NCBI GenBank assembly: GCA_028718785.1
Contig: JAQULB010000002.1
Location: 84,750-148,749 of the forward strand
Direction of reading: 5' to 3'
Source: Minisyncoccota bacterium
Lineage (GTDB): Bacteria > Patescibacteriota > Minisyncoccia > Minisyncoccales > CG1-02-41-26
Length of the DNA: 64,000 nucleotides
Below, in pieces: positions 1 through 64,000 of this stretch (the first letter of the stretch is position 1; each line of letters begins with the position of its first letter). The notes beneath the pieces were generated by a model. That model was not told where the DNA came from. It saw nothing but the letters and a program-made list of their open reading frames with translations, and made no database searches. A program made the position numbers and the translations under genes.

Positions 1-44
1 GGGTGGGGGATAATAACAATACAGAGTATAAATTAAAAAGTAAG

Positions 45-138
45 TAGGACACGACCTGCCTTCGCATAAAGCTTCGGCAAGGCAGGTAGGACATAGCTTC
101 GCCGTCGCTAAAGCTATGGCGGACAAGATAGGACATAG
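45..138 (+). promoter_or_regulatory. phased TAGGACA repeats and two GC-rich hairpins upstream of / overlapping the sigma gene start
   Basis: TAGGACA at 45-51, 87-93 and 129-135, exactly 42 nt apart; the last two are TAGGACATAG. Hairpins acctgcctt/aaggcaggt (54-62/79-87) and catagctt/aagctatg (92-99/111-118). Confidence 0.5.
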
Positions 139-655
139 TTTTACTATAAATATGGCAAGTCCAGAAAACAAAAAGTTTGCTAAAATTTACGATAAACATA
201 TAGATAAAATCTATAGGTTTATATTTTTAAAGACAGGAGTAAAAGAGGTGGCCGAAGACATCACTAGCCAAGTTTTTACTAAGGGCTGGAGAAAATTTAA
301 GCTACAGGGCTGTGAGGTTAAAAATATGTCCGCTTATCTTTTTCAAATTGCCCGAGCTGAGGTGGCCAATCACTATAGAGAAAAAAACAAGTTTCAAATT
401 ATATCCGCACAAGCAGTGGAAATAATTGATGACCAGCCAAACCCAGAAACAACCCAAGAAATAGTGGTCAATACTCAAGACGCCCAAAGTGCCTTAAGGG
501 AATTGGAAGATGGCCTGCAAGATATTTTAATTTGGCATTATGTGGAGGGAATGAGCTTTAAAGAGATTGGCGGTTTATTAAGCCGGCCAGAGGGCACGGT
601 GCGAGTAATGGCGCACAGGGCTTTGAAAGAATTACGTGAAAAAATGGAAGAATAA
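116..655 (+). CDS. ECF-type sigma-70 family RNA polymerase sigma factor
   Basis: 179-aa ORF. Region-2-like IYRFIFLKTGVKEVAEDITSQVFTKGWRKF and region-4 HTH ILIWHYVEGMSFKEIGGLLSRPEGTVRVMAHRALKELREKM. Alternative start is the ATG at 152 (MASPENKK). Confidence 0.85.
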   Translation: MADKIGHSFTINMASPENKKFAKIYDKHIDKIYRFIFLKTGVKEVAEDITSQVFTKGWRKFKLQGCEVKNMSAYLFQIARAEVANHYREKNKFQIISAQAVEIIDDQPNPETTQEIVVNTQDAQSALRELEDGLQDILIWHYVEGMSFKEIGGLLSRPEGTVRVMAHRALKELREKMEE

Positions 656-808
656 AAATGTATCAATCTGCGCCGACTCGCCTTGCTGGAGCCTTCGGCG
701 TAGCGCAGGTCGGCCAACTTTGATACGCTTTTTTGAGAGACGAAGGTTGGCCTTGTCTATTTTTGTAACGAATTGGTGATTTTTGCGTCATAATAATAAT
801 CAGGATAT

Positions 809-1525
809 ATGCAGGAAAAGCAAATCATCTCACAATTAAAAGGGCTAAAAACTATAAAACCAGCCAAGGACTGGGCTGTTTTAGTTAAAAAAGACCTGCT
901 TTTTGAGCCACTTGAATTACAAAACATTAAAGAAAAAAATAGTTTTGGAGAATCAGTATTTTCATTTTTTGCCAAACCAGCTTTTGTGGTTAGTTCTATC
1001 GTGGTGGTTGGTTTGATGATTATGGGTTCTTTGGCTTATTTTGGCTTGCAAAAACAAAATTACGATTTACAGGCCTATGTGGATAGCTTTGCTCCTCAAA
1101 CAGAAGAAAACAAACAAGCGATTGCTGGCTTGCAAGATATCCAAAACAAAATGGACGAAGTTAAAGCGGCTTTGGTGGCTTTAAAATCATCTAACAACCC
1201 AAAAGAAATTTTATCAGTGGCTGGAGTTGTAAAAAATGTGGCCAAAAATAGCCAAACAGCCATAGAACAAATTAAAAATTCCAATACTAACTTATCAAAG
1301 CAAGGACAGGCCTTGGCTAGTTTGGTAAAAGAAAGTTCTCAAGAAATAGTGAACACAACAGCCGACTTGCAAGTTGAAATGTTTAAAGCGCGATTAGCGG
1401 AGCTAAAAACAAAAACATTAACGCCAGAAGATCAGGAAAGATTAATTGCGGCGGAAAAATATTTCAATGAAGGCAATATTGACAGCGCCATTACTTTAAT
1501 TGTTAGAATTGGGGAAACAAACTAA
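809..1525 (+). CDS. single-pass membrane coiled-coil protein, putative anti-sigma partner (DUF5667-like by recollection)
   Basis: 238 aa. One TM helix (PAFVVSSIVVVGLMIMGSLAYFGL) follows a short cytoplasmic N-terminus; the C-terminal part is long and helical. Lies directly downstream of the sigma gene. No zf-HC2 motif, so the anti-sigma role is inferred from position only. Confidence 0.45.
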   Translation: MQEKQIISQLKGLKTIKPAKDWAVLVKKDLLFEPLELQNIKEKNSFGESVFSFFAKPAFVVSSIVVVGLMIMGSLAYFGLQKQNYDLQAYVDSFAPQTEENKQAIAGLQDIQNKMDEVKAALVALKSSNNPKEILSVAGVVKNVAKNSQTAIEQIKNSNTNLSKQGQALASLVKESSQEIVNTTADLQVEMFKARLAELKTKTLTPEDQERLIAAEKYFNEGNIDSAITLIVRIGETN

Positions 1526-1535
1526 TAGAACTGTT

Positions 1536-1648
1536 CTAATTATTCTAATTGCTCTAATTATTCTAAATAAGCACCAAGCTCCAATTGGGAATTGGTTATT
1601 GGGATTTATTTAGGTTAATTAATATAATTAGGTCAATTAGGTTAATTT
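1536..1648 (+). repeat. ~110-bp intergenic repeat, copy 1 (forward)
   Basis: ctaattattctaaataa...aattgggaattggttattgggatttatttaggttaattaatataattaggtcaattaggttaattt. The reverse complement of 9090-9204 aligns along nearly its whole length. Confidence 0.85.
1599..1628 (+). promoter_or_regulatory. promoter-like element inside repeat copy 1
   Basis: TTGGGA (1599-1604), 18-nt spacer, TATAAT (1623-1628), pointing at the giant surface-protein gene. Confidence 0.45.
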
Positions 1649-1768
1649 TAAAGTTTAGGGCAGTCAATAGTAATAATTGATAATTATTGTTGTTGTTTGC
1701 CCTGAAATGTCGTTTGGGGCAATTTATTTAGTAATCCAAGCCAGGCATTAGTTTAAGGAAATTTTTCT

Positions 1769-1786
1769 TCGCTAAAGCTATGGCGG
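1769..1786 (+). promoter_or_regulatory. 18-nt motif shared with the sigma-factor gene start region
   Basis: tcgctaaagctatggcgg occurs at 105-122 and 1769-1786, and both copies include an ATG. At 1780 it opens a 9-codon uORF (MAGNKGRKK) 23 nt before the surface-protein ATG. Confidence 0.5.
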
Positions 1787-1831
1787 GTAATAAAGGTCGA
1801 AAAAAATAAAATAGATTATAAAATTAAAAAA

Positions 1832-4800
1832 ATGAGTAAATTAGCAAAGAAATTCGCAACAATTGCAACAATCATCACGGTTGTGGCAATGGTTGTGGGT
1901 CCTGTTGCTCCAGCTCAAGCGCAAACCACAGCTGAGCTTCAGGCCCAAGTAGCCGCTTTGCAAGCTCAATTAACTGCTCTACTTGCCCAGCTTAACGCAA
2001 CAACTGGTGGCACCACCGGCACAACCGGAACATTGCCATCTGGCTGTTCTTTTGACAGAAATTTAAAGCAAGGCATGTCTGGAGCGGATGTAAAATGCTT
2101 GCAACAGGTTTTAAACTCTGACGCTGACACGCGAGTGGCAGTTTCTGGAGTGGGATCTGCTGGTAATGAAACAACGTATTTTGGCTCCTTAACCACAGCC
2201 GCTGTTAACAAATACCAAGTAAAACAAGGTATCGTGGCAGTGGGAACGGGTTTTGTGGGTCCTCTTACCAGAGCTAAATTGAACGCAGGTACTACAGGAG
2301 GCGCCACAGGCACAACATTGCCTGCAGGATGCACCACAAATTCGGGCTATAGCCCAACAACAGGCCAGCCATGTGGAAGCGGAACAGCTGTGGTTATTCC
2401 AACCACTGGCGTTGTTACTGCTTCTTTAGCCAGCGACAATTCAGCTTCGGCTTCTATTGTTACTGATTCAACAGCAGGCGACGGCGCGCAGTCGTTAATT
2501 CCAATGCTTAAAGTTAATTTAAGCAATGGAACAGCTAGCCCAATAACTGTAACCTCAATGAAGTTCACTCGAAGCGGTATTTCCGATGACAGTGATATTT
2601 CACAGGCCTACCTTTACGATGGGGATACCATGTTAGCTGACTATAGTTCTTTCTCGTTGACTGTTTTAACCTTTAATTCAGCTTCGTTGATAACAATTCC
2701 AGCTAATACTGTTAAAACAATTACCTTGAAAGTTGACTTGGCTGATACAACAGACGCAGGTGGAAAAACTATCAGGTTTGGCATAAACGCCGCTTCTGAT
2801 ATTGTTTCTAATGCTTCTTCAATTGGGGGAGTATTTCCACTTACTGGCAACTATATGACAACTGCTCAAACAAGCAGTTTGGGAAAGTTGACTGTGGCTG
2901 TTCAAGCAACAAATCCAGCCGCTCCTGATCCAGGCGCTGGCGTTGAAGTGATGAAATTCACTTTAGCTGCTGCTGATCAAAATATTCAGGTTAAAAAATT
3001 AGTGTTCACTGATGTTGGAACTGTGGCTTACACTGACTTAACCAACTTCACTTTGTTTGATGCCGCTACCCCGATTGGTTCGGTTGTGGCTTCAGCCAAT
3101 TCTGATAAAACAGTTGTAATGGATTTGTCAGCAAGTCCTATCTTGATTGAAAAAGGCAACACCAAGAATATGACCTTGAAGGCCGATATTGTCGGGGGCA
3201 CAAGCCGAGATTACACATTCAAGTTCCAGAATATGTATGACATTGTGGCCTATGACACTCAATACGGCATTTATGTTAAGCCAAATCAGTCAGATACTTG
3301 GACAATTTTAAGCGGCGCGAAAGGAACCATTAATAATGGTACCGTAACCGCCACTAGAGCAACCGATTCTCCAAGTGGCAATATTTCGGCCTCTTCAACC
3401 AATCAGGTTTTGGCTAAGTTTGTCTTAAAAGCCAGTGGCGAAGATGTCAAAATTTCTGATTTAACTTTAAAGATTTATGGTTCTATTGGCGTTGTCGGTA
3501 TGTATCAAACCAGTGTTTATTATAATGGCGCCCAAGTGGGGCAAACAACCACTACAATGGATACTCAGGCAACCGCAGGAGCTACTGAGGGTGTAATTTT
3601 TAGCTTTGGCAATACCTTAATTCTTCCAGCTGGAAGTGAGAAGGTTTTGGAAATTAGGTCTGATGTTAAAAACGCTTCAGGAGGTTCAATTGCGGCTGGT
3701 TCAACTTTAACCGCCCAGGTTTCTTCCTTTACGGCAACTGGAAAAACATCAGGAGCAAGCGTTACAATCGGCTCGGTGACTGGTTATCAATTAACCGTGT
3801 CAGCAGGCACGCTTGTTGTAACGGAAAATCAAGCTGTTCCTGATTGGTCTTCTTCAACTCCAACAGGAGTGGCAGGAGCCACCAATGCTTTGATTGGTTC
3901 GTTTATTCTTACAGCTGGTTCTGGAGAAGGAGCTAGTGTAACCGCGCTTACAGCGCAGATTATTGGCACAGCTAACACAGAATACCAAAATGTTCGAATC
4001 TACAAAGGAACATTAGCAAGCGGTGTCCAACTTGGCGCTGCTTTGAATAATGGGGGAACTCCAACTGTGGCAACTGACTATACCGTATATCCAAGCCCAT
4101 ATCTTAGTTTGAACGCTGGAGAGCAAGTTGTGTTAAATGTTTATGCTGATATTTTAACCGGCGCTTCCACAGCCACAATTAAGAATGTTAAAATGGGCGT
4201 TGTTTATGGAACAGGCAAAGTAACCAACACCTCAGTTAACAGTTCTGGAACAGTAACCGGCCAAAACTTAGTTGTTTCTTCTGGCGGTTATGTGGGCGTG
4301 TTTGCTGATACAAACACCCCATCGGCTGGATTAGTGGTGATGGGAACAACTGGCGTTGAGTTTGCTAAATTTAAATTATCAGCAAGCTCTTCACCAGAAG
4401 CAATGACAATTTCTGGCCTTGTGGCAACAACCACTCTTAATGCAGGAACTGCTTTGGCCCCAACAAGTTCTGTAAGTAGCATTACATTGACTTCAGCTCT
4501 TAATCCTTCTTGGAGTGTAATACTACCAAGTTTGAGTTCTGCTGGTGTTGCTGACTTCACTGGTTTGATGACAGCAAATCCATTAGTTATCCCAGCGGGC
4601 GAAGAAGATGTTATCACCTTGAAAGCCAATATAGGTGTTTATGGAGCTGCTGATTCTAATTCATATATTGTTTTTGGATTGGCAACTACAACCTATAGAG
4701 GAGAATCAGGCAGTCCAACTACCATAGCTCCAGCTTACAGGGTGGCGGGCACCGCTCAATATATCTACAAGAGCAAGCCAACCGTTACTTTAATTGCTCA

Positions 4801-5365
4801 GCCAACTGCTGGATCTACATTCTCTGATGGCACGCAAACCTTGATTAAATTCAGGGTGGCCGCTGATTCCAAGGGCGCTATTGACCTTAACAGGGTTAAT
4901 ATTAAGGTGGCAATTAATGATATTGCCACTTCAACAAGCAACTTGTATCTTTCGGGAATTAGTTTGTATCAAATTGGCAATAGCACTGTTTTAAATAGCG
5001 CTGTGAGCATCAACGCAACAAGCTCAACAAGCTATATTGATTACTCAGCAAGTTCAACTGTGTCCGCTTCTAAGTTTGGAGGCGCTTTAACTGGCGATCC
5101 TTTATCAAAGACAGGTAACATTTTGTTGTCAAATACAGATGGAACTGCTTTGAAACAAATTGGAGCTGGCAACTACGTTGACTTTGAAGTAAAAGCAACT
5201 GTTACGGGTTCGGCTCAATACGATACAATGACCTTTAGCTTGGACAACCTTGGCTCGTCTTCAACAGACACTAATGCCATTAAGTGGGGTGATACCATTA
5301 CCAATGTTATTCCTGCCACCTATGTGACCGGTTTGCCAACTGACACTTGGTCATATACTAGATAG
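1832..5365 (+). CDS. giant secreted cell-surface protein (candidate S-layer/surface-array protein) with N-terminal coiled-coil + peptidoglycan-binding anchor
   Basis: 1177 aa. Signal peptide MSKLAKKFATIATIITVVAMVVGPVAPAQA; coiled coil AELQAQVAALQAQLTALLAQL; PG_binding_1-like LKQGMSGADVKCLQQVLN...YFGSLTTAAVNKYQVKQG...GPLTRAKLN. Then ~1000 aa rich in T/S/A/V with about six diverged ~150-aa beta-type modules. Confidence 0.8.
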   Translation: MSKLAKKFATIATIITVVAMVVGPVAPAQAQTTAELQAQVAALQAQLTALLAQLNATTGGTTGTTGTLPSGCSFDRNLKQGMSGADVKCLQQVLNSDADTRVAVSGVGSAGNETTYFGSLTTAAVNKYQVKQGIVAVGTGFVGPLTRAKLNAGTTGGATGTTLPAGCTTNSGYSPTTGQPCGSGTAVVIPTTGVVTASLASDNSASASIVTDSTAGDGAQSLIPMLKVNLSNGTASPITVTSMKFTRSGISDDSDISQAYLYDGDTMLADYSSFSLTVLTFNSASLITIPANTVKTITLKVDLADTTDAGGKTIRFGINAASDIVSNASSIGGVFPLTGNYMTTAQTSSLGKLTVAVQATNPAAPDPGAGVEVMKFTLAAADQNIQVKKLVFTDVGTVAYTDLTNFTLFDAATPIGSVVASANSDKTVVMDLSASPILIEKGNTKNMTLKADIVGGTSRDYTFKFQNMYDIVAYDTQYGIYVKPNQSDTWTILSGAKGTINNGTVTATRATDSPSGNISASSTNQVLAKFVLKASGEDVKISDLTLKIYGSIGVVGMYQTSVYYNGAQVGQTTTTMDTQATAGATEGVIFSFGNTLILPAGSEKVLEIRSDVKNASGGSIAAGSTLTAQVSSFTATGKTSGASVTIGSVTGYQLTVSAGTLVVTENQAVPDWSSSTPTGVAGATNALIGSFILTAGSGEGASVTALTAQIIGTANTEYQNVRIYKGTLASGVQLGAALNNGGTPTVATDYTVYPSPYLSLNAGEQVVLNVYADILTGASTATIKNVKMGVVYGTGKVTNTSVNSSGTVTGQNLVVSSGGYVGVFADTNTPSAGLVVMGTTGVEFAKFKLSASSSPEAMTISGLVATTTLNAGTALAPTSSVSSITLTSALNPSWSVILPSLSSAGVADFTGLMTANPLVIPAGEEDVITLKANIGVYGAADSNSYIVFGLATTTYRGESGSPTTIAPAYRVAGTAQYIYKSKPTVTLIAQPTAGSTFSDGTQTLIKFRVAADSKGAIDLNRVNIKVAINDIATSTSNLYLSGISLYQIGNSTVLNSAVSINATSSTSYIDYSASSTVSASKFGGALTGDPLSKTGNILLSNTDGTALKQIGAGNYVDFEVKATVTGSAQYDTMTFSLDNLGSSSTDTNAIKWGDTITNVIPATYVTGLPTDTWSYTR

Positions 5366-5414
5366 AAAAGGAATAGCTAATAGTAAGTAGCAGACAGTTA
5401 GATAGAACGAACAA

Positions 5415-5450
5415 ACCCCTTCCGTCTTTGGCGGGGGGGGTTTTGGTTTT
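5415..5450 (+). terminator. possible intrinsic terminator
   Basis: cccc...gggggggg followed by ttttggtttt, just after the stop of the giant gene. The stem is short. Confidence 0.45.
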
Positions 5451-5509
5451 GGCCTGCCGTTCGGCTGAGCTCACGATGAAGCCCTGAGCGAGCGAAGCGA
5501 GTCGAAGGG

Positions 5510-5547
5510 TTATCCACAGGGGTTGACAAGAAATTATGTTGTATAAT
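5510..5547 (+). promoter_or_regulatory. DnaA-box 9-mer + TTGACA + TATAAT (non-canonical spacing)
   Basis: TTATCCACA (5510-5518), gggg, TTGACA (5523-5528), only a 13-nt spacer, TATAAT (5542-5547). Promoter function is uncertain because of the short spacer. Confidence 0.35.
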
Positions 5548-5601
5548 AAATAAATCTTAAAAATTATAAAAAGGTCGGAAAATTATTGTTTTTGATTTTC
5601 A

Positions 5602-5674
5602 CCCCCACACCAATCTTTTTTAAGTTTAAGTTGTATCAAGTAAGTAAAAGATCTTGATCGGATTGGCGTGGGGG
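5602..5674 (+). promoter_or_regulatory. long stem-loop in the leader of the small repeat-protein gene
   Basis: cccccacaccaatc (5602-5615) pairs with gattggcgtggggg (5661-5674) at 13 of 14 positions. Inner stem atcaag/cttgat. Ends 25 nt before the ATG at 5700. No T-run, so not a terminator. Confidence 0.55.
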
Positions 5675-5699
5675 TTAATAAAAAATTTTAAATTAAATT

Positions 5700-6254
5700 A
5701 TGCAAAATAAAAAACAAACTATTGCTTTAATTGTAAGCGTGGTTTTAGCGGTTGGTTTGATTGTTGTTGGGGTTAACGCTGTTACCACAGTTGGAAACAA
5801 TGTTTCGGTTGGAGGCACTTTGGCTGTTGGTGGCACAGTAGCTTCTGTTGGGAATCTCAGCGTTGGCTCAAAAGCCACCACAACCGCAGCTTCTGGTAAT
5901 TTTGCCACATTGGGAACCATAACAAGCACAGGCGATTTATATGTTGGCGCCAAAGCCACTACCACAGCCGCAAGCGGAAATTTTGCCACTCTTGGGAGTA
6001 TAACTGGCAATGGAGATTTGTATGTAGGTGCTAAAGCCACCACTACCGCTGCTTCTGGAAATATTGCCACCCAAGGAACAATTACCTCAGCAAGAGCCAC
6101 TGATATTGGCTGGGCCGTGGCGTCATCAACAAATGCGGCTTGCAATACCACTTGCACAAGCGCTTGTGTTTTTGGTTGGGATGAAACTGATGCTGTTATC
6201 ACGAATTGCACTGAAGCTACAGCCGATGTTTGTGTGTGCGCTGGATCTAATTAA
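5700..6254 (+). CDS. small secreted repeat protein with Cys-rich C-terminal domain
   Basis: 184 aa. Signal/TM MQNKKQTIALIVSVVLAVGLIVVGVNA; three 27-aa repeats VGAKATTTAASGNFATLG.IT..GDLY; C-terminus has 7 Cys (ACNTTCTSACVFGWDETDAVITNCTEATADVCVCAG). Confidence 0.7.
   Translation: MQNKKQTIALIVSVVLAVGLIVVGVNAVTTVGNNVSVGGTLAVGGTVASVGNLSVGSKATTTAASGNFATLGTITSTGDLYVGAKATTTAASGNFATLGSITGNGDLYVGAKATTTAASGNIATQGTITSARATDIGWAVASSTNAACNTTCTSACVFGWDETDAVITNCTEATADVCVCAGSN
5862..6092 (+). repeat. three tandem 81-nt (27-codon) coding repeats
   Basis: Units at 5862-5942, 5943-6023 and 6024-~6092. The amino-acid sequence is nearly identical between units while many synonymous positions differ (e.g. gcagcttctggt vs gccgcaagcgga). 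Confidence 0.85.
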
Positions 6255-6268
6255 CGATTATTATTTAT

Positions 6269-7204
6269 ATGGCAAAACTTTTAGTTAAGAAAATTGTAGT
6301 TTTGCTCTTGTTTGTTGTTTTGGGTTTTTCAGCAAGCTCTGCATTGGCTGTTTACAATGATGTGCAGTACACTGCTGGAGATAATGTAATTATTTACTTA
6401 AGTGGCGAAGCGCTTAACTTAACAGTAATAAGCGGGAATGTTGCTTCAACAACTGTTAACGCTAGCAATGTTGTGTTTAGAATGGTTCCCAGCTCCACAA
6501 TCTCGCTTACTTCAAGCAACAGAAAAATAATGTCCAATTCTTTGGGCATTAATACAGTTTGCACCAATTCTGAATCGCAGATTTATTTGCAAGCAACGAG
6601 CACCACATTAGCTGATATTACAGTAACTATTGGAGGAGATTGTCCAGCGGTTAATACGGGAGGAGAAACGCAATCACCTGTTGTGACTATTACAACGCCA
6701 GTCACCTCAACAACTTCATCGCAGGAAGCTACAACAACCACAACAACCGAAACAGTCACCCCAACAACCACAGCGCAAGCAACCACAACTATAACAGTTC
6801 CAGCTGTTACCTCTTCGACAAGTTCAGGGCAAGCAAAGCCGATTTCAGAAATGACTGTTTCTGAATTGCAGGCAGAAATTACCAGAATTACCGCTTTGAT
6901 TAGTCAATTAACCGCCAGTATTGGAGGAGGAACAACAGAAACAGCCAGCAAAATTACCAAGGTTTTAAAAATGGGGATGAAAGACACTGAAGTTACATTA
7001 TTACAAACATGGTTGGCAAAAGATGCGACCGTTTATCCTGAGGCAAAAATAACTGGTTATTTTGGACCCTTAACCTTTGGAGCGGTTGTTAAATTTCAAG
7101 AAAAATACGCCAGCGACATCCTAACTCCATTGGGATTGTCAAGCGGGACGGGTTTGGTGGGAGCTTCAACAAGAGCAAAGCTAAATAGCTTATTTGCCCC
7201 GTAG
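6269..7204 (+). CDS. secreted Thr-rich protein with C-terminal coiled-coil + peptidoglycan-binding domain
   Basis: 311 aa. Signal peptide ...GFSASSALA; Thr/Ser linker TTPVTSTTSSQEATTTTTTETVTPTTTAQATTT; coiled coil VSELQAEITRITALISQL; PG_binding_1-like LKMGMKDTEVTLLQTWLAKD...GYFGPLTFGAVVKFQEKY...STRAKLN. Confidence 0.75.
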   Translation: MAKLLVKKIVVLLLFVVLGFSASSALAVYNDVQYTAGDNVIIYLSGEALNLTVISGNVASTTVNASNVVFRMVPSSTISLTSSNRKIMSNSLGINTVCTNSESQIYLQATSTTLADITVTIGGDCPAVNTGGETQSPVVTITTPVTSTTSSQEATTTTTTETVTPTTTAQATTTITVPAVTSSTSSGQAKPISEMTVSELQAEITRITALISQLTASIGGGTTETASKITKVLKMGMKDTEVTLLQTWLAKDATVYPEAKITGYFGPLTFGAVVKFQEKYASDILTPLGLSSGTGLVGASTRAKLNSLFAP

Positions 7205-7250
7205 TGAGCTATGCTCTATTACTGGGGTTTGGAAATTAAGTTAGTTAAAA

Positions 7251-7295
7251 CAAAAACGCTTTTGTAATTTTATTTGCTAAGCGTTTTTGTTTTTG
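7251..7295 (+). terminator. intrinsic terminator
   Basis: Perfect 11-bp stem caaaaacgctt / aagcgtttttg followed by tttttg. Confidence 0.8.
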
Positions 7296-7380
7296 CTAAA
7301 ATAATAATATTAAATCTCGAATTGCAAATTTTCTAAACCATGGATTTAAATAAAGGTAAAAGGAATATTTGATATTTAAT

Positions 7381-9081
7381 ATGCATATAAAACAAAAATT
7401 AATTTTGGCAGTTTTTATTTTTGGTTTAGTTTTTTCTTTTGCGCCGAGATTTTTTGTGTTAGCGAAAAGCGAAGGAGACAGGGAAATCTTTTTTGTTGAA
7501 AAATTATACGACCAAAACCAAAGAAGCCAAGTTGAGTTCCGCTTGGTGAAAATTTCCAACAATGCCTACTTTTATGTTGAAAGCAATTGGTATTTAACCA
7601 TAACTGATCAAGAAAGAGGGTTAATAAATCAAAATTTAGCTATTTTAGCAAGTAGTTTTGATAAGGAAATTTATCCAAAATTAACAAATTTTTGGGGAAG
7701 CGAGTGGAATCCGGGGATTGATAGTGACTCAAAAATAACAGTTGTTTTTGAACAGTTAAACAAAGGAGTGGCTGGTTATTTTAATGATGCTAATGAATAC
7801 CTAAAACAACAGTCGCCTTTTTCTAACCAAAGAGAGATGGTTTTTTTATCAACAGATGTTCTAAAAAGCAGTTTAGCAGAAAGTTATTTAGCTCATGAAT
7901 TTACCCACTTAATTACTTTTAATCAAAAAGACCGGCTTACTGGAACAAGCGAAGATGTTTGGCTTAATGAAGCCCGGGCTGAGTACTCTCCTTTTTATTT
8001 GGGTTATGATGGTCAGCAGAATCAATACAGTAATTTGCAACAAAGAGTAAATGATTTTAGCAACAAGCCATCTGACTCTTTGGTTATTTGGAATGGAGAA
8101 GAAAGCGATTATGGAGTAGTGGATATTTTTATCCAATATTTAGTTGAAAAATATGGCCAAAATATTTTGGTTTCTTCGTTGCATTCAAAAAAAACAGGCG
8201 TTGACTCAATTGACGAAGCATTGTTAAGCAGGGGAGAGGGTAAAAGTTTTTTGCAGATTTTTAACGACTGGGCAACAGCTGTTTTTTTAAATGATTGCTC
8301 TTTGGGGGATGTTTATTATTATAAAAGCAAAGAGTTGATGAATTTACGTTTGCCAGCTAATTTAATTGTTTTGCCTTCAATTGGAAAAACAAATTTATCG
8401 CTTAATTATTCTTTAATGCCATGGTCAAGCAACTGGTATAAGTTTATTGGCTCTGAAGGGGATTTAAAGCTTACTTTCAATTTTGATTCCAAAGCGCTTT
8501 TTGCTTTAAAGTATGTTTTATGCGAAATAAAAGACGGGTGTTCGGTTTTTGGTTTTGATGTTTCTGACTCAAAAAAAGAGTTGGTAATTAATAACTTTAG
8601 CCAGCATTATTTAAGCTTAACCTTAATACCATCAGTTAAACCAAGATTTTCAAATGCAGCTGGACTGGGAGATGTTTATTCTTTTTCAGTTGTGGCTCAA
8701 ACCAGCAACGAGCCATCAAAGTTTCAAGAAGAAGAGTTAATTAAATCGCTTTTAGCGCAGATCGAGCAATTAAAAATTCAAATAGCCAAAGTTCAGGCCC
8801 AGCTTTTAGCAATGGGAAAAACAAACCTTGTGTGTTCTGGCTTTCAAACAAACCTTTATTTTGGCTTGAGTTCAAGCCAAGTTAGTTGTTTGCAAGAATT
8901 TTTAAAAAATCAGGGCCCCGATATTTATCCACAAGGCATTGTTTCTGGATATTTTGGAAATTTAACTAAAACGGCTGTTATTAATTTTCAAGAAAAATAC
9001 GGGATTGCAAGCACTGGGTATGTGGGAGTGTTGACAAGAGCGAAAATTAATCAAATGCTATTGCCAACGCAGCAAAAATAG
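7381..9081 (+). CDS. secreted HExxH metallopeptidase-like protein with C-terminal coiled-coil + peptidoglycan-binding domain
   Basis: The ORF track starts at a TTG (7369); the ATG at 7381 gives MHIKQKLILAVFIFGLVFSFAPRFFVLA (signal). HExxH in YLAHEFTHLITF; coiled coil LLAQIEQLKIQIAKVQAQLLA; PG_binding_1-like LSSSQVSCLQEFLKNQG...GYFGNLTKTAVINFQEKY...LTRAKIN. Confidence 0.7.
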   Translation: MHIKQKLILAVFIFGLVFSFAPRFFVLAKSEGDREIFFVEKLYDQNQRSQVEFRLVKISNNAYFYVESNWYLTITDQERGLINQNLAILASSFDKEIYPKLTNFWGSEWNPGIDSDSKITVVFEQLNKGVAGYFNDANEYLKQQSPFSNQREMVFLSTDVLKSSLAESYLAHEFTHLITFNQKDRLTGTSEDVWLNEARAEYSPFYLGYDGQQNQYSNLQQRVNDFSNKPSDSLVIWNGEESDYGVVDIFIQYLVEKYGQNILVSSLHSKKTGVDSIDEALLSRGEGKSFLQIFNDWATAVFLNDCSLGDVYYYKSKELMNLRLPANLIVLPSIGKTNLSLNYSLMPWSSNWYKFIGSEGDLKLTFNFDSKALFALKYVLCEIKDGCSVFGFDVSDSKKELVINNFSQHYLSLTLIPSVKPRFSNAAGLGDVYSFSVVAQTSNEPSKFQEEELIKSLLAQIEQLKIQIAKVQAQLLAMGKTNLVCSGFQTNLYFGLSSSQVSCLQEFLKNQGPDIYPQGIVSGYFGNLTKTAVINFQEKYGIASTGYVGVLTRAKINQMLLPTQQK

Positions 9082-9089
9082 GGCAGAAT

Positions 9090-9204
9090 ATTATTAAATT
9101 AACCTAATTAACCTAATTATACTAATTAACCTAAATAAATCCCAATGACTAATTCTCAATTGGGATTTGGGGTTTGGTTATTATTTAGAATAATTAGAAT
9201 AATT
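9090..9204 (-). repeat. ~110-bp intergenic repeat, copy 2 (inverted)
   Basis: Its reverse complement reads ...ctaattattctaaataataaccaaaccccaaatcccaattgagaattagtcattgggatttatttaggttaattagtataattaggttaattaggttaattt. The same TTGGGA-N18-TATAAT is present on the minus strand (9145-9116). Confidence 0.85.
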
Positions 9205-9206
9205 TT

Positions 9207-10127
9207 ATGAAAGTTTTAGTAACTGGCGGAGCTGGGTTTATCGGCTCTCATTTAGTGGATAAATTAGTGGAGTTGGGCCACTCTGTTTTGGTTTTGGATA
9301 ATTTAAGCAATGGCAAAAAAGAAAATATCAATCCCAAAGCCGAGTTTCACCAAGTTGATATTTGCGACTTTGAAATAATGTGTTTGTATTTTAAAGATAT
9401 TGATTATGTTTTTCATTTAGCGGCTTTACCAAGAATTCCTTTTTCCATTCAAAATCCAATAGGCACTTCTAATGTTAATATAATGGGAACTATCAATGTT
9501 TTTGAAGCGGCAAAACAAAACAAAGTTAAAAGGGTAATTAGCACCTCATCTTCTTCGGTTTATGGCAATCAAGATAAACTGCCCCTAAAAGAGGATATGG
9601 CGCTTAACCCAATAAGTCCCTATGGATTGCAGAAATGGGTTGGAGAGCAATTTGCTAAACTTTATACTGAAATATACAATTTGCCAGTTGTTTCTATAAG
9701 ACCCTTTAATGTTTACGGGCCTCGTCTTGATGTTGAATCAGATTATTCTTTGGCCTTGGGAAGATTTTTAAAATTAAAATCTCTCAACAAGCCCTTAACT
9801 ATAAATGGGGATGGAGAACAAACAAGAGGGTATTGTTATGTTGAAGATTTAGTTGAGGCGTTTATTTTGGCAATGCAAAGTCAAAAAGTAAAAGGCGGAG
9901 AAGTTATAAACGCGGGAAGCAACAAGGCCTACTCCATTAATTTTTTAGCTGATTTAATCGGGGGAGAAAAAGTTTATGGTCCAGAAAGGCAGGGAGATAT
10001 AAGACACACTCAAGCGGATGTTTCTTTGGCAAAAGAGCTGTTGGACTGGGAACCGAAGATGGATTTTACAGAAGGAGTAAAGAAAACAATTGAATGGTTC
10101 AACGAACAAACGAAAAACGAAAAATGA
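9207..10127 (+). CDS. NAD-dependent epimerase/dehydratase (extended SDR, UDP-sugar epimerase/decarboxylase-like)
   Basis: 306 aa. VLVTGGAGFIGSHLV Rossmann motif; YGLQK-type YxxxK (SPYGLQKWVGE). Confidence 0.85.
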   Translation: MKVLVTGGAGFIGSHLVDKLVELGHSVLVLDNLSNGKKENINPKAEFHQVDICDFEIMCLYFKDIDYVFHLAALPRIPFSIQNPIGTSNVNIMGTINVFEAAKQNKVKRVISTSSSSVYGNQDKLPLKEDMALNPISPYGLQKWVGEQFAKLYTEIYNLPVVSIRPFNVYGPRLDVESDYSLALGRFLKLKSLNKPLTINGDGEQTRGYCYVEDLVEAFILAMQSQKVKGGEVINAGSNKAYSINFLADLIGGEKVYGPERQGDIRHTQADVSLAKELLDWEPKMDFTEGVKKTIEWFNEQTKNEK

Positions 10128-10191
10128 AAAACCACAAGTAAAAATCAAAAATGAGCGAACTTTTTCACTTTTAATTTTTAATTTTATTTAT

Positions 10192-11040
10192 ATGTTAAAC
10201 AAAAAAATTAACGAAATTACAATTGGGATAATGGGCGTTGGCATGGTGGGAGGAGCTTTAAGGGATTATTTTGAAAAAAAAGGCAAGGCGGTTGGGAAAG
10301 ATTTATTTTTATATGACCCGTTTAAGGGTTTTGATTCTGTTGATGAAATCAACAAAGCGGATGCTATTTTTATTTGTGTACCCACTCCTTATTTGAAAGA
10401 TGGCAAGGGATTTGATTTATCTTATGTTGAAGACGCTTTTTCTAAAATAAAAGGAGAAAAAATAATAGTTATAAAATCAACTGCCCTGCCCGGAACAACG
10501 CAAAAGTTTCAAGATAAGTATCCCCAGCATAAAGTTTTGTTTAACCCAGAATTTTTAACAGAGTTAACCGCTGAGCAAGATATGAGTTATCCGGACCGTC
10601 AAATAATTGGCGCAACAGAACAAAGTTTAAATGTGGCTAAAGATATAATGATGCTTTTGCCGTTGGCGCCTTATGAAAAAATAATGCCCTCAACAGAGGC
10701 GGAAATGGTAAAATACTTTGGCAATAATTGGTTTGCTGTTAAGGTGGCTTTTGCCAATCAAATGTATGATGTTTGCTCTAAGTTGGGAATAAACTACGAT
10801 ATTGTTATGGAGGCCGCCGCCGCTGACAAACGCATTGGTCCGTCGCATTTAGTGGCTTTACATAAAGGATATCGGGGTTATGGGGGCAAGTGCCTTCCAA
10901 AAGACATTAAGGCGTTTATTCAGTTTGGGGATTCTTTGGGAGTTGATTTAAAAGTTCACAAAGCCACCGAGGCGGTTAATAATGATTTAATGAAAGCTCA
11001 AAATATTGAAGACCCAGAAAAGTATTCAAAAAGAGAATAA
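10192..11040 (+). CDS. UDP-glucose/GDP-mannose dehydrogenase family protein, short form
   Basis: The ATG at 10192 (MLNKKINEITIGIMGVGMVGGAL) is preferred over the upstream in-frame ATG at 10090 that overlaps the previous gene. Has an NAD-binding GxGxxG and the catalytic-Cys motif GGKCLPKD. Only ~45 aa follow that Cys, so the usual C-terminal UDP-binding domain appears absent. Confidence 0.65.
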   Translation: MLNKKINEITIGIMGVGMVGGALRDYFEKKGKAVGKDLFLYDPFKGFDSVDEINKADAIFICVPTPYLKDGKGFDLSYVEDAFSKIKGEKIIVIKSTALPGTTQKFQDKYPQHKVLFNPEFLTELTAEQDMSYPDRQIIGATEQSLNVAKDIMMLLPLAPYEKIMPSTEAEMVKYFGNNWFAVKVAFANQMYDVCSKLGINYDIVMEAAAADKRIGPSHLVALHKGYRGYGGKCLPKDIKAFIQFGDSLGVDLKVHKATEAVNNDLMKAQNIEDPEKYSKRE

Positions 11041-11061
11041 AATAATAAAAGAAATAAATGT

Positions 11062-11745
11062 ATGACAAAATATGACGCAATAACAAATTTTTTAACTACT
11101 CAATCAACGCAAATTTCAATTACAGGCTTTGTTGTTGGCTTGATTTTAACGGCTGTTCTTTCGTTTGCGCTTGGATTTATTTACATTAGATATGGAAGAT
11201 CTATTTCTAATAAAAGAGCGTTTGCTAAAAATTTTATTTTAGTGGCCATGACCACAATGTTTATTATTACAGTGGTTAAGGTTTCTTTGGCTTTATCTTT
11301 GGGATTGGTGGGGGCTTTGTCTATTATTAGATTTAGAACAGCCATTAAAGAACCAGAGGAATTAGCTTATCTATTTTTGGCTATTAGTATTGGTTTGGGA
11401 TTTGGGGCTGGGCAAATTTTAATTACTTTAATCGCTTTTTTAGCTATAGTTTTGGTTATTTTTATAACTGCTTTTTCTTATAAAAAAGAAAAAAATCAAA
11501 ACCTTTATCTTACAATCTCCGCTGAAAATTTAATTAATGTTTCTTTGGAAAAAATTGTGGAGATTCTTAAAAAATATTGTTCGGGCGTTGTTTTAAAAAG
11601 ATTTGATGAAACAAAAGAAATTTTAGAGGCCTCTTTTTTGGTTGAGTTTGCCAATTTTGAACAACTAAATAAAAGCAAGGCGGAATTGAGGGGGCTTGAC
11701 GATTCTTTAAAGATTAATTTTTTGGATAATAAGGGCGTTCAATAA
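11062..11745 (+). CDS. DUF4956-like integral membrane protein
   Basis: 227 aa with several TM helices. The motif LSIIRFRTAIKEPEELAYLFLAISIGLGFGAGQ matches my recollection of DUF4956. Sits directly upstream of the CotH and VTC genes. Confidence 0.65.
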   Translation: MTKYDAITNFLTTQSTQISITGFVVGLILTAVLSFALGFIYIRYGRSISNKRAFAKNFILVAMTTMFIITVVKVSLALSLGLVGALSIIRFRTAIKEPEELAYLFLAISIGLGFGAGQILITLIAFLAIVLVIFITAFSYKKEKNQNLYLTISAENLINVSLEKIVEILKKYCSGVVLKRFDETKEILEASFLVEFANFEQLNKSKAELRGLDDSLKINFLDNKGVQ

Positions 11746-14420
11746 TGGAAATAAAGAGAGCAGAAAAAAGAATATTCGCGCGTTTTTTCGTTAATAATTT
11801 TAAAAAATTAGTGTTAAAGCGCAAGAGGATAAAATGGCTAATTTTGTTTGTGGTGAGCTTTTTTGTTTTATTGAGCATTGTTTTGTTAAGTATTTATTAT
11901 GGAATGATTTTGCACAGGTCGGGAACAGCTGTTAATATGAAAGAATTTATTTTGGGAGTTTATAAAGAAAATTTTAAAATTATTCCCAATTATTTAAGTG
12001 GAGTTTTTTTAGCCAAACCAGAAAAAATTTTAATTGATATATCTTTTAAAAATTATCAGAAATTAGCTTCTGCCCGTTTTATAGCTTTAGAAACCGGAAG
12101 TTTGCCAAGCTCTCCAGATTATGAGGTGCCCTGTTCCATAAGATATAAAGATAAAACTTATAAGGCCAAAATTCAAGTTAAGGGCACCAGCAATGACAAT
12201 TGGATCCAAAAAAGCAAATGGTCTTTTTCAGTGAAAATTGAAAATAATGAGGCATTGTTTGGGATGACCGAGTTTGCCTTGCAATTACCAAGAATTAGAG
12301 ATTACTTAAATTGTTGGACCTTGCATCAAATGCTTGCTGATTTTGGACTGCCTCATTTAAGATACAATTTTATTGACGCTACTATTAATGGCATTCATCT
12401 TGGCATTTATGCCATGGAGGAACATGCCACCAAGCAATTGGTTGAGAGTAGCGGTTTTTATGAGGCGCCAATTATCCGGTTTGACGAATCGCTTCTTTGG
12501 CAAAGAGAGTTGCCTTTTATTGATGATAATGAAACTTATTCACAAAGCGCGATTGATGGATTTCAAACCAACAAGCTGATAAAAAATGAAGAGCAGTCAA
12601 AAATGTTTGAAAAAGCCAGAAACCTGTTAGAGTCATTTAGAAGGGGGATTTTGCCAGTTAGCAAAGTTTTTGACACAGAAAAATTAGCCAACCTTTTTGC
12701 AGTGATTGATTTGAGCGGGCATCACCATTCAACTGGTTTTGGGGTTATAAGATTTTATTATAACCCGGTTACTTCCTTGCTTGAGCCCATTGGCTATAAT
12801 AACCAAATGATTATTCCTTTGGAGTTTCAGGGTTTGCGGAGCGAAATAAATGCCAACGAGGTTGAGCCAATAGAGCTTATCCAAAGCAAACATTTAAATT
12901 TTCAAAGCGCTTTTTTTAAAGACAAAGAATTTTTTAAACAATATGTGAGAGCTTTAAATAAAATTTCTCAAAAAGAGTTTTTAGATAATTTTTTTACCAA
13001 ACACAAAAAGGACATGCAGGATAAATTGCGAATTTTGTATCAAACTTATCCCGGTTATAAATTTGACAACAAAAAAATTCTTTATAAAAATCAGGACTAC
13101 ATAAAAGTAATTTTAAATCCCAAACAGGCCTTTCAGGCCTATTATAAAAGTTTTTCGCGGGGCTCTTTAATTCTGCAATTGGGCAATATTCAGTCCTTGC
13201 CTGTTGAAATATTGGGAGTTTCTTTTGAAGATAATGAATTTTTTAAACCAGAAAAAGAAATAATTCTTCAGCCAAAAAATACTCATCAAGTAATTGATTT
13301 TGGAGAGTTTATTTTTAAAACGCCAAACGATTTTAACTTTTCTTCTGTGGATCTTGCCAAAATGAAGGTGCAGTATAAAATTCTTGGATTAGACGATGTA
13401 AAAACAGAGTCAATTGACAACTGGCCGTATTTTGACCAAAGTTTTCTTAATGGCGATTTAATTAGACAGAATCCCAACTGGAAAATGTTTTCTTTTTTGC
13501 AAACAGACGAGCTATCAAAAGTTATTTATATAAAACCCGGTTTTTGGAATATTAAGCAAAATTTAATTTTTCCTTCAGGATACACCATAGTTGCTGATAG
13601 AGAAACAACTTTGAATTTGTCTAATAAGGCAACTATTTTATCTTTTTCTCCGTTGCGGTTTTTGGGAGAAGCAGACCATCCAATTATTATTGAATCTCAA
13701 GATAAAACTGGATTTGGCGTGATTGTTTTAAATGCTAAAGAAAAGTCATTTTTACAGAATGTTCATTTTGAAAATTTGTCTGCTCCTGCCGCCTCTTTTG
13801 ATGGCAATTGGTTAATGACGGGCGCTGTTAATTTTTACCAATCGCCGGTTGAATTTTCTTTTTGCAATTTTGGGGCTAATTTGGCCGGGGACGACAATTT
13901 ACATTTAATCCGCACTCAAGTGAATATTTTTGATTCTGTTTTTAACATGAGTTTGGCTGATTCTTTGGACGCTGATTTCACGCAGGGCAAAATAGCCAGG
14001 ACTTCTTTTTATAACTGCGGGTTAAAAGATAGTAATGGAGATTGTCTTGATTTTTCTGGAAGCAATATTGAACTTGAAGATGTTTTTATTAATAAGGTTG
14101 GGGACAAGGGCATAAGCATTGGGGAAAACACTAATATTTTTGGAGATAGAATAAAAATTCAGAATGCTTCTATTTGCGTGGCTAGCAAAGATAAGTCAGT
14201 GGCGGTTTTTAACAATATTTCAATTTTAAATAGTAAAATTGGGTTGGCTGTTTATCAAAAAAAATCAGAGTTTGGTCCAGCCCAGCTTTCGATTAAATAT
14301 TTGAATAAAATAAATATCAAAAGGCCATATTTAGTGGAAGAGGGCTCAATAATGAAAGTTGATGAAAAAAATATTAAGCCCAATGATAAAAATGTTGCTG
14401 AAGAATTATATGGAAAATAA
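11745..14420 (+). CDS. CotH kinase family protein with C-terminal right-handed beta-helix region
   Basis: 891 aa with an N-terminal TM anchor. CotH-like core KIQVKGTSNDNWIQKSKWSFSVKIE...LRYNFIDATINGIHLGIYAMEEH. C-terminal repeats (NLHLIRTQVNIFDSVF, GDCLDFSGSNIELEDVFI, GDKGISIGENTNIFG) are typical of parallel beta-helices. Overlaps the previous stop by 1 nt (TAATG). Confidence 0.75.
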   Translation: MEIKRAEKRIFARFFVNNFKKLVLKRKRIKWLILFVVSFFVLLSIVLLSIYYGMILHRSGTAVNMKEFILGVYKENFKIIPNYLSGVFLAKPEKILIDISFKNYQKLASARFIALETGSLPSSPDYEVPCSIRYKDKTYKAKIQVKGTSNDNWIQKSKWSFSVKIENNEALFGMTEFALQLPRIRDYLNCWTLHQMLADFGLPHLRYNFIDATINGIHLGIYAMEEHATKQLVESSGFYEAPIIRFDESLLWQRELPFIDDNETYSQSAIDGFQTNKLIKNEEQSKMFEKARNLLESFRRGILPVSKVFDTEKLANLFAVIDLSGHHHSTGFGVIRFYYNPVTSLLEPIGYNNQMIIPLEFQGLRSEINANEVEPIELIQSKHLNFQSAFFKDKEFFKQYVRALNKISQKEFLDNFFTKHKKDMQDKLRILYQTYPGYKFDNKKILYKNQDYIKVILNPKQAFQAYYKSFSRGSLILQLGNIQSLPVEILGVSFEDNEFFKPEKEIILQPKNTHQVIDFGEFIFKTPNDFNFSSVDLAKMKVQYKILGLDDVKTESIDNWPYFDQSFLNGDLIRQNPNWKMFSFLQTDELSKVIYIKPGFWNIKQNLIFPSGYTIVADRETTLNLSNKATILSFSPLRFLGEADHPIIIESQDKTGFGVIVLNAKEKSFLQNVHFENLSAPAASFDGNWLMTGAVNFYQSPVEFSFCNFGANLAGDDNLHLIRTQVNIFDSVFNMSLADSLDADFTQGKIARTSFYNCGLKDSNGDCLDFSGSNIELEDVFINKVGDKGISIGENTNIFGDRIKIQNASICVASKDKSVAVFNNISILNSKIGLAVYQKKSEFGPAQLSIKYLNKINIKRPYLVEEGSIMKVDEKNIKPNDKNVAEELYGK

Positions 14421-15093
14421 TTACAGGTTTGAAAAAAAGTTTTTTATTTTCCAACTAACTAAACAAGAAGTGGAAAACAATATAAAGTTTCACCCCGCTG
14501 TTTTTTCAGAGATATATTATGAACGATTTATAAACAATATTTATCTTGATTCTTTTGATTTGCGCAATTATTTTGATAACGCCAATGGCGTTAGCGAGCG
14601 ACGTAAATTAAGGATTAGGTGGTATGGAAATATGTTAGGTAGGGTGGAAAAACCTGTTTTAGAAATAAAAACCAAAATTAGTAATTTGGGATATAAAATT
14701 TCTTATCCATTAACTGAATTTTTTCTTGATAAAGATTTTACAATTAAAACATTAAAAGATATTTTTATTAAATCTCAACTTTCTCAAACATTAAAAAATG
14801 AGCTTTTTTCTTTGGAATTCACTTTACTCAACCGGTACAAGAGAAAGTATTTTCAAAGCAAGGATAAAACATTTAGAATTACCCTTGACTCTGAAATGCA
14901 ATTTTATTCTCTTTTATCTAACTGGAATAATTTTTTAAATAAAAGAACTAGTCAAGAAAATATCATTTTGGAGTTAAAGTGTAATAGTAAGCAGAAGCAA
15001 GAAACAATAAGTTTTATTACTAATTTTTTACCCCATAGAGCGACTAAAAGCTCTAAATACGCTCTTGGGGTGGAAGCATTAAATCCATGGTAA
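14410..15093 (+). CDS. VTC (polyphosphate polymerase / triphosphate-tunnel) domain protein
   Basis: The ATG at 14410 gives MENNYRFEKKFFI...; the ORF-track start at 14359 is a TTG inside cotH. VTC-like pattern RFEKKF...NNIYLDSFDL..Y......RRKLRIRWYG....PVLEIKTK. Confidence 0.75.
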   Translation: MENNYRFEKKFFIFQLTKQEVENNIKFHPAVFSEIYYERFINNIYLDSFDLRNYFDNANGVSERRKLRIRWYGNMLGRVEKPVLEIKTKISNLGYKISYPLTEFFLDKDFTIKTLKDIFIKSQLSQTLKNELFSLEFTLLNRYKRKYFQSKDKTFRITLDSEMQFYSLLSNWNNFLNKRTSQENIILELKCNSKQKQETISFITNFLPHRATKSSKYALGVEALNPW

Positions 15094-17279
15094 ATTTTAA
15101 TCAAAAAAAATTGGGTTTGTTTTTTTCTCATGGCATTTCATTAAAAAATTGGGAAGACATTGGCCATTTAAACCGCGAGATTGCGTTTTATAAAAGAATA
15201 GCCGATAATTTTGAAGAAATTATTTTTTTTACTTATGGCGGGAAAAATGATTTAAGGTATCAAGAAAATTTGGGACCCAAATCTAATATTAAAATTATTC
15301 CCAAACCCTGGGGGCTGCCAAAAATATTATATGGTTTTTTATTGCCTCTTATCCATTGGGTTAAATTAAAAGATATTAGTGTTTTAAAAACCAATCAAAT
15401 GTCTTCTGCTATTCCAGCGGTTATTGCCAAATTATGCTGGAGGAAGAAAAAATTGATTATTAGAAACGGCTACGAATGGCTGAAAATTTTAGAAAATGAA
15501 AAAAAGCCGTTTTGGAAAAAAATTGTTGTTTATTTATGGGAGAAAATTGCCTATAAGGTTGGGGATATTGTTGTTTTTACTTCCCAAAAAGATAAGGATT
15601 TTGCTCAGAAAAAATTTAAAATACCAGAAAGAAAGATTAGGTTTGTGCCAAATTATATTGACACAGAGCTTTTTGGGCCCTTGAACATTCCAAAAGAAAA
15701 AAATTCTGTGATTTATGTTGGCAGGTTGTCTAAAGAAAAAAACCTTTTCAATTTAATATCTGCCATGACTGGATTAAACGCAAAGTTGGCTGTGGTGGGG
15801 CAGGGGGATTTGCAAGGCGAGTTAGAAAAGCTGGCTAAAGAAAAAGAAGTTTTAGTGGAGTTTAAAGGAAAAATAGACAACAAGGATTTACCCAAGGAGC
15901 TTTCAAAAGCTGAGGTTTTTGTTTTACCAAGCTTGTACGAGGGCTGCCCTAAGGCGTTATTGGAAGCAATGAGTTGTGGTTTGGCTTGCATTGGAACAGA
16001 TGTTGAAGGCATTAAAGAGGTGATAATTCATAAAGAAAATGGATATTTATGCCAAACCGACAGCCAGTCAATTCACCAGGCGTTGAAAGATGTTTTGAAT
16101 GATAAAGAATTAAGAGAAAAAATTGGCGAAAAAGCTAGGAAAAGCATTTTAGAAAATTTTTCTTTTGAAAAAATAATCCAAAAGGAAAGCTCTTTTTTTT
16201 CAAATCTGAAAGTCTTGATTTTAGCTGGGGGTAGGGGAGCTCGGCTTTGGCCATTGAGTCGAACAGGCAGGCCAAAGCAGTTTCAAAGATTAACCAGCGC
16301 CAAAACAATGCTCCAAGAAACTGTTTGGCGGTTGTCTCCAGATATTGCTTGGGGAGACATTTTTATTTCAACAAATAACCTTTACGAAAAAGAGATTGCA
16401 AAAGAGCTGCCAAAATTACCAAAAGAAAATATTATAGTGGAATTATTTAATAAAGAAAGATTGGCTGCTTTGTTGCTTTTTTTAGTTCATTTGCCAGAAA
16501 GATTTTATAATGAGCCACTTTTGATTTTACCATCTGATTACAATATTCCCAATGCGGATTTGTTTAAAAAGGTTGTCTTAACGGGTGAGAATTTTATTAA
16601 AAGAAATCCTGATTACATTTTTATGATTGGTTCAAAACCGGATTTTCCAAATACCGGGCTTGGCTATATTAAAAAAGGCCAAGTAAAAGAACAGGAGGGC
16701 TTTAATATATTTGAGGTTGATAATTTTATTGAAAAACCAAGCATTGAGAGGGCCGTTTCGTTTGTGGAGCAGGGGAACTATTTTTTTAATATTCCTGTTT
16801 ATGTTTTTTTGCCTCAGTTGATTTTAACCCTAATTAAGCAGTACTTGCCAAACAGCTTTGCGAAATTCCAAGAAATTAAAAAAGCGATTGGGAGATCGGA
16901 TTTTAAAAATATTTTAGCAAAAGAATATCCAGAAATTGAAGAAACCTCTTTAGAAAATAGTATTTTTGCAAAATATAAAAAAATTGTTGTTTTGGAAATT
17001 AAAGATAATTGGAGCGATTTAGGCTCATGGGATTCTTTGAGGGATTTTTTATCAAATAAAGATGAAAATTTTACCATAGGAAATCATATTGATTTGGATT
17101 CAAAAAACATATTAGTTTTCAGTCAAAATAACGAACAGTTAGTGGCAACAATTGGAGTGAGTAATTTAGTTATTGCTGTTAGCAAGGATGTTATTTTGGT
17201 TTGTAACAAAAACGATTCCCAAAAAGTTAAACAAATAGTTGAAATTTTAAAAAAAGAAAATAAATCTAAATACTTATGA
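15087..17279 (+). CDS. fusion protein: GT4-type glycosyltransferase (N) + sugar-1-phosphate nucleotidyltransferase, ManC-like (C)
   Basis: 730 aa. GT-B C-terminal signature PSLYEGCPKALLEAMSCGLACIGTDVEGIKEVIIHKENGYL. From ~16200 an NTP-transferase signature VLILAGGRGARLWPLSRTGRPKQF. No cupin/PMI domain at the end. Confidence 0.8.
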   Translation: MVNFNQKKLGLFFSHGISLKNWEDIGHLNREIAFYKRIADNFEEIIFFTYGGKNDLRYQENLGPKSNIKIIPKPWGLPKILYGFLLPLIHWVKLKDISVLKTNQMSSAIPAVIAKLCWRKKKLIIRNGYEWLKILENEKKPFWKKIVVYLWEKIAYKVGDIVVFTSQKDKDFAQKKFKIPERKIRFVPNYIDTELFGPLNIPKEKNSVIYVGRLSKEKNLFNLISAMTGLNAKLAVVGQGDLQGELEKLAKEKEVLVEFKGKIDNKDLPKELSKAEVFVLPSLYEGCPKALLEAMSCGLACIGTDVEGIKEVIIHKENGYLCQTDSQSIHQALKDVLNDKELREKIGEKARKSILENFSFEKIIQKESSFFSNLKVLILAGGRGARLWPLSRTGRPKQFQRLTSAKTMLQETVWRLSPDIAWGDIFISTNNLYEKEIAKELPKLPKENIIVELFNKERLAALLLFLVHLPERFYNEPLLILPSDYNIPNADLFKKVVLTGENFIKRNPDYIFMIGSKPDFPNTGLGYIKKGQVKEQEGFNIFEVDNFIEKPSIERAVSFVEQGNYFFNIPVYVFLPQLILTLIKQYLPNSFAKFQEIKKAIGRSDFKNILAKEYPEIEETSLENSIFAKYKKIVVLEIKDNWSDLGSWDSLRDFLSNKDENFTIGNHIDLDSKNILVFSQNNEQLVATIGVSNLVIAVSKDVILVCNKNDSQKVKQIVEILKKENKSKYL

Positions 17280-18193
17280 AATATTTATTAACAGGGGGAG
17301 CGGGGTTTATTGGTTCAAATTTAGTTGAGTATTTGCTTGAAAAGGAAAGCGATGTTTTGGTTATTGACAATCTCACAACAGGCAATAAAGAAAATTTAAA
17401 AGGATTTGAAGACAAAATTGAATTTATTCAGGCCTCTTCTGGGGAATGCTTAAACATACCTCAAATTAAAGACATTGATGGCATTTTTCATTTGGGAATG
17501 CCTTCATCTTCGCCTTTATATCATAATGACCATAATATTTTTGGTCAAGCTATAAATGATTTTATTGCTATTTTGGATTTAGCAAAAAGAGAAAACTGCA
17601 AGGTGGTTTTTGCTTCAACTTCTTCAATTTATAACGGCAATCCCTTGCCATGGAAAGAAGATATGCCCGTTTTTGTAAAAGATTTTTATTCAGAGGCAAG
17701 GTATTTTATGGAAAGATTGGCTTTTATGTATAATAATCATTGGGAAGTTGATTTTGTGGGGTTGAGGTTGGCCAGTGTTTTTGGTCCTAAAGAACGCAAC
17801 AAAAAAAGATTGGCTAATATGGTTTCTCAAATTTTATGGTGGATTTTAGATGATAAAAGCCCAATTCTTTATGGTGACGGAACGCAAACTCGGGATTCAA
17901 TTTATGTTAAAGATGTTGTGAGAGCTTTTTTAATAGCTATGGAATCAAATGTTGAAGCGGATATTTTTAATGTTGGTTGCGGAGAGAATAAAACTTTGAA
18001 TGAAATAACCCAAATAATCTGCCAAATTCTTGGTAAAAATATAAAACCCGAATATCAAAAAGTGCCCATAAAAAACTATATTGCCAACCAGTTGGCTGAT
18101 ACCACAAAGGCAAAAAATATTTTAGGTTTTATTGCCCAGTATTCGTTAGATCAAGGAATAAAAGAACTTATTGCTTATGAAAAACAAAAGTAA
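17276..18193 (+). CDS. NAD-dependent epimerase/dehydratase (extended SDR)
   Basis: 305 aa. YLLTGGAGFIGSNLV; ATGA-type overlap with the upstream gene. Confidence 0.85.
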   Translation: MKYLLTGGAGFIGSNLVEYLLEKESDVLVIDNLTTGNKENLKGFEDKIEFIQASSGECLNIPQIKDIDGIFHLGMPSSSPLYHNDHNIFGQAINDFIAILDLAKRENCKVVFASTSSIYNGNPLPWKEDMPVFVKDFYSEARYFMERLAFMYNNHWEVDFVGLRLASVFGPKERNKKRLANMVSQILWWILDDKSPILYGDGTQTRDSIYVKDVVRAFLIAMESNVEADIFNVGCGENKTLNEITQIICQILGKNIKPEYQKVPIKNYIANQLADTTKAKNILGFIAQYSLDQGIKELIAYEKQK

Positions 18194-18830
18194 CCCGCTA
18201 TTTGATTTTTTGTTAAAAATTACTCTGGCTGTTCACAGTTATTTATACAAAGCTATTTCTTTTTTGGCTATAAGGAAAGAAGGTGGAAAACATCCAAAAC
18301 ATCGAATTTTAAATTACCATCAGTTTTTCTTGGAAAATATATTATCCCAAAGCAGGGTTTTGGATGTTGGCTGTTCAAGCGGAGAACTAACTTTTGATTT
18401 AGCAAAAAAAGCGAGAAAAGTAGTTGGTATTGATCTAAATGAAAAATATCTCCAAAAAGCCAAACAAAAAAATAATGCCCACAACATAGAATATATTTTG
18501 GGAGATGGGGCAAGCTATGATTTTAAAGAAAAATTTAATTTTGCGGTTTTATCCAATGTTTTAGAGCATATTGAAAAAAGAGAAGATTTTTTAAAGAAAA
18601 TAAGCTCAATTGCTGATAAAATATTAATAAGAGCGCCGCTTTTAACAAGAGATTGGCTTTCTGTTTATAAAAAGGAAACGGGCGTTTGGTACAAATTAGA
18701 CAAAACACATTTTATTGAATACACGAAAGAACAATTTATTTGGGAAATTGAAAAGGCCGGGCTTAAAATAGAAAAAATGGAAATAAATTTTGGAGAAATT
18801 TATGCAATTATCAGTAAAAAAAATAATTAG
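18177..18830 (+). CDS. class I SAM-dependent methyltransferase
   Basis: Motif I VLDVGCSSGELTFDLA; VVGIDLN; LSNVLEHI. The ATG at 18177 is preferred to the TTG at 18171. Confidence 0.8.
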   Translation: MKNKSNPLFDFLLKITLAVHSYLYKAISFLAIRKEGGKHPKHRILNYHQFFLENILSQSRVLDVGCSSGELTFDLAKKARKVVGIDLNEKYLQKAKQKNNAHNIEYILGDGASYDFKEKFNFAVLSNVLEHIEKREDFLKKISSIADKILIRAPLLTRDWLSVYKKETGVWYKLDKTHFIEYTKEQFIWEIEKAGLKIEKMEINFGEIYAIISKKNN

Positions 18831-19881
18831 CAAGGGACTTGCTGTAAAAGACAATATTTTTTCTAATAAAAAATACAAGCTTTCTTATATTGTTGAAAAT
18901 AAAGATTGGATTGTGAGCCGGATTGGAGAAAAATTGGTTGAATGTTTGAGTAATTTAGGATTTAAACAAGCCAAAACAACTATAACTTCTTTGGGCTTGC
19001 GAAATCAAATAATTCATTTTGGCTCAGTGCACACTTTTTTAAAAGAAAAAGGATTTAAAAAATTTCATATTTCAAATCAAGCTGTTTTAACTTGGTTTCA
19101 TTTTGTTGCTGAAGATAAAAGAATTAAGCATCTTTTGGAAGCTCAAAAATATTTAAAAATAATCCACACATCTTGTAGTATTACAAAGCGCAATTTGATT
19201 GATTTTGGCGTAGATAAAAATAAAGTTTTGGTCATTCCTTTGGGGGTTGATTTAAATTTATTTAAAATAGTTAATGAGCAAAAAAAACAAGAAATAAAAG
19301 AGGCCCTATCTATTCCCAAAAATGTTTTTGTGATTGGTTCTTTCCAAAAAGATGGAGTTGGCTGGGGGGATGGCGGGGAGCCAAAATTAATAAAAGGGCC
19401 GGATATTTTTGTTAAAGCGGTTGAAAAGATATCAAAAAATTTTCCAGTTTTTGTTTTGTTGACAGGACCATCAAGGGGGTATATAAAAAAAGAGCTTGAA
19501 AAAAGAAATATTCCCTATAAAAGCGCGGGTTTTTTAGATGACTATAAAGAAGTTGCTTATTATTACAATGCTTTAGATTTATATATTGTGGCCTCTAGAA
19601 TCGAGGGGGGGCCTGAGGCGATCGTGGAGTCGATGGCTTGTGGAGTTCCGTTAATTTCAACAAATATGGGAATGGCCCCTGATATTATTATTGATGGAGA
19701 AAATGGATTTTTAGCTGAAGTGGAAAATGCCAGTGAAATTGCCCAAAAAGCTATGCTGGTTTTTACCCAAACAGAGCTCAAAGAAAAAATAATTAAAAGT
19801 AGCCAAGAAACAATTCAAGAATATTCTTGGGAAAAAATAGCTAAACGCTATTTTGATGAAATATATGCAAAACTCTTATAA
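18802..19881 (+). CDS. glycosyltransferase, GT-B fold (GT1/GT4-like)
   Basis: C-terminal signature ASRIEGGPEAIVESMACGVPLISTNMGMAPDIIIDGENGFL. The ATG at 18802 is preferred to the TTG at 18790. Confidence 0.8.
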   Translation: MQLSVKKIISKGLAVKDNIFSNKKYKLSYIVENKDWIVSRIGEKLVECLSNLGFKQAKTTITSLGLRNQIIHFGSVHTFLKEKGFKKFHISNQAVLTWFHFVAEDKRIKHLLEAQKYLKIIHTSCSITKRNLIDFGVDKNKVLVIPLGVDLNLFKIVNEQKKQEIKEALSIPKNVFVIGSFQKDGVGWGDGGEPKLIKGPDIFVKAVEKISKNFPVFVLLTGPSRGYIKKELEKRNIPYKSAGFLDDYKEVAYYYNALDLYIVASRIEGGPEAIVESMACGVPLISTNMGMAPDIIIDGENGFLAEVENASEIAQKAMLVFTQTELKEKIIKSSQETIQEYSWEKIAKRYFDEIYAKLL

Positions 19882-20815
19882 TAAATTTGATAATGTTTTT
19901 TTAAATATAAAGGAAGAATTTGAAAAGCAAAATCAACTTCTTTCTAAAAAACCAAAAAATGGGAAAGAAAGTAATTTTTTGTTTAATATTTTATCAGTTA
20001 TGTTTGGTCTATTTTTGGCTTTGCTTTATAAATGTGGCATTTTACAAAAGCTTTTTTATTCCAATATGCGCTTGAAATGGTTCTTTGATTTTAAAAAATT
20101 TTGGGTGGATTATTTGGGAAATCGCAATATTGATGTTATTGATTTTCATTTTTTAAGAGATTCTTACAGGGCAAAATTTCAAGATGTTTCTTTAGAGCAT
20201 ACAGACGAAAAAAATCCAGAAAAATTTTTAGCTTCTTGGCAAGGCCAAGGAAATATATTTTATCTTTTTCAATCAGTTTGGAATTATAGCAAAAAAGCCT
20301 ATTTGGACTGTTGGCTTTTTGTTAAGTTTATTAAAAAGAACAGTCATGTTTTAGAATACGGGTGTTCAGTGGCTCCCATAACTCAAGGGCTTATAAAATA
20401 TTTTGGCTATAAAAATTTAAAGTTTACCATTGCCGATATTCCCCAAATTGCTTTTTTGTATGCAAGGTGGAAACTAATGACCAATAAAAGGGTTGGGTCA
20501 ATTGTGCTGAATCCAAGCCAAAAGAATAATTTGCCCCAAAATGTAAAGTATAACACTATTGTTTGTTTAACGGTTTTTGAACATTTACCAAACCCCATAG
20601 AAGTTGTTGAGGGCTTTTTGAGCCATTTAGAGAAAGGCGGGGTTTTAATTTTTGATTACATAAAAGGAGAGGCTGGGGGACTCAACAGCATTGCTGGAGA
20701 AAAAGAAAGAATAGAGGTTTTAAAAATAATTGAAAGAAATTTTAAAGTTTTAAAAGGCAAAATTGATTTTGAAAATTCAATGGGCCTGACCATAGCGCAA
20801 ATAAAGAATGACTAA
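19856..20815 (+). CDS. putative SAM-dependent methyltransferase
   Basis: Weak motif I VLEYGCSVAPITQGL; VFEHLPNP; LEKGGVLIFDY. Start is ambiguous (ATGs at 19856 and 19865). Confidence 0.5.
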   Translation: MKYMQNSYNKFDNVFLNIKEEFEKQNQLLSKKPKNGKESNFLFNILSVMFGLFLALLYKCGILQKLFYSNMRLKWFFDFKKFWVDYLGNRNIDVIDFHFLRDSYRAKFQDVSLEHTDEKNPEKFLASWQGQGNIFYLFQSVWNYSKKAYLDCWLFVKFIKKNSHVLEYGCSVAPITQGLIKYFGYKNLKFTIADIPQIAFLYARWKLMTNKRVGSIVLNPSQKNNLPQNVKYNTIVCLTVFEHLPNPIEVVEGFLSHLEKGGVLIFDYIKGEAGGLNSIAGEKERIEVLKIIERNFKVLKGKIDFENSMGLTIAQIKND

Positions 20816-20818
20816 CCA

Positions 20819-21844
20819 ATGAGGATACACATTTTATTTTCATTTAAAGATAGTCCATCAGGAGGAGGAAACCAGTTTTTAAAGGCCATGAGAGATAGCT
20901 TGCGAAATTTTGGGGTATATGAAGAACGAGCAGAAAACGCTGATGTTATTTTATTTAACAGCCACCACGAATTAAAAAAAGTTTTTTGGCTAAAGAAAAA
21001 GTTTCCTGAAAAAGTTTTTGTCCACCGATTAGATGGCCCCATTCAATTATACAGGGGAAAAGATAAATCAATTGATAATTTAATATTTAAAATCAACAAG
21101 CTTTTAGCTGATGGGGTAATATTTCAATCAAATTGGTCAAGAGAACAAAACCGCAAAATACATCAAAATTTTCCCAAGTACCAAACTGTTATTTACAACG
21201 CCCCTGATTTAAGTATTTTTAACAAAATCGCAAAAAAAGAGTTTAGCGCTTTTAGAAAAATTAAATTAGTGGCTGTGAGCTGGTCTAATAACCTCAAAAA
21301 AGGTTTTGATGTTTATAAATATTTAGATGAACATTTAGATTTTAAAAAATACGAGATGGTTTTTATTGGTAATTCGCCTGTTGATTTTAAAAATATTAAA
21401 ACAATAAAGCCAGTTGGTTCAAAAGAATTAGCTGTTATTTTAAAACAAAATGATATTTACATAACTTCCAGCCAAAAAGATCCTTGTTCTAACGCTTTGA
21501 TTGAAGCGTTATCATGCGGTTTGCCTGCGGTGGGTTTAAATGATGGGGGGCACCCAGAATTAATAAAAAAAGGGGGAGAGTTGTTTTGGGGAACAGGAGA
21601 TATTATTTCAAAAATTGAAAAAGTGGCCAATAACTATTTATATTATCAAAATAAATTGTCAGAGTTTTCTTTAAAAAAGGCAAGCGAGCAATATTTTTAT
21701 TTTTGCTTGAAAATTTTTGAAGACGCTAAAAACGGATATTATTTTCCCCGTCAGGTGGGTGTTGTGTCAAAAATTTCTTTTTATTTTAGCGTTATTGGTA
21801 ATTTGTTAGACAGAGCAAGTAAAAGATTTTTCAAAAAAGTATGA
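20819..21844 (+). CDS. glycosyltransferase, GT-B fold (GT1/GT4-like)
   Basis: 341 aa. SSQKDPCSNALIEALSCGLPAVGLNDGGHPELIKKGGELF resembles the E-x7-E region of GT4 enzymes. Confidence 0.6.
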   Translation: MRIHILFSFKDSPSGGGNQFLKAMRDSLRNFGVYEERAENADVILFNSHHELKKVFWLKKKFPEKVFVHRLDGPIQLYRGKDKSIDNLIFKINKLLADGVIFQSNWSREQNRKIHQNFPKYQTVIYNAPDLSIFNKIAKKEFSAFRKIKLVAVSWSNNLKKGFDVYKYLDEHLDFKKYEMVFIGNSPVDFKNIKTIKPVGSKELAVILKQNDIYITSSQKDPCSNALIEALSCGLPAVGLNDGGHPELIKKGGELFWGTGDIISKIEKVANNYLYYQNKLSEFSLKKASEQYFYFCLKIFEDAKNGYYFPRQVGVVSKISFYFSVIGNLLDRASKRFFKKV

Positions 21845-22512
21845 TTAAAAAAGGCATTTTTAAAAATTATTTTTCTTTTTCTTATAGAAGAAAAGCTTTG
21901 GATAAGTTATTGGAAAAAAATAAAAATTATTACAAAGGAATTGTTTTGGATGTTGGGGGAAGAGACAGGGGAAATTTTGAAAAGCCAAAAACCAAAGTGG
22001 AAAAATGGATTTTTGCTGATATTATCTCAGAGCACAACCCAGATGTTGTTTTGGATGTTGCTAATATGCAAGGAATTGAGTCAGAAACAATTGATGTTGT
22101 TAATGCCATTGAGCTTTTTGAGCATGTGGAGCAAATTGAAAGTGGATTAAAAGAATGTTATCGGGTTTTAAAAAAAGGCGGGGTAATGATTTTGTCTTGT
22201 CCGTTTTTAACTCCTTTGCATGGCGACCCTTTTGATTTTCAAAGATGGACTGAAACTAAATGGAAAAATAAATTAAAAGAAAATGGTTTTGTTGTTGAAA
22301 AATTTGAAATAACCGGGTTTTATTTTACAATTTTGGCTGATTTTAAAAAAGCGCTTATTAGAAGCTTGCCAAAAGTTGTTTCTTATTTTTGCAAATTATT
22401 TTACCCTTTGTTGGATTTGGTTATTTCGCTTGATAAAACCAGATGGGTTTTAAAAAATCCCAAATTAAACAAATTCCATAACGGGTATTTTATTGTTGTT
22501 AGAAAATTATAA
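21841..22512 (+). CDS. class I SAM-dependent methyltransferase
   Basis: VLDVGGRDRG; NAIELFEHV; LKKGGVMILSCPF. ATGA overlap with the upstream gene. Confidence 0.7.
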   Translation: MIKKGIFKNYFSFSYRRKALDKLLEKNKNYYKGIVLDVGGRDRGNFEKPKTKVEKWIFADIISEHNPDVVLDVANMQGIESETIDVVNAIELFEHVEQIESGLKECYRVLKKGGVMILSCPFLTPLHGDPFDFQRWTETKWKNKLKENGFVVEKFEITGFYFTILADFKKALIRSLPKVVSYFCKLFYPLLDLVISLDKTRWVLKNPKLNKFHNGYFIVVRKL

Positions 22513-22516
22513 AAAA

Positions 22517-22549
22517 AATTCTCTGGCAAGTTTGGGTTGCCAGAGAATT
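22517..22549. terminator. bidirectional intrinsic terminator between convergent genes
   Basis: Perfect 13-bp stem aattctctggcaa / ttgccagagaatt with a 7-nt loop, flanked by an A-run and a T-run. Confidence 0.8.
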
Positions 22550-22552
22550 TTA

Positions 22553-23239
22553 TTATGAAGGGAAAAAAAGAGTGGCTATCAACATTCCTGTTGCATTGGT
22601 TGTTGGCATGTCTGCAAGTTTCATGGCTTCACGCCATGGAATAAACTTACAGCCCATTATTTTTTCTGCAACAGAAGAAATGGGTTTGAGAACTTCAGGT
22701 TTAAACTGATAGATTGTCCCCGAGCACCAGTTTAAATCTGTTGTTTGTTCTAATTCTGTGGGAGAAATTAGGAGAGAGAAAGTTTGGATTCCTTTTCCAT
22801 CAACCGTGTTAAAGTAACCACTGTCTTGGTTTTGGGGGGCGTGAGAGAGTTGTTTGATTCGTTTTAAGTTTGTAAAATTAAAACGAGTTTCCTCCTGGTT
22901 TTCTCGAACAGCCGCTTGGAAGTGGTTTTCATTTAAGTTCATAAATCCTCGGGGGATATTAAGAACCCATCCTCCCATATTGTATCGAAGCTGTCTTAAA
23001 ACTCCGATATGGAGGGTTTCTTCCATAATACAATAAGGGGCTATATTTGCTCCTCCAATTTCGGTTACAACAATACTGTCATAACCGTGGGTAAGCATTC
23101 CATAGTCCACAGCGATACCTATATTTCTATTTTCCATGTGAACGCTTTTAACATTTTGGATTGGTTCTTGATTTATACTTACATCCCAATCCTGTTTTTC
23201 TCCATCCCTTATTTCTCTTATGATATTTGGATTTAGCAT
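22553..23239 (-). CDS. NUDIX-family hydrolase (possible nucleotide-sugar hydrolase)
   Basis: 228 aa. Near-complete Nudix box GFMNLNENHFQAAVRENQEETRF (GX5EX7REUXEEXGU with the last G replaced by R). Preceded by a strong SD (AAAGGAGGT, 5 nt before the ATG), unlike most neighbours I inspected. Confidence 0.65.
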   Translation of the reverse strand: MLNPNIIREIRDGEKQDWDVSINQEPIQNVKSVHMENRNIGIAVDYGMLTHGYDSIVVTEIGGANIAPYCIMEETLHIGVLRQLRYNMGGWVLNIPRGFMNLNENHFQAAVRENQEETRFNFTNLKRIKQLSHAPQNQDSGYFNTVDGKGIQTFSLLISPTELEQTTDLNWCSGTIYQFKPEVLKPISSVAEKIMGCKFIPWREAMKLADMPTTNATGMLIATLFFPS

Positions 23240-23325
23240 TGCGACCTCCTTTTCAGGGCTAAAGGTGAAGGTTTAAATTTTTAATGAATGTATTACAATA
23301 CGATATAAACTAATCTATGTCAAGG

Positions 23326-23353
23326 TTGGCAAAAGATTAAAAATTGGTATAAT
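23326..23353 (+). promoter_or_regulatory. sigma-70-type promoter
   Basis: TTGGCA (23326-23331), 16-nt spacer, TGgTATAAT (extended -10; TATAAT at 23348-23353). Lies 25 nt upstream of the ATG at 23378. Confidence 0.6.
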
Positions 23354-23377
23354 AACTCATTATAAAAACTAAAAGAT

Positions 23378-24409
23378 ATGGACGACAAAAAAACAATTTT
23401 AATAACCGGTGGGGCTGGTTATGTTGGCTCAAAATTAGTGGAAGCTCTTTTAGAAAGGGGCTATAATATAAGAATCCTTGATAAAGGATATTTTGGTTTT
23501 GATTCTTTGCCAAAAGGAGTTGAAGTTTTGCGGGGGGATTGCAGAAGGCCATTTGAAGGTTTAATGCAGGGAGTATGGGCGGTTATTCATTTGGCGGCTT
23601 TTTCCAACGACCCAACCGCCGACTACGACCCAGAAGCCAATTGGCAGATAAACTTTGAAGGCACAAAGGCCTTAGCTGATTTGGCTAAAAGATCGGGTGT
23701 TAAAAGGTTTATCTACGCTTCTACTTGTTCCACTTATTATCAAACAGGCAAACTATTGCAGGAGATATTTGATGAAAATTCCGAGTTGGTTTGCGAAGCA
23801 CCATACCCAAAATCTAAATTAGCCGCAGAGAAATACTTGTTTTTAATAGCTAATGAAGATTTTCAACCAACCATTTTAAGAAAAGGCACAATTTATGGCA
23901 AGTCCCCCAGAATGAGATACGACTTGATTTTAAATACCTTTGTTAAAGACGCTTTTTTAAAAGGTGAAATTAAAGTTCACGCTGAGGGCAAGCTGTCTCG
24001 GCCAATGCTTTCTTTAACTGAAGCTGTTGATGTTTATTGCCAAATGATTGAAGCTCCTTTAGAAGAAATTGGCAAACAGATAATTAATGTTCCTGGAGCA
24101 AATTATCAAATTATGGAAGTGGCTTTTGAGGTTTACCAAACGCTTTTAGAAAAAAGAGGGGTGAGGATTAAGTTGGATATTTGGAGGCATAATGAGGGGG
24201 TAATTAGAAGTTATCAGGCTAGCGATGTAAAGCTAAAAGACATTTTACCCAATAGGAAAAAGCAAAGTTTGTCAGAGGCAGTCCTTGAAATATGGGATGA
24301 CATTGTGCGCAAGTATGACCCAAACGACCCAATTTACTACAACATTCGCAACTTAGAAGAACTTAAAAGATACGAACAGCGTTTAAAAGATTTGGGTGGT
24401 GTTTTGTAA
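23378..24409 (+). CDS. NAD-dependent epimerase/dehydratase family protein
   Basis: 343 aa. ILITGGAGYVGSKLV; YPKSK YxxxK motif. Confidence 0.8.
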   Translation: MDDKKTILITGGAGYVGSKLVEALLERGYNIRILDKGYFGFDSLPKGVEVLRGDCRRPFEGLMQGVWAVIHLAAFSNDPTADYDPEANWQINFEGTKALADLAKRSGVKRFIYASTCSTYYQTGKLLQEIFDENSELVCEAPYPKSKLAAEKYLFLIANEDFQPTILRKGTIYGKSPRMRYDLILNTFVKDAFLKGEIKVHAEGKLSRPMLSLTEAVDVYCQMIEAPLEEIGKQIINVPGANYQIMEVAFEVYQTLLEKRGVRIKLDIWRHNEGVIRSYQASDVKLKDILPNRKKQSLSEAVLEIWDDIVRKYDPNDPIYYNIRNLEELKRYEQRLKDLGGVL

Positions 24410-24436
24410 AAAATAAAAATAAAATTTATAAAATTT

Positions 24437-25612
24437 ATGGCAAACTCAAAAATGCAGATAGTAAAAGAAAAGCCCTATAAAATTCCGCTTTTTTATCCAT
24501 ATATTTCTCCCAATGCTGTTGGGGAAGCGGTGAAGGTTCTTTTAAGCAAATTTGTGGGCCAGGGTCCGCTTATCCCAGAATTTGAAATGGAGTTTGCCAA
24601 AAAATTTAAAGTTGATTATGCTGTGGCTTTAAACTCTTGCACTTCAGCTTTGCATTTAGCTTATATTTTAGCTGGCGTTAAGCAAGGAGATGAAGTAGTG
24701 GGGCCGTTGATGACATGTTCGGCCACATGGCATCCTGTTTTACAGCTTGGGGGAGTGCCGGTTTTTGTGGATATAAAAGATGATTTTACTTTAGATGTTG
24801 ATGACTTGGAAAAGAAAATTACCAAAAAAACAAAAGCTATTGTGGTGATGCATTATGGAGGGTGTTTGTGCGATATGGACAGGGTGATGGCAATAGCTAA
24901 AAAATATAAACTGATTGTTATTGAAGACACAGCTCAGGCCTTGGGAGCTTATTATAATGGCAAAACAATAAAAGGATATGCTGGAACCATTGGGGATTAT
25001 GGCTGTTTTTCTTTTCAGGCCATTAAATATTTAACCACTATTGACGGGGGAATGTTAACAATGAAAAATCAGGATAAGTTTGAAAAAGCTAAAAGAATAA
25101 GATGGTTTGGGATTGACAGAGATTTAAAAATTAAAAAGGGTTGGGCGCAGTTTAAGGACTGGGAAAAAAGAGAAATGACTTATGATGTGTGGGAGGTGGG
25201 GTATAAATACCATATGAATAATTTTAACGCAGCTATTGGGTTGGTTCATATAAAGGAAATAAACGACATCCTTGGCCACTGCAAGCAGTTAAACGACCTT
25301 TATCGCAAACTTCTTTCTAATGTGAATGGGGTTAAACTTTTACCTCAAAAAAGGGGAGACACCAGCTGGTTGATGACGGTTTTATTAGATAAGCGGGACA
25401 GGGTTGCCCAAAAATTAAAAGAAGCCGGGGTGGAAACAAACAGCGTGCATATTAGAAGCGATGTTTATACAATTTTTAAGCCGTTTGCTAAAAATCAAAA
25501 ATTTTCCAATATGGATAAAGTGGAGCTAAAATATTTATGTTTGCCCATCCATTATAAAATTACCACAGAAAATGTTGAAAAAATTTGCCAGATTATAAAA
25601 GAAAATGCCTAA
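24437..25612 (+). CDS. DegT/DnrJ/EryC1/StrS-family PLP-dependent sugar aminotransferase
   Basis: 391 aa. NSCTSALHLAY; EDTAQALGA; SFQAIKYLT (PLP lysine context). Confidence 0.85.
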   Translation: MANSKMQIVKEKPYKIPLFYPYISPNAVGEAVKVLLSKFVGQGPLIPEFEMEFAKKFKVDYAVALNSCTSALHLAYILAGVKQGDEVVGPLMTCSATWHPVLQLGGVPVFVDIKDDFTLDVDDLEKKITKKTKAIVVMHYGGCLCDMDRVMAIAKKYKLIVIEDTAQALGAYYNGKTIKGYAGTIGDYGCFSFQAIKYLTTIDGGMLTMKNQDKFEKAKRIRWFGIDRDLKIKKGWAQFKDWEKREMTYDVWEVGYKYHMNNFNAAIGLVHIKEINDILGHCKQLNDLYRKLLSNVNGVKLLPQKRGDTSWLMTVLLDKRDRVAQKLKEAGVETNSVHIRSDVYTIFKPFAKNQKFSNMDKVELKYLCLPIHYKITTENVEKICQIIKENA

Positions 25613-26411
25613 TGAAAAAATAACAATTTGCGTGGTGAGTTTCAACGATTATGGGTTTATTGAAAACACTTTATATTGTTTAAGAAAAATTACAAAAAAT
25701 CCCTATAAGGTTGTTATTTTAGATAATGGCTCAAGATTAAAAAATTATAAAAAGCTTGTTTCTTGCGTTAAAAAATATCCAGAAGCAACTTTATTTAGAA
25801 AAACAACAAATTTACGAGGTAGTGCGGCTCATGGAACAGCTATGAATGATTTGACAATGATGGTTGACACTCCGTATTTTGGTATTTTGGACGCTGATGC
25901 TGTTTGGCTTATTAAAAATTGGGATGAAATTTTGCTGGCGCGTTTTACAGAAAAATTAAAAGTTATAGGCACTCAAGATGTGGTGGGGGGAAATCGTTTT
26001 TTAGATTTTCCAACAACCTTTGCAATTTTGTTTGAAAGTGAAACTTTTAAAAAATTGAAAATTGATTTAAGAGCAAGAGATATTGCCAAAGGAGAAGACA
26101 CTGGCTATGAGATGAAGGGGAAATATTTAAGCGCTGGTTTTTTGGGAGAAATTATTGAAATGAAAAACACAAGGAATTACAAAGAAGGGCCTTTTGGGGA
26201 TTTAGTTGGCGTTGGGGAATATTATCTTTTTGGATATAATCATATTTTTGCTTCTCATTTTGGCCGGGGTTCAAGTTTGGGAGCGGCAAAATACACCAAG
26301 GGAAATTTTATTTTTAAACTGCCCGTGATTGGAAAGTTTTTTCGCCAAATAAAAGGCGCAAAAGAAAAAAAGAAGTGGATTGAAACATGCCACAACATTG
26401 TTAATAGTTAA
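25605..26411 (+). CDS. glycosyltransferase family 2-like protein
   Basis: ITICVVSFNDYGFIENTLYCL...VVILDNGS and a DxD-like GILDADAVW. Confidence 0.6.
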   Translation: MPNEKITICVVSFNDYGFIENTLYCLRKITKNPYKVVILDNGSRLKNYKKLVSCVKKYPEATLFRKTTNLRGSAAHGTAMNDLTMMVDTPYFGILDADAVWLIKNWDEILLARFTEKLKVIGTQDVVGGNRFLDFPTTFAILFESETFKKLKIDLRARDIAKGEDTGYEMKGKYLSAGFLGEIIEMKNTRNYKEGPFGDLVGVGEYYLFGYNHIFASHFGRGSSLGAAKYTKGNFIFKLPVIGKFFRQIKGAKEKKKWIETCHNIVNS

Positions 26412-26429
26412 TATTTTAAATTGTAAAAT

Positions 26430-27461
26430 ATGATAGAAATAAACGCGGATGAATTCAATAAGTTGAAAATCTGCCCAAACCCTGAATGTTGCTCATCGGG
26501 GATATTTTTTTTATTTTCTTGTCCGGACCGATTAACTAATTCACCGGGTGAGTTTTCAGTGTATAAATGCAAAAATTGCGGATTTGTTTTTCAAAATCCT
26601 AGAATTAATTTAGAATGCCAAGAAACTTATCATCCCAAAAAAATTTGGCACAGCATATCTAATATTGAAAGTTTGCTCAAAACAAATCAAAATAATTCTC
26701 TAAAAGATTTTTTTAAAAAGCAGGCCTTGATCAATCATTTCAATTATTCTTTTGCTAAGAAAAACATCTTTTACTTTTTTTTATCCTGGCCATTTAGGAG
26801 GATTTTAAAAACTTTTTGCTTTCCCAATTTCCAGCAAGGTGGAAAATTGCTGGAGATTGGCTGTTCAAACGGATATTTTTTAAAAGAAATGCAAAATCTT
26901 GGCTGGGAAACAAAAGGAGTTGAGCCAGATCAAGAAAGTTCTTTTGTAGCGAGCAATAGTTGTGGATTATGTGTTGAAAATAAAAAAATAGAGAATTGCA
27001 ATTTTAAAGAAAGTGAATTTGACGCAATTGTGGCCAGAATGGTTTTGGCCCATCTATACAATCCTTTTGAAACATTGCAAACAATCACCTCTTGGCTCAA
27101 GAAAGACGGACAACTAATATTTTCTATTCCTTATTTTTTTGGTGTGGAGTTTAAGTGGTTTAAAAATTTTTGTTATGGCTTGCAACTGCCAACAATGATT
27201 TCTTTTTTTTCAAAAAAGATGTTAAGGGATAATTTAAAAAAAATAGGTTATGACCAGATAAAGTTTTATCATCATTATTTTGATAGAGACATTGTGGCTT
27301 CAGCAAACTATAAATATCAGGCCACAGGCAAGCTGTTTTATAAACTATTGTCTGAAAATAAGTCGGTTCGTTTGTTGATAATTAGGCCATTATCGGTAAT
27401 ACTTGGTGTAATGGGTTTAACAAGCCGGGTGAGCGTTTACGCTACATTATTAAAAAAATAA
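26430..27461 (+). CDS. SAM-dependent methyltransferase with N-terminal zinc-ribbon
   Basis: CPNPEC...YKCKNCGF (4-Cys ribbon), then motif I LLEIGCSNGYFLKEM...GVEPD. Confidence 0.72.
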   Translation: MIEINADEFNKLKICPNPECCSSGIFFLFSCPDRLTNSPGEFSVYKCKNCGFVFQNPRINLECQETYHPKKIWHSISNIESLLKTNQNNSLKDFFKKQALINHFNYSFAKKNIFYFFLSWPFRRILKTFCFPNFQQGGKLLEIGCSNGYFLKEMQNLGWETKGVEPDQESSFVASNSCGLCVENKKIENCNFKESEFDAIVARMVLAHLYNPFETLQTITSWLKKDGQLIFSIPYFFGVEFKWFKNFCYGLQLPTMISFFSKKMLRDNLKKIGYDQIKFYHHYFDRDIVASANYKYQATGKLFYKLLSENKSVRLLIIRPLSVILGVMGLTSRVSVYATLLKK

Positions 27462-27471
27462 ATTTAAAATA

Positions 27472-28263
27472 ATGAATTATTCTTTGACCTTGCAAAATAA
27501 AATAATTTCTTATTATGAAAGATATTACAAAATATGCGGGCTTTTGGATTTTAAAGAAAGAGCAAAGAATCGCCTTAATGAAGAAGAAAGAGACGCTAAT
27601 CAATTAAGAGACCTAAAGAATATTTTTAATTTTGATTTTAATAATAAAAAACATTTAGTTGTGGGAGCAGGAACAGGGGGATTGGGGGTTGTTTTGAAAA
27701 GAGAATACAACGGAGAAGTTTTTGGCATTGAGCCCAATGAACAAGAACTTGAAATTATAAAAGAAAAGTGCAGTGAAATGGGGCTTGATTTTTCAAATTT
27801 TAAAAAAGAAGTTGCTGAAAATATTTCTTTTAGCGATAATTTTTTTGATTTTGTTTTTTGTATTACGGTTTTAGAGCATGTCCAAAATGTGGAACAATCT
27901 ATTAAAGAAATGGTCAGAGTTTTAAGGCCTGGCGGTTTTTTGTATATTAATACTCCCAATAGCTTGTTTCCAGTTGAAAAGCATTATAAAGTTATTTTTC
28001 CCACCTTTTTACCAAAAATTTTTGGGAAAATTTATTTGTTTTTTCGGGGAAAACCGACTGCGTTTATTGGCTCAATTAATTTTTTCACAGAGAGAAAGAT
28101 TAATAAAATTTTGTCAAAACAAGGCGATATAGTTTGGACAAGAATTTATCAATCAGGGTATATGAGCGATAAGAGCGGTTTAAAGGGATTTATGTTGAGG
28201 TTTATAATTAAAAAATTATTTATCTACCCTGACCAAGAAATTGTAATTAAAAAGAATAGTTAA
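27472..28263 (+). CDS. class I SAM-dependent methyltransferase
   Basis: HLVVGAGTGGLGVVL; FGIEPN; TVLEHV; LRPGGFLYINTPN. Confidence 0.75.
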   Translation: MNYSLTLQNKIISYYERYYKICGLLDFKERAKNRLNEEERDANQLRDLKNIFNFDFNNKKHLVVGAGTGGLGVVLKREYNGEVFGIEPNEQELEIIKEKCSEMGLDFSNFKKEVAENISFSDNFFDFVFCITVLEHVQNVEQSIKEMVRVLRPGGFLYINTPNSLFPVEKHYKVIFPTFLPKIFGKIYLFFRGKPTAFIGSINFFTERKINKILSKQGDIVWTRIYQSGYMSDKSGLKGFMLRFIIKKLFIYPDQEIVIKKNS

Positions 28264-28265
28264 AA

Positions 28266-29519
28266 ATGAAAATTGCGTTTTTAATTGAACGGAATACCTA
28301 TTTTCGGTTTTTGGGGGTAATTATTGATGAGGCGTTGAGAAGAGGCCATGAGGTTTTTTGTTTACATGATTATAGCCAGCCAAAAGTTGGCTCAAAAGGT
28401 TATCAATTTCCCGATATAGCCCAAACTCCCCATTTTAAGAACGGCAAGTTGGTTTCTTTATCTTATCAAAACCAAAGCGAGTTAAAAGAAAAAATTTTAC
28501 AAAAAGAAATTAAGGCAGTAGTCTCTTTGGAAGTTCCGGCTATTATTTTAAATTTACAAAAAGAGCTAAAAGAAAAAGGCGTTTATTGGGTTTGTTTGCA
28601 GAATAGTTTTGACATTGCTTTCTCTGGAATTAATATGGACAAGCCCGATAGGTTTTTTGCTTATACTTTAACTTGGACAGATTGGCTTTTTGAATATTTT
28701 AAAAAAACAGGCAAGGCCTCAAGGGAAAAAATTGATGAGCTAAAAAAGATTGTCGGCGCAAAGGTTAAATTTGTTGGTTTTTGGGGTTTTGGTCAAAGCA
28801 ATGCAATTGACAAAAATGAGATAAGAAGAAAGTGGGGGATACCTCAAAGCAAAAAAGTTTTTTTATTGGTGCCTTTTCCTTTCGATTCCAGCTTAAAGCA
28901 TTTTTGGGCAAGGTTTGTTTATGGCATGGATAATAAGTTTTTACAGCTTTTTTTAAATTTGTTTAATAAAACAAATAAAAATAGGTTTGTTTTGCAAATA
29001 AAAAATAGAGAAAACGATAGGCAGCTGGTTGGGTCAATAAGGGAGTTTTGTGATAAAAATAACGCTTTTTTACTTGTTAAATCAAGAGTAAAAGATCCTG
29101 TAAGAAAGTATTTAGCAAAAATGGCTGATAAAGTTTTATATGATGAAAGTTTTTATCCAACAACTATAATGGAGTGTTTAGCTGTTTCGGATATTTGTTT
29201 AAGTTTTTATTCAACCGTGGCAATGGAGTCAGCTTGTTCTGGGGTGCCTCATATTTGTGTGGCTCCCGCAAAAGAGGATTGGAGGGATTTGCAAAGTCCT
29301 TATTTTGAAACAATTTTTGAAAAAATGGGCGATTTTTTTAACTTTCCAGGTGTTTCTTGGAAGTTGTCTATTCCCCAAGCAATAAAAAAATTAGAAGGAG
29401 CAAGCTTTTTAGATTTCATTTTAAATGAAAACCAACTTGAGAAGTATCATCAAAAGTTTATTGGAGATTTGTCTGGGAATTATGCGGCCAATGTTGTTGA
29501 TGAAATTGAATCTCTTTAG
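28266..29519 (+). CDS. hypothetical protein, possibly GT-B-fold sugar-processing enzyme
   Basis: 417-aa ORF. The only weak cue is LAVSDICLSFYSTVAMESACSGVPHICV, which resembles the C-terminal half of GT-B enzymes (MurG/PseG-like). Function not supported further. Confidence 0.3.
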   Translation: MKIAFLIERNTYFRFLGVIIDEALRRGHEVFCLHDYSQPKVGSKGYQFPDIAQTPHFKNGKLVSLSYQNQSELKEKILQKEIKAVVSLEVPAIILNLQKELKEKGVYWVCLQNSFDIAFSGINMDKPDRFFAYTLTWTDWLFEYFKKTGKASREKIDELKKIVGAKVKFVGFWGFGQSNAIDKNEIRRKWGIPQSKKVFLLVPFPFDSSLKHFWARFVYGMDNKFLQLFLNLFNKTNKNRFVLQIKNRENDRQLVGSIREFCDKNNAFLLVKSRVKDPVRKYLAKMADKVLYDESFYPTTIMECLAVSDICLSFYSTVAMESACSGVPHICVAPAKEDWRDLQSPYFETIFEKMGDFFNFPGVSWKLSIPQAIKKLEGASFLDFILNENQLEKYHQKFIGDLSGNYAANVVDEIESL

Positions 29520-29542
29520 TAATTTTGTTAAAATCCATATAT

Positions 29543-30508
29543 ATGTCTAATCAATCATTACCATTAACAGATCGAATTGAGAAAAAAAATATTGACGAAG
29601 TATTTTTTAAAGAATTTGGCCAGGAGTATTTGGATTATCGGGAAAATTGGAAAAAATCTGGGAAAGATTATATTCCAGATTTTCCTGTTAATTTGGATAT
29701 TGAGTGCGCTGACGATTGTAACTATAGGTGCAATTTTTGCTATAGAAACGCTAACTCAAAAATTACCGAGGATATTAATACTGGGGTGAGGTTTAATATG
29801 GATTTATATGAAAAGATTTTAAAAGAGGGTCAAGAAAACAACTTAAAAGCTATAAATTTTGGTTTTTCAGGAGAGCCCTTAATAAATCCCAACTTGGCGG
29901 AAATGGTTAAAATGGCCAGAAAGTATGGCATTATTGATGTTAGGATAATTAGCAACGGGGGCTTGTTGACCCAAGAAAAAATTGAAAAGCTTTTAATAGC
30001 AGGAGTTACATTTTTTTCTCTTTCAATTGACGCTATTAACGAGGAAACATATTTTAAAGTTAAGGGTTCAAAACTTTTTTATAAAGTGATAGAAAATTTA
30101 AAATTTTTATATGAAACAAGAGAAAAAATGGGGAAGTCATTGCCCGTAATAAGGGCAAGCTTTTATTCAAATCCAGAAAATAAGGGCCAAGAGGAGCAGT
30201 TTATAAAAATGGTTTCACCCTTTACTGATTTTGTTGATATTCAGGCGTTTTCTGATATAAAAGATAAAAGCCGGAAATTAAAAAGAGTGTATGATTGCGA
30301 CATGCCATTTAGAAGAATGGGCATATTTGCCAACGGAAAGGTTTGTCCCTGTTGTTCTTTTTACAGCAAGCTTTTGATAGTGGGGGACGCAAACAAAAAC
30401 ACAATAAAAGAAATTTGGAATTCTCAAGCTGTTAAAGGGGTTAGGGACTCATTTATTAACCAAAAACCAAATGAAGTTTGTCTTAGGTGCTTGTCGGCTG
30501 TTTGTTAA
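29543..30508 (+). CDS. radical SAM protein with SPASM-like C-terminal Cys cluster
   Basis: CNYRCNFC (CX3CX2C) near the N-terminus; GFSGEPLINP; C-terminal CDMPF...GKVCPCC...CLRC. The ATG at 29543 is preferred to the TTG at 29525. Confidence 0.8.
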   Translation: MSNQSLPLTDRIEKKNIDEVFFKEFGQEYLDYRENWKKSGKDYIPDFPVNLDIECADDCNYRCNFCYRNANSKITEDINTGVRFNMDLYEKILKEGQENNLKAINFGFSGEPLINPNLAEMVKMARKYGIIDVRIISNGGLLTQEKIEKLLIAGVTFFSLSIDAINEETYFKVKGSKLFYKVIENLKFLYETREKMGKSLPVIRASFYSNPENKGQEEQFIKMVSPFTDFVDIQAFSDIKDKSRKLKRVYDCDMPFRRMGIFANGKVCPCCSFYSKLLIVGDANKNTIKEIWNSQAVKGVRDSFINQKPNEVCLRCLSAVC

Positions 30509-30521
30509 AAAAATAAAAATT

Positions 30522-31490
30522 ATGCTAAACAATAAAAAAATTTTATTAACTGGCGGAGTGGGTTCTTTTGGCTCAAAGTTTGTCGAAATAGTTTTAAAAA
30601 ATTACAACCCTGCTGTTTTAAGGGTTTTTGATAATAACGAATACAAGGAAGTGGAAATGGAAAGGAAATTTAAAGACGAAAGATTAAGGTTTTTTATTGG
30701 GGATATAAGAGATTTTGACCGCTTAAAAATGGCAATGAGGGGTGTTGATATTGTGGTTCACGCGGCCGCTTTAAAGCACATTACGGTTTGTGAATATAAC
30801 CCAATAGAGGCCATAAAAACAAATATTGATGGGGCTATTAATATTGTAAAAGCCGCTTTAAGTGAAGGGGTGGAAAGGGTTATTGCCTTGAGCACTGATA
30901 AAGCTGCCTACCCGGTAAATCTTTACGGGGCAAGTAAAATGGTAATGGAAAAAATATTTATTCAGGGGAATACTTATTCAGCTAAACAAAACATTCGTTT
31001 TTCTTGCACTCGGTATGGAAATGTAGTTGGTTCGTCTGGTTCGGTTGTTCCTTTATTTAAAGAGCAGGCCAAGACCGGAAAAATCACCATAACTGATGAA
31101 AATATGACAAGGTTTTGGATAACATTGGAGCAGGGAGTAGAGTTTGTTATTAAATCTATTGAAAGAATGGAGGGAGGGGAGATATTTGTTCCCAAGATTC
31201 CTTCAATGAAAATTATGGATTTAGCCAATCTTATAGCTCCAAAAGCAAAAAAAGAAATTATTGGAAAGCGACCAGGTGAAAAGTTGCATGAAGTTTTAAT
31301 TACCAAAGAAGAATCCACTCACGCAAAAGAACACGATAATTATTATACTATTGAGCCAGATTTTCCATTCTGGCCTTATAATGAAGATAGGGGCGGAAGG
31401 GAATTGTCAGAGGGGTTTTTTTATTCAAGCGATACGAATACCCAGTGGTTAAAAGAAGAAGACCTGGGGGAGATAATTACTAATTCCTAA
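30522..31490 (+). CDS. pseB: UDP-N-acetylglucosamine 4,6-dehydratase (inverting), PseB/FlaA1 type
   Basis: Collinear with my recollection of Campylobacter PseB: KKILLTGGVGSFGS, HAAALKHI..CEYNP.EAIKTNI.GA.N, LSTDKAAYPVNLYGASK, TRYGNVVGSSGSVVP, MTRFWITLEQGV, GGEIFVPKIPSMKI.DLA, GEKLHE. Confidence 0.9.
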   Translation: MLNNKKILLTGGVGSFGSKFVEIVLKNYNPAVLRVFDNNEYKEVEMERKFKDERLRFFIGDIRDFDRLKMAMRGVDIVVHAAALKHITVCEYNPIEAIKTNIDGAINIVKAALSEGVERVIALSTDKAAYPVNLYGASKMVMEKIFIQGNTYSAKQNIRFSCTRYGNVVGSSGSVVPLFKEQAKTGKITITDENMTRFWITLEQGVEFVIKSIERMEGGEIFVPKIPSMKIMDLANLIAPKAKKEIIGKRPGEKLHEVLITKEESTHAKEHDNYYTIEPDFPFWPYNEDRGGRELSEGFFYSSDTNTQWLKEEDLGEIITNS

Positions 31491-31537
31491 TTTCTAATAA
31501 CTAAAATGGGAACAGGGATTTTTATTCATTGAGGTCT

Positions 31538-31575
31538 GGTTATTGGGATTTATTTAGGTTAATTAGGTTAATTTA
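31538..31575 (+). repeat. third (partial) copy of the intergenic repeat family seen at 1536-1648 and 9090-9204
   Basis: ggttattgggatttatttaggttaattaggttaattt shares the 27-nt core ttattgggatttatttaggttaatta with the other two copies. Confidence 0.85.
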
Positions 31576-31582
31576 TTTTTTT

Positions 31583-32752
31583 ATGTTTGATAAAAAATTT
31601 ATAATTCCATATGGAAAACAATGGATTGACCAAAGCGATATTGAGGCGGTGGTTGAGGCGCTAAAAAGCGATTGGCTCACTTGCGGGCCCAAAGTGGATG
31701 AGTTTGAAAAATCTATTGCCAATTACTGCAATGTAAAGTATGCGGTGGCTTTTTCTTCTGGCACAGCGGCTTTGCATGGGGCATATAATGCTTTGGGCAT
31801 AAAACAGGGCGATGAAGTTATCACCACGCCCTTGACTTTTTCTGCCACTTCAAATGGAGTGGTTTACTGTGGGGGAAAACCAGTTTTTGTGGAGATAAAG
31901 CCAGAAACATTAAATATTGACCCAGAAAAAATTGAAGAAAAAATAAATTCAAAAACAAAAGCTATTGCCATTGTAGATTTTGCTGGTCAACCCTGTGATT
32001 TCAATGCCATTGAGGCAATTGCCAAAAAACACAATTTACCAATTGTGGAAGATGGGGCGCATGCTTTGGGTTCTGAGTATAATGGTTCGGAAGGCTCACC
32101 ACAAAAAGTTGGCTCTTTGGCTGATCTAACAATTTTAAGTTTTCATCCCGTGAAAACAATTTGTTCTGGGGAGGGGGGAATGGTTTTAACCAACAATCAA
32201 GATTTTTACGAGAAAATGAAAATTTTTAGGCATCATGGCATTGTAAAAAAACCAGAGGGCGGGCCTTGGTATTATGAAATAGAAGAATTGGGATATAATT
32301 ATCGCTTAACAGATATTCATTGCGCTTTGGGGATTTCCCAGTTAAAAAAATTAGATAAGTTTGTGGATAAACGACGCGAAATTGTGGCAAAATACCAAAT
32401 TGCTTTTAAAAACATACCAGAGATTATTTTGATAAAAGAGGAAAGTTTTGCTAAAAGCGCTTGGCATATTTATCCTGTTCAGTTTAATTTATTAAAATTA
32501 AAAATTAACAAAAAAGAAATTTTTGAAAAATTATCAGAAAAAGGAATAAAGTGCCAGGTGCATTATGTGCCTGTTCATTATATGCCTTTTTATCAAAAAA
32601 CATTTGGCTATAAAAAGGGGGATTTTCCAATTACCGAGCAGTATTATGAAAGAGCCATTACCTTGCCCTTATTTCCAAAATTAACTGATGAAGAACTTGA
32701 CTATGTAATTGAATCTGTAAAGGAAATTGTGAATTATGCAAAAAAGCAGTAA
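31583..32752 (+). CDS. pseC: UDP-4-amino-4,6-dideoxy-N-acetyl-beta-L-altrosamine transaminase, PseC type
   Basis: IPYGKQWIDQSDIEAV, SGTAALH, TPLTFSATSN, DGAHALGS, LSFHPVKTI..GEGG, HGIVKK, LGYNYRLTDIHCALGISQLKKLD. These match my recollection of PseC. The ATG at 31583 is preferred to the TTG at 31529. Confidence 0.9.
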   Translation: MFDKKFIIPYGKQWIDQSDIEAVVEALKSDWLTCGPKVDEFEKSIANYCNVKYAVAFSSGTAALHGAYNALGIKQGDEVITTPLTFSATSNGVVYCGGKPVFVEIKPETLNIDPEKIEEKINSKTKAIAIVDFAGQPCDFNAIEAIAKKHNLPIVEDGAHALGSEYNGSEGSPQKVGSLADLTILSFHPVKTICSGEGGMVLTNNQDFYEKMKIFRHHGIVKKPEGGPWYYEIEELGYNYRLTDIHCALGISQLKKLDKFVDKRREIVAKYQIAFKNIPEIILIKEESFAKSAWHIYPVQFNLLKLKINKKEIFEKLSEKGIKCQVHYVPVHYMPFYQKTFGYKKGDFPITEQYYERAITLPLFPKLTDEELDYVIESVKEIVNYAKKQ

Positions 32753-33743
32753 CAAGATTTTAGTGGTGGGAGTTGGATCAATTGGCCAAAGGCATTTAAA
32801 AAATTTAAAAACATTGGGTGTTGATAATTTAGGTATAGTTGAGCCAAACAGCAAAGGCCTAATTTCTGCTCAATTAGCAGAAGTTAAACCTTTGTTAATT
32901 TTCAGTGATTTAAAAACAGCGTTAAAAGAAAAATGGAATGCGGTTTTTGTTTGCTCTCCAAGCTCAACGCATTTAAAGATTGCTTTGGAAGTGGCAAAAA
33001 TAAAAACTCCGATGTTTATTGAAAAGCCATTAAGCCATAATTTGCAAAATTTATTGCAATTGCAAAAAGCAATTAAAAATATTAAGCCAGTAATGGTTGG
33101 CTATAATATTGATTTTCATCCTCAATTTAAAAAAGTTCAAAAAATTATCAAAAGAAAAATTTTAGGAAAGATTTTGGGAGTTAAAGCGGAATTTGGCTAT
33201 TATTTGCCTGATTGGCGAGAGAAAACAGATTACTCAAAAACATATTCTGCTAAAAGAGAGTTGGGCGGGGGAATTTTGCTTGACGATATTCACGAAATAA
33301 ATTCGGTTTATAATTTGTTTGGCCCTATAAAAAAAGTTTTTGGAGTAACAGCCAGAGTAAGCAATTTAAAAATTAACACTGAGGATTATGTGGAAGCAAT
33401 AGTGTGGTTTGAAAATGGAATGATTGGGCAAATTCATATGGATTATTTGCAAAGAAATTATTCTAGAAGTTTAAAAATTATTGGAGAAAAAGGTTCGTTA
33501 ATTTGGGATTTAAATGAATCAAAGATAAGTTTATATACAGCTTTTAGCAAAGAGTGGAAAGTAACTGATAAAATTGCCAAATTTGATTGGAACGAAACTT
33601 ATTTAGAGGAAGTAAAAGAGTTTTTGCAATGTTTACAAAAAAAGAAAAATCCAGAAAGCGATTTTCAAAGGGGTTTTGAAACTTTAAAAATCGCTCTTGC
33701 CATTAAGCAATCTTCTGTTTTAAATAAAACTGTAAATTTATAA
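32736..33743 (+). CDS. Gfo/Idh/MocA-family NAD(P)-dependent oxidoreductase
   Basis: ILVVGVGSIGQRHLKNL Rossmann start; VFVCSPSSTHLKIALEVAK...MFIEKPL (EKP motif). Confidence 0.8.
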   Translation: MQKSSNKILVVGVGSIGQRHLKNLKTLGVDNLGIVEPNSKGLISAQLAEVKPLLIFSDLKTALKEKWNAVFVCSPSSTHLKIALEVAKIKTPMFIEKPLSHNLQNLLQLQKAIKNIKPVMVGYNIDFHPQFKKVQKIIKRKILGKILGVKAEFGYYLPDWREKTDYSKTYSAKRELGGGILLDDIHEINSVYNLFGPIKKVFGVTARVSNLKINTEDYVEAIVWFENGMIGQIHMDYLQRNYSRSLKIIGEKGSLIWDLNESKISLYTAFSKEWKVTDKIAKFDWNETYLEEVKEFLQCLQKKKNPESDFQRGFETLKIALAIKQSSVLNKTVNL

Positions 33744-33787
33744 CAAATCTTAATTCCTGATTCTTAATTCACAATTCTTTTTTCACT

Positions 33788-34543
33788 ATGATAGGCGCCA
33801 TTATTCAAGCAAGGGTTGGGTCAAGCCGATTATCTAAAAAAGTTCTCAAGCCAATTTTGGGGAAAACAGCCATTGAAAGAGAAATAGAAAGAGTAAAAAA
33901 ATCGGTCTTATGCCAAAAAATTATTTTGGCAATTCCCCAAAGCAAAGAAAACAATGTTTTAGAAAAAATTGGCCAAAAAGCCGGGGTTTTGGTTTTTCGG
34001 GGAGCAGAGGAAGATGTTTTGAGCAGGTTTTATGAGGCAGCCAAAACTTTTGAATTAAAAGATATTATTCGTCTTACCGGGGATTGTCCTTTGTTTGATT
34101 GGCAGGTTTGCGATGAAGTGATTAGTTTCTATTTAGACAATAAATTTGATTATGTGAGCAATGTGAGGCCCCCAACCTTTCCTGACGGAATGGATGTTGA
34201 AATGTTTAGTTTTAAAGCATTGGAAGAATCGCATCAAAACGCTAAGTTAAAATCAGAAAGAGAGCATGTTAGTTTATATATTGCTAATCATCCAGAAATT
34301 TTTAAAATTGGAAACTTAATAAGAAATGGGAATGATTTGTCTGAGTTAAGGTTAACTTTAGACGAACAAAAGGATTTGGTTTCAATAAGAAAGATCTATG
34401 GAGCTTTATACAAAAAAAAGAGATATTTTACTTTGGCTGATATTTTGAAAGTTTTTCAAGAAAATCCTGAGTTTGTAAAAATAAATAAAAAAATTAAGCG
34501 CAACGAGGGCCTAATTAAATCATTGCGTGAGGATAATTTATGA
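33788..34543 (+). CDS. cytidylyltransferase, SpsF/CTP_transf_3-like (candidate CMP-nonulosonate synthetase)
   Basis: MIGAIIQARVGSSRLSKKVLKPILGK...FRGAEEDVLSRFYEAA...IIRLTGDCPLFD matches the SpsF-type acylneuraminate cytidylyltransferase pattern. Confidence 0.78.
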   Translation: MIGAIIQARVGSSRLSKKVLKPILGKTAIEREIERVKKSVLCQKIILAIPQSKENNVLEKIGQKAGVLVFRGAEEDVLSRFYEAAKTFELKDIIRLTGDCPLFDWQVCDEVISFYLDNKFDYVSNVRPPTFPDGMDVEMFSFKALEESHQNAKLKSEREHVSLYIANHPEIFKIGNLIRNGNDLSELRLTLDEQKDLVSIRKIYGALYKKKRYFTLADILKVFQENPEFVKINKKIKRNEGLIKSLREDNL

Positions 34544-35865
34544 ACCTTCAAGAAAAAAATAAAAAAGGTGTTGCTCTTTATAAAAGAGCCAAAGAGATAA
34601 TTCCCGGAGGAACACAGCTGTTAAGCAAAAGGCCAGAGATGTTTTTGCCAAATTTATGGCCAAGTTATTATCAAAAAGCCAAGGGCTGTTATGTTTGGGA
34701 CTTAGATGGCAATAAATACCTTGATTTTTCTTATATGGGCATTGGCGCTTGCATTTTGGGTTATAGCGACGATGATGTTAATGGGGCGGTAAAAAAAGCG
34801 ATAGATAACGGCTCAATGAACACCTTAAATTGTCCAGAAGAAGTGGAATTAGCCGAACTATTGTTAAAGATTCATCCTTGGGCTGGTATGGTTCGTTACG
34901 CTCGAACTGGCGGGGAATCAATGGCAGTGGCAATGAGAATTGCTCGGGCTTATTCTGGTAAAGATAAGGTGGCATTTTGCGGGTATCACGGATGGAGCGA
35001 CTGGTATTTGTCAGCCAACTTGGCGGATGATAAAAATTTAGACGGTCATTTATTGGCTGGATTGGAACCAAACGGGGTGCCTCGAGGATTGGTGGGAACA
35101 ATGTTGCCTTTTCATTACAATAAAATTGAGGAATTAGAAAAAATTGTGGCAGAAAATAGCGATATTGGCGTTATTGTGATGGAGCCGATGAAATTTCAAG
35201 AAGGTCAAGACAATTTTGTAAAAAAAGTTCGGGAGGTTGCTGACAAAATAAATGCTGTTTTAATTTTTGATGAAATAACAGTGGGCTTTAGGTTTAATAT
35301 TGGGGGGGCGCATTTGAAATTAGGCGTTAATCCCGATATAGCGGTTTTTGCTAAAGGCATTTCTAATGGATTTCCAATGGGGGCTATTATTGGCAAAAAA
35401 GAAATTATGCAATCAGCTCAAACAAGTTTTATATCAAGCACTTATTGGACAGAACGAATTGGCCCAACTGCCGCTATTGCCACAATTGCTAAAATGCAAA
35501 AAGAAAATGCGCCAGCATATTTAGAAAAAACTGGGCTGGAAATTAAAAGAGGGTTGTTTGAAATGGCTCAAAAGCGCAACATAAAAATTCACATTGAGGG
35601 GTTTCCAGCCATGTTGCATATTTCATTTGATTATCCTAATTCACAGGCCATTAGAACTTTATACACTCAAGAAATGTTGAAAAAAGGAGTGTTGGCTTCT
35701 GGGGGAATATATGTTTCTTTGGCTTTCAAAGAAGGGCATATAAAAGAGTTTTTAAAAGCAGTTGATGATGTTTTTTTAACTTTAAATAAAGCCATAACAG
35801 AAAACAAAGTGGAGCAAATGCTGGAAGGTCCAATAGCTCACGCCAGTTTTCAACGGCTAAATTAA
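34540..35865 (+). CDS. class-III PLP aminotransferase, glutamate-1-semialdehyde aminomutase-like
   Basis: 441 aa. RYARTGGESMAVAMRIARAY, IFDEITVGFR, AVFAKGISNGFPMGAIIG (PLP lysine context). ATGA overlap with the upstream gene. Confidence 0.82.
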   Translation: MNLQEKNKKGVALYKRAKEIIPGGTQLLSKRPEMFLPNLWPSYYQKAKGCYVWDLDGNKYLDFSYMGIGACILGYSDDDVNGAVKKAIDNGSMNTLNCPEEVELAELLLKIHPWAGMVRYARTGGESMAVAMRIARAYSGKDKVAFCGYHGWSDWYLSANLADDKNLDGHLLAGLEPNGVPRGLVGTMLPFHYNKIEELEKIVAENSDIGVIVMEPMKFQEGQDNFVKKVREVADKINAVLIFDEITVGFRFNIGGAHLKLGVNPDIAVFAKGISNGFPMGAIIGKKEIMQSAQTSFISSTYWTERIGPTAAIATIAKMQKENAPAYLEKTGLEIKRGLFEMAQKRNIKIHIEGFPAMLHISFDYPNSQAIRTLYTQEMLKKGVLASGGIYVSLAFKEGHIKEFLKAVDDVFLTLNKAITENKVEQMLEGPIAHASFQRLN

Positions 35866-35875
35866 TTTTAATACC

Positions 35876-36328
35876 ATGAAAATCATTCTTAAAAAAGCGG
35901 ATTTTACTGATATTGAGTTTTTGTTTTATTTGCGCAATATCCCCCAGTATTATAAATATTACACCCATCCAAGGCCTGTTGAATGGGAAGAGCATATTAA
36001 TTGGATAATGCCAATTTTGCTTGAAGTGGACAAAAGGGACTTATATATAATAATGGCTGATGATATAAAAGCTGGGCAAATTAGAATTGACTACACAGCT
36101 GATATGGCTGAGATAAGTGTTGCTTTAGTGGAGCACTTTAGGGGTAAAAACATTGCTTCTATGGCTTTAGAAAAAGCCATAGAAAAAGCTAAAAAAGAAA
36201 ATAAAGTAAAAACTTTTAGAGCTCATGTGCACCAAAATAATATTGCTTCTCAGAAATTATTTGAAAAACTTGGCTATCAAATTGAAATGCAAGATGGCGC
36301 TTGGATAAAATACGTTAAAAATGTTTAA
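35876..36328 (+). CDS. pseH: GNAT N-acetyltransferase, PseH-like
   Basis: 150 aa. N-terminal FLFYLRNIPQ..KY resembles the PseH W/YRN motif. GNAT core FRGKNIASMALEKAIEKAKKE..VKTFRAHVHQNNIASQKLFEKLGY. Sits immediately upstream of pseI. The symbol is assigned from context. Confidence 0.55.
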   Translation: MKIILKKADFTDIEFLFYLRNIPQYYKYYTHPRPVEWEEHINWIMPILLEVDKRDLYIIMADDIKAGQIRIDYTADMAEISVALVEHFRGKNIASMALEKAIEKAKKENKVKTFRAHVHQNNIASQKLFEKLGYQIEMQDGAWIKYVKNV

Positions 36329-37352
36329 ACAACTTAAAAAAACTTTAATTATTGCTGAAATTTCCGCTAATCATAATGGCGATTTTCAAAAAGCCAAAGA
36401 GCTTGTAAATCAGGCCTGTTTAGCTGGAGCTGATGTGGTAAAAATTCAAACTTACACGCCAGACACAATGACATTGGATTCAGAAAAAGATTATTTCCAA
36501 GTAAAAGTCAACGATGCTTGGAAGGGCCAAACTTTGCATAGTTTGTATCAAAAAGCTTGCACTCCTTGGGAGTGGTATGATGAGTTAGAAAAAATAGCCA
36601 AAGAAAATGGCTGTCTTTTTATTGGCACACCCTATGATTTAACTTCGCTTAGTTTTTTGGAAAACAAAAACTGTCCATTTTATAAAATTGCTTCTTTTGA
36701 GGCCACAGACATTGAGCTTTTAAGGGCGGTGGCTAAAACCAAAAAACCAGTGGTAATATCCAGAGGAATGGCAAGTTTTGAAGAATTGTCTTGGGCCATA
36801 AAAATTTTGAAAGAGAATGGCGCGATAGATATTGCTATTTTGCATTGTGTGAGCGCTTATCCAACAAAAATTGAGGATTTGAATTTATTGACTATCCCAG
36901 AAGTTCAAAAAGGATTTCCTGATGTGGTTGTGGGGCTTTCTGATCATAGTTTGAGTATTGTTTCTGGAGCGGTGGGGGTTAGTTTGGGAGCTAAAATAAT
37001 TGAACGACATTTTATTTTAAAAAGAATCGACGGAGGGCCAGACGCGGCTTTTTCTTTAGAGCCAAACGAGTTTTTTTTAATGGCTAAACAAATCAGAGAA
37101 ACAGAAAAAATGCTGGGTGAGCCGTTCTTAAAAACAGCAGAAAGCGAAAAAGAAAACAAGCAATTTAGAAGGTCGTTGTGGGTTGTAAAAAATATAAAAA
37201 AAGGCGAGGTTTTCACCAAAGAAAATATTGGCAGTTTTCGCCCGGCTGTTGGGCTGGAGCCAAAATATTTAGATGAGGTTTTAGGCAAACAAGCTTTAGA
37301 GGATATTGAGTTTGGAACACCTTTAACGAAAGAATTAGCTGGTGGTTTGTAA
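36321..37352 (+). CDS. pseI: pseudaminic acid synthase (NeuB family with SAF domain)
   Basis: IIAEISANHNGDFQKAKELVNQA..AGADVVKIQTYTPDTMTLDS, YKIASFEATD, KPVVISRGMA, ILHCVSAYPT..EDLNL, VGLSDHS, IIERHF, C-terminal SAF-like RRSLWVVKNIKKGEVFTKENIGSFRP. Collinear with my recollection of PseI. Confidence 0.9.
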   Translation: MFKQLKKTLIIAEISANHNGDFQKAKELVNQACLAGADVVKIQTYTPDTMTLDSEKDYFQVKVNDAWKGQTLHSLYQKACTPWEWYDELEKIAKENGCLFIGTPYDLTSLSFLENKNCPFYKIASFEATDIELLRAVAKTKKPVVISRGMASFEELSWAIKILKENGAIDIAILHCVSAYPTKIEDLNLLTIPEVQKGFPDVVVGLSDHSLSIVSGAVGVSLGAKIIERHFILKRIDGGPDAAFSLEPNEFFLMAKQIRETEKMLGEPFLKTAESEKENKQFRRSLWVVKNIKKGEVFTKENIGSFRPAVGLEPKYLDEVLGKQALEDIEFGTPLTKELAGGL

Positions 37353-37428
37353 AATTTTGGCTTTTGCATTTTAATTCTTGGTAGCAACGCTTTATGGGGC
37401 AATGGGAGCTGGTTCGATTTTTTATATT

Positions 37429-38208
37429 ATGTTTAAATACGGAATTAAAATTTGGAGCGTCAATAAGGATTGGTTTAGTGAGGTTGTTGAATTAATCAAG
37501 CAAGGCAAAGCTGATTTTGTGGAAATATATTTAGTTCCAAGTTCTTTTAAATTGAGCGATTTTGATATTTTTAAGCAAAATAATATCCAAGTTTCCTTGC
37601 ATTGTCCTCACACTTCCCATAATTTTGATGTTTTTAACTTAACAAAAAAAAGTTTGGATATTTGGAATAATCAAGTTGTAAAAACTGCTGACTATTTGAA
37701 TAGCCAATTTATTATTCTTCATCCCGGAATTGGAGAAAACAAAGAAACTTTTAAAAGGGAATCTCTTAAAATAAAAGATTCGCGAGTTTTAATGGAAAGT
37801 ATGGTTAAAGTTGGCTTTGTGGGCGTGGAAGAGGGTGGGGTTATGTGTTTTGGTTATTCTAAAGAGGAATTAGAATTTATTCACAAAGATTGTGGCTTTG
37901 ATATTTGTTTTGATGTTTGTCACTCTTTGGCTTCGGCTGCTTGGCAAAAGATTGATTCTTATGATTTTATTAGCGAGTGCATTGATTTGTTAAAGCCGAG
38001 ATATTTTCACTTAGCTGGGGGTAATATTGAAGACGAGACAGATAGGCATTTGGATTTATGGGAGGGTAATTTTGATTATAAATTTATAAAAGAAAAGCTT
38101 GCGAAAGCGCAGCAAGCAGAGGATATATATTTATCTTTTGAGGTTCCCAAAAAAGGCGATGGCTTGGAGAACGATTTAAAAAACATAGAGTATTTTAAGA
38201 ATCTTTAA
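37429..38208 (+). CDS. putative sugar-phosphate isomerase/epimerase (xylose-isomerase-like TIM barrel)
   Basis: The ORF track starts at a TTG (37378); ATGs at 37402 and 37429 are possible. Only weak family cues (FIILHPG, HLAGGN...DRHLDLWEG). Function is tentative. Confidence 0.4.
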   Translation: MFKYGIKIWSVNKDWFSEVVELIKQGKADFVEIYLVPSSFKLSDFDIFKQNNIQVSLHCPHTSHNFDVFNLTKKSLDIWNNQVVKTADYLNSQFIILHPGIGENKETFKRESLKIKDSRVLMESMVKVGFVGVEEGGVMCFGYSKEELEFIHKDCGFDICFDVCHSLASAAWQKIDSYDFISECIDLLKPRYFHLAGGNIEDETDRHLDLWEGNFDYKFIKEKLAKAQQAEDIYLSFEVPKKGDGLENDLKNIEYFKNL

Positions 38209-38210
38209 AA

Positions 38211-38235
38211 ATACAAGGCACTCAGTGCCTTGTAT
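38211..38235. terminator. bidirectional intrinsic terminator between convergent genes
   Basis: Perfect 11-bp stem atacaaggcac / gtgccttgtat, 3-nt loop, A-run before and T-run after. Confidence 0.8.
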
Positions 38236-38236
38236 T

Positions 38237-39484
38237 TTAAGTAATTCTTTTAAACTGCCAATATTGCAAAATAAAAGTTATAAATTCCAATAATAAGAAA
38301 GAAGCAATAGCCCCCCAAATGCCTAAAGTTGGGGTTAAAACTAAAAGTAAAACCCAATAAACAGGAGACAAAACCAAAGCGCCGATGTAAAGTTCTTTGG
38401 TTTTTTGTTTGGCGGTTAAAACAGAACCAGATAAAATTCTGGGATAGGTTAAAAGAATTAAAGCGTAAAATTGGGAATACATTACATACTGGACATATTG
38501 GGGGAAAAACCACTTAAAGACCAAAGGAACTATTAGAATATATAAAATCATTATTGGGAAAGATAAAGCAAAAAGTTGAAGGGTTTTTTGGGGGATTGTT
38601 TTTTTTAGCTCTAAAATTGGCCTTACCACTAATTTTGGCATTGCCAAAGAGCCAATTATTTTTAAAATTTCTTTTATTTTATCAGGCATCATCATCACCA
38701 CAGAATAAATTGCCAAAGGAGCTGGTCCCAAAAAGTGCCACAAGATTATTTTGTCAACTTGGCTGTTTAAATTAGCAAGTCCGCCCAATAAGCTTAAATG
38801 TTTGCCAAAAGCAAGCGTTTCTTTGCTGGCTTGATTATTGAATTGGAATTTCTTTTTAACTAAAATAAAAAAAATAATATAGCATAAAGTTAAAGGTAAA
38901 AAGTAGGCCAGTAAAATTAAAAAAATATTATTAGTAAAAAATAAAGTAAAAGCCATTGCTGATAGCGAAACAATCTGAACCAATATGTTGAGCTTATTTT
39001 GCAAATCAAATTTTTTTTTGCCAGCTAAAAAGCTGTCATACAAAGAAAAGCTATTGAAAAATGGCAAAAAACAAGCCACAATTAAAAAGCAAATAGACAG
39101 GGCATTGTTCCCTTGGAAAAAGTAATATCCAGCCACAATTAAAGAAGCTAATGTTCCCCAAAGTCCCCATTTTAATTTTAACTGGAAAGCTCTCAAAAAA
39201 GAGCCATCTTCGTTTTTTGAAGCGGCATTCAGAACAGCTGAGTTTAGTCCAGACAGAGAGGGTATTGATAAAATTCCCAAAAGCGATAGAACATACTTAT
39301 ATGTGCCAAAAGTTTCTTTGGATAACCAATTAGTAAAAATTATTATCAGCAGAAAATTGGCCAAAAATCCAACTGCTTGGCCAATAAAAAGCCAAAAGCC
39401 CCCTTTGGCCACATAGAGCATATCAGTTTGGGTGTATTTTTGGCTCCACAAAAGCCAATCCTTAATTTTGTTTTTTATTTCCAT
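38237..39484 (-). CDS. oligosaccharide/polysaccharide flippase (Wzx, MOP superfamily)
   Basis: 415 aa with ~12 predicted TM helices. Size and composition are typical of Wzx, and it lies inside the glycan cluster. Confidence 0.75.
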   Translation of the reverse strand: MEIKNKIKDWLLWSQKYTQTDMLYVAKGGFWLFIGQAVGFLANFLLIIIFTNWLSKETFGTYKYVLSLLGILSIPSLSGLNSAVLNAASKNEDGSFLRAFQLKLKWGLWGTLASLIVAGYYFFQGNNALSICFLIVACFLPFFNSFSLYDSFLAGKKKFDLQNKLNILVQIVSLSAMAFTLFFTNNIFLILLAYFLPLTLCYIIFFILVKKKFQFNNQASKETLAFGKHLSLLGGLANLNSQVDKIILWHFLGPAPLAIYSVVMMMPDKIKEILKIIGSLAMPKLVVRPILELKKTIPQKTLQLFALSFPIMILYILIVPLVFKWFFPQYVQYVMYSQFYALILLTYPRILSGSVLTAKQKTKELYIGALVLSPVYWVLLLVLTPTLGIWGAIASFLLLEFITFILQYWQFKRIT

Positions 39485-39505
39485 TTCTTTATCATATTGT
39501 AAATT

Positions 39506-40303
39506 ATGGCAAATTTCAATCCAAAAATCTCAGTGATTATGGCAACCCATAATGGGGAGCGATTTATTGAAGAGGCGATAGATAGTATTTTGGGACAGAC
39601 CTATGGGGATTTTGAATTTTTGATTATTAACGATGGTTCAACTGACTTAACTGCGGTTATGCTGGACGAGTATGCTCAAAAAGATAAGCGGGTAAAAATA
39701 ATTACAAATCCCCAATGTTTTGGCTTAACCAAGTCCCTAAATATTGCCCTTAAAAAAGCAAGAGGCGAATATATTGCTCGCCAAGATGACGATGATATCT
39801 CATCAAAGAATCGCTTTGCTTTACAGGTTGAATTTTTAGATAAAAATCAAGAAGTTTCTTTATGTGGGGCTTTGGGAGATGTTATTAATGAAAAGGGTGA
39901 AGTAATAAGGGAGAAGAATTTGGCTTTAAGTTATCGCGATATTAAAGAAAAGCTTTTGTTCAATAATCAATTCATACACTCATCTTTGATGATGCGAAAA
40001 ATAATTTTAGACAAAGAAGGTTTTTATGATGAGAAATTTAAAAAAGCTCAGGATTATGAATTAGTTTTACGATTAGGGAGAAAATACCAAATGGTTAATT
40101 TGCCAGATCGGCTGATAAAATGGAGGTTTTTGCCAAGCTCAATTTCTAACAAGAACAAAGAACAGCAAAAATTTGCTATTAAAGCAAGATGGTTGGCTAT
40201 TACAAAGTATGGATACCCAAAGATACGGGGGCTACTTCAAATTATCTTAAGGGTTGCGTGGTTATATGTACCCAAGAAAATAAAGATGGCACGATATCAT
40301 TAA
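39506..40303 (+). CDS. glycosyltransferase family 2
   Basis: ISVIMATHNGERFIEEAIDSILGQTYGDFEFLIINDGSTD and RQDDDDIS (DxD). Confidence 0.85.
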   Translation: MANFNPKISVIMATHNGERFIEEAIDSILGQTYGDFEFLIINDGSTDLTAVMLDEYAQKDKRVKIITNPQCFGLTKSLNIALKKARGEYIARQDDDDISSKNRFALQVEFLDKNQEVSLCGALGDVINEKGEVIREKNLALSYRDIKEKLLFNNQFIHSSLMMRKIILDKEGFYDEKFKKAQDYELVLRLGRKYQMVNLPDRLIKWRFLPSSISNKNKEQQKFAIKARWLAITKYGYPKIRGLLQIILRVAWLYVPKKIKMARYH

Positions 40304-40418
40304 TTTTTAATTTCCAATTTTTAATTTTTAAATAATTTTTAATGTCTTAATGTTTAAAAATTTAGATTTGAGATTTATTTAAAAATTACAAAATTAAAAA
40401 TTCAAAAATTGTTTTACT

Positions 40419-41552
40419 ATGAGGCAGAAGATTTTACAGATAATAACACTTTCAAATTGGGGGGGAGCTCAAAGGGTGGTTTTTGATTTGGCGGATAATT
40501 TAGATAAAGAAAAATTTGAAGTGGAGGTGGCCTGTTCTCCAAATGGTTTATTGGTTGAAAAGTTAAGGGCTCGGAATATAAAAGTTTATGAAATAAAAAA
40601 TCTTGTCCGCCATCTTTCACCCATTGATGATACAAAGGCCTTTTTTACTTTAAAAAAAATAATAAAAAAAGGAAAATATGATATTGTTCACTGCCATTCA
40701 GCTAAAGCTGGGTTTTTGGGTAGAATGGCTGGAAAGTTAGCTGGGGTAAAAAAAATTTATTACACTGTTCATTCCTGGAGTTTTTACAACAAAGGAGAAT
40801 ATGGCTTTGCGGAAAAGGTCTTTTTGTTAATGGAAAAAATCGGTTCTTTGGGAGTTTCAAAAATTATTTGCGTTTCCAATAGGGTGATGGCTGATGGAGT
40901 GAGAAATAAAATCGCCAAGCCCAAAAAGTTTTTGTTAATTAAAAACGGAATTGATTTTAATGTGGAAAACAAGCGAGATGAAATTAGGGTAAGTTATGGC
41001 ATTAAATCAAAAGAAATTGTTGTTGCTATGGTTTCAAGATTAGCTTATCCAAAAGACCCGTTTTTATTTTTACAAATTGCTTGTGAAATTTTAAAACAGG
41101 AAAAAAATATTAGGTTTATTTTGGTGGGTGATGGCTCTTTGTCTAATAAATGCCATGATTTTGTTGCTAAAGAAAAATTAGAGGAAAAGATTTTGCTTGT
41201 GGGTGAAAAGTCCCCCATTGAAGCTAGAGAGTTGTTTTTGGCCTTTGATATTTTTGTTTTACTTTCTCAATTTGAAGGCCTGCCCATTACAATTTTGGAA
41301 GCAATGTTTGCTGGCTTGCCAGTTATAGCAAGCAATGTTGGGGGTATTTCTGAATTGATTGACAGCGAAAAAGGAGGCTTTTTGGTGAGAAATAATTACT
41401 TTAAAGAAATAAAAGAATCTATTTATTATTTAATAAAAAATCCCCGAATTAGAAAACAAATGGGGGATTATAACTCCCAGAAAGCTAAAGCCAGTTTTAC
41501 CTTAGAAAAAATGATCAGAGCGTACACAACCCTGTATTTGGAAGGAGTTTAA
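40419..41552 (+). CDS. glycosyltransferase family 4 (GT-B)
   Basis: LLSQFEGLPITILEAMFAGLPVIASNVGGISELIDSEKGGFLV. Confidence 0.85.
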   Translation: MRQKILQIITLSNWGGAQRVVFDLADNLDKEKFEVEVACSPNGLLVEKLRARNIKVYEIKNLVRHLSPIDDTKAFFTLKKIIKKGKYDIVHCHSAKAGFLGRMAGKLAGVKKIYYTVHSWSFYNKGEYGFAEKVFLLMEKIGSLGVSKIICVSNRVMADGVRNKIAKPKKFLLIKNGIDFNVENKRDEIRVSYGIKSKEIVVAMVSRLAYPKDPFLFLQIACEILKQEKNIRFILVGDGSLSNKCHDFVAKEKLEEKILLVGEKSPIEARELFLAFDIFVLLSQFEGLPITILEAMFAGLPVIASNVGGISELIDSEKGGFLVRNNYFKEIKESIYYLIKNPRIRKQMGDYNSQKAKASFTLEKMIRAYTTLYLEGV

Positions 41553-41562
41553 CTCCTTCCCT

Positions 41563-42873
41563 CTATTCGGTTTTGAAGAATAACAAAAAGGTTTTAAGCA
41601 AAATGCCCAGATCCAGTAAAAAGGATCTATTTTTTATATAGTATAAATCGTATTGAAATTTCTCATGGCTTTCCTCTTTGCTTCTGGCGTATTGGATAAA
41701 TCGCGTTTGCGCCCAGCCCGTAAACCCTGGTTTTATTATATGGCGTAGATGATAATGGGGAATTTCTTTTTCTAATTGTTTTACAAATTCTGGGCGTTCG
41801 GGTCGGGGGCCGGTTAAAGAAAGCTCGCCCTTTAAAACATTAAGCATTTGAGGAAATTCATCAATGTGGAACTTTTTTAAAACTGCGCCAACTGCTGTAA
41901 CTCGAGGGTCTTTTTTTTCAGCCCACACCGCTCCTTTTTTTTCAGCGTTCACAACCATTGACCTAAATTTAAAAATTAAAAAGTTTTTTCTGTTTTTTCC
42001 AACTCTTTCTTGTTTATAAAAAATTGGACCCCTGTCATCAAGCTTTATGGCAATTGCTGATATAAGCCAAATAGGGGAGGTTATAATAATTAAAACAACA
42101 GCTATAATAAAATCAGTTAGGCGTTTAATTTTGTCGTAGGTGGACTTTTCGTTTTCTGACAGGTTTTTTAAAAACCAGGCCTGGTTCACAAAGTCAATAG
42201 GTATTTTACCCAAAATTTCTTCATAAGCTTTATCTAAAGATAAAAAAGTGGTTTTTAGCCCCAAGCATCCATAAAGCTGTCCTGCTAAAGCGGAATTTTT
42301 TTCAATATTTTCACTAATAACCAAAACGCTAATTTTATATTTTTTAATTTGGGCTGAGAGAGCGATTTTTTCACTTAAAAAACCAATTAATTTATAACCA
42401 AGCTGGGGCTGGCTTTTTATTTCATTTAACAAACTTAAAGCTAACGGCGCTTTGCCCAAAAAAGCTATGTTAGCTCGATATACTGATGAAAAAAGAGCGT
42501 AAAAGAGTTTGCGCCATAAGAATATAAAAGTAGCGAAAATCCCAATATCTAAAAGCAGATTTGTTTTTGGAGTAATGCCGAAAAAAGGTATTAAGTAAAA
42601 GAAAGCTAAAGCAACAATCAAGCAAACTGAAAAGCATTGGAGCATTCTTTTTGGCAATTCTCCTTTTGGGCCAATTATCTTTAAATCGTAAAGTCCAAAA
42701 ATATAAAAGAATATAATCCAAACAAAATAAATAATGCCAAAAGGTATTAAGTGTTGATTTAAAATATTGGAATTAAAGTTGTTCAAATAGCGGATATTTA
42801 AAGCTGAAAGCAAAGCTAAAAAGGCCAATACAATATCGCCAATAGTTAAAATAAATTGTCGTAGTTTAATCAT
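41563..42873 (-). CDS. polyprenyl-phosphate glycosyl-1-phosphate transferase (bacterial sugar transferase, WbaP/WcaJ-like priming enzyme)
   Basis: 436 aa. N-terminal TM helices and a C-terminal catalytic domain PIFYKQERVGKNRKNFLIFKFRSMVVNAEK...DPRVTAVGAVLKKFHIDEFPQMLNVLKGELSLTGPRPERPEF. Confidence 0.85.
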   Translation of the reverse strand: MIKLRQFILTIGDIVLAFLALLSALNIRYLNNFNSNILNQHLIPFGIIYFVWIIFFYIFGLYDLKIIGPKGELPKRMLQCFSVCLIVALAFFYLIPFFGITPKTNLLLDIGIFATFIFLWRKLFYALFSSVYRANIAFLGKAPLALSLLNEIKSQPQLGYKLIGFLSEKIALSAQIKKYKISVLVISENIEKNSALAGQLYGCLGLKTTFLSLDKAYEEILGKIPIDFVNQAWFLKNLSENEKSTYDKIKRLTDFIIAVVLIIITSPIWLISAIAIKLDDRGPIFYKQERVGKNRKNFLIFKFRSMVVNAEKKGAVWAEKKDPRVTAVGAVLKKFHIDEFPQMLNVLKGELSLTGPRPERPEFVKQLEKEIPHYHLRHIIKPGFTGWAQTRFIQYARSKEESHEKFQYDLYYIKNRSFLLDLGILLKTFLLFFKTE

Positions 42874-42880
42874 GTCTTAG

Positions 42881-43138
42881 AAGTCGTTAATAAGCGAAGC
42901 GAATTTACGAATTCTTAGATCCTGTTAAACGCTCCTCTCAGAGAGCGTTTAATCGGGATATTCCTTAAGTCGTTAATAAGCGAAGCGAATTTACGAATTC
43001 TTAGATCCTGTTAAACGCTCCTCTCAAAGAGCGTTTAATCGGGATATTCCTTAAGTCGTTAATAAGCGAAGCGAATTTACGAGTTCTTACACCCCGTTAA
43101 ACGCAACCTCAAGGAGCTGTTTAGCTGGGGTATTATTT
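42881..43138. repeat. three tandem 86-bp repeats, each with an internal hairpin
   Basis: Units at 42881-42966 and 42967-43052 differ at 1 of 86 positions. The third (43053-~43138) is diverged in its distal half. Each contains ttaaacgctc-N8-gagcgtttaa (e.g. 42925-42952) extended by atcc/ggat. Confidence 0.9.
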
Positions 43139-43156
43139 ATACTACAACAAAAAAAG

Positions 43157-43185
43157 TTGAAATTAAATAATAAAACGAGTAATAT
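43157..43185 (+). promoter_or_regulatory. sigma-70-type promoter
   Basis: TTGAAA (43157-43162), 17-nt spacer, TAATAT (43180-43185). Lies 28 nt upstream of the ATG at 43214. Confidence 0.45.
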
Positions 43186-43213
43186 GGGGATTAATAACTA
43201 ATAATAAATAAAT

Positions 43214-45295
43214 ATGGGAAAACAATCGCGAATTAAAAAAGAAAGGAAAACGCAAATTCAAGAGGGAGAAAAAAGCCCAAAAGAGGAAAAGCAAATTTCT
43301 TTTGGCTGGGAAAAGTTTTTAAAAACAATAATTTTTTGGGGCGCTTCTATCGCGCTTTTAACCCCCTTAATTTACAGCTCTAAATATTATTTTCCATTTG
43401 TGGGTCCCAAAAGTTTATATTTTATGTTTTTTTGCCAAGTAATATTTTTTGCTTGGCTAATTTTGGCTCTTTATGATAAAAAATATCGACCCAAAATGAA
43501 TACTGTAATTTTAGCTTTTGGCTTGTTTTTATTTTTTATGACTGTGTCAAGCGTTTTCGGCGTTGATCCCTCTAGATCTTTTTGGTCTAAGTTTGAAAGA
43601 ATGTCAGGGCTTTTGATGTGGCTTAATATGGCTGGGTTTATTTTGGCTGTTTCTTCAACTTTAAAAAATGTTGATGAGTGGAAAAAAATATTTTTTGTTT
43701 CTTTGGGCGTGGCTTTTTTTGTTTCTTTGTTTGGCATATTGGAAAGATTGGGGGTAAAAGCAGTAACATTTTCTGATAGAATGGGGGTTACTTTGGGGAA
43801 TACTTCTTTTTTAGGGTCTTATTTAGTTTTTAATTTTTTTATTGCTGTTTATTTATTTTTTCAGGAAAAGAAAAATTTAATTTTGAAAATTTCTTTAGGG
43901 TTTGTTGCGGTTTTGGCGGTGGTGGCTATCTTTCTTCAAGAAGCTAGGGCGGCTTTGGGGGTTTGTTTTGGAGGTGTTTTATTGATCGGTGTTTTATACT
44001 TAGCTTTTAAGGTAAAAAACAAGGGGGTTAGATTAGGCGGTAAAGTGGCTCTTGTTTTGGGGTCGTTGGCGGTTGTTGTTTCGGTTATTTTGGTATATTT
44101 GCCCAATAATCCTGTCCATAACTTATTTGGCAAAATGGCCACTGAAGGAAGGTTTGCTAATTGGGAAATTGCCCAAAAAGGATTTTTGGAAAGGCCATTT
44201 TTTGGCTGGGGACCTGAAACATACGATATTTTATTTCCAAAATATTTTAACCCTTGCTTGTTTACACAAAAATGCGGAGGAGAGTTTTGGTTTGACAGAA
44301 CCCATAATATTATTTTAGACACATTAGTTGGGACAGGAGCTTTTGGTTTTTTAGCGTATTTGGGAATATTTTTTGCTTTAATATGGGTTTTGCGAAAAAA
44401 ATATTTTAAAGACAAAACAATTGATTTTTGGACATTTGCTGTTTTTATTGCTTTGCCCGTGGCTTATTTTATCCAAAACCTAACTGTTTTTGATATGGTG
44501 GGCAGTTTAATGATGTTTTCTTTAGTTCTGGCTTTTGTTGCCTTTTTAGCTGTTTGGGGTAGCCAGAAAAAAAATGAAAATCGTTATATTCCAAAAAGCA
44601 AATGGCCCATGGTTATGGCTTTGATTTTTGGATTTTTAGTTATTTATTATTTTTCGTATAAACCTTGGCAATTGGACAAGGGCGTTATTTTGGCAGTTCA
44701 AAACCAATATCAAAACGACAGATTACAGGCCTATCAAAAGTGTTTAATGACTTCTTCTTTGGGAAAATATCAAATAACGGATTTTTTCTCTGATTTTTCT
44801 CAGAACATTGTTCAAAACAACCTTGAAAAAGCCCCAAAAGAAGATTTAATTAGAGAAATTGAGGCAGTGGCGAAACTTTCCGAGGAAAGAAAGAAGGACT
44901 CTCCGCTTGATTATCGCATTACTTTAAAATTAGCTCAGATTTACAATACATATGTTTTATTAGACCCTTCAAAAATTGATTTAGCTGAGCAATATGGCAA
45001 AGAAGCAATGAGTCAGTCCCCAAATAATCAGCAGTCATATTGGGTTTTGGCGCAAACAGAGCTTTATAAACAAAACATTGAAGAGGCCAATAAATTGGCT
45101 CAACAGGCAATTGATTTGGAGCCGGGTGTTTTAAAGTCATACCAAATAGCGTCTCAAGTGGCAGCAATTTCTGGCAATCAAGAAAAGGCCATAGAGATTG
45201 CGAAAAAAGCGGTTGAGATAAATCCGGACTGGTTGAAAGATTTTAGCATATTGCCTCAATCACAAGCCACAAGCGCAGAGTCATTGACAAAATAA
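43214..45295 (+). CDS. O-antigen ligase/Wzy_C-domain membrane protein with C-terminal TPR repeats
   Basis: 693 aa with ~12 TM helices. A periplasmic-type loop (RFANWEIAQKGFLERPFFGWGPETYD) is typical of WaaL/PglL/PilO-family proteins. C-terminal ~170 aa are TPR-like (YWVLAQTELYKQNIEEANKLAQQAIDLEP...). Confidence 0.78.
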   Translation: MGKQSRIKKERKTQIQEGEKSPKEEKQISFGWEKFLKTIIFWGASIALLTPLIYSSKYYFPFVGPKSLYFMFFCQVIFFAWLILALYDKKYRPKMNTVILAFGLFLFFMTVSSVFGVDPSRSFWSKFERMSGLLMWLNMAGFILAVSSTLKNVDEWKKIFFVSLGVAFFVSLFGILERLGVKAVTFSDRMGVTLGNTSFLGSYLVFNFFIAVYLFFQEKKNLILKISLGFVAVLAVVAIFLQEARAALGVCFGGVLLIGVLYLAFKVKNKGVRLGGKVALVLGSLAVVVSVILVYLPNNPVHNLFGKMATEGRFANWEIAQKGFLERPFFGWGPETYDILFPKYFNPCLFTQKCGGEFWFDRTHNIILDTLVGTGAFGFLAYLGIFFALIWVLRKKYFKDKTIDFWTFAVFIALPVAYFIQNLTVFDMVGSLMMFSLVLAFVAFLAVWGSQKKNENRYIPKSKWPMVMALIFGFLVIYYFSYKPWQLDKGVILAVQNQYQNDRLQAYQKCLMTSSLGKYQITDFFSDFSQNIVQNNLEKAPKEDLIREIEAVAKLSEERKKDSPLDYRITLKLAQIYNTYVLLDPSKIDLAEQYGKEAMSQSPNNQQSYWVLAQTELYKQNIEEANKLAQQAIDLEPGVLKSYQIASQVAAISGNQEKAIEIAKKAVEINPDWLKDFSILPQSQATSAESLTK

Positions 45296-45347
45296 CATTT
45301 ATTTGCTATCATACAAGCATAAAGTGAGCGAACTTCAAATGTGGCTG

Positions 45348-45372
45348 AAACCCCCTTTCGGGGGTTTTTGCT
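45348..45372 (+). terminator. intrinsic terminator
   Basis: aaaccccc-tttc-gggggttt followed by ttgctttc. Confidence 0.8.
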
Positions 45373-45436
45373 TTCTTATGGTAGAATTTTGACAAATTAT
45401 TTATTCGCTAAAGGCGTTTGAAATTTTACAACGGGG

Positions 45437-45466
45437 TTGCTCCACTCTATTTATTAGTGTTATACT
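45437..45466 (+). promoter_or_regulatory. sigma-70-type promoter with extended -10
   Basis: TTGCTC (45437-45442), 18-nt spacer ending in TGt, TATACT (45461-45466). Confidence 0.5.
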
Positions 45467-45558
45467 AAAATTGGATGGGAGCTGGCACTCACTTTATAAC
45501 ATTTGGAGTATAACCCTCCCGTCCATTGGCAAAAAACTATTTTTATAGTTTTTTGCCA

Positions 45559-46458
45559 ATGGACAATAAAACGAACAAAATGCAAAAGAATATTTTGTTA
45601 AAGGATTTAACCACTTTTAAGATTGGAGGTGTGGCAAAATATTATTGCCAGGCCAGTAGCCAAGAAGAAATTATTGAGGCCGTAAAATGGGTGCAAGAAA
45701 AAGGCGCGCCGTTTTTTGTTTTAGGCGGGGGAAGCAATGTGTTGATAGGCGATAAAAAATATAAAGGATTAGTGATACAAATAAAAAATCAAATCTTAAA
45801 AATCAAAAACACAGATCAAAACTCAAAAATTATAGAAGTGGGGGCAGGGGTTCCTTTGGGAAAGTTGGTTGGAGTTGCTTTGCAAGAGGGATTAACTGGA
45901 ATGGAGTGGGCAATGGGAATTCCCGGCACAGCGGGAGGGGCTGTTTATGGGAACACGGGAGCGTTTGGCCAGTCAATGGGAGATATAGTAGAAGAGGTGG
46001 AAGCAATAGATATATCAAATATCAAATATCAAATATCAAATATCAAAAAGGAAGGTTGCAAGTTTGGATATAGAGATTCTATTTTTAAAAGAAGTAAAAA
46101 CTTAATAATTTTGTCAGTTAAAATAAAATTGCAAAACGGAGAAAAAGCAGAAATTGAAAACAAAATGAAAGAATTTTTTCAAAAGAAAAAACAAACTCAG
46201 CCCTTAGAGTTTTTTTCTGCTGGATCAATTTTTAAAAATGGCGAAAATTATAAAGCCGCGGACTTGATTGAAAAAGTTGGGCTAAAAGGCAAACGTATTG
46301 GAGGGGTGGAAGTTTCTCAAAAACACAGCAATTTTATTGTTAATAACGGCCGGGGCAAAGCCAGAGATGTAAAAAAATTGATTGATTTAATTAAAAAACA
46401 AGTCAAGAAAAAATTTAATATGGAACTTCAAGAGGAGATCCAATATCTTGGGTTTTAA
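45559..46458 (+). CDS. murB: UDP-N-acetylenolpyruvoylglucosamine reductase
   Basis: LKDLTTFKIGGVAKYY, FVLGGGSNVLI, GIPGTAGGAVYGNTGAFG, FGYRDSIF, SAGSIFKN, GGVEVSQKHSNFIVN. Start is the ATG at 45559 or 45580; the ORF-track start at 45526 is a TTG inside a hairpin. Confidence 0.85.
   Translation: MDNKTNKMQKNILLKDLTTFKIGGVAKYYCQASSQEEIIEAVKWVQEKGAPFFVLGGGSNVLIGDKKYKGLVIQIKNQILKIKNTDQNSKIIEVGAGVPLGKLVGVALQEGLTGMEWAMGIPGTAGGAVYGNTGAFGQSMGDIVEEVEAIDISNIKYQISNIKKEGCKFGYRDSIFKRSKNLIILSVKIKLQNGEKAEIENKMKEFFQKKKQTQPLEFFSAGSIFKNGENYKAADLIEKVGLKGKRIGGVEVSQKHSNFIVNNGRGKARDVKKLIDLIKKQVKKKFNMELQEEIQYLGF
46022..46056 (+). repeat. five perfect tandem copies of the heptamer ATATCAA inside murB
   Basis: 46022-46056 reads (atatcaa)x5. 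It is translated as ISNIKYQISNIK. Confidence 0.95.
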
Positions 46459-46484
46459 AAATTATAAAATTAAAAATTTTATAC

Positions 46485-46523
46485 TTATCCACATGTTGAC
46501 ACATTGCGTTAAAGTGCGAAAAT
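46485..46523 (+). promoter_or_regulatory. promoter with abutting perfect DnaA-box 9-mer
   Basis: TTATCCACA (46485-46493), tg, TTGACA (46496-46501), 16-nt spacer ending in TGc, GAAAAT (46518-46523). Confidence 0.5.
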
Positions 46524-46572
46524 AAATAAAGGATGGCAGCATAGTCGACTGTCAAAAAAAGATACTAAAACG

Positions 46573-46617
46573 ATGCCAGCAAAAAAAAAGAAGAAAGCAA
46601 CAAAAAAGAAGAAATAG
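46573..46617 (+). CDS. possible 14-aa lysine-rich micropeptide (MPAKKKKKATKKKK)
   Basis: ATG...TAG lies between the promoter at 46485-46523 and the terminator at 46638-46696. No clear SD. It could equally be a non-coding RNA. Confidence 0.3.
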   Translation: MPAKKKKKATKKKK

Positions 46618-46637
46618 TTTTTCTTTTGTTGAAACAG

Positions 46638-46696
46638 ATCCCCGCCACGCCAGAGCTTAAAATTTTTTGAGCTTTCGTGTGGCGGGGATTTTCGTT
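46638..46696 (+). terminator. intrinsic terminator (long-loop hairpin)
   Basis: 11-bp GC-rich stem atccccgccac (46638-46648) / gtggcggggat (46679-46689), followed by tttcgttt. Confidence 0.6.
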
Positions 46697-46784
46697 TGAC
46701 TGGCAGTTGTTTTTTAAGTTTTAGTATGCTAACAATAAAGCAGGTTTTGATTATTAAGTTTTAATCTTAAAAAGGAGAAATAAG

Positions 46785-47195
46785 ATGCAACCAGATATAG
46801 CGATTGCTTTGAAAGGGCTAATGTTTATAGTAATTCCATTTGTTCTATTTTTTGTTTTTATAGCAAAGGTTTATCCTAGGATAGTTGACAGGAGAGAGTT
46901 CAAAGATTTCTTTGGGTTTACTTATAATTGTTTTAATGTTGAACAATTATTAAAGGAAAGAACCCTGTTTCTTGAAGGAGAATTTCGCACCCTGTTGATG
47001 AGCACAATTGAAATTTTTAAACCCTTAGCTGATATGGATATTTCTAGTAGCGATACAGATTTTTTGCTGGCTATGTGGAATGAGCAAACAAAAATAGTTC
47101 AAAGAAAAGCAAGAGAACTTGAGAGAGCCAGGACCCTTGCTGAAAAATTTGGTTTCAAAAATGAAAAATTCTTAGTAAGCACATCGTTGGATTAA
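46785..47195 (+). CDS. hypothetical membrane-anchored protein
   Basis: 136 aa. One N-terminal TM helix (IALKGLMFIVIPFVLFFVFIA). Preceded by an AAAGGAG SD. No recognisable family. Confidence 0.55.
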   Translation: MQPDIAIALKGLMFIVIPFVLFFVFIAKVYPRIVDRREFKDFFGFTYNCFNVEQLLKERTLFLEGEFRTLLMSTIEIFKPLADMDISSSDTDFLLAMWNEQTKIVQRKARELERARTLAEKFGFKNEKFLVSTSLD

Positions 47196-47207
47196 AAATA
47201 AAATAAT

Positions 47208-47246
47208 AAAAAGCGCGCAAGGAGGTGAAACCAGCGCGCTTTTTTA
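47208..47246 (+). terminator. intrinsic terminator
   Basis: aaaaagcgcgc ... gcgcgcttttt with a T-run. Confidence 0.8.
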
Positions 47247-47277
47247 ATGGTTTTATGGTAAAATGTTATTAAAATAA

Positions 47278-47345
47278 ACAAAAACTCCGCCTTTCGGCGG
47301 GTTCCTGCGAGTTTAACTCGAAACAAAATCTGGATTGTCACCCAT
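47278..47345 (-). ncRNA. predicted ~68-nt small RNA, antisense-complementary to the adjacent tRNA-like gene
   Basis: Delimited by a near-consensus promoter (47350-47377) and a CCGCC-GAAA-GGCGG + U-run terminator (47300-47271, minus strand). Nucleotides 47342-47329 (GGUGACAAUCCAGA) are complementary to the RNA encoded at 47453-47440. Contains an inner hairpin CGAGU-UAA-ACUCG. Confidence 0.5.
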
Positions 47346-47349
47346 ATTT

Positions 47350-47396
47350 AGTATATCATTAAGTATCTTTTTGTCAATGTAGAAAATTGTGGATAA
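47350..47396 (-). promoter_or_regulatory. near-consensus sigma-70 promoter with upstream DnaA-box 9-mer (minus strand)
   Basis: Minus strand reads TTATCCACA (47396-47388), 10 nt, TTGACA (47377-47372), 16-nt spacer ending in TGa, TATACT (47355-47350). Confidence 0.65.
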
Positions 47397-47406
47397 AGAA
47401 ATATGT

Positions 47407-47474
47407 TGGAGGTACGGGGAGTTGAACCCCGAAACTCTAGGTGACAATCCAGAGTTTGCTACCGAGCTACCCCC
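47407..47474 (-). tRNA. atypical 68-nt tRNA-like gene (anticodon region contains GUC/UGU; identity unresolved)
   Basis: Minus strand reads GGGGGTA GCTCGGTAGC AAACTCTGGATTGTCACCTAGAGTTT CGGGG-TTCAACT-CCCCG TACCTCC A. It has a 7-bp acceptor stem and a canonical T arm. The D arm is truncated to 3 bp with a 4-nt loop, there is no U8, and the anticodon arm has an 8-nt loop or a bulged U. A possible TGaTATAAT -10 lies at 47494-47486 (minus). Confidence 0.55.
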
Positions 47475-47501
47475 AACACAATCGAATTATATCATAAACA
47501 T

Positions 47502-50090
47502 ATGGGATTATTAAGTAAAATTTTAGGGGATCCAACAGAAAAGTTTTTAAAAAAGGCCTGGGTGGATGTTGAAAAAATAAATTTTTTTGAAGAAAATTTT
47601 TCAAAATTTTCCGCTGAAGAATTAAAGCAAAAAACTTTTCAATTTAAAGAACGATTAAGCAAAGGGGAAACATTAGATGATATTTTGCCCGAGGCCTTTG
47701 CTTTGGTTAGAGAAGGAGCAAAAAGAACTCTTAATCAAAGGCATTTTGATGTTCAGCTTATTGGGGCTATGGTTTTGCATCAAGGGAAAATTGCGGAAAT
47801 GAAAACCGGAGAAGGAAAAACCTTAACTTCAACTTTGGCTGTTTATTTAAACGCATTAGGGGATGAGGGAGTTCATGTGGTGACAGTTAATGATTATTTA
47901 GCTAAAAGGGATTCGGTTTGGATGGGGCAGATATATAATATACTTGGTTTAAGTGTGGGGTGTATCGTTAATGACGCTTCGTTTTTATACGATGAGGAAT
48001 ACGAGCAAAAAATTTCTAATAACGAATTTCTAATTTCTAAACAAATTCAAAAATCAAATGTCAAAAATCAAAAAGATGAGGAAAGGGACATAAAGGGCAG
48101 TTTTAAAGTGGAGCAAAGTTTTTTAAAACCATGTCAAAGAAAAGAGGCCTACACAGCTGACATTACCTATGGCACAAACAATGAATTTGGCTTTGATTAT
48201 TTAAGAGATAATTTAGTTTTTAATTTAGAGGATAAAGTTCAGAGGGATTTTAATTTTGCTATAGTAGATGAAATTGACTCAATTTTAATTGATGAGGCCA
48301 GAACACCTCTTATTATTTCTCAGCCCGACCTTGAATCATCGGTTTTGTATAAAGATTTTTCAAAAATTGTTCCCAAATTAAAAGAGCCAGTTGATTACAA
48401 TTTAGATGAAAAATTAAAAACTGCCTCATTAACCGAAGAAGGCATAAATAAGATTGAAAATATTTTAGGCGTGGAAAATATATATGAAAGCAAGGGCATA
48501 AAATATTTGCATTTTTTGGAGCAGTCCTTGAGAGCAATGGTTTTTTTTCAAAAAGACAAGGATTATATTGTTAAAGACGGGCAAATTATTATTATTGATG
48601 AATTTACAGGCAGAATGTTGCCTGGTCGACGATACTCTGGGGGCTTACACCAAGCCATTGAGGCCAAAGAAAAAGTGGAGGTTCAGCCAGAATCAAAAAT
48701 TTTAGCCACCATTACTTTTCAAAATTATTTTCGGTTTTATAAAAAACTATCCGGAATGACAGGCACGGCTTTAAGTTCAGCAGAGGAATTTGACAAGGTT
48801 TATAAGTTAATGGTTGTGGCTGTGCCCACAAACAAAAAAATGATAAGACGGGACTTGCCTGATTTAATTTACAAAACCGAAAAAGCCAAGTTTAAGGCCG
48901 TGGTGGAAATAATAAAAGCCAAGCAAAAAATTGGCCAGCCCGTATTGGTGGGCACAAAATCAGTTGAAAAAAATGAGTATTTGAAACGGCTTTTGGAGCG
49001 AGAGGGAGTAAGGCATGAAATTTTAAACGCTAAAAACCACGAACGAGAAGGAGAAATCATTGCTCAAGCTGGTAAAAAGGGTGCGGTAACTGTGGCCACA
49101 AATATGGCTGGAAGAGGAGTGGATATTATGCTTGGCGGAGTGCCCCCAAGCAGAATTAAATATCAAGTATCAAATATTAAAAACAACGAAGAAGAGATTA
49201 TAAGCGAACAGTACAAACAATGGGAAAAACAAAGAGATGAAATTTTAGCTTTGGGCGGGCTTTGCGTTGTTGGCACAGAAAGGCATGAAGCCAGAAGAAT
49301 TGACGACCAGTTAAGGGGCAGGGCAGGCAGGCAGGGAGATCCGGGCTCGTCTCAATTTTTTGTTTCTTTGGAAGATGATTTAATGAGGATTTTTGGAGGA
49401 GATAGATTAAAAGCGGTTATGAACACCTTAAAAGTAGATGAAAATCAACCCATTCAAGCGGGGATAATCTCTAGGGCTATTGAAAAAGCTCAAATTAGGG
49501 TTGAGGGATTTAATTTTGACGGAAGAAAGCATGTTTTAGAGTATGATGATGTTATTTCAAAGCACAGAAACGCTATTTATTCAAAAAGAGAAGACATTTT
49601 GAAGCAAAACTATGACGAGTTAAAAGAAAATGTTTTATTAATCTTAAAAAAAGAGCTTGAAAAAATTACAAGCATTTACTCAAATAGCGACACCTCTCAA
49701 ACAGAAGCTATTATTGAAGAAATTAAAACTATTTTTCCCTTAAGCGTTCAAGACATTGAAAGAGTTAAAGTTTTAAAAGATGGAGAGGAGATATTGAAAT
49801 TTTTAAGCGAAGCGTTAGAGAGGTTTTATTTGGCCAAAGAAGCCCAAGACGGGAAAGAAAGCTTTCAAAAACTTTTAAAATTTATTTGTTTGAGAACAAT
49901 TGATTTTTTCTGGACAGAACATTTGGTTTCTTTGGATTACTTAAAAGAGTCGGTTGGGTTAAGGGCCTATGGGGGAAGAGATCCGTTAGTTGAATATAAA
50001 TCCGAAAGCCACAAGCTTTTTAGAGAATTGCAAGATTCTATCAATGCTCAAATTTCAAGAACCGCTTTAAAGGTTTCAATGAACAAGTAA
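47502..50090 (+). CDS. secA: preprotein translocase ATPase SecA
   Basis: 862 aa. MKTGEGKTLT Walker A, ITYGTNNEFGFDYLRDN, VDEIDSILIDEARTPLIIS, TGMTGTA, TNMAGRGVDI, GTERHEARRIDDQLRGRAGRQGDPGSS. Confidence 0.95.
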   Translation: MGLLSKILGDPTEKFLKKAWVDVEKINFFEENFSKFSAEELKQKTFQFKERLSKGETLDDILPEAFALVREGAKRTLNQRHFDVQLIGAMVLHQGKIAEMKTGEGKTLTSTLAVYLNALGDEGVHVVTVNDYLAKRDSVWMGQIYNILGLSVGCIVNDASFLYDEEYEQKISNNEFLISKQIQKSNVKNQKDEERDIKGSFKVEQSFLKPCQRKEAYTADITYGTNNEFGFDYLRDNLVFNLEDKVQRDFNFAIVDEIDSILIDEARTPLIISQPDLESSVLYKDFSKIVPKLKEPVDYNLDEKLKTASLTEEGINKIENILGVENIYESKGIKYLHFLEQSLRAMVFFQKDKDYIVKDGQIIIIDEFTGRMLPGRRYSGGLHQAIEAKEKVEVQPESKILATITFQNYFRFYKKLSGMTGTALSSAEEFDKVYKLMVVAVPTNKKMIRRDLPDLIYKTEKAKFKAVVEIIKAKQKIGQPVLVGTKSVEKNEYLKRLLEREGVRHEILNAKNHEREGEIIAQAGKKGAVTVATNMAGRGVDIMLGGVPPSRIKYQVSNIKNNEEEIISEQYKQWEKQRDEILALGGLCVVGTERHEARRIDDQLRGRAGRQGDPGSSQFFVSLEDDLMRIFGGDRLKAVMNTLKVDENQPIQAGIISRAIEKAQIRVEGFNFDGRKHVLEYDDVISKHRNAIYSKREDILKQNYDELKENVLLILKKELEKITSIYSNSDTSQTEAIIEEIKTIFPLSVQDIERVKVLKDGEEILKFLSEALERFYLAKEAQDGKESFQKLLKFICLRTIDFFWTEHLVSLDYLKESVGLRAYGGRDPLVEYKSESHKLFRELQDSINAQISRTALKVSMNK

Positions 50091-50184
50091 TGGGGCTTGA
50101 AATAAGAAGGGTTTTTTGGTATGTTAAAAAATATATTTATGCTTGAATAGCGTTAATTCAATTTAGGAAAATTTTAGCAATCTC

Positions 50185-51501
50185 ATGGATAGTAGAGTTA
50201 AAAATAATTTAATATTTGTTGGAATTTTAACCATAGTTGTTTTTTGTTTGGTTTTTCCCAATATTCCTGACAGGGGCATTTCTTTTTTAAAAGAAAAACA
50301 GATTCCTGTGTTGGAAAAAATTCCTTTGATAAAAAATATTCCTTTTAAATTGGGGCTTGATTTGGTTGGGGGGAGTCATTTGGTTTATCAAGCGGACTTC
50401 GCCAGCACCACTCAAGATCAAAAAGAGGCCATGGCGGGCTTGCGAGATGTTATTGAAAGAAGGGTTAACTTGTTTGGCGTGTCAGAGCCTCAGGTGGCCA
50501 CGCAGGAAGTGGGGGGCAATCAAAGGTTGGTGGTTGATTTATCTGGGGTTAAAGATGTTAATCAGGCCATTGAAATGATTGGCAAAACGCCTTATTTGGA
50601 CTTTAGAACCCAAACCGCTGACTTCAACCCAGAAAACCCCACATTTGAGCCAACCCAGCTAAATGGAAAGTATTTGAAAAAGGCGGATTTGGGGTTTAAT
50701 CAGCAAACAATGGCTCCTGAAATTTTGTTAGAATTTAACCAAGAGGGGGCTGATTTGTTTGGGGAGATAACAGCTCAAAATATTGGCAAAAGATTGGCTA
50801 TTTTTATTGACAATGTTCTAATTTCCGCTCCAAATGTTAACGAAGCCATTACTGGGGGAAAAGCTCAAATAACGGGCCAGTTTTCAGTCCAGGAGGCCAG
50901 GGATATGGTTCGCAATTTTAATTCTGGCGCTTTGCCTGTGCCCATAACCTTAATATCTCAAAATACAATTGGCCCAAGCTTGGGAATGGTATCTTTAAAC
51001 ACATCGTTGAAAGCTGGAATTTTTGGATTTTTGGCTGTGTGTATTTTTATGATTGGGTTTTATAGGTTTTCGGGTTTGTTGGCCTCTGTGGCTTTGGCTA
51101 TTTATGGGTTAATTTTGTTGTCTTTATTTAAAATGATTCCAGTTACTTTAACTTTGGCGGGAGTGGGGGCGGCTATATTGTCAGTGGGTATGGCGGTTGA
51201 CGCTAATGTTTTAATTTTTGAACGGTGCAAAGAGGAAAGAAGAAAGGGAGAAAGCTTTAAAATTGCTTTAGAAAACGGATTTACAAGAGCTTGGCCTTCC
51301 ATTAGAGACAGCAATTTAACCACCTTGCTTATTGCTTTGGTAATGTTTATTTTTGGGTCAAGTTTTGTAAAGGGGTTCGCTGTGGCTTTGAGTTTGGGTG
51401 TTTTGGTGAGTATGTTTTCTGCCATTATTATTACTAAAAATTTAATGAGAGCTTTTATTGGCACAAGATTAGAAAAAATTAAGTGGCTGTGGAGACAGTA
51501 G
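50185..51501 (+). CDS. secD: protein translocase subunit SecD
   Basis: 438 aa. LGLDLVGGSHLVYQAD, a periplasmic domain, then six C-terminal TM helices with the VDANVLIFER motif. Confidence 0.9.
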   Translation: MDSRVKNNLIFVGILTIVVFCLVFPNIPDRGISFLKEKQIPVLEKIPLIKNIPFKLGLDLVGGSHLVYQADFASTTQDQKEAMAGLRDVIERRVNLFGVSEPQVATQEVGGNQRLVVDLSGVKDVNQAIEMIGKTPYLDFRTQTADFNPENPTFEPTQLNGKYLKKADLGFNQQTMAPEILLEFNQEGADLFGEITAQNIGKRLAIFIDNVLISAPNVNEAITGGKAQITGQFSVQEARDMVRNFNSGALPVPITLISQNTIGPSLGMVSLNTSLKAGIFGFLAVCIFMIGFYRFSGLLASVALAIYGLILLSLFKMIPVTLTLAGVGAAILSVGMAVDANVLIFERCKEERRKGESFKIALENGFTRAWPSIRDSNLTTLLIALVMFIFGSSFVKGFAVALSLGVLVSMFSAIIITKNLMRAFIGTRLEKIKWLWRQ

Positions 51502-51528
51502 AACAAAATGAAGAATTTAATTTGAAAT

Positions 51529-52431
51529 ATGAATTTTGATTTTATAAAATACAGACGAATATTTTATGGGTTTTCAATAATCTTAACTGTTTTAACTGTT
51601 ATTGTAGTTGCTTTGTTTGGGGTGAAGTGGGGGATTGATTTTACCGGGGGAACAGTTTTATCTATTTCTTATCAAGATAGTTTGCCAACAGCTCAGCAGG
51701 TTAACGACGGACTTTTAAGTTTGGGATTAAAAGAAGCAGTTGTTCAGCAACAAGGCGAAAAAACTCTTATTATAAAAATGCAGGACATTGATGAGCCAAC
51801 CCACCAAATGGTTATTGAAAAACTAAAAACCCTTGGGAACATTGTTGAGGGGTCAGAGGGTTTTGAGTCAATTGGCCCGGTTATTGGCAATGAATTAAAA
51901 AGCAAAATTAAAACAGTGGTTGTTTTAGCTTTGCTTTCCATATTAATTTACATTGCCATTGCTTTTAGAAAAATTTCCTATCCTGTGAAATCATACATAT
52001 ATGGTTTAACTGGCATTGTTGCTTTGTTTCACGATGTTATGATACCAGTTGGGGTTTGGGCGGTTTTGGGAAAATACTATGGCTATGAAATAACTATTCC
52101 CATTATCACAGCCCTATTAACCGTGTTTGGTTATTCCATTAATGATTCCGTGGTGGTTTTTGACAGAATTAGAGAGAATTTATCCAAAGAAAGAGCTACT
52201 GATTTTAAAGATATAGTCAATAAAAGTTTAAATCAAACGTTTGCTCGTTCGGTTAACACTTCAGCGACAGTGTTGATTGTTTTGTTGGCTTTGTTTATAT
52301 TTGGAGGGATAACCTTAAAGCCGTTTGCTTTGGTTTTATTAATTGGCATTTCTTTGGGAACATATTCTTCGGTTTTTTTGGCTTCTCTTTTGGTGTATTC
52401 TTTCTATCAAATTAGACGAAGAAAAAGTTAA
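51529..52431 (+). CDS. secF: protein translocase subunit SecF
   Basis: 300 aa. GIDFTGGT, ALFHDVMI, GYSINDSVVVFDRIREN. Confidence 0.9.
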   Translation: MNFDFIKYRRIFYGFSIILTVLTVIVVALFGVKWGIDFTGGTVLSISYQDSLPTAQQVNDGLLSLGLKEAVVQQQGEKTLIIKMQDIDEPTHQMVIEKLKTLGNIVEGSEGFESIGPVIGNELKSKIKTVVVLALLSILIYIAIAFRKISYPVKSYIYGLTGIVALFHDVMIPVGVWAVLGKYYGYEITIPIITALLTVFGYSINDSVVVFDRIRENLSKERATDFKDIVNKSLNQTFARSVNTSATVLIVLLALFIFGGITLKPFALVLLIGISLGTYSSVFLASLLVYSFYQIRRRKS

Positions 52432-52444
52432 TTTTTTATTATTA

Positions 52445-52490
52445 AAAACAAAACTCCTGATTGTGGCAAACAGACAGGAGTTTTGTTTTA
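52445..52490 (+). terminator. intrinsic terminator
   Basis: Perfect 15-bp stem aaaacaaaactcctg / caggagttttgtttt with a 15-nt loop and trailing T-rich tract. Confidence 0.85.
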
Positions 52491-52516
52491 TGTTAAAATA
52501 GTTAAACTCATTTTAT

Positions 52517-52534
52517 TTATTAACGACTTCTAAG
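52517..52534 (+). promoter_or_regulatory. 18-nt leader element shared with the priming glycosyltransferase gene
   Basis: ttattaacgacttctaag ends 2 nt before the ATG at 52537. The identical 18-mer (minus strand, 42893-42876) ends 2 nt before the ATG at 42873. Confidence 0.6.
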
Positions 52535-52536
52535 GT

Positions 52537-55212
52537 ATGCAGAAAAATTGGCACGAAATTTCATTGACGAAAATTTACTCAATATTGAAAACCCATCCCA
52601 ATGGGTTAAGCATAGAGGAGGCGAATTTTCGGTTACAAAAAAATGGCAAAAATGTTTTGCCTTCAACAAAACCGCTTTCTAAAAAAAAGCTTTTTTTTAG
52701 CCAGTTTAACAGCCCTTTAATGTATATTCTTTTAACAGCGGTTGTTGTTTCTTCTTTTTTAAAGCATCTTTCTGACACTATTTTTATTGTTGTGGTTTTG
52801 TTTATTAACACCACTGTGGGATTTTATCAAGAAAACAAAGCCAACAAATCTTTGGTTGCTTTAAAAAATATGATAAAGATAAAAGCCAAAGTTTTGCGCG
52901 ATAGCAATGAAAAAGAAATCGACAGCGAGGATGTGGTTGTGGGGGATGTGGTTATATTAAAAACGGGAGATAAAGTTCCTTGCGATGGCCGAATTATTGA
53001 ATCAAAAAATTTAAAAGTTGATGAAGCCAGTTTAACTGGGGAATTTATGGCGGTGAAAAAGGATATAGCGCAAAAAATACCAGAAAAAGCGTCTCTTGCT
53101 GAGCAGCTTAATATGGTTTTTATGGGCACAATTGTTGAGGAAGGAGAGGCCAAGTTAATAACCACAGGAATTGGCCTTAACACAGAAATTGGCAAAGTTG
53201 TTAAGTTGTTGAAAGAAACTAAAGAAAGAAGAACACCTCTTCAAAAGAAAATCCTCACGCTTTCAAAGCAAACCGCTGCTTTTATTTTAGCTATTATTTT
53301 GGTTATTATTTTAATTGGGCATTTTACAGAAAAATCTTTTAATGACATATTAGTGGCTTCGTTGGCTTTGGCTGTTTCAGCCATTCCTGAAGGTCTCTTG
53401 CCAGCTATTACTGTTATATTAACTTTGGGAATGCGTCGGATTTTTAAACAAAAAGGATTGGTGAGAAAATTAATTGCCACTGAAACTTTGGGGAGCGTAA
53501 CTGTTATTTGCGCTGATAAAACAGGCACTTTAACTGAGGGCAAAATGCAAGTGAGCGATATTTTAACAAGCACGACAGAATTGTTGAACGGCAATTTTAA
53601 GGGAATTTTACAAAACAAAAATTCAAACGGGGTTGAGTCGCATATTCTTGCTTTAAAAATTGCCACTTTGGTTAATGAAGCGTTTGTGGAAAATCCCGAT
53701 CAAGAATTAGAGAAATGGGTAATAAGGGGAAGGCCAACCGACCAGGCCTTGTTGATAGCTGGAATGCAAGCTGGTTTATATAAAAAAGAGCTGGAGGTTC
53801 AGTATCCTTTAATTGACAGAATTAATTTTGAATCTGGCGCAAAATATGCCACCACTTATCGTAAACTTAACAATAAGAAAAATATTTTATACGCTTTGGG
53901 CGCCCCGGAAATAATTATTGAAAAGTCAACTCATTTGGATATTGATGGCAAAAAGAAAAAGTTAAGTTCTGTTGCTTTAAACAAACTCCTTCTTAGGGTT
54001 GATAATTTAACTAAAAAGGGCTTAAGGGTATTGGCTTGTAGCTACAAAGAATACCCTTTATCCACAAAGTATAAAAATTTAAATGAGTTAAGAGAAAAAA
54101 CAATATTGGTTGGTTTTATTGCCATTAAAGACCCCTTAAGACCTGATGCCTCAGAATCTATTGAAATTACTAAAAAAGCTGGCATCCGCGCAGTTATTAT
54201 CACAGGGGACCACAAATTAACAGCCCAAACAATTGCTTTGGAGGTTGGGCTTGAAGCAGAAAAAGAAAATATTTTAGAAGGAAAAGAAATTGATGACTTG
54301 AGCGATGCGGACTTAAAAGAAAAAGTTAAATTTGTTTCAGTTTATGCGCGGGTTTCTCCCAGCCATAAGCTTCGTATTGTAAAAGCTCTTCAAGATAACA
54401 ACGAGGTTGTGGCTATGGTGGGAGATGGAGTCAATGATGCTCCAGCTTTAAAAATTGCTGATATTGGCATTTCTTTGGGCTCTGGAACGGATGTGGCAAA
54501 AGAATCTGCGGATTTGGTTTTACTTGATAATAATTTTAAAACCATTATTAAGGCCATTGAACAAGGGAGGGTTGTGTTTGGAAATATAAGAAAGGTTTTT
54601 ACCTATTTAGTGGCTGATGACTTTTCGGAGCTGTTTTTATTTTTGGGTTGTATGATAATGGGATTTCCCTTACCGCTCCTACCAGCTCAGATTCTTTGGA
54701 TAAATTTAGTGGAAGATGGATTCCCTGATATTGCCTTAACAACTGAGCAGGAAACAAAAGGCATAATGGACGAGCCCCCCAGAGACCCCAAAGAGCCAAT
54801 TTTAAACAAACCCTTAAAAAAATGGATGGCTTTTATTTTTTTAATCTCTGGATTGGCGGCTTTTCTTGCGTTTTTGCTTTTTTGGAAAATTTTTGGGCAA
54901 TTAGAAAAAGCCAGAACAATGACTTTTGCTTTAATGTGTTTTGACTCTTTAGCGTTTGCTTTTTCTGTGAGGTCGTTTAAAAGAACGATTTTTAGAAAAG
55001 ATATTTTCTCTAACAGGTATTTGGTTTTTGGCGTTGCGTTGGGGCTTGTTTTGTTGTTTGGAGCTATTTACTTTCCACCCTTACAAAAACTTTTAGCCAC
55101 TCAACCTTTAGGCAGTATTGATTGGCTGATGATTTTTGGCATTAGCTTAACAGAAATTATTTTAATAGAAACTGCCAAGAAACTGGTTTTTGGCTTTAAA
55201 AAAATAAAATAA
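52537..55212 (+). CDS. P-type cation-transporting ATPase (P2, Ca2+/Mg2+-type)
   Basis: 891 aa. TGE region, phosphorylation site CADKTGTLTEG, ITGDHKLTA, VGDGVNDAPALKIADIGISLG, about 10 TM helices. Confidence 0.9.
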   Translation: MQKNWHEISLTKIYSILKTHPNGLSIEEANFRLQKNGKNVLPSTKPLSKKKLFFSQFNSPLMYILLTAVVVSSFLKHLSDTIFIVVVLFINTTVGFYQENKANKSLVALKNMIKIKAKVLRDSNEKEIDSEDVVVGDVVILKTGDKVPCDGRIIESKNLKVDEASLTGEFMAVKKDIAQKIPEKASLAEQLNMVFMGTIVEEGEAKLITTGIGLNTEIGKVVKLLKETKERRTPLQKKILTLSKQTAAFILAIILVIILIGHFTEKSFNDILVASLALAVSAIPEGLLPAITVILTLGMRRIFKQKGLVRKLIATETLGSVTVICADKTGTLTEGKMQVSDILTSTTELLNGNFKGILQNKNSNGVESHILALKIATLVNEAFVENPDQELEKWVIRGRPTDQALLIAGMQAGLYKKELEVQYPLIDRINFESGAKYATTYRKLNNKKNILYALGAPEIIIEKSTHLDIDGKKKKLSSVALNKLLLRVDNLTKKGLRVLACSYKEYPLSTKYKNLNELREKTILVGFIAIKDPLRPDASESIEITKKAGIRAVIITGDHKLTAQTIALEVGLEAEKENILEGKEIDDLSDADLKEKVKFVSVYARVSPSHKLRIVKALQDNNEVVAMVGDGVNDAPALKIADIGISLGSGTDVAKESADLVLLDNNFKTIIKAIEQGRVVFGNIRKVFTYLVADDFSELFLFLGCMIMGFPLPLLPAQILWINLVEDGFPDIALTTEQETKGIMDEPPRDPKEPILNKPLKKWMAFIFLISGLAAFLAFLLFWKIFGQLEKARTMTFALMCFDSLAFAFSVRSFKRTIFRKDIFSNRYLVFGVALGLVLLFGAIYFPPLQKLLATQPLGSIDWLMIFGISLTEIILIETAKKLVFGFKKIK

Positions 55213-55237
55213 TTTGCTATAATGCAATTAAATAATC

Positions 55238-55260
55238 AAGCGCCAAAAAAGCGCTTTTTA
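55238..55260 (+). terminator. short intrinsic terminator
   Basis: aagcgc-caaaaaa-gcgctt followed by a T-run. Confidence 0.55.
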
Positions 55261-55281
55261 TTATATTTATAAATTCTATTT

Positions 55282-56451
55282 ATGAAAATTCTTTATATTC
55301 ATCAAGATAGAAAACTAAAAACAGGCGCTCACTATATAAATGATATTCTTATGAAAGGCCTAAAAAGAGCCGGGGTGGAGGTGGAAAATGTTTACCCTGA
55401 AGAAGATTTGGGATATTTTCACCCGCTTTTAAAGGGCATTAGAAATATTCTTTTCTTTTTTTCTTTAATTGAACGAAAAAAAGACATTGCCTCTTATGAT
55501 ATTATTCAGGGGACAACCTATACTCCTTTAGCTTTTTTGCATAGCAACATTCCAGTTTTTTCAATTTTTGGCTCAACCTCTTATGGTTTTTTAAAAGCTG
55601 TTCCCAATTCAAAGGCTTTGAATAAAGAACATTCAGAGCTTTTTAAAATATTAAGTGAGTTAAAAGAAAGAGGCGTTTTAAGTTGCGTTGGATCTTTTAG
55701 TCAGCCAGTTAAGGATGTGAGCCGAATTGAATTTCATACAGCAAAAAATAGTCGCAGGGTGGTAGCCACCTCCCAAGGCGTAAAGTCAGAACTTGTTAAA
55801 AATGGAGTGCCCCAAGAAAAAGTAGCGGTTGTTTGGAATGGCATAGAAAATTTTTGGTTTAAAACAAAACCAAAAAAACGGCTTAAAAAAACCGCTGGTC
55901 TTGTTTATTTGGGCAGAATGGGAGAGGATAGCTTTACCGTTAAATTAAAGGGAATAAATAGAATGATTTATATTTTAAGGTCTTTTCCCAACTTAGAAAA
56001 AGTTATTATTGGCTTAACCGAAAAAAAAGATATTTACAGTCAGGTTTTTCATGCCGTTCCCAAGACCACATTTTATCCCAATTTAAAAAGAAGGGCAATG
56101 CCAAAAATATTAAAGAAAAGTTATGGAGATATCTTTATAAACCCCAGTCGCTATGAAGGATTTTGTTTATCTTTAGTGGAGGCAATGTCTCAAGGATTAA
56201 TTCCCATTAGTTTTTCAGTGGGAGTGGCTCCTGAAATTATTAAAAATGGCCAAAATGGATTTTTAGTAAATAGTGTTCGCCAGATGATTTTTAAGATAAA
56301 CAAATTATCTCAAGACAAGGAAAAAAGAGCTCAAATGGCAAAAGCGGCTTTTGAAACAGCTAAAATGTTTAAAGCTGAAATAATGGTTAAAAAGTATATT
56401 GAACTTTATGAATCTGAATTGCCCCCTAAAGCTCCCTGTTGTGAAGTATAA
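55282..56451 (+). CDS. glycosyltransferase family 4 (GT-B)
   Basis: NPSRYEGFCLSLVEAMSQGLIPISFSVGVAPEIIKNGQNGFLV. Confidence 0.8.
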   Translation: MKILYIHQDRKLKTGAHYINDILMKGLKRAGVEVENVYPEEDLGYFHPLLKGIRNILFFFSLIERKKDIASYDIIQGTTYTPLAFLHSNIPVFSIFGSTSYGFLKAVPNSKALNKEHSELFKILSELKERGVLSCVGSFSQPVKDVSRIEFHTAKNSRRVVATSQGVKSELVKNGVPQEKVAVVWNGIENFWFKTKPKKRLKKTAGLVYLGRMGEDSFTVKLKGINRMIYILRSFPNLEKVIIGLTEKKDIYSQVFHAVPKTTFYPNLKRRAMPKILKKSYGDIFINPSRYEGFCLSLVEAMSQGLIPISFSVGVAPEIIKNGQNGFLVNSVRQMIFKINKLSQDKEKRAQMAKAAFETAKMFKAEIMVKKYIELYESELPPKAPCCEV

Positions 56452-56505
56452 TGGGAAAAGCGTTATAATTTTCTTGTTTTTTTTTGTTGGGTACAGGGCT
56501 TTGTA

Positions 56506-56534
56506 TTGACAATAATTGGCTTTTATGATTTAAT
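56506..56534 (+). promoter_or_regulatory. sigma-70-type promoter giving a near-leaderless transcript
   Basis: TTGACA (56506-56511), 17-nt spacer, TTTAAT (56529-56534). The ATG at 56544 is only 9 nt after the -10. Confidence 0.5.
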
Positions 56535-56543
56535 ACGGATTGT

Positions 56544-57563
56544 ATGGTGGAAATAGATTATCAAACAATTTGTAAGGATCTCTTGGAGAATTTGCCTCAA
56601 AGACAAAAACAGGTTTTATTAAGAAGGTTTGGTTTGGGTCAAGGTGAATCTGAAACATTACAGAGAATTGGCAATGATTTGGAGATAACAAGAGAAAGGG
56701 TGAGACAGCTTGAAAAGAGCGGTTTTTTGCGTTTAAAAGATTTTCAAAATGATAAAAATTTGAAAAAGATCTTTGATTATTTTGAAGAATTCTTAAATAA
56801 AAACGGCGGCTTAAAAAGAGAGGACATTTTGTTAAATGAATTATCTAAAAAAGATGAGAAAAATTTTATTTATTTTTTGTTAGTTTTGGGAGATAATTTT
56901 TACAGAATGGGCGACAATGAAATTTTATTGCCTTTTTGGTCAAATCAAAAAGAAAAAGCAGGAATTGTGGAAGAAACTGTTAAAAGGGTAAAGGAATTTT
57001 TCCATCAAGAAAAGAAGCCAGCAACATTTGATAATTTGTCAAAAAGTTTGAAAATAGAAGACAAGAATTTTTTAAGCGCTTGTTTGGAGATTGCCCGCGA
57101 TATTGAAGCGGGTCCATTGCAAAATTATGGTTTATCAATTTGGCCCGAAATAAAACCAAGAGGGGTGAGAGATGCTGCTTATTTAGTTTTAAAAAAAGCA
57201 GAAGAGCCCTTGCACTTTAGGGTCATTGCCACAAAAGCCGGAGAGCTTTCTGGGGACTTGTTTTCCAAAAGAAAAATGCTCCCCCAAACAATTCATAATG
57301 AACTGATAAGAGACAAAAGATTTATTTTGGTTGGCAGGGGAATTTATGGTTTAAGCGATTGGGGATATTCCACAGGCACTGTAAAAGATGTAATCTGCAA
57401 AGTGCTTCAAGCTAACGCTCCAATGGGAAAAGAAGAAATATTAACAGCTGTTCAAAAACAACGCCTTGTTAAACCAAACACGGTTTTTCTTAATTTGTCT
57501 GATAAGACCCTTTTTTCAAGGAATCAAGATGGAAAATATATTTTAAAAATTAAAACCGCTTGA
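56544..57563 (+). CDS. DNA-binding protein: sigma-70 region-4 HTH (N) + HARE-HTH-like domain (C)
   Basis: N-terminal LPQRQKQVLLRRFGLGQGESETLQRIGNDLEITRERVRQLEKSGFLRLK (region 4.2-like). C-terminal AYLVLKKAEEPLHFRVIA...IHNELIRDKRFILVGRGIYGLSDWGY resembles the RpoE-delta/HARE-HTH fold. No sigma region 2. Confidence 0.6.
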   Translation: MVEIDYQTICKDLLENLPQRQKQVLLRRFGLGQGESETLQRIGNDLEITRERVRQLEKSGFLRLKDFQNDKNLKKIFDYFEEFLNKNGGLKREDILLNELSKKDEKNFIYFLLVLGDNFYRMGDNEILLPFWSNQKEKAGIVEETVKRVKEFFHQEKKPATFDNLSKSLKIEDKNFLSACLEIARDIEAGPLQNYGLSIWPEIKPRGVRDAAYLVLKKAEEPLHFRVIATKAGELSGDLFSKRKMLPQTIHNELIRDKRFILVGRGIYGLSDWGYSTGTVKDVICKVLQANAPMGKEEILTAVQKQRLVKPNTVFLNLSDKTLFSRNQDGKYILKIKTA

Positions 57564-57676
57564 AATATCTAATAACATAAAACTAATAATAAATAACATT
57601 AAAAATTTATCCCCTTGAAAGGGGGTATTTTTTTTAGTATTGTAGAAGAATAGCTTTTAAATAAAACTTTATTTCA

Positions 57677-58984
57677 ATGGATCCCGTTTATTTTGCTCAA
57701 ATTACAAAAGGAATATTAGGAATTTTGTGGTCAGTTTTTAAAGTTTGGTGGTGGCTTCCTTTGCCTTTTATTATTTTTCCAAAGTTAAAGTTTATATACG
57801 AATGGTATATGAACGATGTGTATTGGGGAAAAGCTAATTGGATGGTTTTGGAGGTTAAAATACCCAAAGAAATTGACAGACCATTAAAAGCAATGGAGCA
57901 GGTTATCTCTAACTTTTGGACTTTGTATGATCCTCCTGATTTTAAGGAAAGATGGTTTGAGGGAAAGTATTTGTTAAATTTTTCTTTGGAAATTGCTTCA
58001 ATTGATGGAAAAATTCATTTTTATATTTATTTACCCGGAGCTATGAGAAAAGCGTTTGAGTCAGCTATTTATTCTCAGTACCCAGAAGTGGAAATTGAGC
58101 AAGTAATGGATTATACTCGCATGGTTCCCCAAGACATTCCTAATAAGGACTGGGATATGTGGGCTTGCAACTTTAAGATGATGAAAAAAAGGTGCTATCC
58201 CATTAAAACTTATCTTAGTTTTTTTGAACCAACTCAAGAAATTGAAGAAGAAAGAAGAGTTGACCCACTAGCTGTTCTTTTAGAAGGAATGTCGCGTTTA
58301 AGACCCGGGGAGCAATTATGGTTTCAAGTTATATTAAAGCCAATTTTGTTAGATAGTGAAAACGATTGGAAGGTGGAAGGCCGGGAGGAATTATCCAAAC
58401 TTTTAAAAAGGCCTTTGCCAGTAAAAGACAATAAAACAATTGTGGGAGAGGCGTATAATCTTTTGGTTCATGACAAAGAGCCATTTAAAGGTGAAGAAAA
58501 AGTTGAGCCCTTATTGCCCCCTGAACTGCATTTAAGCCCGGGTGAAAGAGAAATAGTGCAAGGCATTGAAAATAAAATGTCAAAACATGGTTTTGAAACA
58601 ATAATAAGAATGATTCTTTTGGGGAAAAAGGATGTTTTTTTCAAGCCCAATTTGCGCTTGGTTTTAAATTTATCAAGCGGTGTTTCCACTATAAATTTAA
58701 ACGGCTTAAAGCCATTTATGACAACCAAGGTGGTTGCTCCAGCTTTTTACAGGGATAAAAGGCTTTATATTAAAAAGAGAAAACTTTTTAGAAGATATTT
58801 AAGCAGGTGGGCTTATTTTTTCCCAAAAACTGTGCCCGGACAAAGTCATGGCCACTTAGTTTTAAATCCAGAGGAAATAGCCACTTTGTGGCATTTTCCA
58901 GGCAAAGCAGCCATGCCAGCGGCCGGATTGGAAACAATTGAATCAAAGAAAGCTGGCCCACCAGCCAATCTACCCATTGGGTAA
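57677..58984 (+). CDS. hypothetical membrane protein (partner of the downstream VirD4/TraD-like ATPase)
   Basis: 435 aa. An N-terminal Trp-rich hydrophobic segment, one or two TM helices (ILGILWSVFKVWWWLPLPFIIFP), then a large soluble domain. No family recognised. Confidence 0.5.
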   Translation: MDPVYFAQITKGILGILWSVFKVWWWLPLPFIIFPKLKFIYEWYMNDVYWGKANWMVLEVKIPKEIDRPLKAMEQVISNFWTLYDPPDFKERWFEGKYLLNFSLEIASIDGKIHFYIYLPGAMRKAFESAIYSQYPEVEIEQVMDYTRMVPQDIPNKDWDMWACNFKMMKKRCYPIKTYLSFFEPTQEIEEERRVDPLAVLLEGMSRLRPGEQLWFQVILKPILLDSENDWKVEGREELSKLLKRPLPVKDNKTIVGEAYNLLVHDKEPFKGEEKVEPLLPPELHLSPGEREIVQGIENKMSKHGFETIIRMILLGKKDVFFKPNLRLVLNLSSGVSTINLNGLKPFMTTKVVAPAFYRDKRLYIKKRKLFRRYLSRWAYFFPKTVPGQSHGHLVLNPEEIATLWHFPGKAAMPAAGLETIESKKAGPPANLPIG

Positions 58985-59118
58985 ATCTTAATATCTAAAT
59001 CCTAAATCCTAAACAAATCCAAATGACCAAAACCCAAAATCCAAAACAAAAAAGACAAACTGAGCCATTTTGGATTTAAAACATTTTGGCTTTGAGTTTA
59101 TTTAGAGTTTAAACATCT

Positions 59119-60912
59119 ATGGAGGAAATTACATTTTTTGGCGAGACCTCATTTCGCAACGAGCGTAAAAGATTTGGTATTAAGCTTGATGACAGGCGTA
59201 AGCATGTTTATGTTATTGGAAAAACTGGAATGGGAAAGACCCAACTTTTAAAAAATATGGCCATTCAGGATATTCAAAATGGCCATGGCCTTGGGTTTGT
59301 TGACCCACACGGAGAAGCAGCCAGCGAGCTTTTGGACTATATTCCCAAAGAAAGAATTAAAGATGTTATTTATTTTAATCCTGCTGATTTAGATTATCCA
59401 ATTAGTTTTAATGTAATGGAAAAAGTGGATGTTGAGTTTAGACATCTTGTGGCTTCTGGTTTAATGGGTGTTTTCAAAAAAATATGGCCTGATGTTTGGT
59501 CAGCTCGAATGGAGTATATCTTAAATAATTGCATTTTATCTTTGTTAGAATATCCCAATTCAACTCTGCTTGGCGTTAACAGGATTTTAGCTGATGAAGA
59601 ATATCGGGCCAAAGTGGTTGAGGTAATAAAAGACCCAATTGTTAAATCATTTTGGCTTAATGAGTTTGCGAGATATTCTCAAAAATATGAAACTGAAGCA
59701 ACTGCTGCCATTCAAAATAAAATAGGCCAGTTTATTTCTTCCCCGCTTATTCGCAATATTATTGGCCAAACAAAATCGTCTCTTGATATGAGAAAAATAA
59801 TGGATGAAGAAAAGATTTTAATTATGGACCTTTCAAAGGGCAGGATAGGGGAGGACTCTTCAAAATTATTGGGCGGACTTTTAATCACCAAACTGCAGTT
59901 AGCGGCTATGTCGAGAGTGGATATTCCAGAAGACGATAGAAAGGACTTCTTTTTGTATGTTGACGAATTTCAAAATTTTGCCACAGAATCATTTGCTAAT
60001 ATTTTATCAGAAGCAAGAAAATATCGATTGGGCTTAACTTTGGGGCATCAATATATAACCCAAATGGATGAAACCGTTAGAGATGCTGTTTTTGGCAATG
60101 TGGGCACAATGATTGTTTTTAGGGTGGGAGCAGAAGACGCTGAGTTTTTAGAAAAAGAGTTTGCGCCTAATTTAACAGCAAATGATATTGTAAATTTGGG
60201 GAAGTATAATATTTACACAAAATTAATGGTTAATGGCATTGCCTCAGATCCTTTTTCAGCTGATACTCTTCCCCCCCTAGATATGCCAGCAAAATCGTTT
60301 AAAGAAGAAATAATTGAGTCCTCAAGAAAAGCGTATGCGGGCATTCGTGAAAAAATAGAGGGAGATATCTCTAAATGGACTGGGGATTTTGTATTGCAAA
60401 AAGATTTTAAAAAGCCAATCGAGCTTTATGATGCGGTGTGCGAGGGTTGTAAAAAAAATACCAAAGTGCCGTTTAAGCCAGACAATAAAAGGCCGGTTTA
60501 TTGCAAGGCCTGTTTAAAAAAAATGGAAACTGAATCTTCCCCAGAAGAAAAAAGTGATAATTTAAAAGAGCGCGCTTCTGTTGTTTCAAATTTATCCGCA
60601 GAAAAACTAAGCGTTCCGCCCGTTGTTAAAAAAGAAATTCCCCGAAAAGAAGTTGAGCCAAAAGAGGAATATAGCGAGGAAAAGGGAACTGTTTCTTTAG
60701 AAGAGCTTTTATTGAGAAATACTGTTCCTTTTGGGAAAAAACAAAAAGAGGAACAGAAAAAAGCCAAACAAGAAATTAACAAAGAGAAGCTAAAAGAGGC
60801 CATTAAAGAATCATTAAAAGATATTGAAATATCAAAAAAAGAAGAGGAAAAGAAAAAACAAGATAATTTGCCAAAAGAAATAAGCCCGGGGGAAGTTATA
60901 AAATTTGAATAA
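59119..60912 (+). CDS. VirD4/TraD/TrwB-like (type IV coupling protein-like) P-loop ATPase with C-terminal zinc ribbon and K/E-rich tail
   Basis: 597 aa. Walker A VIGKTGMGKTQL, Walker B FFLYVDEFQNFAT, GHQYITQ. Zn ribbon CEGCKKNTKVPFKPDNKRPVYCKACLKK, then ~110 aa of K/E-rich low complexity. Confidence 0.7.
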   Translation: MEEITFFGETSFRNERKRFGIKLDDRRKHVYVIGKTGMGKTQLLKNMAIQDIQNGHGLGFVDPHGEAASELLDYIPKERIKDVIYFNPADLDYPISFNVMEKVDVEFRHLVASGLMGVFKKIWPDVWSARMEYILNNCILSLLEYPNSTLLGVNRILADEEYRAKVVEVIKDPIVKSFWLNEFARYSQKYETEATAAIQNKIGQFISSPLIRNIIGQTKSSLDMRKIMDEEKILIMDLSKGRIGEDSSKLLGGLLITKLQLAAMSRVDIPEDDRKDFFLYVDEFQNFATESFANILSEARKYRLGLTLGHQYITQMDETVRDAVFGNVGTMIVFRVGAEDAEFLEKEFAPNLTANDIVNLGKYNIYTKLMVNGIASDPFSADTLPPLDMPAKSFKEEIIESSRKAYAGIREKIEGDISKWTGDFVLQKDFKKPIELYDAVCEGCKKNTKVPFKPDNKRPVYCKACLKKMETESSPEEKSDNLKERASVVSNLSAEKLSVPPVVKKEIPRKEVEPKEEYSEEKGTVSLEELLLRNTVPFGKKQKEEQKKAKQEINKEKLKEAIKESLKDIEISKKEEEKKKQDNLPKEISPGEVIKFE

Positions 60913-60913
60913 T

Positions 60914-62071
60914 ATGTTTAGAAGTTTAAATGATTACAATTTTTTTAATAAAAAGGTTTTAGTGAGGTGCGATTTTAATGTGGCAATTGAAAGGGGCAAG
61001 GTTGTTGATGATTTTAAAATAAAAAGAGCCCAAAAAACCATAGAGTATTTAAAAGAAAGCGGGGCAAAAATAATTTTGGCCAGTCACTTAGAAAAAGACA
61101 ATTTTTTTGATAGAGCGAGTTTGAGGCCAGTTTCTGTGGTTTTAGAAAAGTTATTTAGTGAGAAAACACTATTTTCTCCAAAATGTATTGGGAAAAAAGC
61201 TAAAAGAATGGCTGAAAATCTAAAACCTGGCCAGATTTTACTTTTAGAAAATTTACGCTTCAATAAGGGTGAAAAGAAAAATAGCGAAAAGTTTGCCAAA
61301 GAGCTTGCGGGATTGGCTGAAATTTATGTTGGGGAGGCCTTTAGTTGTTGTCATAGAGACCATGCTTCTATTGTTTCTTGTCCAAAACTTTTACCTCATT
61401 TTATTGGGCTCGAATGTGAGAGGGAAATAAGCGTTTTAAGTTCTTTGATGGAAAAACCAGAAAGACCGTTAGTTGTTTTAGTTGGGGGGGCCAAGGTGGA
61501 GGCAAAATTAAAAATGATTAAAAAGTTTTTGCCATTGGCTGATCATTTGCTTTTTGGGGGGAAGATTGCTAATGTTTTGCTTTCAGTGAAGGGTATTGTG
61601 GTTGAAAATTCAGAGATTAGCTCTCAAACAAAAAGAATTTTATCTCAAATTAACTTAACTGATCCTAAAATCCATTTACCTTTAGATGTTTTAGCATCTT
61701 TGGGCGGTAAAAACGATAATGTAAGGCAAGTGGCTTTGGGAGGTATAAGAAAAGAAGAAGAAATTTTTGACATTGGAGAGGCAACCCAAGAAAAATTTTC
61801 AGAAATTTTGAAAACAGCTAAAACTATTTTTTGGTCTGGAGATTTAGGGCTTGTTGAGAATCCAAAATTTAGAAATGGCACATCGGAAATTGTTAAAGCA
61901 ATAGGGAAGAACAAGAGCGCTTTAAGGGTGGCTGGGGGAGGAGATACGGTGGCCTTTATAAGGAGCGAGGGTATGGAAGGCGATTTTTCTTTTCTGTCGA
62001 TTGGAGGAAGCGCTTTATTGGAGTTTATAGCCAACGGAACCCTGCCTGGCGTTGAAGCGCTGAAAATATAA
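60914..62071 (+). CDS. pgk: phosphoglycerate kinase
   Basis: KKVLVRCDFNV, ILASHL, LLENLRFNKGEKKN, GEAFSCCHRDHAS, GGAKVEAKL, GGGDT. The ATG at 60914 is preferred to the TTG at 60905. Confidence 0.9.
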   Translation: MFRSLNDYNFFNKKVLVRCDFNVAIERGKVVDDFKIKRAQKTIEYLKESGAKIILASHLEKDNFFDRASLRPVSVVLEKLFSEKTLFSPKCIGKKAKRMAENLKPGQILLLENLRFNKGEKKNSEKFAKELAGLAEIYVGEAFSCCHRDHASIVSCPKLLPHFIGLECEREISVLSSLMEKPERPLVVLVGGAKVEAKLKMIKKFLPLADHLLFGGKIANVLLSVKGIVVENSEISSQTKRILSQINLTDPKIHLPLDVLASLGGKNDNVRQVALGGIRKEEEIFDIGEATQEKFSEILKTAKTIFWSGDLGLVENPKFRNGTSEIVKAIGKNKSALRVAGGGDTVAFIRSEGMEGDFSFLSIGGSALLEFIANGTLPGVEALKI

Positions 62072-62269
62072 AAAGATATAGAATGGTAGCGCTTCCGCAA
62101 GGAGGGGTCGGGAGGAATGCAATTCCTCCCGTGTAGGAAAACAGGCCACCTTTGGTGGCCGTTAGAAACCAAGGGTTTCTAAAGAGCGAGAGAAGCGAGC
62201 GATGGAAGCGCTTTATTGGAGTTTATAGCCAACGGAACCCTGCCTGGCGTTGAAGCGCTGAAAATATAA
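62006..62269 (+). repeat. perfect 66-bp direct repeat (62006-62071 and 62204-62269) flanking a 132-bp GC-rich palindromic insert
   Basis: Both copies read ggaagcgctttattggagtttatagccaacggaaccctgcctggcgttgaagcgctgaaaatataa (the last 21 pgk codons plus stop, with 2 nt of the preceding codon). The insert carries three perfect hairpins (62109-62131, 62144-62160, 62162-62182). Confidence 0.95.
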
Positions 62270-62405
62270 CAGCCTTAAACCCAAAATCCAAATAACAAAT
62301 GTCAAATCAAACCAAAAATCCAAATAACCAAAAAGGTTTTTTCTTGGGTTTTGAATTTTGAATTTGAATTGAAATTTGGATCTTGAAATTTGGATTTTTT
62401 TATTT

Positions 62406-63563
62406 ATGTTTCACGAAATAAAAAATTTAAAAAAAGCGGCTAAAAGAATCAAGCAGGCCGTTAAAAATAGCGAAAGAATAGTTATTTTTGCCGATGCTGA
62501 TTTAGATGGCACAACTTCCGCTATTATATTAGAGGAAACAATCAGTAATTTATCAGGAAAGGTTGACTTAGTTTTTTTCCCCGATAGAGGAGAATGCGGG
62601 TATGGTTTAAGCGAAAAAGCGGTTGATAGTTTTTCAAATATAGCGCCTGGTTTATTAATAATTTTGGATTGTGGTATTGGCAGTTTTGAGGGAATAAAAA
62701 AGGCCTCAGAGCTTGGTTTTGATGTTATTGTTATTGACCACCATGAGATTTTAGGAGAATTACCCAAACCAGCTTTAATTGTTGACCCAAAACAATCAAA
62801 AGACAAGTATCCTTTTAAGAAATTAGCTAATGTAAGCTTAACTTATAAATTAAGCGAGGAAATTTTTGGTAAAAAAATGCCCAACATTGTTCAAAAAGGA
62901 TTTTTTGAGTTAGCAGCTTTAGGAGCGATTGCTGATATGATGCCAGAGGAAGATTATAATAAAAAAGTCATTGAAGAAGGACAAAAGTGCTTAAAAGAAA
63001 CATTTAGGCCTGGCTTTATAGCTCTTATTGATTATTTTAAAGAGCAAAAAGAAGGCGAAGAAAGCCAAAGGGCTATTTTTTCAAAAATTGTCACAATTTT
63101 AAATATAACTAACTTAAAAAACAATTTAACTGAAAGCTATCTTTTTTTTAAAGAAAATAACCTCTCAAAAGCCAGGGAAATGATAAGAATGCTGTCAGAG
63201 GAGGCAACAAAAAGACAAATGCGAATTCAGGAAATAACCGAACAAATTGTTGCTAATGATAATTCAAGCGAAAGCATAGTTTTTCAAGGCAATGAAATGT
63301 GGGAACAAGTTTTAACAGGACCTGTTGCTTCAAGGGTTTGCAATAAAACGAAAAAACCAACATTTGTATATAAGGTAGGTAAAGAAAAGTGCAGGGGCTC
63401 TGTAAGAATGCCCGACAAAAGAGATGGGGTTATGGCTATGAAGGCCTGCGAGAGCTTTTTAGAGGTTTATGGGGGCCATCCCCCAGCAGCTGGATTTACC
63501 TGCGATAAATCGCAAGTGGAGGGACTGAAGAAGTGTCTTGAGGAATACTTCGAGACAATTTGA
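62406..63563 (+). CDS. DHH/DHHA1-family phosphoesterase, short RecJ-like exonuclease
   Basis: IVIFADADLDGTTS, VIVIDHHE (DHH motif), GGHPPAAGF (DHHA1 GGH motif). The ATG at 62406 is preferred to the TTG at 62376. Confidence 0.75.
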   Translation: MFHEIKNLKKAAKRIKQAVKNSERIVIFADADLDGTTSAIILEETISNLSGKVDLVFFPDRGECGYGLSEKAVDSFSNIAPGLLIILDCGIGSFEGIKKASELGFDVIVIDHHEILGELPKPALIVDPKQSKDKYPFKKLANVSLTYKLSEEIFGKKMPNIVQKGFFELAALGAIADMMPEEDYNKKVIEEGQKCLKETFRPGFIALIDYFKEQKEGEESQRAIFSKIVTILNITNLKNNLTESYLFFKENNLSKAREMIRMLSEEATKRQMRIQEITEQIVANDNSSESIVFQGNEMWEQVLTGPVASRVCNKTKKPTFVYKVGKEKCRGSVRMPDKRDGVMAMKACESFLEVYGGHPPAAGFTCDKSQVEGLKKCLEEYFETI

Positions 63564-63673
63564 AATATTAAATATAAAATTGCAAATGTCTGTGTTTAAA
63601 ACAAAATTTAAAATATATTTAAAATTTAAGATGTAAATTTTAGATTTGCAATTTAAGATTTGAGATTAATTTT

Positions 63674-64000
63674 ATGCCTAAAATTATTATTAATACTGAC
63701 GGAGGTTCGCGTGGTAATCCCGGAGAAGGGGCAATTGGCGTTGTTTTAAACGATGAAAGAGGAACTGTTATTAAAAGGTATGGTGAAAGGATTGGTTTTT
63801 GCACCAATAATGAAGCAGAATACAAGGCCTTAATTTTTGGTTTAAAAAAGGCTAAGCAGATTGTTGGCAAAGATAAAATAAAGGGTTATGAAATAGAGGT
63901 TAGGTCTGATTCTGAGCTTTTAGTTAATCAAATGAATGGGAAATATAAAATTCAAGACGAAAAAATAGGCAAGCTTTTTTTAGAAGTTTGGAACTTAAGA
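63674..64000 (+). CDS. rnhA: ribonuclease HI (partial, runs off the window end)
   Basis: Not in the ORF track because it has no stop. The ATG at 63674 gives MPKIIINTDGGSRGNPGEGAIGVVL...CTNNEAEYKALIFGLKKA...VRSDSELLVNQMNGKYK, a type-1 RNase H pattern (D..E..D). Confidence 0.8.
   Translation, partial: MPKIIINTDGGSRGNPGEGAIGVVLNDERGTVIKRYGERIGFCTNNEAEYKALIFGLKKAKQIVGKDKIKGYEIEVRSDSELLVNQMNGKYKIQDEKIGKLFLEVWNLR

Follow-up and report, generated by a model that had tools for sequence, protein, structure and literature searches.

The region analyzed here is a cell-surface locus conserved in Paceibacteria (Parcubacteria/OD1, candidate phyla radiation) and matches a Ca. Pacebacteria MAG. Four core genes follow one another, encoding an HTH_DeoR regulator, an ECF-type σ factor, its single-pass membrane partner and a giant secreted protein. 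From architecture, composition and context, we give somewhat better than even chances to the view that the giant protein, anchored to peptidoglycan and probably glycosylated, forms an S-layer-like array under σ/anti-σ control. The features of the window, by which we mean the whole 64-kb stretch of DNA analyzed, are the following:

1..47, + strand: 3′ end of the HTH_DeoR-type regulator gene (frame 3), ending in ...VGDNNNTEYKLKSK, stop TAG at 45-47
45..135, + strand: three TAGGACA boxes before the σ gene (45-51, 87-93, 129-135), spaced by 42 nt
62..125, + strand: two GC-rich stem-loops at ~62-95 and 100-125, an insertion among the TAGGACA boxes; motif copy 1 (105-122) lies in the second
152..655, + strand: ECF-type σ factor, 167 aa, Pfam regions r2 and r4; reading frame open from 116
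664..720, + strand: GC-rich hairpin in the spacer between σ and membrane gene, fold –27.6 kcal/mol
809..1525, + strand: single-pass membrane partner, 238 aa, always directly 3′ of σ
1526..1650, + strand: AT-rich palindromic intergenic element, left copy, fold z = –5.0
1669..1722, + strand: two overlapping conserved hairpins of the giant leader, kept in five genomes
1769..1786, + strand: motif copy 2, a GC-rich stem-loop remnant without 5′ arm, in the variable-hairpin slot of the giant leader
1791..1799, + strand: AAAGGTCGA box, conserved giant-leader element
1832..5365, + strand: giant surface protein, 1177 aa, signal peptide aa 1-30
1928-2002, + strand: coiled-coil helix of the giant protein, aa 33-57
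2033-2296, + strand: PG_binding_1 domain of the giant protein, aa 68-155
2399-5362, + strand: six homologous β-sandwich modules of the giant protein, aa 190-1177
5413..5443, + strand: hairpin resembling a strong terminator, 3′ of the giant gene, with 14 pairs followed by a T-run
5700..6254, + strand: small secreted protein, 184 aa, with three repeats of 27 aa (nt 5862-6104) and a C-terminus rich in Cys
6269..7204, + strand: secreted protein, 311 aa, with N-terminal domain, Thr-rich linker and C-terminal module
7381..9081, + strand: M30-like zinc metallopeptidase, 566 aa, start ATG 7381 as in NCBI record P0249
9096..9208, – strand: right copy of the AT-rich palindromic intergenic element, in the opposite orientation to the left one (85 nt, 86% complementary)

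All six open reading frames listed in a sequence-only reading of this DNA are present, but the starts of the σ and peptidase genes had to be corrected. The σ gene most likely begins at ATG 152 rather than at 116, as judged from an alignment with two related loci (L001 and L009), where the called genes encode 167-168 aa. For the peptidase, the start TTG 7369, which adds four amino acids, was replaced in line with the NCBI record.

The synteny between the σ pair and the surface gene proved to be very strong. The σ factor and its membrane partner lie directly 5′ of the giant gene in all seven loci reached through the giant protein, at identities from 94% down to 30%. The pair is also present in 18 of the 37 species loci reached through the peptidase, and an anchor-bearing protein comes next in every one of these 18. 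Immediately 5′ of σ, a DeoR-HTH gene was found in 5/6 giant-based and 17/18 peptidase-based loci. In 34 metagenome contigs, found solely via the DNA motif of the giant leader, a giant or anchor ORF lies downstream of this motif in 19 of 19 cases and the membrane ORF upstream in 24 of 25. In relatives, the giant protein is often followed by an M30-like metallopeptidase with the same anchor, which is adjacent in only about half of the genomes; beyond it, both in the window and in relatives, lies a large glycan-biosynthesis cluster.

Each of the four proteins encoded downstream of the membrane partner starts with one hydrophobic signal-like segment, in agreement with their predicted secretion. 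Three of them had been proposed to share a portable wall anchor, N-terminal in the giant protein and C-terminal in the 311-aa protein (∼nt 6836-7201) and the peptidase, and each part of this proposal holds. PG_binding_1 exceeds the 23-bit Pfam gathering score in all three proteins (25.1, 23.4 and 42.7 bits), the modules of coiled coil, linker and PG_binding domain align over ∼115 columns with 30 invariant positions, and an HMM of the module matches solely these three ORFs in the window. Among proteins of related loci, 36 have the complete module at the N-terminus and 108 at the C-terminus, on passengers of 270 to 2334 aa. The domain is shared with the PG_binding_1 (PF01471) proteins among peptidoglycan hydrolases and proteases, and the module of the peptidase gives weak matches to SleB and CtpB. 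Unlike in these, however, it forms a fixed cassette here, with a coiled coil and a G/T linker ahead of the domain, that occupies one or the other terminus of both structural proteins and enzymes. The 184-aa protein carries no such module and is lineage-specific: a full homologue was found only in L009, whereas that of L001 is similar at the N-terminus alone.

The HExxH protein was confirmed as a true metallopeptidase fold with lugdulysin (M30) as its nearest relative. Its HEFTH motif (aa 176-180, nt 7894-7908) and the Glu of WLNE (aa 201), both counted from TTG 7369, belong to the HExxH and WLxE signatures that are invariant in this peptidase, and an HExxH with a downstream Glu is also typical of the M30 enzymes hyicolysin and lugdulysin. 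A profile search matched 7bb8_A (E 9e-12) and Foldseek matched lugdulysin (E 4e-15), the catalytic fold superposing on 7BB8 with a TM of 0.67 and an rmsd of 3.1 Å over 331 columns, at a sequence identity of only 19%. The window peptidase itself scores below the Pfam M30 model. Counted from ATG 7381, it comprises the catalytic domain (aa 30-320), a β sandwich (aa 327-442), a helix (aa 447-479) and PG_binding_1 (aa 490-565); the PPC/collagen-binding-like sandwich and the wall anchor are extra relative to M30.

The giant protein had been described as a T/S/A/V-rich chain of about six β-type modules of ∼150 aa. Both the modules and the composition were recovered: the six modules are mutually homologous in 15/15 pairwise hhalign comparisons (91-99% probability), and an AF2 model (pLDDT 86) shows the helix at residues 33-57, a helical domain at 68-155 (pLDDT ∼90) and an all-β body from residue 194 to 1177. 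Threonine (14.2%), alanine (11.5%), serine (10.8%), glycine (10.2%) and valine (8.8%) together make up 55% of the protein, and the mature form has a mass of 116 kDa and a pI of 4.8, with cysteines confined to the anchor. Its family contains 4,190 representatives of 50%-identity clusters (E ≤ 1e-30), most of which are co-linear over 1100-1400 aa, while many members carry another N-terminal region on the same β body. Except for the anchor, no Pfam model covers this family, and we found no published study of it.

Architecture, composition and context make an S-layer or surface-array role plausible. The S-layer proteins Sap of B. anthracis and SbsB of G. stearothermophilus consist of an N-terminal wall anchor followed by about six β-sandwich assembly domains. 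The giant protein resembles these SLH-anchored proteins of Firmicutes in this layout, in its acidic, Cys-free body, and in having a gene with a long leader, a strong terminator and glycan genes nearby. It differs from them in that its anchor combines a coiled coil with PG_binding_1, where theirs has three SLH repeats, the body has no sequence similarity to theirs, and the lattice is a prediction. Its fold matches are strings of Ig-like domains, Sap (9g93) among them; searches showed no homology to known S-layer anchors or lattice families, and the structural matches are generic Ig-like arrays of a kind also present in adhesins.

The giant protein could instead be a wall-anchored adhesin or host-attachment fiber and not a cell-covering layer, with the N-terminal anchor on the symbiont wall and a β-sandwich stalk that holds out the C-terminal module towards the surface of the host cell. 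Its best fold matches are indeed adhesin- or pilus-type Ig arrays (PrgB, CfaE/CfaB and the antigen I/II C-domains of S. mutans/S. gordonii), and the related loci also encode further very large proteins (1750-2334 aa) with the same anchor. Among relatives, episymbiotic attachment to Methanothrix is documented for Ca. Nealsonbacteria, and Nealsonbacteria genomes provide three loci of our comparison (L007, L028 and L083). We nevertheless regard an adhesin as rather unlikely. Host-specific adhesins are usually more variable than this family, which keeps a constant length and a co-linear six-module layout over thousands of clusters from very different habitats. The fixed position of the gene beside glycan-synthesis genes, its long leader and strong terminator, and the Thr/Ser-rich, anchor-plus-six-sandwich parallel to Sap likewise argue for an array protein.

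The assignment of the σ factor to the ECF type was verified: Sigma70_r2 and Sigma70_r4_2 exceed their Pfam cut-offs, and the protein scores 75 bits against the NCBIfam σ70-ECF superfamily cut-off of 42.9. The translation of positions 1..47 matches the C-terminus of the HTH_DeoR protein preceding σ in L001. The TAGGACA boxes between these two genes have no further copies in the 64 kb, and 22 of 26 related loci contain at least two boxes, direct and inverted, within 150 nt 5′ of σ, with a density of 19.2 per kb there versus 0.095 per kb elsewhere (∼200-fold enrichment). The box sequence differs by lineage (L045, L049). The boxes are probably an operator in front of the σ gene, on which the DeoR-type protein may act.

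As predicted, the membrane partner has a single hydrophobic span (∼aa 55-80). It is preceded by ∼50 cytoplasmic residues with the conserved motif LI..LK.L..IKP...W, of which P18 and W22 are invariant among 21 orthologues, and followed by a ∼155-aa extracytoplasmic helical domain that is DUF5667-like: 11 of the 21 orthologues match DUF5667, while the window's own protein does not reach it. No recognizable anti-σ domain is present in the membrane partner. An envelope-sensing role, as had been suggested, is plausible.

Upstream of the giant gene, the two leader hairpins comprise a long stem (∼1669-1709) and a TTGCCC..GGGGCAA stem (1697-1722) followed by a T-rich run, with compensatory changes at three pairs among the five genomes. 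AGGTC, from the AAAGGTCGA box, is present in 21 of 23 giant leaders versus only 2 of 23 σ-upstream regions, and a second copy of the box lies 5′ of the 184-aa gene (5570-5578). The conserved leader element of other clades is absent from Rfam and fits either a folded RNA or a σ70-type promoter. The left AT-rich element is missing from the corresponding spacer of L001, L009 and L010; L011 has a 95% identical copy directly 3′ of its peptidase gene, and further matches occur in L010 and L029. The GC-rich hairpin between σ and membrane gene was not found in the L009 spacer.

Neither the σ gene nor the giant gene was found to be preceded by a promoter of the ECF type (AAC at –35, CGT at –10), and the two upstream regions share no conserved motif, so that it is the adjacency of the genes that points to σ control of the giant gene. 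One could argue that the σ pair merely adjoins the surface genes and regulates another envelope-stress regulon, with the giant gene expressed constitutively from a housekeeping-type promoter and tuned by its leader. Many giant leaders do contain TTGAAA or TGGAAA, 14-18 nt and TAWTAC just 5′ of the AAGGTCG box, and the AT-rich element of the window contains TTGGGA-18-TATAAT (1599-1628) directed at the giant gene, so expression without the ECF σ factor would be possible; the conserved hairpins between membrane and giant gene also fit such tuning. However, the order of σ factor, membrane partner and anchored protein on one strand is invariant in all sufficiently long loci, even where the length of the anchored protein varies (∼600-1500 aa), and is thus hard to explain without a functional link. 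We therefore consider independence of the giant gene from the σ pair quite improbable.

An exact 18-nt repeat at 105-122 and 1769-1786, extending to 24/28 nt, had also been noticed and is real: a third copy with up to three mismatches is absent from the 64 kb, and none of 100 shuffled sequences contained two matches. Copy 1 lies 5′ of the start codon and not across it, since σ starts at ATG 152. The repeat is a member of a GC-rich stem-loop family that occurs at diverse sites of related genomes, and the two stem-loops at 62..125 form a 42-nt tandem unit (folds of –16.5 and –12.5 kcal/mol) that is missing in L001 and L009. Family members occupy the same giant-leader slot in L019 (as CCGCCTCCGCTAAAGCTACGGCGGG), L048, L092, L128 and L183, but also lie elsewhere in L016, L021, L038, L069 and L078, and this slot holds unrelated hairpins in L001, L009 and L010, in L009 a different GC-rich insertion. 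The two window copies are closer to each other than to other members, which suggests recent duplication or gene conversion in this genome. The motif appears to be a recently duplicated hairpin repeat, with no demonstrated regulatory role, and not a conserved control site. That it co-regulates the σ and giant genes as a shared cis-acting site is hardly credible, because neither of the orthologous positions carries it in L009 (giant protein 94% identical) or L001 (71%), the two nearest relatives, its leader copy lacks the 5′ arm, and no G/C-containing k-mer is common to the σ-upstream and giant-leader regions of 23 loci, where TAGGACA boxes and the AAAGGTCGA box, respectively, are conserved.

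The σ/membrane-partner logic may resemble that of σBldN/RsbN, which controls the chaplin/rodlin sheath of Streptomyces (PMC6101532). Both systems combine an ECF σ factor, a single-pass membrane partner without similarity to classical anti-σ domains and an additional upstream DNA-binding repressor, and the output, here presumably, is a proteinaceous outer coat. BldN (TIGR02952) is also the best-scoring NCBIfam family for the window σ factor, although at 99.9 bits it stays below the equivalog cut-off of 206. In contrast to RsbN, the cytoplasmic part measures ∼50 instead of 117 aa and the outer domain is DUF5667-like; the presumed coat protein is wall-anchored, with several domains and a mass of 116 kDa, and not a small amyloid, and its σ control is suggested by gene adjacency, unlike in the BldN system.

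Under the favored array-protein reading, the membrane partner would be an anti-σ factor whose conserved 33-aa cytoplasmic N-terminus holds the σ factor and releases it once the DUF5667-like outer domain senses a signal from the envelope. The giant gene would be expressed with a long leader that includes the AAAGGTCGA box and hairpins, and with a strong terminator, both of its own. Exported by Sec, the surface proteins would oligomerize through the coiled coil and be held non-covalently on peptidoglycan by PG_binding_1. The six acidic, Thr/Ser-rich, Cys-free modules, probably O-glycosylated by enzymes of the neighboring genes, would project outward as the principal protein array of the surface, a coat or sheath of S-layer type that the co-anchored peptidase may trim or remodel. 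The giant wall-anchored protein is the best current candidate for the surface layer of the ultra-small bacteria of the candidate phyla radiation.

All six open reading frames that the sequence-only reading had assigned to the locus are present, and two start codons were moved. The σ gene was set to start at ATG 152, based on the start placement in the closest relatives (called genes of 168 aa in related locus L001 and 167 aa in L009), which gives a 167-aa protein beginning with MASPENKKFAKIYD. The peptidase gene was set to start at ATG 7381, in line with the NCBI record.

Genes of the locus (window coordinates)
1-47, 3′ end of an HTH_DeoR-type protein gene
152-655, σ factor
809-1525, membrane partner
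1832-5365, giant protein (1177 aa)
5700-6254, 184-aa protein
6269-7204, 311-aa protein
7381-9081, M30-like peptidase (566 aa)

The identity of the first complete gene product as an ECF-type σ factor was borne out by Pfam matches to r2 and r4_2 over their cut-offs and by the NCBIfam model TIGR02937 (75.2 bits, cut-off 42.9). BldN (TIGR02952) is the top family model with 99.9 bits, under its equivalog cut-off of 206.45, and the protein is predicted to be BldN-like at best. The adjacent 238-aa protein has a single transmembrane span, as had been read; its N-terminus is short and basic, and ∼155 aa form a helical outer domain. A motif in the cytoplasmic N-terminus, M.EK.LI.KLK.L..IKP...W, is common to 21 orthologues, with P18 and W22 invariant, and a C-terminal helix pair is also conserved across them. 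No recognizable anti-σ domain was found in this membrane partner. DUF5667 (PF18915) is matched by 11 of the 21 orthologues (best E 6.6e-12); the window protein gives no direct hit to it and aligns at 26% identity over 251 positions (BLASTP E 4e-7) with the orthologue from L007, which matches DUF5667, making it a putative divergent member. Judged by position and topology, the membrane partner is a putative anti-σ factor. The nearest precedent for such a role is RsbN, a single-pass anti-σ factor lacking classical anti-σ similarity, which acts on σBldN and thereby controls the chaplin/rodlin sheath (PMC6101532).

The association of this pair with surface genes, which the earlier reading had proposed, is a conserved feature of Paceibacteria. 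In all seven loci reached through the giant protein (94, 71, 56, 46, 37, 35, and 30% identity), σ factor and membrane partner lie directly upstream on the same strand, and an HTH_DeoR gene precedes the σ gene in five of the six with enough upstream sequence. Further related loci were collected through alignment of the peptidase, which has orthologues in 236 species-representative genomes. Of the peptidase-reached loci, 37 extend 8 kb or more upstream, and 18 of these contain the σ factor and the membrane partner; an anchor-bearing protein of ∼600-1500 aa immediately follows the pair in all 18 of these, and 17 have the DeoR gene.

Each of the four downstream proteins carries one N-terminal hydrophobic, signal-like segment, in agreement with the secretion originally assigned to them. 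The 184-aa and 311-aa proteins are restricted to closer relatives of the window. The giant protein was modeled with AlphaFold2 using 94 homologues (mean pLDDT 86), which gave a helix at 33-57, a helical PG_binding domain at 68-155, and an all-beta body at 194-1177. The six diverged beta modules noticed in the sequence are confirmed as mutually homologous segments of ∼150-185 aa (hhalign probability 91-99%). The mature protein has a mass of 116 kDa and a pI of 4.8. Together, Thr, Ser, Ala, Gly, and Val account for 55% of the protein, and all four cysteines fall within the anchor region. At E ≤1e-30, the family counts 4,190 cluster representatives (50% identity), most of them co-linear over 1100-1400 aa. 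Where source records give a name, it is “peptidoglycan-binding domain-containing protein” or “hypothetical protein”; the organisms named belong to Patescibacteria.

Several features of the giant protein are of the S-layer type: it is secreted, combines a wall-anchoring region with assembly domains, is acidic and Cys-poor, and is rich in hydroxylated and hydrophobic residues. Families of known S-layer anchors or lattices (SLH, CWB2, SLAP, and others) showed no homology to it, Pfam and NCBIfam giving PG_binding_1 only. A Foldseek search against the PDB returned generic Ig-like strings only (PrgB, integrin legs, mastigonemes, and pilins), with the S-layer protein Sap of B. anthracis at rank 34. 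The long leader and strong terminator of the gene are indirect signs that make it a candidate for high abundance. We infer an S-layer-like role for it as the main surface array anchored to the wall, probably in glycosylated form. The main rival is that it would serve as an adhesin or host-attachment protein; the Ig-like strings speak for this rival and the S-layer-type features against it. A phage origin was rejected, since tblastn against 50,697 phage records gave no match.

The giant protein, the 311-aa protein, and the peptidase each carry one anchor module, a coiled coil followed by a G/T linker and PG_binding_1. The PG_binding assignment held in all three, with 25.1, 23.4, and 42.7 bits, respectively, against a Pfam gathering score of 23, the match in the 311-aa protein spanning profile positions 2-41 only. 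Over the whole module, 30 positions are invariant in an alignment of the three, and a search of the entire 64-kb window with an HMM of the module retrieves these three ORFs and no others. The AlphaFold2 models show a compact helical fold for PG_binding both in the giant protein (helices 85-95, 119-132, and 144-154, pLDDT ∼90) and in the peptidase (helices 499-510, 527-539, and 550-565). Across 1.35 Mb of related loci, complete cassettes number 36 at N-termini and 108 at C-termini, on passengers of 270 to 2334 aa. The proposal of a portable anchor is therefore well supported, because the cassette sits at either terminus of varied passengers and because giant-family members with a different N-terminal region exist. 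Many family members can be aligned only from about profile position 160; their N-terminal ∼220 aa differ and are not recognized by Pfam, which found no alternative wall-binding domain in members lacking the N-terminal anchor. In the giant-family members P0171, P0215, and P0143, the six-module body is kept and coiled coil and PG_binding_1 are replaced by such a ∼220-aa N-terminus with repeated “...VY.V..G....F.....Y..W...” motifs, which may be an alternative wall anchor. In several relatives, the peptidase gene adjoins genes for proteins of 1750-2334 aa that carry the same C-terminal anchor.

Very large anchor-bearing proteins in related loci
L011, 1627-8631
L014, 4832-10381
L026, 2820-8102
L047, 2034-7337
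L055, 11851-17085

The peptidase is an M30-like enzyme with its own wall anchor. Its predicted zinc ligands, from HExxH and the Glu of WLNE, are invariant in five orthologues (H176, E177, H180, and E201, numbered from TTG 7369) and likewise in 60 orthologues (H172, E173, H176, and E197 from ATG 7381). Orthologues in L001, L004, L007, and L008 are 40-74% identical to the 570-aa ORF. A 5-sequence profile searched against PDB sequences gave nothing useful; the 60-sequence profile matched lugdulysin, an M30 peptidase from Staphylococcus lugdunensis, at E 9e-12. The AlphaFold2 model (pLDDT 89.5) superimposes on lugdulysin 7BB8 with a Foldseek E of 4e-15, a TM score of 0.67, and an rmsd of 3.1 Å. 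By Pfam, the window peptidase misses the M30 model and gives only Peptidase_MA_2, at 19 bits versus a gathering score of 32.4, and PF10460 is recorded for just two homologues. C-terminal to the catalytic domain follow a beta sandwich resembling collagenase PPC/collagen-binding domains, a 33-residue helix, and the PG_binding domain.

Downstream of the peptidase gene, both the window and its relatives contain a glycan-synthesis cluster that encodes epimerases, UDP-glucose dehydrogenase, several glycosyltransferases, DegT aminotransferases, many methyltransferases, and a radical-SAM/SPASM enzyme. Within this cluster, three adjacent genes at window positions 11062-15093 code for a DUF4956 membrane protein, an 891-aa CotH-kinase-like protein, and a VTC-domain (polyphosphate-polymerase-like) protein. 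In L001, the gene for UDP-glucose dehydrogenase (16206-18353) harbors an intein with a LAGLIDADG homing-endonuclease domain according to precomputed Pfam hits; the window orthologue (10090-11040) is free of it.

An 18-nt motif shared exactly by the σ upstream region (105-122) and the giant leader (1769-1786) had been taken as a hint of co-regulation. The repeat is exact and improbable by chance, and it did not prove to be a conserved site. L001 lacks both copies; in L009 (giant protein identity 94%), the giant leader carries another GC-rich insertion of ∼100 nt in the motif position, and the 47 nt retained upstream of the σ gene do not contain the motif. The motif corresponds to the loop plus 3′ arm in a family of GC-rich stem-loops with the consensus CCnCC-TTCGCTAAAGCTTCGG-nGG, in which the stems vary and the loop TTCGCTAAAGCTTCGG is conserved. 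Members occupy the variable-hairpin slot of the giant leader in L019 (2229) and, with a longer inner stem, in L048, L092, L128, and L183; others lie outside that slot (L016 4793, L021 13084, L038 3843, L069 9004, and L078 17576). The two window copies of the motif are each other's closest relatives and therefore suggest a recent duplication or gene conversion. All stem-loop copies in the window fall in regulatory regions of this single locus, and a locus-specific role is possible. A separate GC-rich hairpin with the loop CTTCGGCG lies in the spacer between σ and membrane-partner genes (664-720), and a scan for GC-rich islands found a ∼31-41-nt sequence, TTATAGCCAACGGAACCCTGCCTGGCGTTGAAGCGCTGAAA, twice at 62030-62060 and 62228-62258, 198 nt apart.

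Regulatory elements in the window and in related loci
45-135, TAGGACA boxes
DeoR-σ spacer in L001-L089, TAGGACA boxes
62-95 and 100-125, two stem-loop copies between TAGGACA boxes, part of a 42-nt tandem unit
1769-1786, stem-loop copy, armless
L007, L008, L014, L019, L021, L028, L038, L048, L050, and 34 metagenome contigs (L091-L208), longer leader element

No k-mer containing G or C is common to the σ-upstream and giant-leader sets, so a common promoter of the two genes is not visible and the proposed co-regulation through the motif was not upheld. By eye, no AAC(–35)/CGT(–10) ECF promoter pair was seen upstream of the σ or giant genes in ∼28 loci. For a second rival, in which the σ pair is a neighbor of the surface genes and independent of them, these negative results speak in favor and the constant gene order against. 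Our preferred reading is that the surface genes would be controlled by the σ factor.

Two distinct and conserved cis-elements were identified instead, one before each gene. Ahead of the σ gene, two to six TAGGACA boxes occur as direct repeats, and many have an inverted partner (GGTAGGACA..TGTCCTACC). Of 26 loci, 22 have them; their density is 19.2 per kb versus 0.095 per kb elsewhere, an ∼200-fold enrichment, and their sequence varies by lineage (GTATGACA in L045, GCGGACA in L049). The boxes are probably the operator of the adjacent HTH_DeoR-type protein, which is the candidate binder. Essentially all giant leaders contain a AAAGGTCG(A/G) box, in the window at 1791-1799, and a second AAAGGTCGG box lies upstream of the 184-aa gene (5570-5578). 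The region before that gene (5523-5680) also shows TTGACA and TATAAT hexamers just 13 nt apart and a long hairpin (CACCCCCACACCAATC...GATTGGCGTGGGGG) ahead of the start codon.

In clades of the Nealsonbacteria/Staskawiczbacteria type, the leader box is embedded in a longer element, AAGTCGCGA..CTCGTGRCYAWTACGTAAGGTCGCGAG followed by a variable hairpin (0-62 nt among the sequences compared) and AAAGGTCGRCGCGAC. This element of ∼60-130 nt (GTCGCGA..CTCGTGRCYAWTACGTAAGGTCGCGAG, hairpin, AAAGGTCGRCGCGAC) was found only between the membrane-partner and giant genes. A blind metagenome scan with 15 nt of it, TACGTAAGGTCGCGA, gave 120 hits, most of them chance matches in high-GC contigs, and the 34 with full motif context were used. 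These are preceded by a membrane-partner ORF in 24 of 25 cases and followed by a giant or anchor ORF in 19 of 19. In 32 distinct sequences, 87% of the cells of the proposed stems are paired; the counts at the base pair of the inner stem are nine C-G, nine U-A, and eight U-G, and variation at two further stem positions is wobble-only. Cells changed on both sides number 24 versus 8.6 in shuffles (n = 500, of which one reached 24). The pair counts favor sense-strand pairing and fit a structured, three-stem leader RNA. The same DNA contains TTGAAA/TGGAAA, a gap of 14-18 nt, and TAWTAC directly ahead of the AAGGTCG box, which fits a putative σ70-type promoter plus operator with repeated GTCGCGA sites, where transcription would start inside the element. 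Covariance models of Rfam 15 gave nothing at E ≤1 for the window giant leader and nothing at gathering score in seven loci, the leader of L028 giving noise only. In the window's own clade, the equivalent leader region holds a pair of hairpins that overlap (1669-1722); they are shared by five genomes, with a few compensatory changes.

The four secreted-protein genes are exactly bracketed by two copies of an AT-rich element of ∼125 nt, which the sequence-only reading had not noted.

AT-rich elements in the window
1526-1650 (+), left copy
9096-9208 (–), inverted copy
∼31480-31575 (+), third, partial copy, directly ahead of another gene

Both bracketing copies are long imperfect palindromes (fold z-scores –5.0 and –3.4), and the element contains 9-nt AATTAGGTT units and a σ70-like TTGGGA-18-TATAAT. 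A mobile or invertible cassette was considered and rejected: the gene order is the same in L001 and L009, which lack the left copy, and the copies are themselves palindromic and occur in other genomes and at the third window site. Partial copies are found in L010 (11140-11182 and 12236-12275) and L029 (3622-3775), and L011 carries a copy immediately 3′ of its peptidase gene (11223-11336). We read the element as a small palindromic intergenic repeat, not as cassette ends. Since the L011 copy is 95% identical to the left copy in the window although the peptidases share only ∼75%, the sequence comparison suggests that the element may be mobile or strongly constrained.

On the whole, the observations of the sequence-only reading were confirmed and its interpretation was supported in part. 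As a joint reading, which we offer tentatively and regard as rather unlikely to hold in full, the locus would encode the long-sought surface layer of Paceibacteria, with the giant protein as a glycosylated, protease-trimmed lattice subunit whose synthesis is doubly gated. An oligomeric coiled-coil/PG_binding_1 stalk would fix the subunit to the wall, the adjoining gene cluster would glycosylate it, and the co-anchored M30-like protease would trim it. The first gate would be the dedicated σ/anti-σ pair with a new class of anti-σ factor; the second would be a conserved structured mRNA leader, which is not in Rfam and occurs only at this gene junction. We know of no characterized S-layer that uses this type of anchor. 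The kinds of system involved, a wall-anchored surface array protein and ECF σ/anti-σ logic, are known, and this locus would be a variant of both.

Bacteria of the candidate phyla radiation account for a large share of bacterial diversity, and their surface layer is visible by electron microscopy. In our literature search, no paper turned up that describes the giant family or names a protein of this surface layer. A Nealsonbacteria preprint comes closest and does no more than mention “three peptidoglycan-binding proteins” to which the envelope observed by cryo-EM may be due. The locus also reveals uncharacterized regulatory elements, and the probable TAGGACA operator and the AAGGTCG leader offer two sharply defined cis-elements for regulation experiments in organisms that cannot yet be grown alone. 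With thousands of family members, a fixed genomic address, and a confident structural model, and accompanied by a partner protease, a dedicated set of regulators, and a wall anchor that is portable, it provides a surface-layer candidate for these bacteria that is concrete, testable, and very widespread.

Follow-up and report, generated by a model that had tools for sequence, protein, structure and literature searches.

Inverted repeats flanking a Patescibacteria surface-protein cassette are probably independent copies of an intergenic hairpin element of the rRNA intervening-sequence type

The two inverted repeats that bracket a set of surface-protein genes in the 64-kb window analysed here (the whole stretch of DNA) are probably independent copies of a dispersed intergenic hairpin element of the intervening-sequence (IVS) type, common in Patescibacteria (CPR), whose RNA stem would be co-transcribed with its neighbours and of the kind processed by RNase III. 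The observations behind this proposal concern the anatomy of the element, its family and breadth, its link to an ORF, its gain and loss at single junctions, and its hairpin potential. The surface-protein cassette just happens to lie between two such spacers, which differ in age. The architecture corresponds to that of the classical 23S rRNA IVS, in which terminal inverted repeats form a stem and the loop holds an S23p ORF, and the window copies correspond to a MITE-like, ORF-less form residing in protein-gene spacers in place of rRNA helices. Kinship to rRNA IVSs is deduced from architecture and ORF family, not from arm sequence.

Results

Anatomy of the repeats

The DNA analysed belongs to a "Candidatus Pacebacteria" MAG. 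The inverted repeats described in an earlier note on this DNA are real. Arms 1564-1648 and 9096-9180 (85 nt, 86% complementary) are separated by 7447 nt, a further inverted pair lies at 1547-1594 / 9157-9204 (48 nt, 79%), and with gaps the alignment extends to about 1536-1648 versus 9090-9204. The 17-mer singled out in that note, CTAATTATTCTAAATAA, is exact at 1554-1570 (+) and 9181-9197 (−). Three sites of the window, 1599 (+), 9123-9145 (−) and 31543 (+), carry exact matches to a 23-mer, TTGGGATTTATTTAGGTTAATTA; shuffles give an expectation of 0.01 matches by chance, and three matches were reached in 0 of 100 shuffles. As claimed, the two copies bracket four ORFs (1832-5365, 5700-6254, 6269-7204 and 7369-9081); a PG_binding_1 domain is present in three of them, and the last one gives a weak peptidase-MA match.

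Each repeat taken alone is a quasi-palindrome of ~110 nt (about 100-115). Tandem nine-nt units, nnnCTAATT, make up the left arm, and their reverse complements, AATTAGnnn, the right one. Units have 6 conserved and 3 variable bases, measure 9 nt, sometimes 7, and number from 2 to 7 per arm. Between the two arms lie CTAAATAA(T)..CCAA as left inner box, then the variable apex, then TTGGGATTTRWTTAG as right inner box; in the window copies the inner right box reads TTGGGATTTATTTAG, 3′ of the apex, and the AATTAGnnn units come next. As a result of this imperfect palindromy, copies 1 and 2 align in direct orientation too (1582-1629 vs 9157-9204, 77%). The features of the window are as follows.

1536..1647 (+): copy 1, full ORF-less element (sequence, repeat search, exact 23-mer)
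1536-1570 (+): copy 1 left arm, CTAATT units at 1536, 1545 and 1554, then inner box CTAAATAA at 1563-1570
1571-1613 (+): copy 1 apex (1571-1598) and inner right box TTGGGATTTATTTAG (1599-1613)
1617-1647 (+): copy 1 right arm, AATTAG-type units at 1617, 1626 and 1635, terminal AATT at 1644-1647
1690..1831 (+): native leader of the giant gene, outside the element; hairpin TTGCCCTGAAATGTCGTTTGGGGCAA at 1697-1722, motif AAGGTCGAAAAAA at 1793-1805
9097..9204 (−): copy 2, full ORF-less element in the orientation opposite to copy 1 (repeats, exact 23-mer and 17-mer)
9204-9181 (−): copy 2 left arm (AATT, CTAATT, CTAAATAA)
9180-9097 (−): copy 2 apex (9180-9146), inner right box (9145-9131) and right-arm units to 9097
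31475..31573 (+): copy 3, diverged full-length element between PseB-like and PseC-like genes (exact 23-mer, repeats, HMM)
40304..40406 (+): probable decayed relative (tentative), an AT-rich palindrome with box TTGAGATTTATTTAAAAATTA; inverted arms 40304-40342 / 40368-40406
58985..59118 (+): probable diverged relative, C-type left arm (CTAAATCCTAAATCCTAAACAAATCC...) and G-type right arm (TTTGAGTTTATTTAGAGTTT)

Copy 1 folds into a single long hairpin (−33.9 kcal/mol, z = −4.8), and copy 2 forms one on both strands (−26.7 and −27.6 kcal/mol, z = −3.3 and −3.7). Copy 2 turns one arm toward the epimerase ATG at 9207, 2 nt from its left end, and 15 nt separate its right end from the peptidase stop (9081). 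Between copy 1 and the giant gene stands a 184-nt leader, which is conserved in relatives that do not have the repeat: it is kept in L056, L058, L059 and L062, all devoid of copy 1, and the L057 leader retains only the AAGGTCGA motif, its hairpin being gone. The leader gives a terminator-like match, and the leader motif is also found at 5571.

A third copy near pseC, reported earlier as partial, is indeed present but is a diverged full-length element (~31475-31573). Its left arm (31475-31508), in which 4 units were found in all, with CTAATT at 31480, 31487 and 31494, encodes the final codons and the TAA stop (31488-31490) of the PseB-like ORF, the upstream stop codon sitting 16 nt inside the element. 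The inner right box occupies 31543-31557, the right arm ends at 31573, and an ATG ORF begins 9 nt beyond; the aminotransferase (PseC-like) gene likely starts at this ATG, at 31583. The element also yields false upstream starts, TTG at 31529 having been called in place of ATG at 31583. Copy 3 folds weakly (z = −1.1). As for the two probable relatives, the 40304-40406 palindrome ends 12 nt before an ATG at 40419 (hairpin z = −3.7), and 58985-59118 abuts an ATG at 59119 (hairpin z = −4.2).

The cassette is syntenic and its two flanking copies differ in age

The sigma factor, the 238-aa gene, the giant gene, two genes and the peptidase are kept together in L043, L056, L057, L058, L059/L061 and L062. 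Copy 1 is absent at the orthologous site in L056, L057, L058, L059 and L062, including L058, whose giant protein is 94% identical in amino acids to that of the window. L043 has an orthologue of copy 2 at this junction, with unchanged orientation; the flanks are only 77% identical at the nucleotide level. Since the left copy is absent from five relatives and the right one is shared with L043, copies 1 and 2 are of different age and do not form a pair. Copy 1, the L043 copy and a copy in L005, which occupy three different junctions, are ~95% identical including the apex, whereas the coding flanks of such copies are 70-86% identical (77% at the two junctions concerned).

L005 carries a fresh copy where the window has another spacer (57564-57676). 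This window spacer resembles a terminator followed by an AT-rich stretch. When filled and unfilled junctions were compared (window versus L058/L056; L005 versus window 57564-57676), the whole spacer was found to be replaced, and gene conversion, repeated re-occupation and transposition are therefore not separable. No target-site duplication, including of the TA type, was visible at these junctions, nor could a clean empty site be defined. The earlier remark that the window holds no recombinase or transposase was confirmed by Pfam for its 50 ORFs, which include no reverse transcriptase either. We conclude that the surface-protein genes have been inherited vertically as a syntenic block and are neither mobile nor phase-variable.

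Full-length relatives enclose an intervening-sequence protein gene

In L006, L007, L034 and L022 the arms enclose an ORF of 119-121 aa, whose ATG lies within the left inner box and whose stop adjoins the right one. These ORFs match PF05635 (E = 2e-12 to 9e-12) and TIGR02436 (E = 1e-17), the protein of 23S rRNA intervening sequences (IVP), a four-helix bundle of ~120 aa. The only solved structure matched was 2rld, annotated as an uncharacterized protein. L012 is an intermediate with an internal deletion. All three window copies are ORF-less, and tblastn detected no IVP in the window; because the arms of the relatives bracket a PF05635 ORF, we regard the window copies as "solo hairpins" of an IVS-type element.

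An independent search, by protein only, yielded 384 relatives, of which 80 were kept, corresponding to 70 unique loci. Where the flank could be evaluated, a left arm was seen at 65 of 66 loci and a right arm at 66 of 68; every ORF was intact (113-131 aa). An HMM was trained on the right arms flanking IVP ORFs in these metagenome loci; it replaced a first nhmmer model built on copies selected by a 21-mer core, which was selection-biased and found few extra copies. Its top matches in the window were both arms of copy 1 (1535-1578(−), E = 3e-4; 1598-1640(+), E = 7e-3), both arms of copy 2 (9106-9147(−), E = 7e-4; 9174-9204(+), E = 0.09) and the right arm of copy 3 (31542-31571, E = 0.07). The 58985-59118 relative was matched at 58989-59025(−) with E = 0.09, and the scan of the window gave no match in the 40304-40406 palindrome. 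The left box together with the ORF's ATG (CTAAnnnAATG) persists in 14 of 47 ORF-less copies, versus 0.9% in shuffles.

Protein-coding ORFs flank the window copies, no rRNA was detected in the window by Rfam, and no examined locus is located within an rRNA gene. The 70 ORF-bearing relatives have long flanking ORFs, and those of low coding content had no Rfam rRNA match; conserved rRNA motifs were absent from all loci except L054, where a 23S fragment is found 6 kb off the element.

A dispersed family located between stop and start codons

The exact 21-mer core was found in 55 loci, as 59 copies, all with the same arm architecture, in MAGs of Saccharibacteria, Berkelbacteria, Doudnabacteria, the Microgenomates group and the Parcubacteria group. 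Copies thus occur at dozens of unrelated intergenic sites and in either orientation, a finding that the earlier note had itself named as telling against its readings. ORF-less copies follow the order stop, element, ATG between co-directional genes, ~20 in one orientation and ~13 in the other; ORF-bearing copies are co-directional with the upstream gene in 37 of 40 cases and with the downstream gene in 35 of 39. In the exact 21-mer set, the right end is 0-14 nt from the downstream ATG. The ATG of a long ORF was found 39-63 nt past the core in 23 of the 59 copies, with an SD-like sequence in one of these 23. Some family copies adjoin dnaK, glycosyltransferase and other genes, and half copies, consisting of the right arm only, occur ahead of ATGs.

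Eight family loci came from MAGs labelled "Gammaproteobacteria" (GC 38-45%); their GC and their protein similarity to CPR loci are compatible with mislabelled Patescibacteria. The 21-mer was absent from the viral contigs searched, hence no sign of a phage vector. Rfam gave no match over the whole window at the gathering threshold and, in a permissive search with copy 1 and one coding element, only sub-threshold generic hairpins (plant miRNA precursors, NsiR9, sroE); no described RNA family fits the element. A tRNA scan of the window found none, and exact look-up of the epimerase and of the giant protein P0001 returned no identical record. The literature search produced no paper for the core sequence string, and nothing relevant on CPR MITEs or on an intergenic mobile S23 protein.

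Hairpin potential and arm pairing

Hairpin z-scores ranged from −3.3 to −8.8 for 7 of 8 element strands, among which the opposite strands of copies 1 and 2 are counted, and the score was −1.6 for L053. Two putative decayed copies fold weakly, as does copy 3. The arm-arm duplex energy is −27.3 kcal/mol, versus −12.6 for shuffled arms, and the inner boxes and apex keep pairing (CCCAAT...ATTGGG). Swapping arms between elements did not weaken the pairing (−27.3 kcal/mol for native pairs, −27.4 for swapped ones, p = 0.76), so element-specific compensatory evolution is not indicated, and no strand preference was found in arm pairing. The hexamers are near-invariant, and the 3-nt spacers come in a limited, shuffled set, without mirroring from one arm to the other. 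Such invariant hexamers and shuffled spacers look more like sequence-specific recognition sites than a purely structural stem.

Discussion

Under the IVS-type proposal, the element would be co-transcribed with its flanking genes, which are almost always co-directional, and the transcript would form an imperfect AU-rich stem of ~40-45 bp, of the type cleaved by RNase III in rRNA IVSs. It may act as a selfish or near-neutral spacer, with a processing or insulating effect; after cleavage, the downstream SD-less gene would keep a short A/U-rich leader. The strictly conserved hexamers could be recognition sites for a copying or homogenising agent, perhaps the IVP protein.

How rRNA IVSs and their S23p/IVP proteins arose, how they spread and what they do has been puzzling since about 1990. 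The same architecture is now found in hundreds of Patescibacteria mRNA-spacer copies, a large comparative data set in which the inner box is sharply conserved, the arms are built of nonamers, the ORFs are intact, derivatives without an ORF exist, and close relatives differ by gain or loss. For CPR annotation, these elements occupy a noticeable share of intergenic DNA and overlap stop codons.

Alternatively, the function could reside at the DNA level, the arms being inverted arrays of binding sites (CTAATT/AATTAG every 9 bp) for the IVP pentamer, a transposase, or a nucleoid or regulatory protein, and the hairpin a by-product. The near-invariant hexamers, the unmirrored spacer repertoire, the 2 to 7 units per arm and the lack of both element-specific covariation and strand preference agree with this, and subterminal repeat arrays are a typical transposase-binding architecture. 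We nevertheless hold it to be unlikely: a candidate binding protein is not encoded near the ORF-less copies, we know of no demonstrated sequence-specific DNA binding by PF05635 proteins, the 9-bp spacing is out of step with the helical repeat, and the pairing of inner box and apex exceeds what site arrays alone need.

Quite unlikely, in our opinion, is a portable expression module, in which the arm nearer the gene would serve as a sigma-70-type promoter or SD-independent translation leader and the distal arm as a terminator or insulator of the upstream gene, copy 2 then driving either the epimerase gene or an antisense RNA into the peptidase gene. The TTGGGA-N18-TATAAT sequence pointed out in the earlier note does exist in both copies (1599-1628(+) and 9145-9116(−), 10/12 matches each), the arm ends 0-14 nt before an SD-less ATG in 23 of the 59 copies, half copies made of the right arm precede ATGs, and in L005 the element stands in for the terminator-like and AT-rich spacer of the window. 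However, the promoter-bearing repeat family which that note had envisaged is borne out for its dispersal (55 loci, many Patescibacteria genomes), but not for its promoter: TATAAT/TAnnnT at a spacing of 17-18, one variant of the unit, is present in 8 of the 59 copies, the commonest hexamer there is AGAAAT, and no −35/−10 pair at 16-19 nt is conserved among copies. Core and ATG are separated by differing numbers of 9-nt units, which leaves no fixed promoter geometry. Promoter-like matches in the region are not in excess (37 vs 31 ± 6 in shuffles), and the giant gene retains its own leader in relatives without the element. In the sequences read, the stems are AU-rich and have no U-tract, and would therefore make poor intrinsic terminators. 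As to the "antisense" orientation of copy 2, it has no special meaning, since the element is quasi-palindromic.

It also seems improbable that the arms and the PF05635 gene make up a still-active, undescribed mobile element of Patescibacteria, inhabiting the stop-to-start spacers of operons, in which the Avd-like protein would recognise the CTAATT nonamers, as DNA or RNA, and promote the copying or homing of coding and ORF-less forms, possibly through a borrowed host or DGR reverse transcriptase or through hairpin-directed recombination. If true, this would give a function to the "IVS protein" and account for how IVSs reach rRNA helices.

Finally, a mobile or invertible cassette bounded by the repeats, whether composite-transposon-like, inverted by a recombinase or rearranged by homologous recombination, is a tempting reading that we dropped as extremely improbable, together with its variant of substrates for surface-protein variation: the arms (85 nt, 86%) do flank exactly four secreted-protein genes and could in principle allow RecA-mediated inversion by their length and identity, but six relatives have identical gene order and orientation, the left copy is missing in five of them (one at 94% amino acid identity) and the right copy is older, copy 1 resembles copies from another genome (95%) more closely than it does copy 2 (86%), the 50 window ORFs include no recombinase, transposase or reverse transcriptase, no structural variants were seen, and the same element stands at dozens of unrelated junctions without being tied to surface-protein genes.

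Comparison with known systems

The preferred reading, an IVS-type hairpin element, can be set beside several known families. The Correia elements of Neisseria, the enterobacterial ERIC/IRU and the pneumococcal RUP are imperfect palindromes of ~100-150 bp, intergenic and in either orientation, multi-copy, co-transcribed with their neighbours and able to form RNA hairpins; Correia elements are reportedly RNase III substrates with promoter-like ends. These families are confined to a genus or family, whereas the present element spans deeply diverged Patescibacteria lineages, and its coding relative carries a gene for a four-helix bundle rather than a transposase. Like MITEs, it is short, non-coding and multi-copy with terminal inverted repeats (AATT...AATT), but a transposase-encoding autonomous relative was not found, the coding relative encoding the PF05635 protein only.

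The PF05635 loop ORF encodes a small basic four-helix bundle from the superfamily to which the DGR accessory protein Avd, related in fold, belongs, and DGR target recognition involves a hairpin or cruciform as well. Unlike DGRs, the loci examined have no adjacent reverse transcriptase or template/variable repeat, and their neighbours are ordinary housekeeping genes. PF05635 is mentioned in PMC10053308.

TIGR (Tandem Interspaced Guide RNA) arrays are built of 36-nt units in which two repeats of 8-12 nt alternate and the spacers measure 9 nt; they comprise 5-15 such units beside a gene for the Nop-domain protein Tas, and occur in parasitic bacteria including Patescibacteria (PMC12045711). The element shares with them a short-period array of conserved and variable parts; its 9-nt unit, its inverted arms of 2-5 units and the absence of a Nop-domain ORF from the window rule out such an array. 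Integron attC sites, which a palindrome between co-directional genes had brought to mind, were rejected by eye, the R-box GTTRRRY/RYYYAAC not being at the ends and the neighbours being housekeeping genes. An ECF-sigma promoter was rejected as well: although the window has an ECF-type sigma gene (116-655), no AAC...CGT-type motif occurs in the element, and a conserved leader lies downstream of it.

The closest comparison is with rRNA IVSs. Those of Coxiella, Leptospira and Salmonella are inverted-repeat stems cut by RNase III, some with an S23p ORF (PMC4990558), and CPR rRNA genes contain 23S_rRNA_IVP ORFs as well as short ORF-less insertions (PMC11270868). rRNA IVSs reside in 23S helix 25 or 45, and in CPR also in 16S, whereas the element resides in protein-gene spacers and in several copies per region, three in the 64-kb window; its arm sequence, including the exact 21-mer, is common to many Patescibacteria lineages, another difference from rRNA IVSs. 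With rRNA IVSs it has in common the long terminal inverted-repeat stem; an optional loop ORF of PF05635/TIGR02436 without SD, present in the family and missing from the window copies; short ORF-less forms of ~100 nt; variable tandem repeats ahead of the ORF, heptamers in Coxiella and nonamers here; and a sporadic distribution, suggesting horizontal transfer.

The inverted pair and the hairpins that form it

A repeat search recovered the inverted pair that the earlier note had described around four surface-protein genes, with arms 1564-1648 and 9096-9180 (85 nt, 86% complementary) separated by 7447 nt. A second inverted pair lies at 1547-1594 and 9157-9204 and, with one gap, the alignment grows to about 1536-1648 versus 9090-9204. 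The 17-mer and the TTGGGA-N18-TATAAT sequence said to be shared by copies 1 and 2 were found in both, the 17-mer exactly, and four ORFs are indeed bracketed. Exact matches to the 23-mer TTGGGATTTATTTAGGTTAATTA lie at 1599 (+), 9123-9145 (-) and 31543 (+), with 0.01 matches expected from shuffled sequences.

1536-1647, plus strand: copy 1 of the element
1832-5365: bracketed ORF, giant gene
5700-6254: bracketed ORF
6269-7204: bracketed ORF
7369-9081: bracketed ORF, weak peptidase-MA match
9097-9204, minus strand: copy 2
31475-31573, plus strand: copy 3
40304-40406 and 58985-59118: related or decayed AT-rich palindromes ending at start codons
62270-62375 and 63564-63674: the same, more doubtful

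A peptidoglycan-binding domain is present in three of the four bracketed ORFs, and a 'Candidatus Pacebacteria' MAG encodes a protein 100% identical to the giant protein.

Read on its sequence, each copy is an imperfect palindrome by itself.

Parts of one copy, in order
Left arm: nnnCTAATT units of nine nt, 2-5 in number
Inner left box: CTAAATAA(T)..CCAA
Apex: variable sequence of 25-50 nt
Inner right box: TTGGGATTTATTTAG
Right arm: AATTAGnnn units, reverse-complementary to the left ones

Owing to this symmetry, copies 1 and 2 can be aligned in direct orientation as well, and copy 2 turns an arm toward the epimerase ATG at 9207. Copy 1 folds whole as a single long hairpin (-33.9 kcal/mol, z = -4.8); most other folded family members gave hairpins with z down to -8.8, the exception being locus L053 (only -1.6). 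Copy 3, previously taken as partial, is a diverged full-length element at about 31475-31573. Its left arm supplies the end of the PseB-like gene (last codons and stop), and the PseC-like gene most likely starts at ATG 31583 rather than at TTG 31529, within the copy. Perfect small GC-rich hairpins, such as CCTGCCTGCCGGTAGGCGGGCG and GTTGCTCCTTAAGCGAAGCTTAAGGAGCAAC, are nested in the AT-rich arms or apex of several copies (loci L029, L055, L064/L065, L107, L121 and L125), and resemble a second type of small palindromic insert.

A dispersed family in Patescibacteria

The 21-mer core was found exactly in 55 loci of a species-representative genome collection, all with the same arm architecture. The MAGs are labelled Saccharibacteria, Berkelbacteria and Doudnabacteria; Shapiro-, Roizman- and Daviesbacteria (Microgenomates); and Nealson-, Lipton-, Yanofsky- and Jacksonbacteria and Paceibacterota (Parcubacteria). 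Eight of the loci, with typical element copies (L001, L036, L044, L046, L047, L049, L054 and L055), come from six MAGs deposited as 'uncultured Gammaproteobacteria bacterium' (binchicken TPA assemblies). Their GC content ranges from 38 to 45%, proteins of several have 40-70% identity to proteins from Patescibacteria loci, and the element in L047 is very similar to one in a Shapirobacteria MAG (L016). The Gammaproteobacteria label of these eight loci is probably wrong. Complete Patescibacteria genomes carry the element too, among them contigs JBAZVQ010000001.1, JBAZNP010000001.1 and JACQJR010000001.1. The core was not found in viral contigs, Rfam has no family for the element, and a literature search with the core sequence returned no paper. 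TIGR arrays were excluded as its identity.

Of the proposal that the repeats are an intergenic family carrying a promoter, the dispersed family is supported, with these 55 loci, but without the promoter. The best hexamer 16-19 nt from TTGGGA is TATAAT in only 8 of 59 copies, AGAAAT being the commonest, and the distance from core to ATG ranges from 39 to 63 nt, since the number of units varies. Promoter-like matches in the region were no commoner than in shuffles. Individual AT-rich arms might have promoter activity; such activity is not conserved across the family.

An intervening-sequence protein is encoded in the loop of some copies

At four loci (L006, L007, L034 and L022) an ORF of 119-121 aa takes the place of the apex. 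Its ATG lies within the left inner box (CTAAATA-ATG) and its stop directly adjoins TTGGGATTT. The product matches PF05635, '23S rRNA-intervening sequence protein' (IVP; E = 2e-12), and TIGR02436, 'four helix bundle protein' (E = 1e-17), the closest solved structure being 2rld. Another locus, L012, is an internal-deletion intermediate, in which the first 14 codons and the last ~10 are kept.

To avoid the selection bias of the 21-mer, metagenome contigs were scanned by IVP protein alone, and the best 80 of 384 relatives were kept (70 unique). In these 70 unique loci the left arm was seen in 65 of the 66 that could be evaluated for it, the right arm in 66 of 68, and every ORF was intact (113-131 aa). 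Freed of that bias, the core consensus reads TTGGGATTTRWTTAG and then AATTAG units; the exact 21-mer is hence simply the commonest variant. An HMM trained solely on the right arms of these loci was then run on the 64-kb window. Its best matches there fell on copy 1 (both arms, E = 3e-4 and 7e-3), copy 2 (both arms, 7e-4 and 0.09), copy 3 (right arm, 0.07) and the palindrome 58985-59118 (one arm, 0.09). The left box and ORF start codon are kept in 14 of 47 ORF-less copies, compared to 0.9% in shuffles. No IVP ORF was found in the window. The arms around IVP ORFs, the HMM matches and the relic start codons together indicate that the window copies are ORF-less 'solo hairpins' of an IVP-coding element.

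Position relative to genes

ORF-less copies lie between co-directional genes in both orientations, with the right arm by the downstream ATG in about 20 cases and reversed in about 13. The stop of the upstream gene falls at or within one end of the element. The downstream ATG is 0-14 nt beyond the arm in genome-collection copies, and mostly 10 nt or less (maximum 39 nt) from the element end in protein-found loci; an SD-like sequence precedes it in 1 of 23. ORF-bearing copies are co-directional with the upstream neighbour in 37/40 cases and with the downstream one in 35/39. None of the loci examined had the element inside an rRNA gene.

Some neighbouring structures were recorded separately. The final 66 nt of the phosphoglycerate kinase gene (pgk), stop included (62006-62071), are exactly duplicated 198 nt downstream (62204-62269); the 132 nt between the duplicates are GC-rich and hairpin-rich, and the AT-rich palindrome 62270-62375 comes next. 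This looks as if DNA had inserted in the 3' end of pgk and brought a replacement gene end. At 42881-43138, three tandem 86-nt units (identity of the others to the first, 99% and 76%), all containing a hairpin AAACGCTC...GAGCGTTT, occupy a spacer whose divergent flanking genes encode a Bac_transf sugar transferase (41563-42873, minus) and a Wzy_C O-antigen-ligase-like protein (43214-45295). A 73-nt tRNA-like sequence at 47404-47477 (minus) combines a GTC-type anticodon loop with a perfect T arm. At default settings neither ARAGORN nor Rfam called it; at the 80% threshold only, ARAGORN gave 'tRNA-?(Thr|Asp)'. Part of its anticodon arm recurs inverted at ~47330. Finally, the 23S rRNA match of locus L054 (7227-7468) covers model positions 2656-2912 only, despite 530 nt upstream in the locus, which suggests an insertion near position 2655 of this gene. 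Insertions in 23S genes are common in CPR.

The two cassette junctions have different histories

The bracketed genes had also been read as a mobile or invertible cassette. Relatives for synteny comparison were found via the giant protein (amino-acid identity 71% in L056, 64% in L057, 94% in L058, 70% in L059/L061 and 68% in L062). All have the same gene order and orientation: ECF-type sigma, ~238-aa gene, giant gene, two genes, peptidase. This speaks against mobility or inversion of the cassette, and no recombinase, transposase or RT is present among 50 window ORFs.

At the left junction, the element is absent in 5/5 relatives (L056, L057, L058, L059 and L062), while the 3' part of the spacer, including hairpin TTGCCCTGAAATGTCGTTTGGGGCAA and motif AAGGTCGAAAAAA, is kept in four, L057 having the motif only. 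Copy 1 is thus a recent gain upstream of the giant gene's native leader. The right junction of L043 (JAUSHZ01) carries the element in the window's position and orientation; the coding flanks are 77% identical, and ~50 nt of right arm and core match the window exactly. A different AT-rich palindrome is found there in L056, and other neighbours with no spacer in L057 and L059. The L043 copy and a third copy, from the L043 MAG (L005), each have 95% identity to copy 1, including in the apex; copy 2 has only 86%. The window counterpart of the L005 junction (57564-57676) is a different spacer. The junctions and identities show that copies 1 and 2 differ in age and source, with nothing inverted, and that the ORF-less form itself undergoes copying or homogenisation. 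None of the three readings, cassette, inversion or recombination, is supported.

A hairpin (1697-1722) and a motif, AAGGTCGARAAAA (1793-1805), lie in the giant-gene leader. In all five relatives compared the motif is conserved ~35-45 nt ahead of the ATG, and four of them have the hairpin. A one-mismatch copy of the motif precedes the 5700 gene (5571-5583). A 28-nt stretch, TCGCTAAAGCTATGGCGG.., is common (86%) to 105-132, around the start of the ECF-type sigma gene, and 1769-1796, in the leader. The cassette's real regulatory signal may lie here.

The UDP-glucose/GDP-mannose dehydrogenase gene of L056 (18206-20353) contains an intein with LAGLIDADG homing-endonuclease domains; the window homologue (10090-11040) is a shorter ORF (316 aa) without intein.

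Pairing and possible mode of spread

Arm-arm pairing reached -27.3 kcal/mol, versus -12.6 for shuffled arms. Native pairs had no advantage over arms swapped between elements (-27.4, p = 0.76), meaning that pairing is a property of the family, not upheld element by element. No strand preference of pairing was found. The near-invariant hexamers and shuffled 3-nt spacers point to sequence-specific recognition besides, or in place of, the stem.

The element belongs to a palindromic family with coding and non-coding forms, whose sites are gained and lost between close relatives. It would be transcribed through together with its operon, and the transcript would fold into an AU-rich stem of ~40-45 bp, a plausible RNase III substrate. 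The element may be selfish or near-neutral, incidentally supplying an A/U-rich, SD-less leader to the downstream gene. Candidate copying agents are the IVP protein, a trans-acting enzyme and gene conversion.

Comparison with known systems

The element behaves like a MITE or a Correia/ERIC-type palindromic repeat. It has neither a visible target duplication nor a transposase-coding parent.

Classical 23S rRNA intervening sequences (IVSs) have stem-forming inverted repeats at their borders and are excised by RNase III; some carry the S23p ORF in their loop, short ORF-less forms exist, and the Coxiella IVS has tandem heptamers in variable number before the ORF (PMC4990558). Reports on the 16S and 23S genes of CPR describe 23S_rRNA_IVP ORFs and many short ORF-less insertions within them (PMC11270868). 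Our literature search found no description of an IVS-type architecture in mRNA spacers. We conclude that the element is an IVS-type hairpin outside rRNA, widespread in Patescibacteria.

Follow-up and report, generated by a model that had tools for sequence, protein, structure and literature searches.

A tandem array in the leader of a phosphoglycosyl transferase gene is probably made of ORF-less copies of a dispersed hairpin repeat linked to a GIY-YIG nuclease

Genes and repeat array at the PGT locus

The DNA analysed here (the window, a stretch of 64 kb) carries a phosphoglycosyl transferase gene (PGT, Bac_transf; 41563..42873, minus strand), the 5' leader of which contains a tandem array of 86-bp repeats, a Wzy_C/TPR gene on the other side of the array (43214-45295, plus strand) and, farther along, a P-type cation ATPase gene (52537..55212, plus strand) with a truncated copy of the repeat upstream. 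The domain scan, complemented by orthologues in the case of PGT, assigned the three genes as a preliminary description of this DNA had done; a database record was found neither for the ATPase of the window nor for its Wzy_C protein. Comparison with relatives delineated a conserved divergent promoter block on the minus strand (43135..43165; sense AATTTCAAC...TATAAAT), which directly adjoins the PGT ATG in relatives lacking the element. The order is promoter block, 6 nt and ATG in L006, and promoter block, one unit and ATG in L082. A promoter-like site for the Wzy_C/TPR gene (TTGAAA-17-TAATAT; 43157-43185, plus strand), detected in the sigma-70 scan, overlaps this block. The window organism otherwise lacks Shine-Dalgarno sequences, and its leaders are AT-rich.

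Tandem Repeats Finder placed the array at 42881-43123 (period 86, 2.8 copies, 93% matches, score 414), and the repeat search resolved three in-register copies of 86 nt (42881-42966, 42967-43052 and 43053-43138, with identities of 100, 99 and 76%), in agreement with the head-to-tail arrangement noted earlier. Folding recovered a hairpin, B', in each of the three units (42919..42959, 43005-43045 and 43091-43131), with plus-strand energies of -26.1, -25.9 and -23.1 kcal/mol (z-scores -3.6, -3.9 and -2.4) and minus-strand values close to these. Unit 1, adjoining the ATG (42881..42966, minus strand), and unit 2 (42967..43052, minus strand) are short-form copies of subfamily 2, the former consisting of the B' hairpin and module C; they differ at 1 nt (99% identity) and closely match L057 from MAG JAZDKU01 and L050 from MAG JAUSHZ01 (96-97% for unit 1, 97-98% for unit 2). 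Unit 3, on the promoter side (43053..43131, minus strand), is a short-form copy of subfamily 1 (ACCCCAGYTAAAC...GTTTAACGGGGTGT type), which differs from units 1 and 2 at ~21 positions (64-65/86 identical, ~75%) and is 96% identical to L023, a copy in another genome (JAUSHZ01). It had been taken for a diverged duplicate of its neighbours, with compensatory changes in the stem; the position of the hairpin is indeed kept through different base pairs, but the identities point to membership in another subfamily and not to evolution in place. As classified by these comparisons, a single subfamily-1 unit precedes two subfamily-2 units in the array. The units lack spacers and no cas-type domain was detected in the ten neighbouring genes scanned, which agrees with the earlier view that this is not a CRISPR array. 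No intrinsic terminator was found within the units. Rfam yielded nothing at gathering score across the whole window and, for the repeat and one full-length copy, only sub-threshold miRNA-type noise, and a riboswitch or another known cis-regulatory RNA was rejected for lack of such matches.

Exact search confirmed that an 18-mer, TTATTAACGACTTCTAAG, is common to the PGT and ATPase leaders. It occurs exactly twice in the window, at 42876-42893 (minus strand) and 52517-52534 (plus strand), even with 3 mismatches allowed, and both copies stop 2 nt short of an ATG (0.09 matches expected by chance). At PGT, the 18-mer is the gene-proximal end of the element and the 3' arm of an imperfect stem, P1, predicted by folding (bases 42876-42891, sense ATTAACGACTTCTAAG); the partner arm, located in unit 1 at 42903..42918 (minus strand; sense CTAAGAATTCGTAAAT), includes a fossil stop codon, TAA, and is kept as AARAAYTCGTAAAT in ~45 copies. 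The ATPase 18-mer lies within a 5'-truncated module C (52501..52534, plus strand), between a TAAAAT -10 box and the ATPase ATG, which has neither the B' hairpin nor the P1 5' arm. This stretch is identical to module C of L085 at 34/41 positions and is a weak match in the profile search (E=0.45), and the leaders of the ATPase orthologues in L003 and L006 read TAAAAT, 5-6 nt and ATG, with the insert absent. By these alignments, we identify the ATPase 18-mer as the end of a 5'-truncated copy, the remnant of another insertion. Pairing between the 18-mer part ACGACUUC and the complementary GAAGUCGU, which we take to be the 16S rRNA sequence near the 3' end, was considered and rejected: an 8-nt match is expected by chance, this rRNA region is base-paired, and there is no 16S gene in the window.

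A dispersed repeat family placed against start codons

Judged by sequence and layout, the 86-bp units are ORF-less members of a dispersed, modular, hairpin-rich repeat family present in several MAGs of Patescibacteria (Candidate Phyla Radiation, CPR). The full element is ordered as module A hairpin, hairpin B and module C, the 3' module, in which AAGAAYTCGTAAAT is followed by a variable small hairpin and ATTAACGAYTTCTAA. The two-arm pattern was found at 62 loci in the genome collection, ~44 of which are CPR copies (21 in MAG JAUSHZ01, 8 in Ca. Gribaldobacteria PFAV01, 7 in JAZDKU01, plus others), and profile search added ~20 further copies to the exact-pattern ~44, while the window's own subfamily was recovered from 30 metagenome loci. 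A single viral-contig match to the two-arm pattern proved to be unrelated Bacteroides-type sequence, and the phage collection contained no match to the full element. An ATG lies 0-7 nt past module C in 56/58 complete copies, against a background of 9.5%, and it opens an ORF of at least 50 aa in 56/56 cases (background 2.4%), the ATG being absent from both the search pattern and the profile. Thus, the suggestion of a modular leader element recurring right before start codons is borne out, and of the possibility that the 18-mer is a generic genome-wide repeat unrelated to starts only the first half holds: the repeat is genome-wide, but it is tightly start-linked.

The genes downstream of the copies, as judged by reading the protein sequences and not by family search, are not related in function (recA, ssb, ribosomal proteins, among others), and many are highly expressed housekeeping genes; on account of this heterogeneity, a functional regulon was rejected. 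The orientation of the element always tracks the gene and not the chromosome strand, as at PGT (minus) and ATPase (plus) in the window and, likewise, at PGT (plus) and the acetyltransferase (minus) in L003. The element fills the slot between the host promoter, or the stop codon of the preceding gene, and the host ATG, with module C set against the ATG; it is often placed within operons, and the host -10 box, where present before the element, stays immediately upstream. Tandem arrays independent of that in the window occur in L080 and L101, with different junctions; the heterogeneity of junctions among arrays is compatible with recombination and points to no defined mechanism. Many of the metagenome copies are located at contig ends.

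Copies within and between genomes are near-identical, also over non-essential positions, and the module C arms are almost perfectly conserved, mismatches included, among Pacebacteria, Gribaldobacteria and MAGs labelled Saccharibacteria, whereas the loops vary. The variable inserts retain a hairpin built from different stems (mean dG -6.2 vs -1.7 in shuffles). The sense strand folds more stably in 21/45 copies, and G.U counts are 231 vs 245; strand-specific RNA structure, and with it the RNA-specific hairpin proposed earlier, was therefore rejected, in a crude test with segments that included some flanking sequence, because sense and antisense energies and G.U counts are indistinguishable. The conservation of hairpins without a sense/antisense bias is the only hint, and an indirect one, of possible site-specific cutting of single-stranded DNA beside the hairpin.

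Occupancy differs among relatives that share the syntenic PGT/Wzy_C pair and have 86-87% identical PGT: the PGT leader contains no unit in L002 and L006, one in L082, one together with other hairpins in L003, and three in the window, so that the repeat is absent or variable at this site, an outcome that the preliminary description had itself named as counting against its reading. The element at the acetyltransferase site is found only in L003, and the ATPase site is empty in L003 and L006. No consistent target-site duplication was found in occupied vs empty sites at three loci or in 30 subfamily-2 copies; in subfamily 2 both ends frequently carry AAG, inseparable from the element sequence, subfamily 1 shows no duplication, and the empty sites lack CTAA. 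In the long form, module A is identical to the reverse complement of module C at 33/53 positions (controls 27-29), a modest similarity that did not bear out clean terminal inverted repeats; the short-form units of the window have no module A and hence no terminal inverted repeats. It is from these two lines, presence/absence polymorphism and near-identity of copies, that we infer the element to be mobile.

The nuclease-bearing form and the origin of the array

Intact nuclease-bearing copies of the element are found in L033 (5596-5865) and L108 (12385-12651). In both, an ORF of 89 aa encoding a single-domain protein lies inside hairpin B, and its 3' end overlaps B and module C, such that the last nuclease codons supply the 3' arm of hairpin B as well as the opening arm of module C. 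The protein matches the Pfam GIY-YIG family (PF01541, E=7e-18), with weaker, overlapping matches to PF10544 and PF07101, and its best relatives in the PDB are the UPF0213 proteins 1zg2 (E=1e-6) and 1ywl (E=5e-4). In L033, L108 and L072, module A or A' and the B 5' arm are upstream of the nuclease, and the B 3' arm and module C or a C-like hairpin are downstream; the architecture is unchanged in a distant intact copy upstream of rplJ, and L108 has the order host -10 box, element and host gene. In L011, the nuclease is present as a truncated pseudogene. Comparison of the nuclease genes (24 synonymous and 5 nonsynonymous differences; dN/dS ~0.03) indicates that the nuclease is under purifying selection. 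No database record was found for the Pacebacteria nuclease paralogues P0122 and P0123, and an attempt to connect the nuclease to the Ssn clade discussed below by way of plasmid homologues gave one weak match.

There is no nuclease gene within the 64-kb window, and the units nevertheless appear to carry its trace. The ORF ends ...SYFTGCKSS*, ...SYSTGCKNS* and ...SYLTGCKNS* overlap the B'/module C sequence in L033, L011 and L054, and the sense 3' arm with the next bases reads TTA ACA GGA TCT AAG AAT TCG TAA (LTGSKNS*) in units 1 and 2 and TTA ACG GGG TGT AAG AAC TCG TAA (LTGCKNS*) in unit 3. We identify these readings, from the correspondence of the codons, as the remnant of the nuclease ORF 3' end.

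Taken together, these results make it likely that the array consists of ORF-less copies of a nuclease-linked dispersed hairpin repeat and is not a dedicated regulator of glycan assembly. The cassette, with no promoter of its own, would be transcribed from the host promoter, and module C would serve as the end through which translation of the host gene is maintained, in leaders that are AT-rich and devoid of Shine-Dalgarno sequences. On the model of the Ssn system and its NTS/SRM hairpins, the nuclease of the element may recognise the hairpin modules, probably as single-stranded DNA, and break-induced recombination might then spread, homogenise and locally amplify the units. The array of the window could have formed at a hot spot in the PGT leader, either by recombination or through repeated gain of units; it would lengthen and structure the PGT 5' UTR and may thereby affect expression without being a dedicated regulator. 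More tentatively, the family may represent a class of bacterial selfish elements not described before, in which the spread of a structured cassette and its ORF-less derivatives, specifically into the promoter/start-codon slot, is driven by a minimal stand-alone GIY-YIG nuclease in place of a transposase; the cassette would borrow the host promoter and supply a standard 5' leader in return. If this possibility were realised, a sizeable fraction of the genes in some CPR genomes, with recA, ssb and ribosomal protein genes among them, would be translated from one imported leader.

Alternatively, module C, with or without the hairpins, could be a cis-acting RNA element that benefits the host: recognised by ribosomes or by some protein or RNA acting in trans, such a portable leader would set the translation or mRNA stability of many genes, and the nuclease ORF, a secondary passenger, would have invaded a hairpin loop, as homing endonuclease genes have invaded introns. 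The near-invariant position relative to the AUG, the extreme degree to which the module C arms are conserved between candidate phyla, the end of P1 at the start codon, the housekeeping genes downstream and the lack of Shine-Dalgarno sequences otherwise in this organism all fit this view, but orthologous genes of close relatives work without the element, near-identity over non-essential positions is typical of recent spread rather than of an old regulon, and the pairing has no sense-strand bias; besides, P1 is weak (-10 kcal/mol, z=-1.1) or missing in some copies, its 5' arm is lacking in the copy at the ATPase, and Rfam has no match. We therefore regard a portable leader as unlikely. It would be very unlikely for each unit to contain an outward promoter, as Correia elements do, with the array tripling the PGT promoter dosage: the sigma-70 scan found no promoter-like site within the units on either strand, and the retention of the host -10 box immediately upstream suggests dependence on the host promoter. 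Direct reading of the sequence does offer a weakly -10-like TCGTAAAT/TAAATT with TTTAAC/TTAACR 15-16 nt upstream, and a new promoter could help within operons, where insertion is frequent, but these hexamers fit at 3-4/6 positions and their spacing is suboptimal.

The initial model, in which a locus-specific triple operator or RNA hairpin array regulates PGT and co-regulates the ATPase, had in its favour the location of the array, with the PGT promoter block on one side and the PGT ATG on the other, and the same 18-mer before the ATPase gene. It is now hardly credible: in related genomes, dozens of unrelated genes have this element in front of them, which argues against control of the first step of glycan assembly, and relatives have 0, 1 or 3 units at the PGT site and no element at the ATPase orthologues. 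The array, moreover, is a composite of two subfamilies, and a triple DNA operator is disfavoured by stem arms more than 100 nt apart in L003. There is, finally, a slim chance that the repeat is real and that the number or order of units was mis-assembled from short reads. The 258-bp array is longer than usual reads, many of the copies from metagenomes are at contig ends, and an independent (Logan) assembly of the PGT gene stops within the repeat, 37 nt before the ATG is reached, so that a copy number of exactly 3 holds as assembled in this contig; against this, the ~21 differences of unit 3 and the one between units 1 and 2 serve an assembler as anchors, tandem arrays were assembled independently in L080 and L101, and L001 and L082 confirm the presence of the element at the PGT site.

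If the array is, as we favour, a local instance of a genome-wide element, it calls for caution with locus-specific-regulator readings of such arrays in CPR MAGs. The element would also explain why contigs of CPR metagenome assemblies so often break just before a gene, and a functional leader would bear on translation start in organisms largely without Shine-Dalgarno sequences.

Comparison with known systems

Several groups of bacterial repeats and mobile genes resemble the CPR element in part. Free-standing GIY-YIG homing endonuclease genes (phage T4 seg, I-TevI-type) similarly lie between host genes, show presence/absence polymorphism and depend on host transcription signals, but the enzymes carry a further domain for DNA binding and target a single cognate site, whereas the CPR nuclease consists of the catalytic domain alone and its element occupies many non-homologous sites per genome, with abundant ORF-less derivatives. 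Pneumococcal BOX and enterobacterial BIME/REP elements are likewise assembled from modular hairpin sub-elements with variable tandem internal modules, and different repeat types can be nested and clustered in one intergenic region; their sequences, however, are unrelated to the CPR element. In particular, REPs are GC-rich palindromes of 20-40 nt with GTAG/CGTC tags, mobilised by a Y1 transposase (RAYT) and usually found at the 3' ends of genes, in contrast to the AT-rich CPR units of at least 86 nt, which start with AAGGAAT or ACCCC, lie 5' of genes and are GIY-YIG-linked.

MITEs and the Correia elements of Neisseria (reviewed in PMC10969869) share with the CPR repeats a short length (here 86-250 nt), the lack of an ORF, multiple intergenic copies with presence/absence polymorphism, a location mostly just upstream of genes with co-transcription as structured 5' UTRs, and the existence of a longer ORF-bearing relative. 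In contrast to MITEs, target-site duplication could not be demonstrated for the CPR element, terminal inverted repeats are absent from the short form in the window, and the partner with common ends (L033, L108) encodes a GIY-YIG nuclease and no transposase of a known family. Unlike Correia elements, the CPR repeats keep an almost constant orientation and distance relative to the ATG, and they contain no internal promoter consensus.

The closest known system, as far as sequence and architecture can tell, is that of the Ssn nucleases, which are paired with NTS/SRM hairpin repeats. The Ssn enzyme, 94 aa long, has a single GIY-YIG domain, lacks a DNA-binding domain and is flanked by hairpin repeats that are also dispersed (Chenal et al. 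2025, PMC11893778). The CPR family has a small (~90-aa) single-domain GIY-YIG nuclease, in the ORFs of L033 and L108 though not in the window, and the same repeat-nuclease-repeat architecture with flanking hairpin repeats dispersed in the genome; in both systems, the repeats are oriented, mostly intergenic, clustered near genes and present in many copies, and nuclease variants are paired with different repeat variants. The SRM motif itself, HGTCWYN(0-2)YYVSBRHN(0-5)WNVSBRGN(0-2)RNCYNB, gave 0 matches on both strands of 243,606 bases of element-rich CPR loci, the window included (shuffles average 0.6 matches, and the NTS consensus, the positive control, matches). The CPR unit is also far longer (86-250 nt vs 20-50 nt in Ssn) and modular, and the best solved relatives of its nuclease are UPF0213 proteins. 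The clade of the Ssn nucleases is cd10448 (GIY-YIG_unchar_3). Two features appear to be new with respect to Ssn/NTS: the repeats derive by deletion from the very cassette that encodes the nuclease, with ORF-less copies keeping the fossil of the ORF 3' end, and they almost always abut start codons in gene orientation, in CPR hosts. The Ssn/NTS concept, in which a small GIY-YIG nuclease is paired with its cognate hairpin repeats, would thus extend to the Candidate Phyla Radiation, and if the CPR nuclease were hairpin-specific, it would offer new specificities for a family proposed as single-stranded DNA tools.

The array and its site in relatives

The feature is real. Rather than being a dedicated regulator, it is a composite cluster in which copies of a dispersed, nuclease-associated repeat stand locally in tandem; in these CPR bacteria, the repeat acts as the 5′ leader of many genes or is at least tolerated in that position. 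The three tandem 86-nt units of the preliminary description, located in the leader of the minus-strand gene for a Bac_transf phosphoglycosyl transferase (PGT; 41563-42873), next to the gene for a Wzy_C/TPR protein, were recovered by both Tandem Repeats Finder (42881-43123; period 86, 2.8 copies, 93% matches) and a repeat search (in-register 86-nt copies, n = 3, at 42881-42966, 42967-43052 and 43053-43138; identity 100, 99 and 76%). The hairpin described earlier folds in every unit, at -23 to -26 kcal/mol on the plus strand and -21 to -23 kcal/mol on the minus strand, with z-scores of -2.2 to -3.9. Likewise borne out was the 2-nt distance to the ATG of both copies of an 18-mer common to the leaders of the PGT gene (42876-42893, minus strand) and of a P-type ATPase gene 9.6 kb away (52517-52534, plus strand); these are the only two matches in 64 kb with up to three mismatches permitted (chance expectation, 0.09). 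The window comes from a Candidatus Pacebacteria (Patescibacteria/CPR) MAG, and the two leaders stand out because the upstream regions of nearly all its genes are AT-rich and free of Shine-Dalgarno sequences. In the fold, the 18-mer makes up the 3′ arm of stem P1, formed by imperfect inverted repeats (CTAAGAAYTCGTAAAT and ATTAACGAYTTCTAAG) around a small variable insert and weak beside the AUG (-10 kcal/mol).

The full element consists of a module A hairpin (GTAATCCGTTAWTGAAAGCGAGCC-loop-GGCGAAGCTTGAAATTTACGGAGGA), hairpin B (ACCCCGTGRAGTA...TACTYCACAGGGGT, frequently enclosing further AT-rich hairpins) and module C, which comprises the P1 arms around a variable hairpin and adjoins the ATG; longer copies measure 200-250 nt. 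The short form in the window is composed of a B′ hairpin and module C. Units 1 and 2, counted from the PGT start codon, show 96-98% identity with L057, a copy in JAZDKU01 (L-numbers denote loci fetched from other genomes, MAGs and metagenomes), and with L050 in JAUSHZ01, and unit 3 is 96% identical to another JAUSHZ01 copy (L023) but only ~75% to units 1 and 2, with a 30-nt stretch of module C identical in all three. By these similarities, the array is a composite of two subfamilies. The altered stem of unit 3, previously taken for compensatory change, is a difference between coexisting subfamilies, because this unit matches L023 better than its array neighbors. Tandem arrays arose independently at two other loci: L080 carries at least two units and a partial third in front of ssb (period, 82; junction, ...ACGAT followed by AGGAATATCC), where L086 and L106 each carry one, and L101 carries two to three units with yet a different junction.

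The synteny of PGT divergent from Wzy_C, followed by murB, secA and secDF, is kept in relatives whose PGT is 76-87% identical. The PGT leader contains three units in the window, exactly one in L082, one plus two unrelated hairpins in L003, other hairpin modules followed by the same final ~40 nt in L007, and no element in L002 and L006; in L006, only 6 nt separate a conserved promoter block (AATTTCAAC...TATAAAAT) from the ATG. These relatives show the array to be dispensable and variable. In the ATPase orthologs of L003 and L006, a TAAAAT box lies 5-6 nt before the ATG, without extra sequence, so that the window ATPase leader represents a ~35-nt insertion. With 34 of 41 positions matching a 'tcatttcattc'-type module C, and with neither B′ nor the P1 5′ arm, it is a truncated copy. 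In L003, the terminal motif also precedes a third, unrelated gene, for an acetyltransferase, where it ends a 190-nt insertion absent from four other genomes. The variability of the PGT leaders, together with downstream genes of the family unrelated to glycan synthesis, contradicts the earlier proposal of a control element dedicated to the first committed glycan step, and the interest lies mainly in the properties of the family, less in the window array itself.

Other repeats and insertions were observed in the same genomes. The last 66 nt of the window ORF at 60914-62071 (...GSALLEFIANGTLPGVEALKI-stop) are duplicated with 100% identity at 62204-62269, and the intervening 132 nt are hairpin-rich (GGGAGGAATGCAATTCCTCCC, GGCCACCTTTGGTGGCC, AGAAACCAAGGGTTTCT); the span 62006-62269, for which Rfam and tRNA searches gave no match, looks like an insertion that duplicated the 3′ end of the gene. 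AT-rich 9-mer arrays (TTCTAATTA/TTAATTAGG) at 1534-1647, 9097-9204 and 31474-31601 are another repeat family; the first two are mutually inverted (85 nt, 86% complementary) and flank a 1.8-9.1 kb block of large ORFs, one with 81-nt coding repeats (5862-6104). The murB ORF contains a perfect 5 x ATATCAA (46012-46047) in the linker between the FAD-binding and C-terminal domains, with similar A-rich heptamer runs nearby (45779-45830 and 48011-48074). Unrelated hairpin repeat families occupy intergenic sites in L006 (~9700-9800 and 16940-17007), L003 (9890-9980) and L016 (~860-900); one type is a GC-rich palindrome (CCCGCCCCACCCCTCCGCC...GGCGGAGGAGTGGGGCGGG), and another is a pair, GGGCAATTT...AAATTGCCC and GTTAAAGCC...GGCTTTAAC, that recombines with B′ hairpin halves in L079 and L098. 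A weak LAGLIDADG_3 match in the aminotransferase gene of a sialic-acid-like cluster (L007, 19199-20386) hints that a gene for sugar biosynthesis has been invaded by an intein or a homing endonuclease.

A dispersed family at start codons

A two-arm scan of one genome per species, with a pattern containing no ATG, yielded 62 loci, ~44 of them CPR copies (21 in JAUSHZ01, 8 in Ca. Gribaldobacteria PFAV01, 7 in JAZDKU01, 3 in each of two Saccharibacteria-labeled MAGs, and others); the remaining matches are one-offs in unrelated taxa. Another ~20 diverged copies came from a profile search within the fetched loci, and scanning metagenomes for the window's own subfamily gave 30 further loci with the same arrangement. 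Some 8-kb loci have 4-6 copies before successive genes. An ATG lies 0-7 nt away in 56 of 58 complete copies (as TTCTAAC-ATG in 43 of these) and opens an ORF of at least 50 aa in all 56, the background rates being 9.5% and, with such an ORF, 2.4%. Orientation tracks the gene, not the chromosome strand. By sequence inspection, the downstream proteins include RecA, SSB, NusA, several ribosomal proteins, CheY-like regulators, MraY, CTP synthase, HisRS, pilus proteins, LexA, SecG and Hsp20, with no link to glycan synthesis among them.

Separately, a conserved sequence in Bacteroidales genomes and one IMG/VR contig (L008, L014, L034) matches the two-arm pattern (AAAAACTCGTAAATTAGCGYATTCATTAACGAA); it does not have the TTCTAA-ATG end and seems to have no relationship with the CPR family. 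In L017 (~359-500, minus strand), one copy of module C sits between a tRNA-like sequence (GCCGATGTAGTTCAGTGGTAGAAC...), which it directly follows, and the gene for a zinc-ribbon-like, probably ribosomal, protein of 53 aa; the element thus also occupies gaps between RNA and protein genes.

In promoter-type upstream contexts, the element starts a few nucleotides past the host -10 box, as in the window (TATAAAT, AAT, then ACCCC), L108 (TGGTAAAAT followed by AAATAATCCG), L012, L033, L018, L044, L050, L057 and L082; where the upstream gene is co-oriented, it starts at the stop codon of that gene. From these positions, we infer that host signals would drive transcription of the cassette and that module C would have to leave the host gene translatable. 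Hairpins are preserved despite quite different stems: variable inserts of at least 17 nt have a mean dG of -6.2 vs -1.7 in shuffles, and the hairpin B arms differ between subfamilies. This conservation, together with the lack of sense/antisense asymmetry in stability (sense more stable in 21 of 45 copies) or G.U content (231 vs 245), of an Rfam match to the element, and of sigma-70-like promoters or intrinsic terminators inside the units, favors structures that matter at the DNA level, with RNA-level effects possible as well.

The associated nuclease and known systems

Within hairpin B, L033 (5508-5913) and L108 contain an 89-aa ORF whose last codons (...SYFTGCKSS-stop/...KNS-stop) are formed by the B 3′ arm and module C (GTAAG..TCGTAA). 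The ORF encodes a GIY-YIG catalytic domain (Pfam, E=7e-18). Among solved structures, those closest to it belong to the UPF0213 proteins BH0048 and EF2693, each a minimal GIY-YIG domain that stands alone and falls in the Slx1-like lineage (PMC1564403). Between the two intact copies there are 24 synonymous and 5 nonsynonymous changes (dN/dS ~0.03), and the protein is therefore functional. A 76% identical copy upstream of rplJ is bracketed by ACCCTGTGAA...TTCACAGGGT, with the final hairpin adjoining the host ATG; L011 has a truncated pseudogene at the equivalent position, 3′ of clpP, and L054 and L016 retain ORF remnants. The 411 database homologs are mostly from CPR MAGs, often on very short contigs. 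The 64-kb window has no nuclease gene; its units still carry the ORF end as a fossil, TTA ACG GGG TGT AAG AAC TCG TAA (LTGCKNS-stop) in unit 3 and TTA ACA GGA TCT AAG AAT TCG TAA (LTGSKNS-stop) in units 1 and 2.

On the 3′ side of the intact L108 nuclease (~12270-12385, minus strand) lies a module C variant, ATCAATGATTTCTAAC, whose internal ATG appears to start the next gene, for a ROK-type kinase (MISNKKENILGVDIGG...); the first four codons of this host protein may therefore come from the element.

Our literature searches found no description of the CPR repeat family. GIY-YIG ORFs occur in non-intron insertions in CPR rRNA genes, seemingly 'outside the context of homing' (PMC11270868). The family behaves much like BOX/BIME mosaics and like MITEs, Correia elements among them. 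Of the features that define MITEs, terminal inverted repeats and target-site duplication are not clearly present, and the ORF-bearing partner has a GIY-YIG nuclease gene in place of one for a transposase. The closest known system is Ssn/NTS-SRM, in which 94-aa single-domain GIY-YIG nucleases (clade cd10448), whose genes lie between oriented hairpin repeats numbering in the hundreds, cut single-stranded DNA beside the hairpin (PMC11893778). The two share architecture and logic, but the published SRM motif has 0 matches in 244 kb (the positive control passed), and the CPR units are much longer and modular, are internal-deletion derivatives of the cassette when dispersed, and are near-absolute in their association with start codons.
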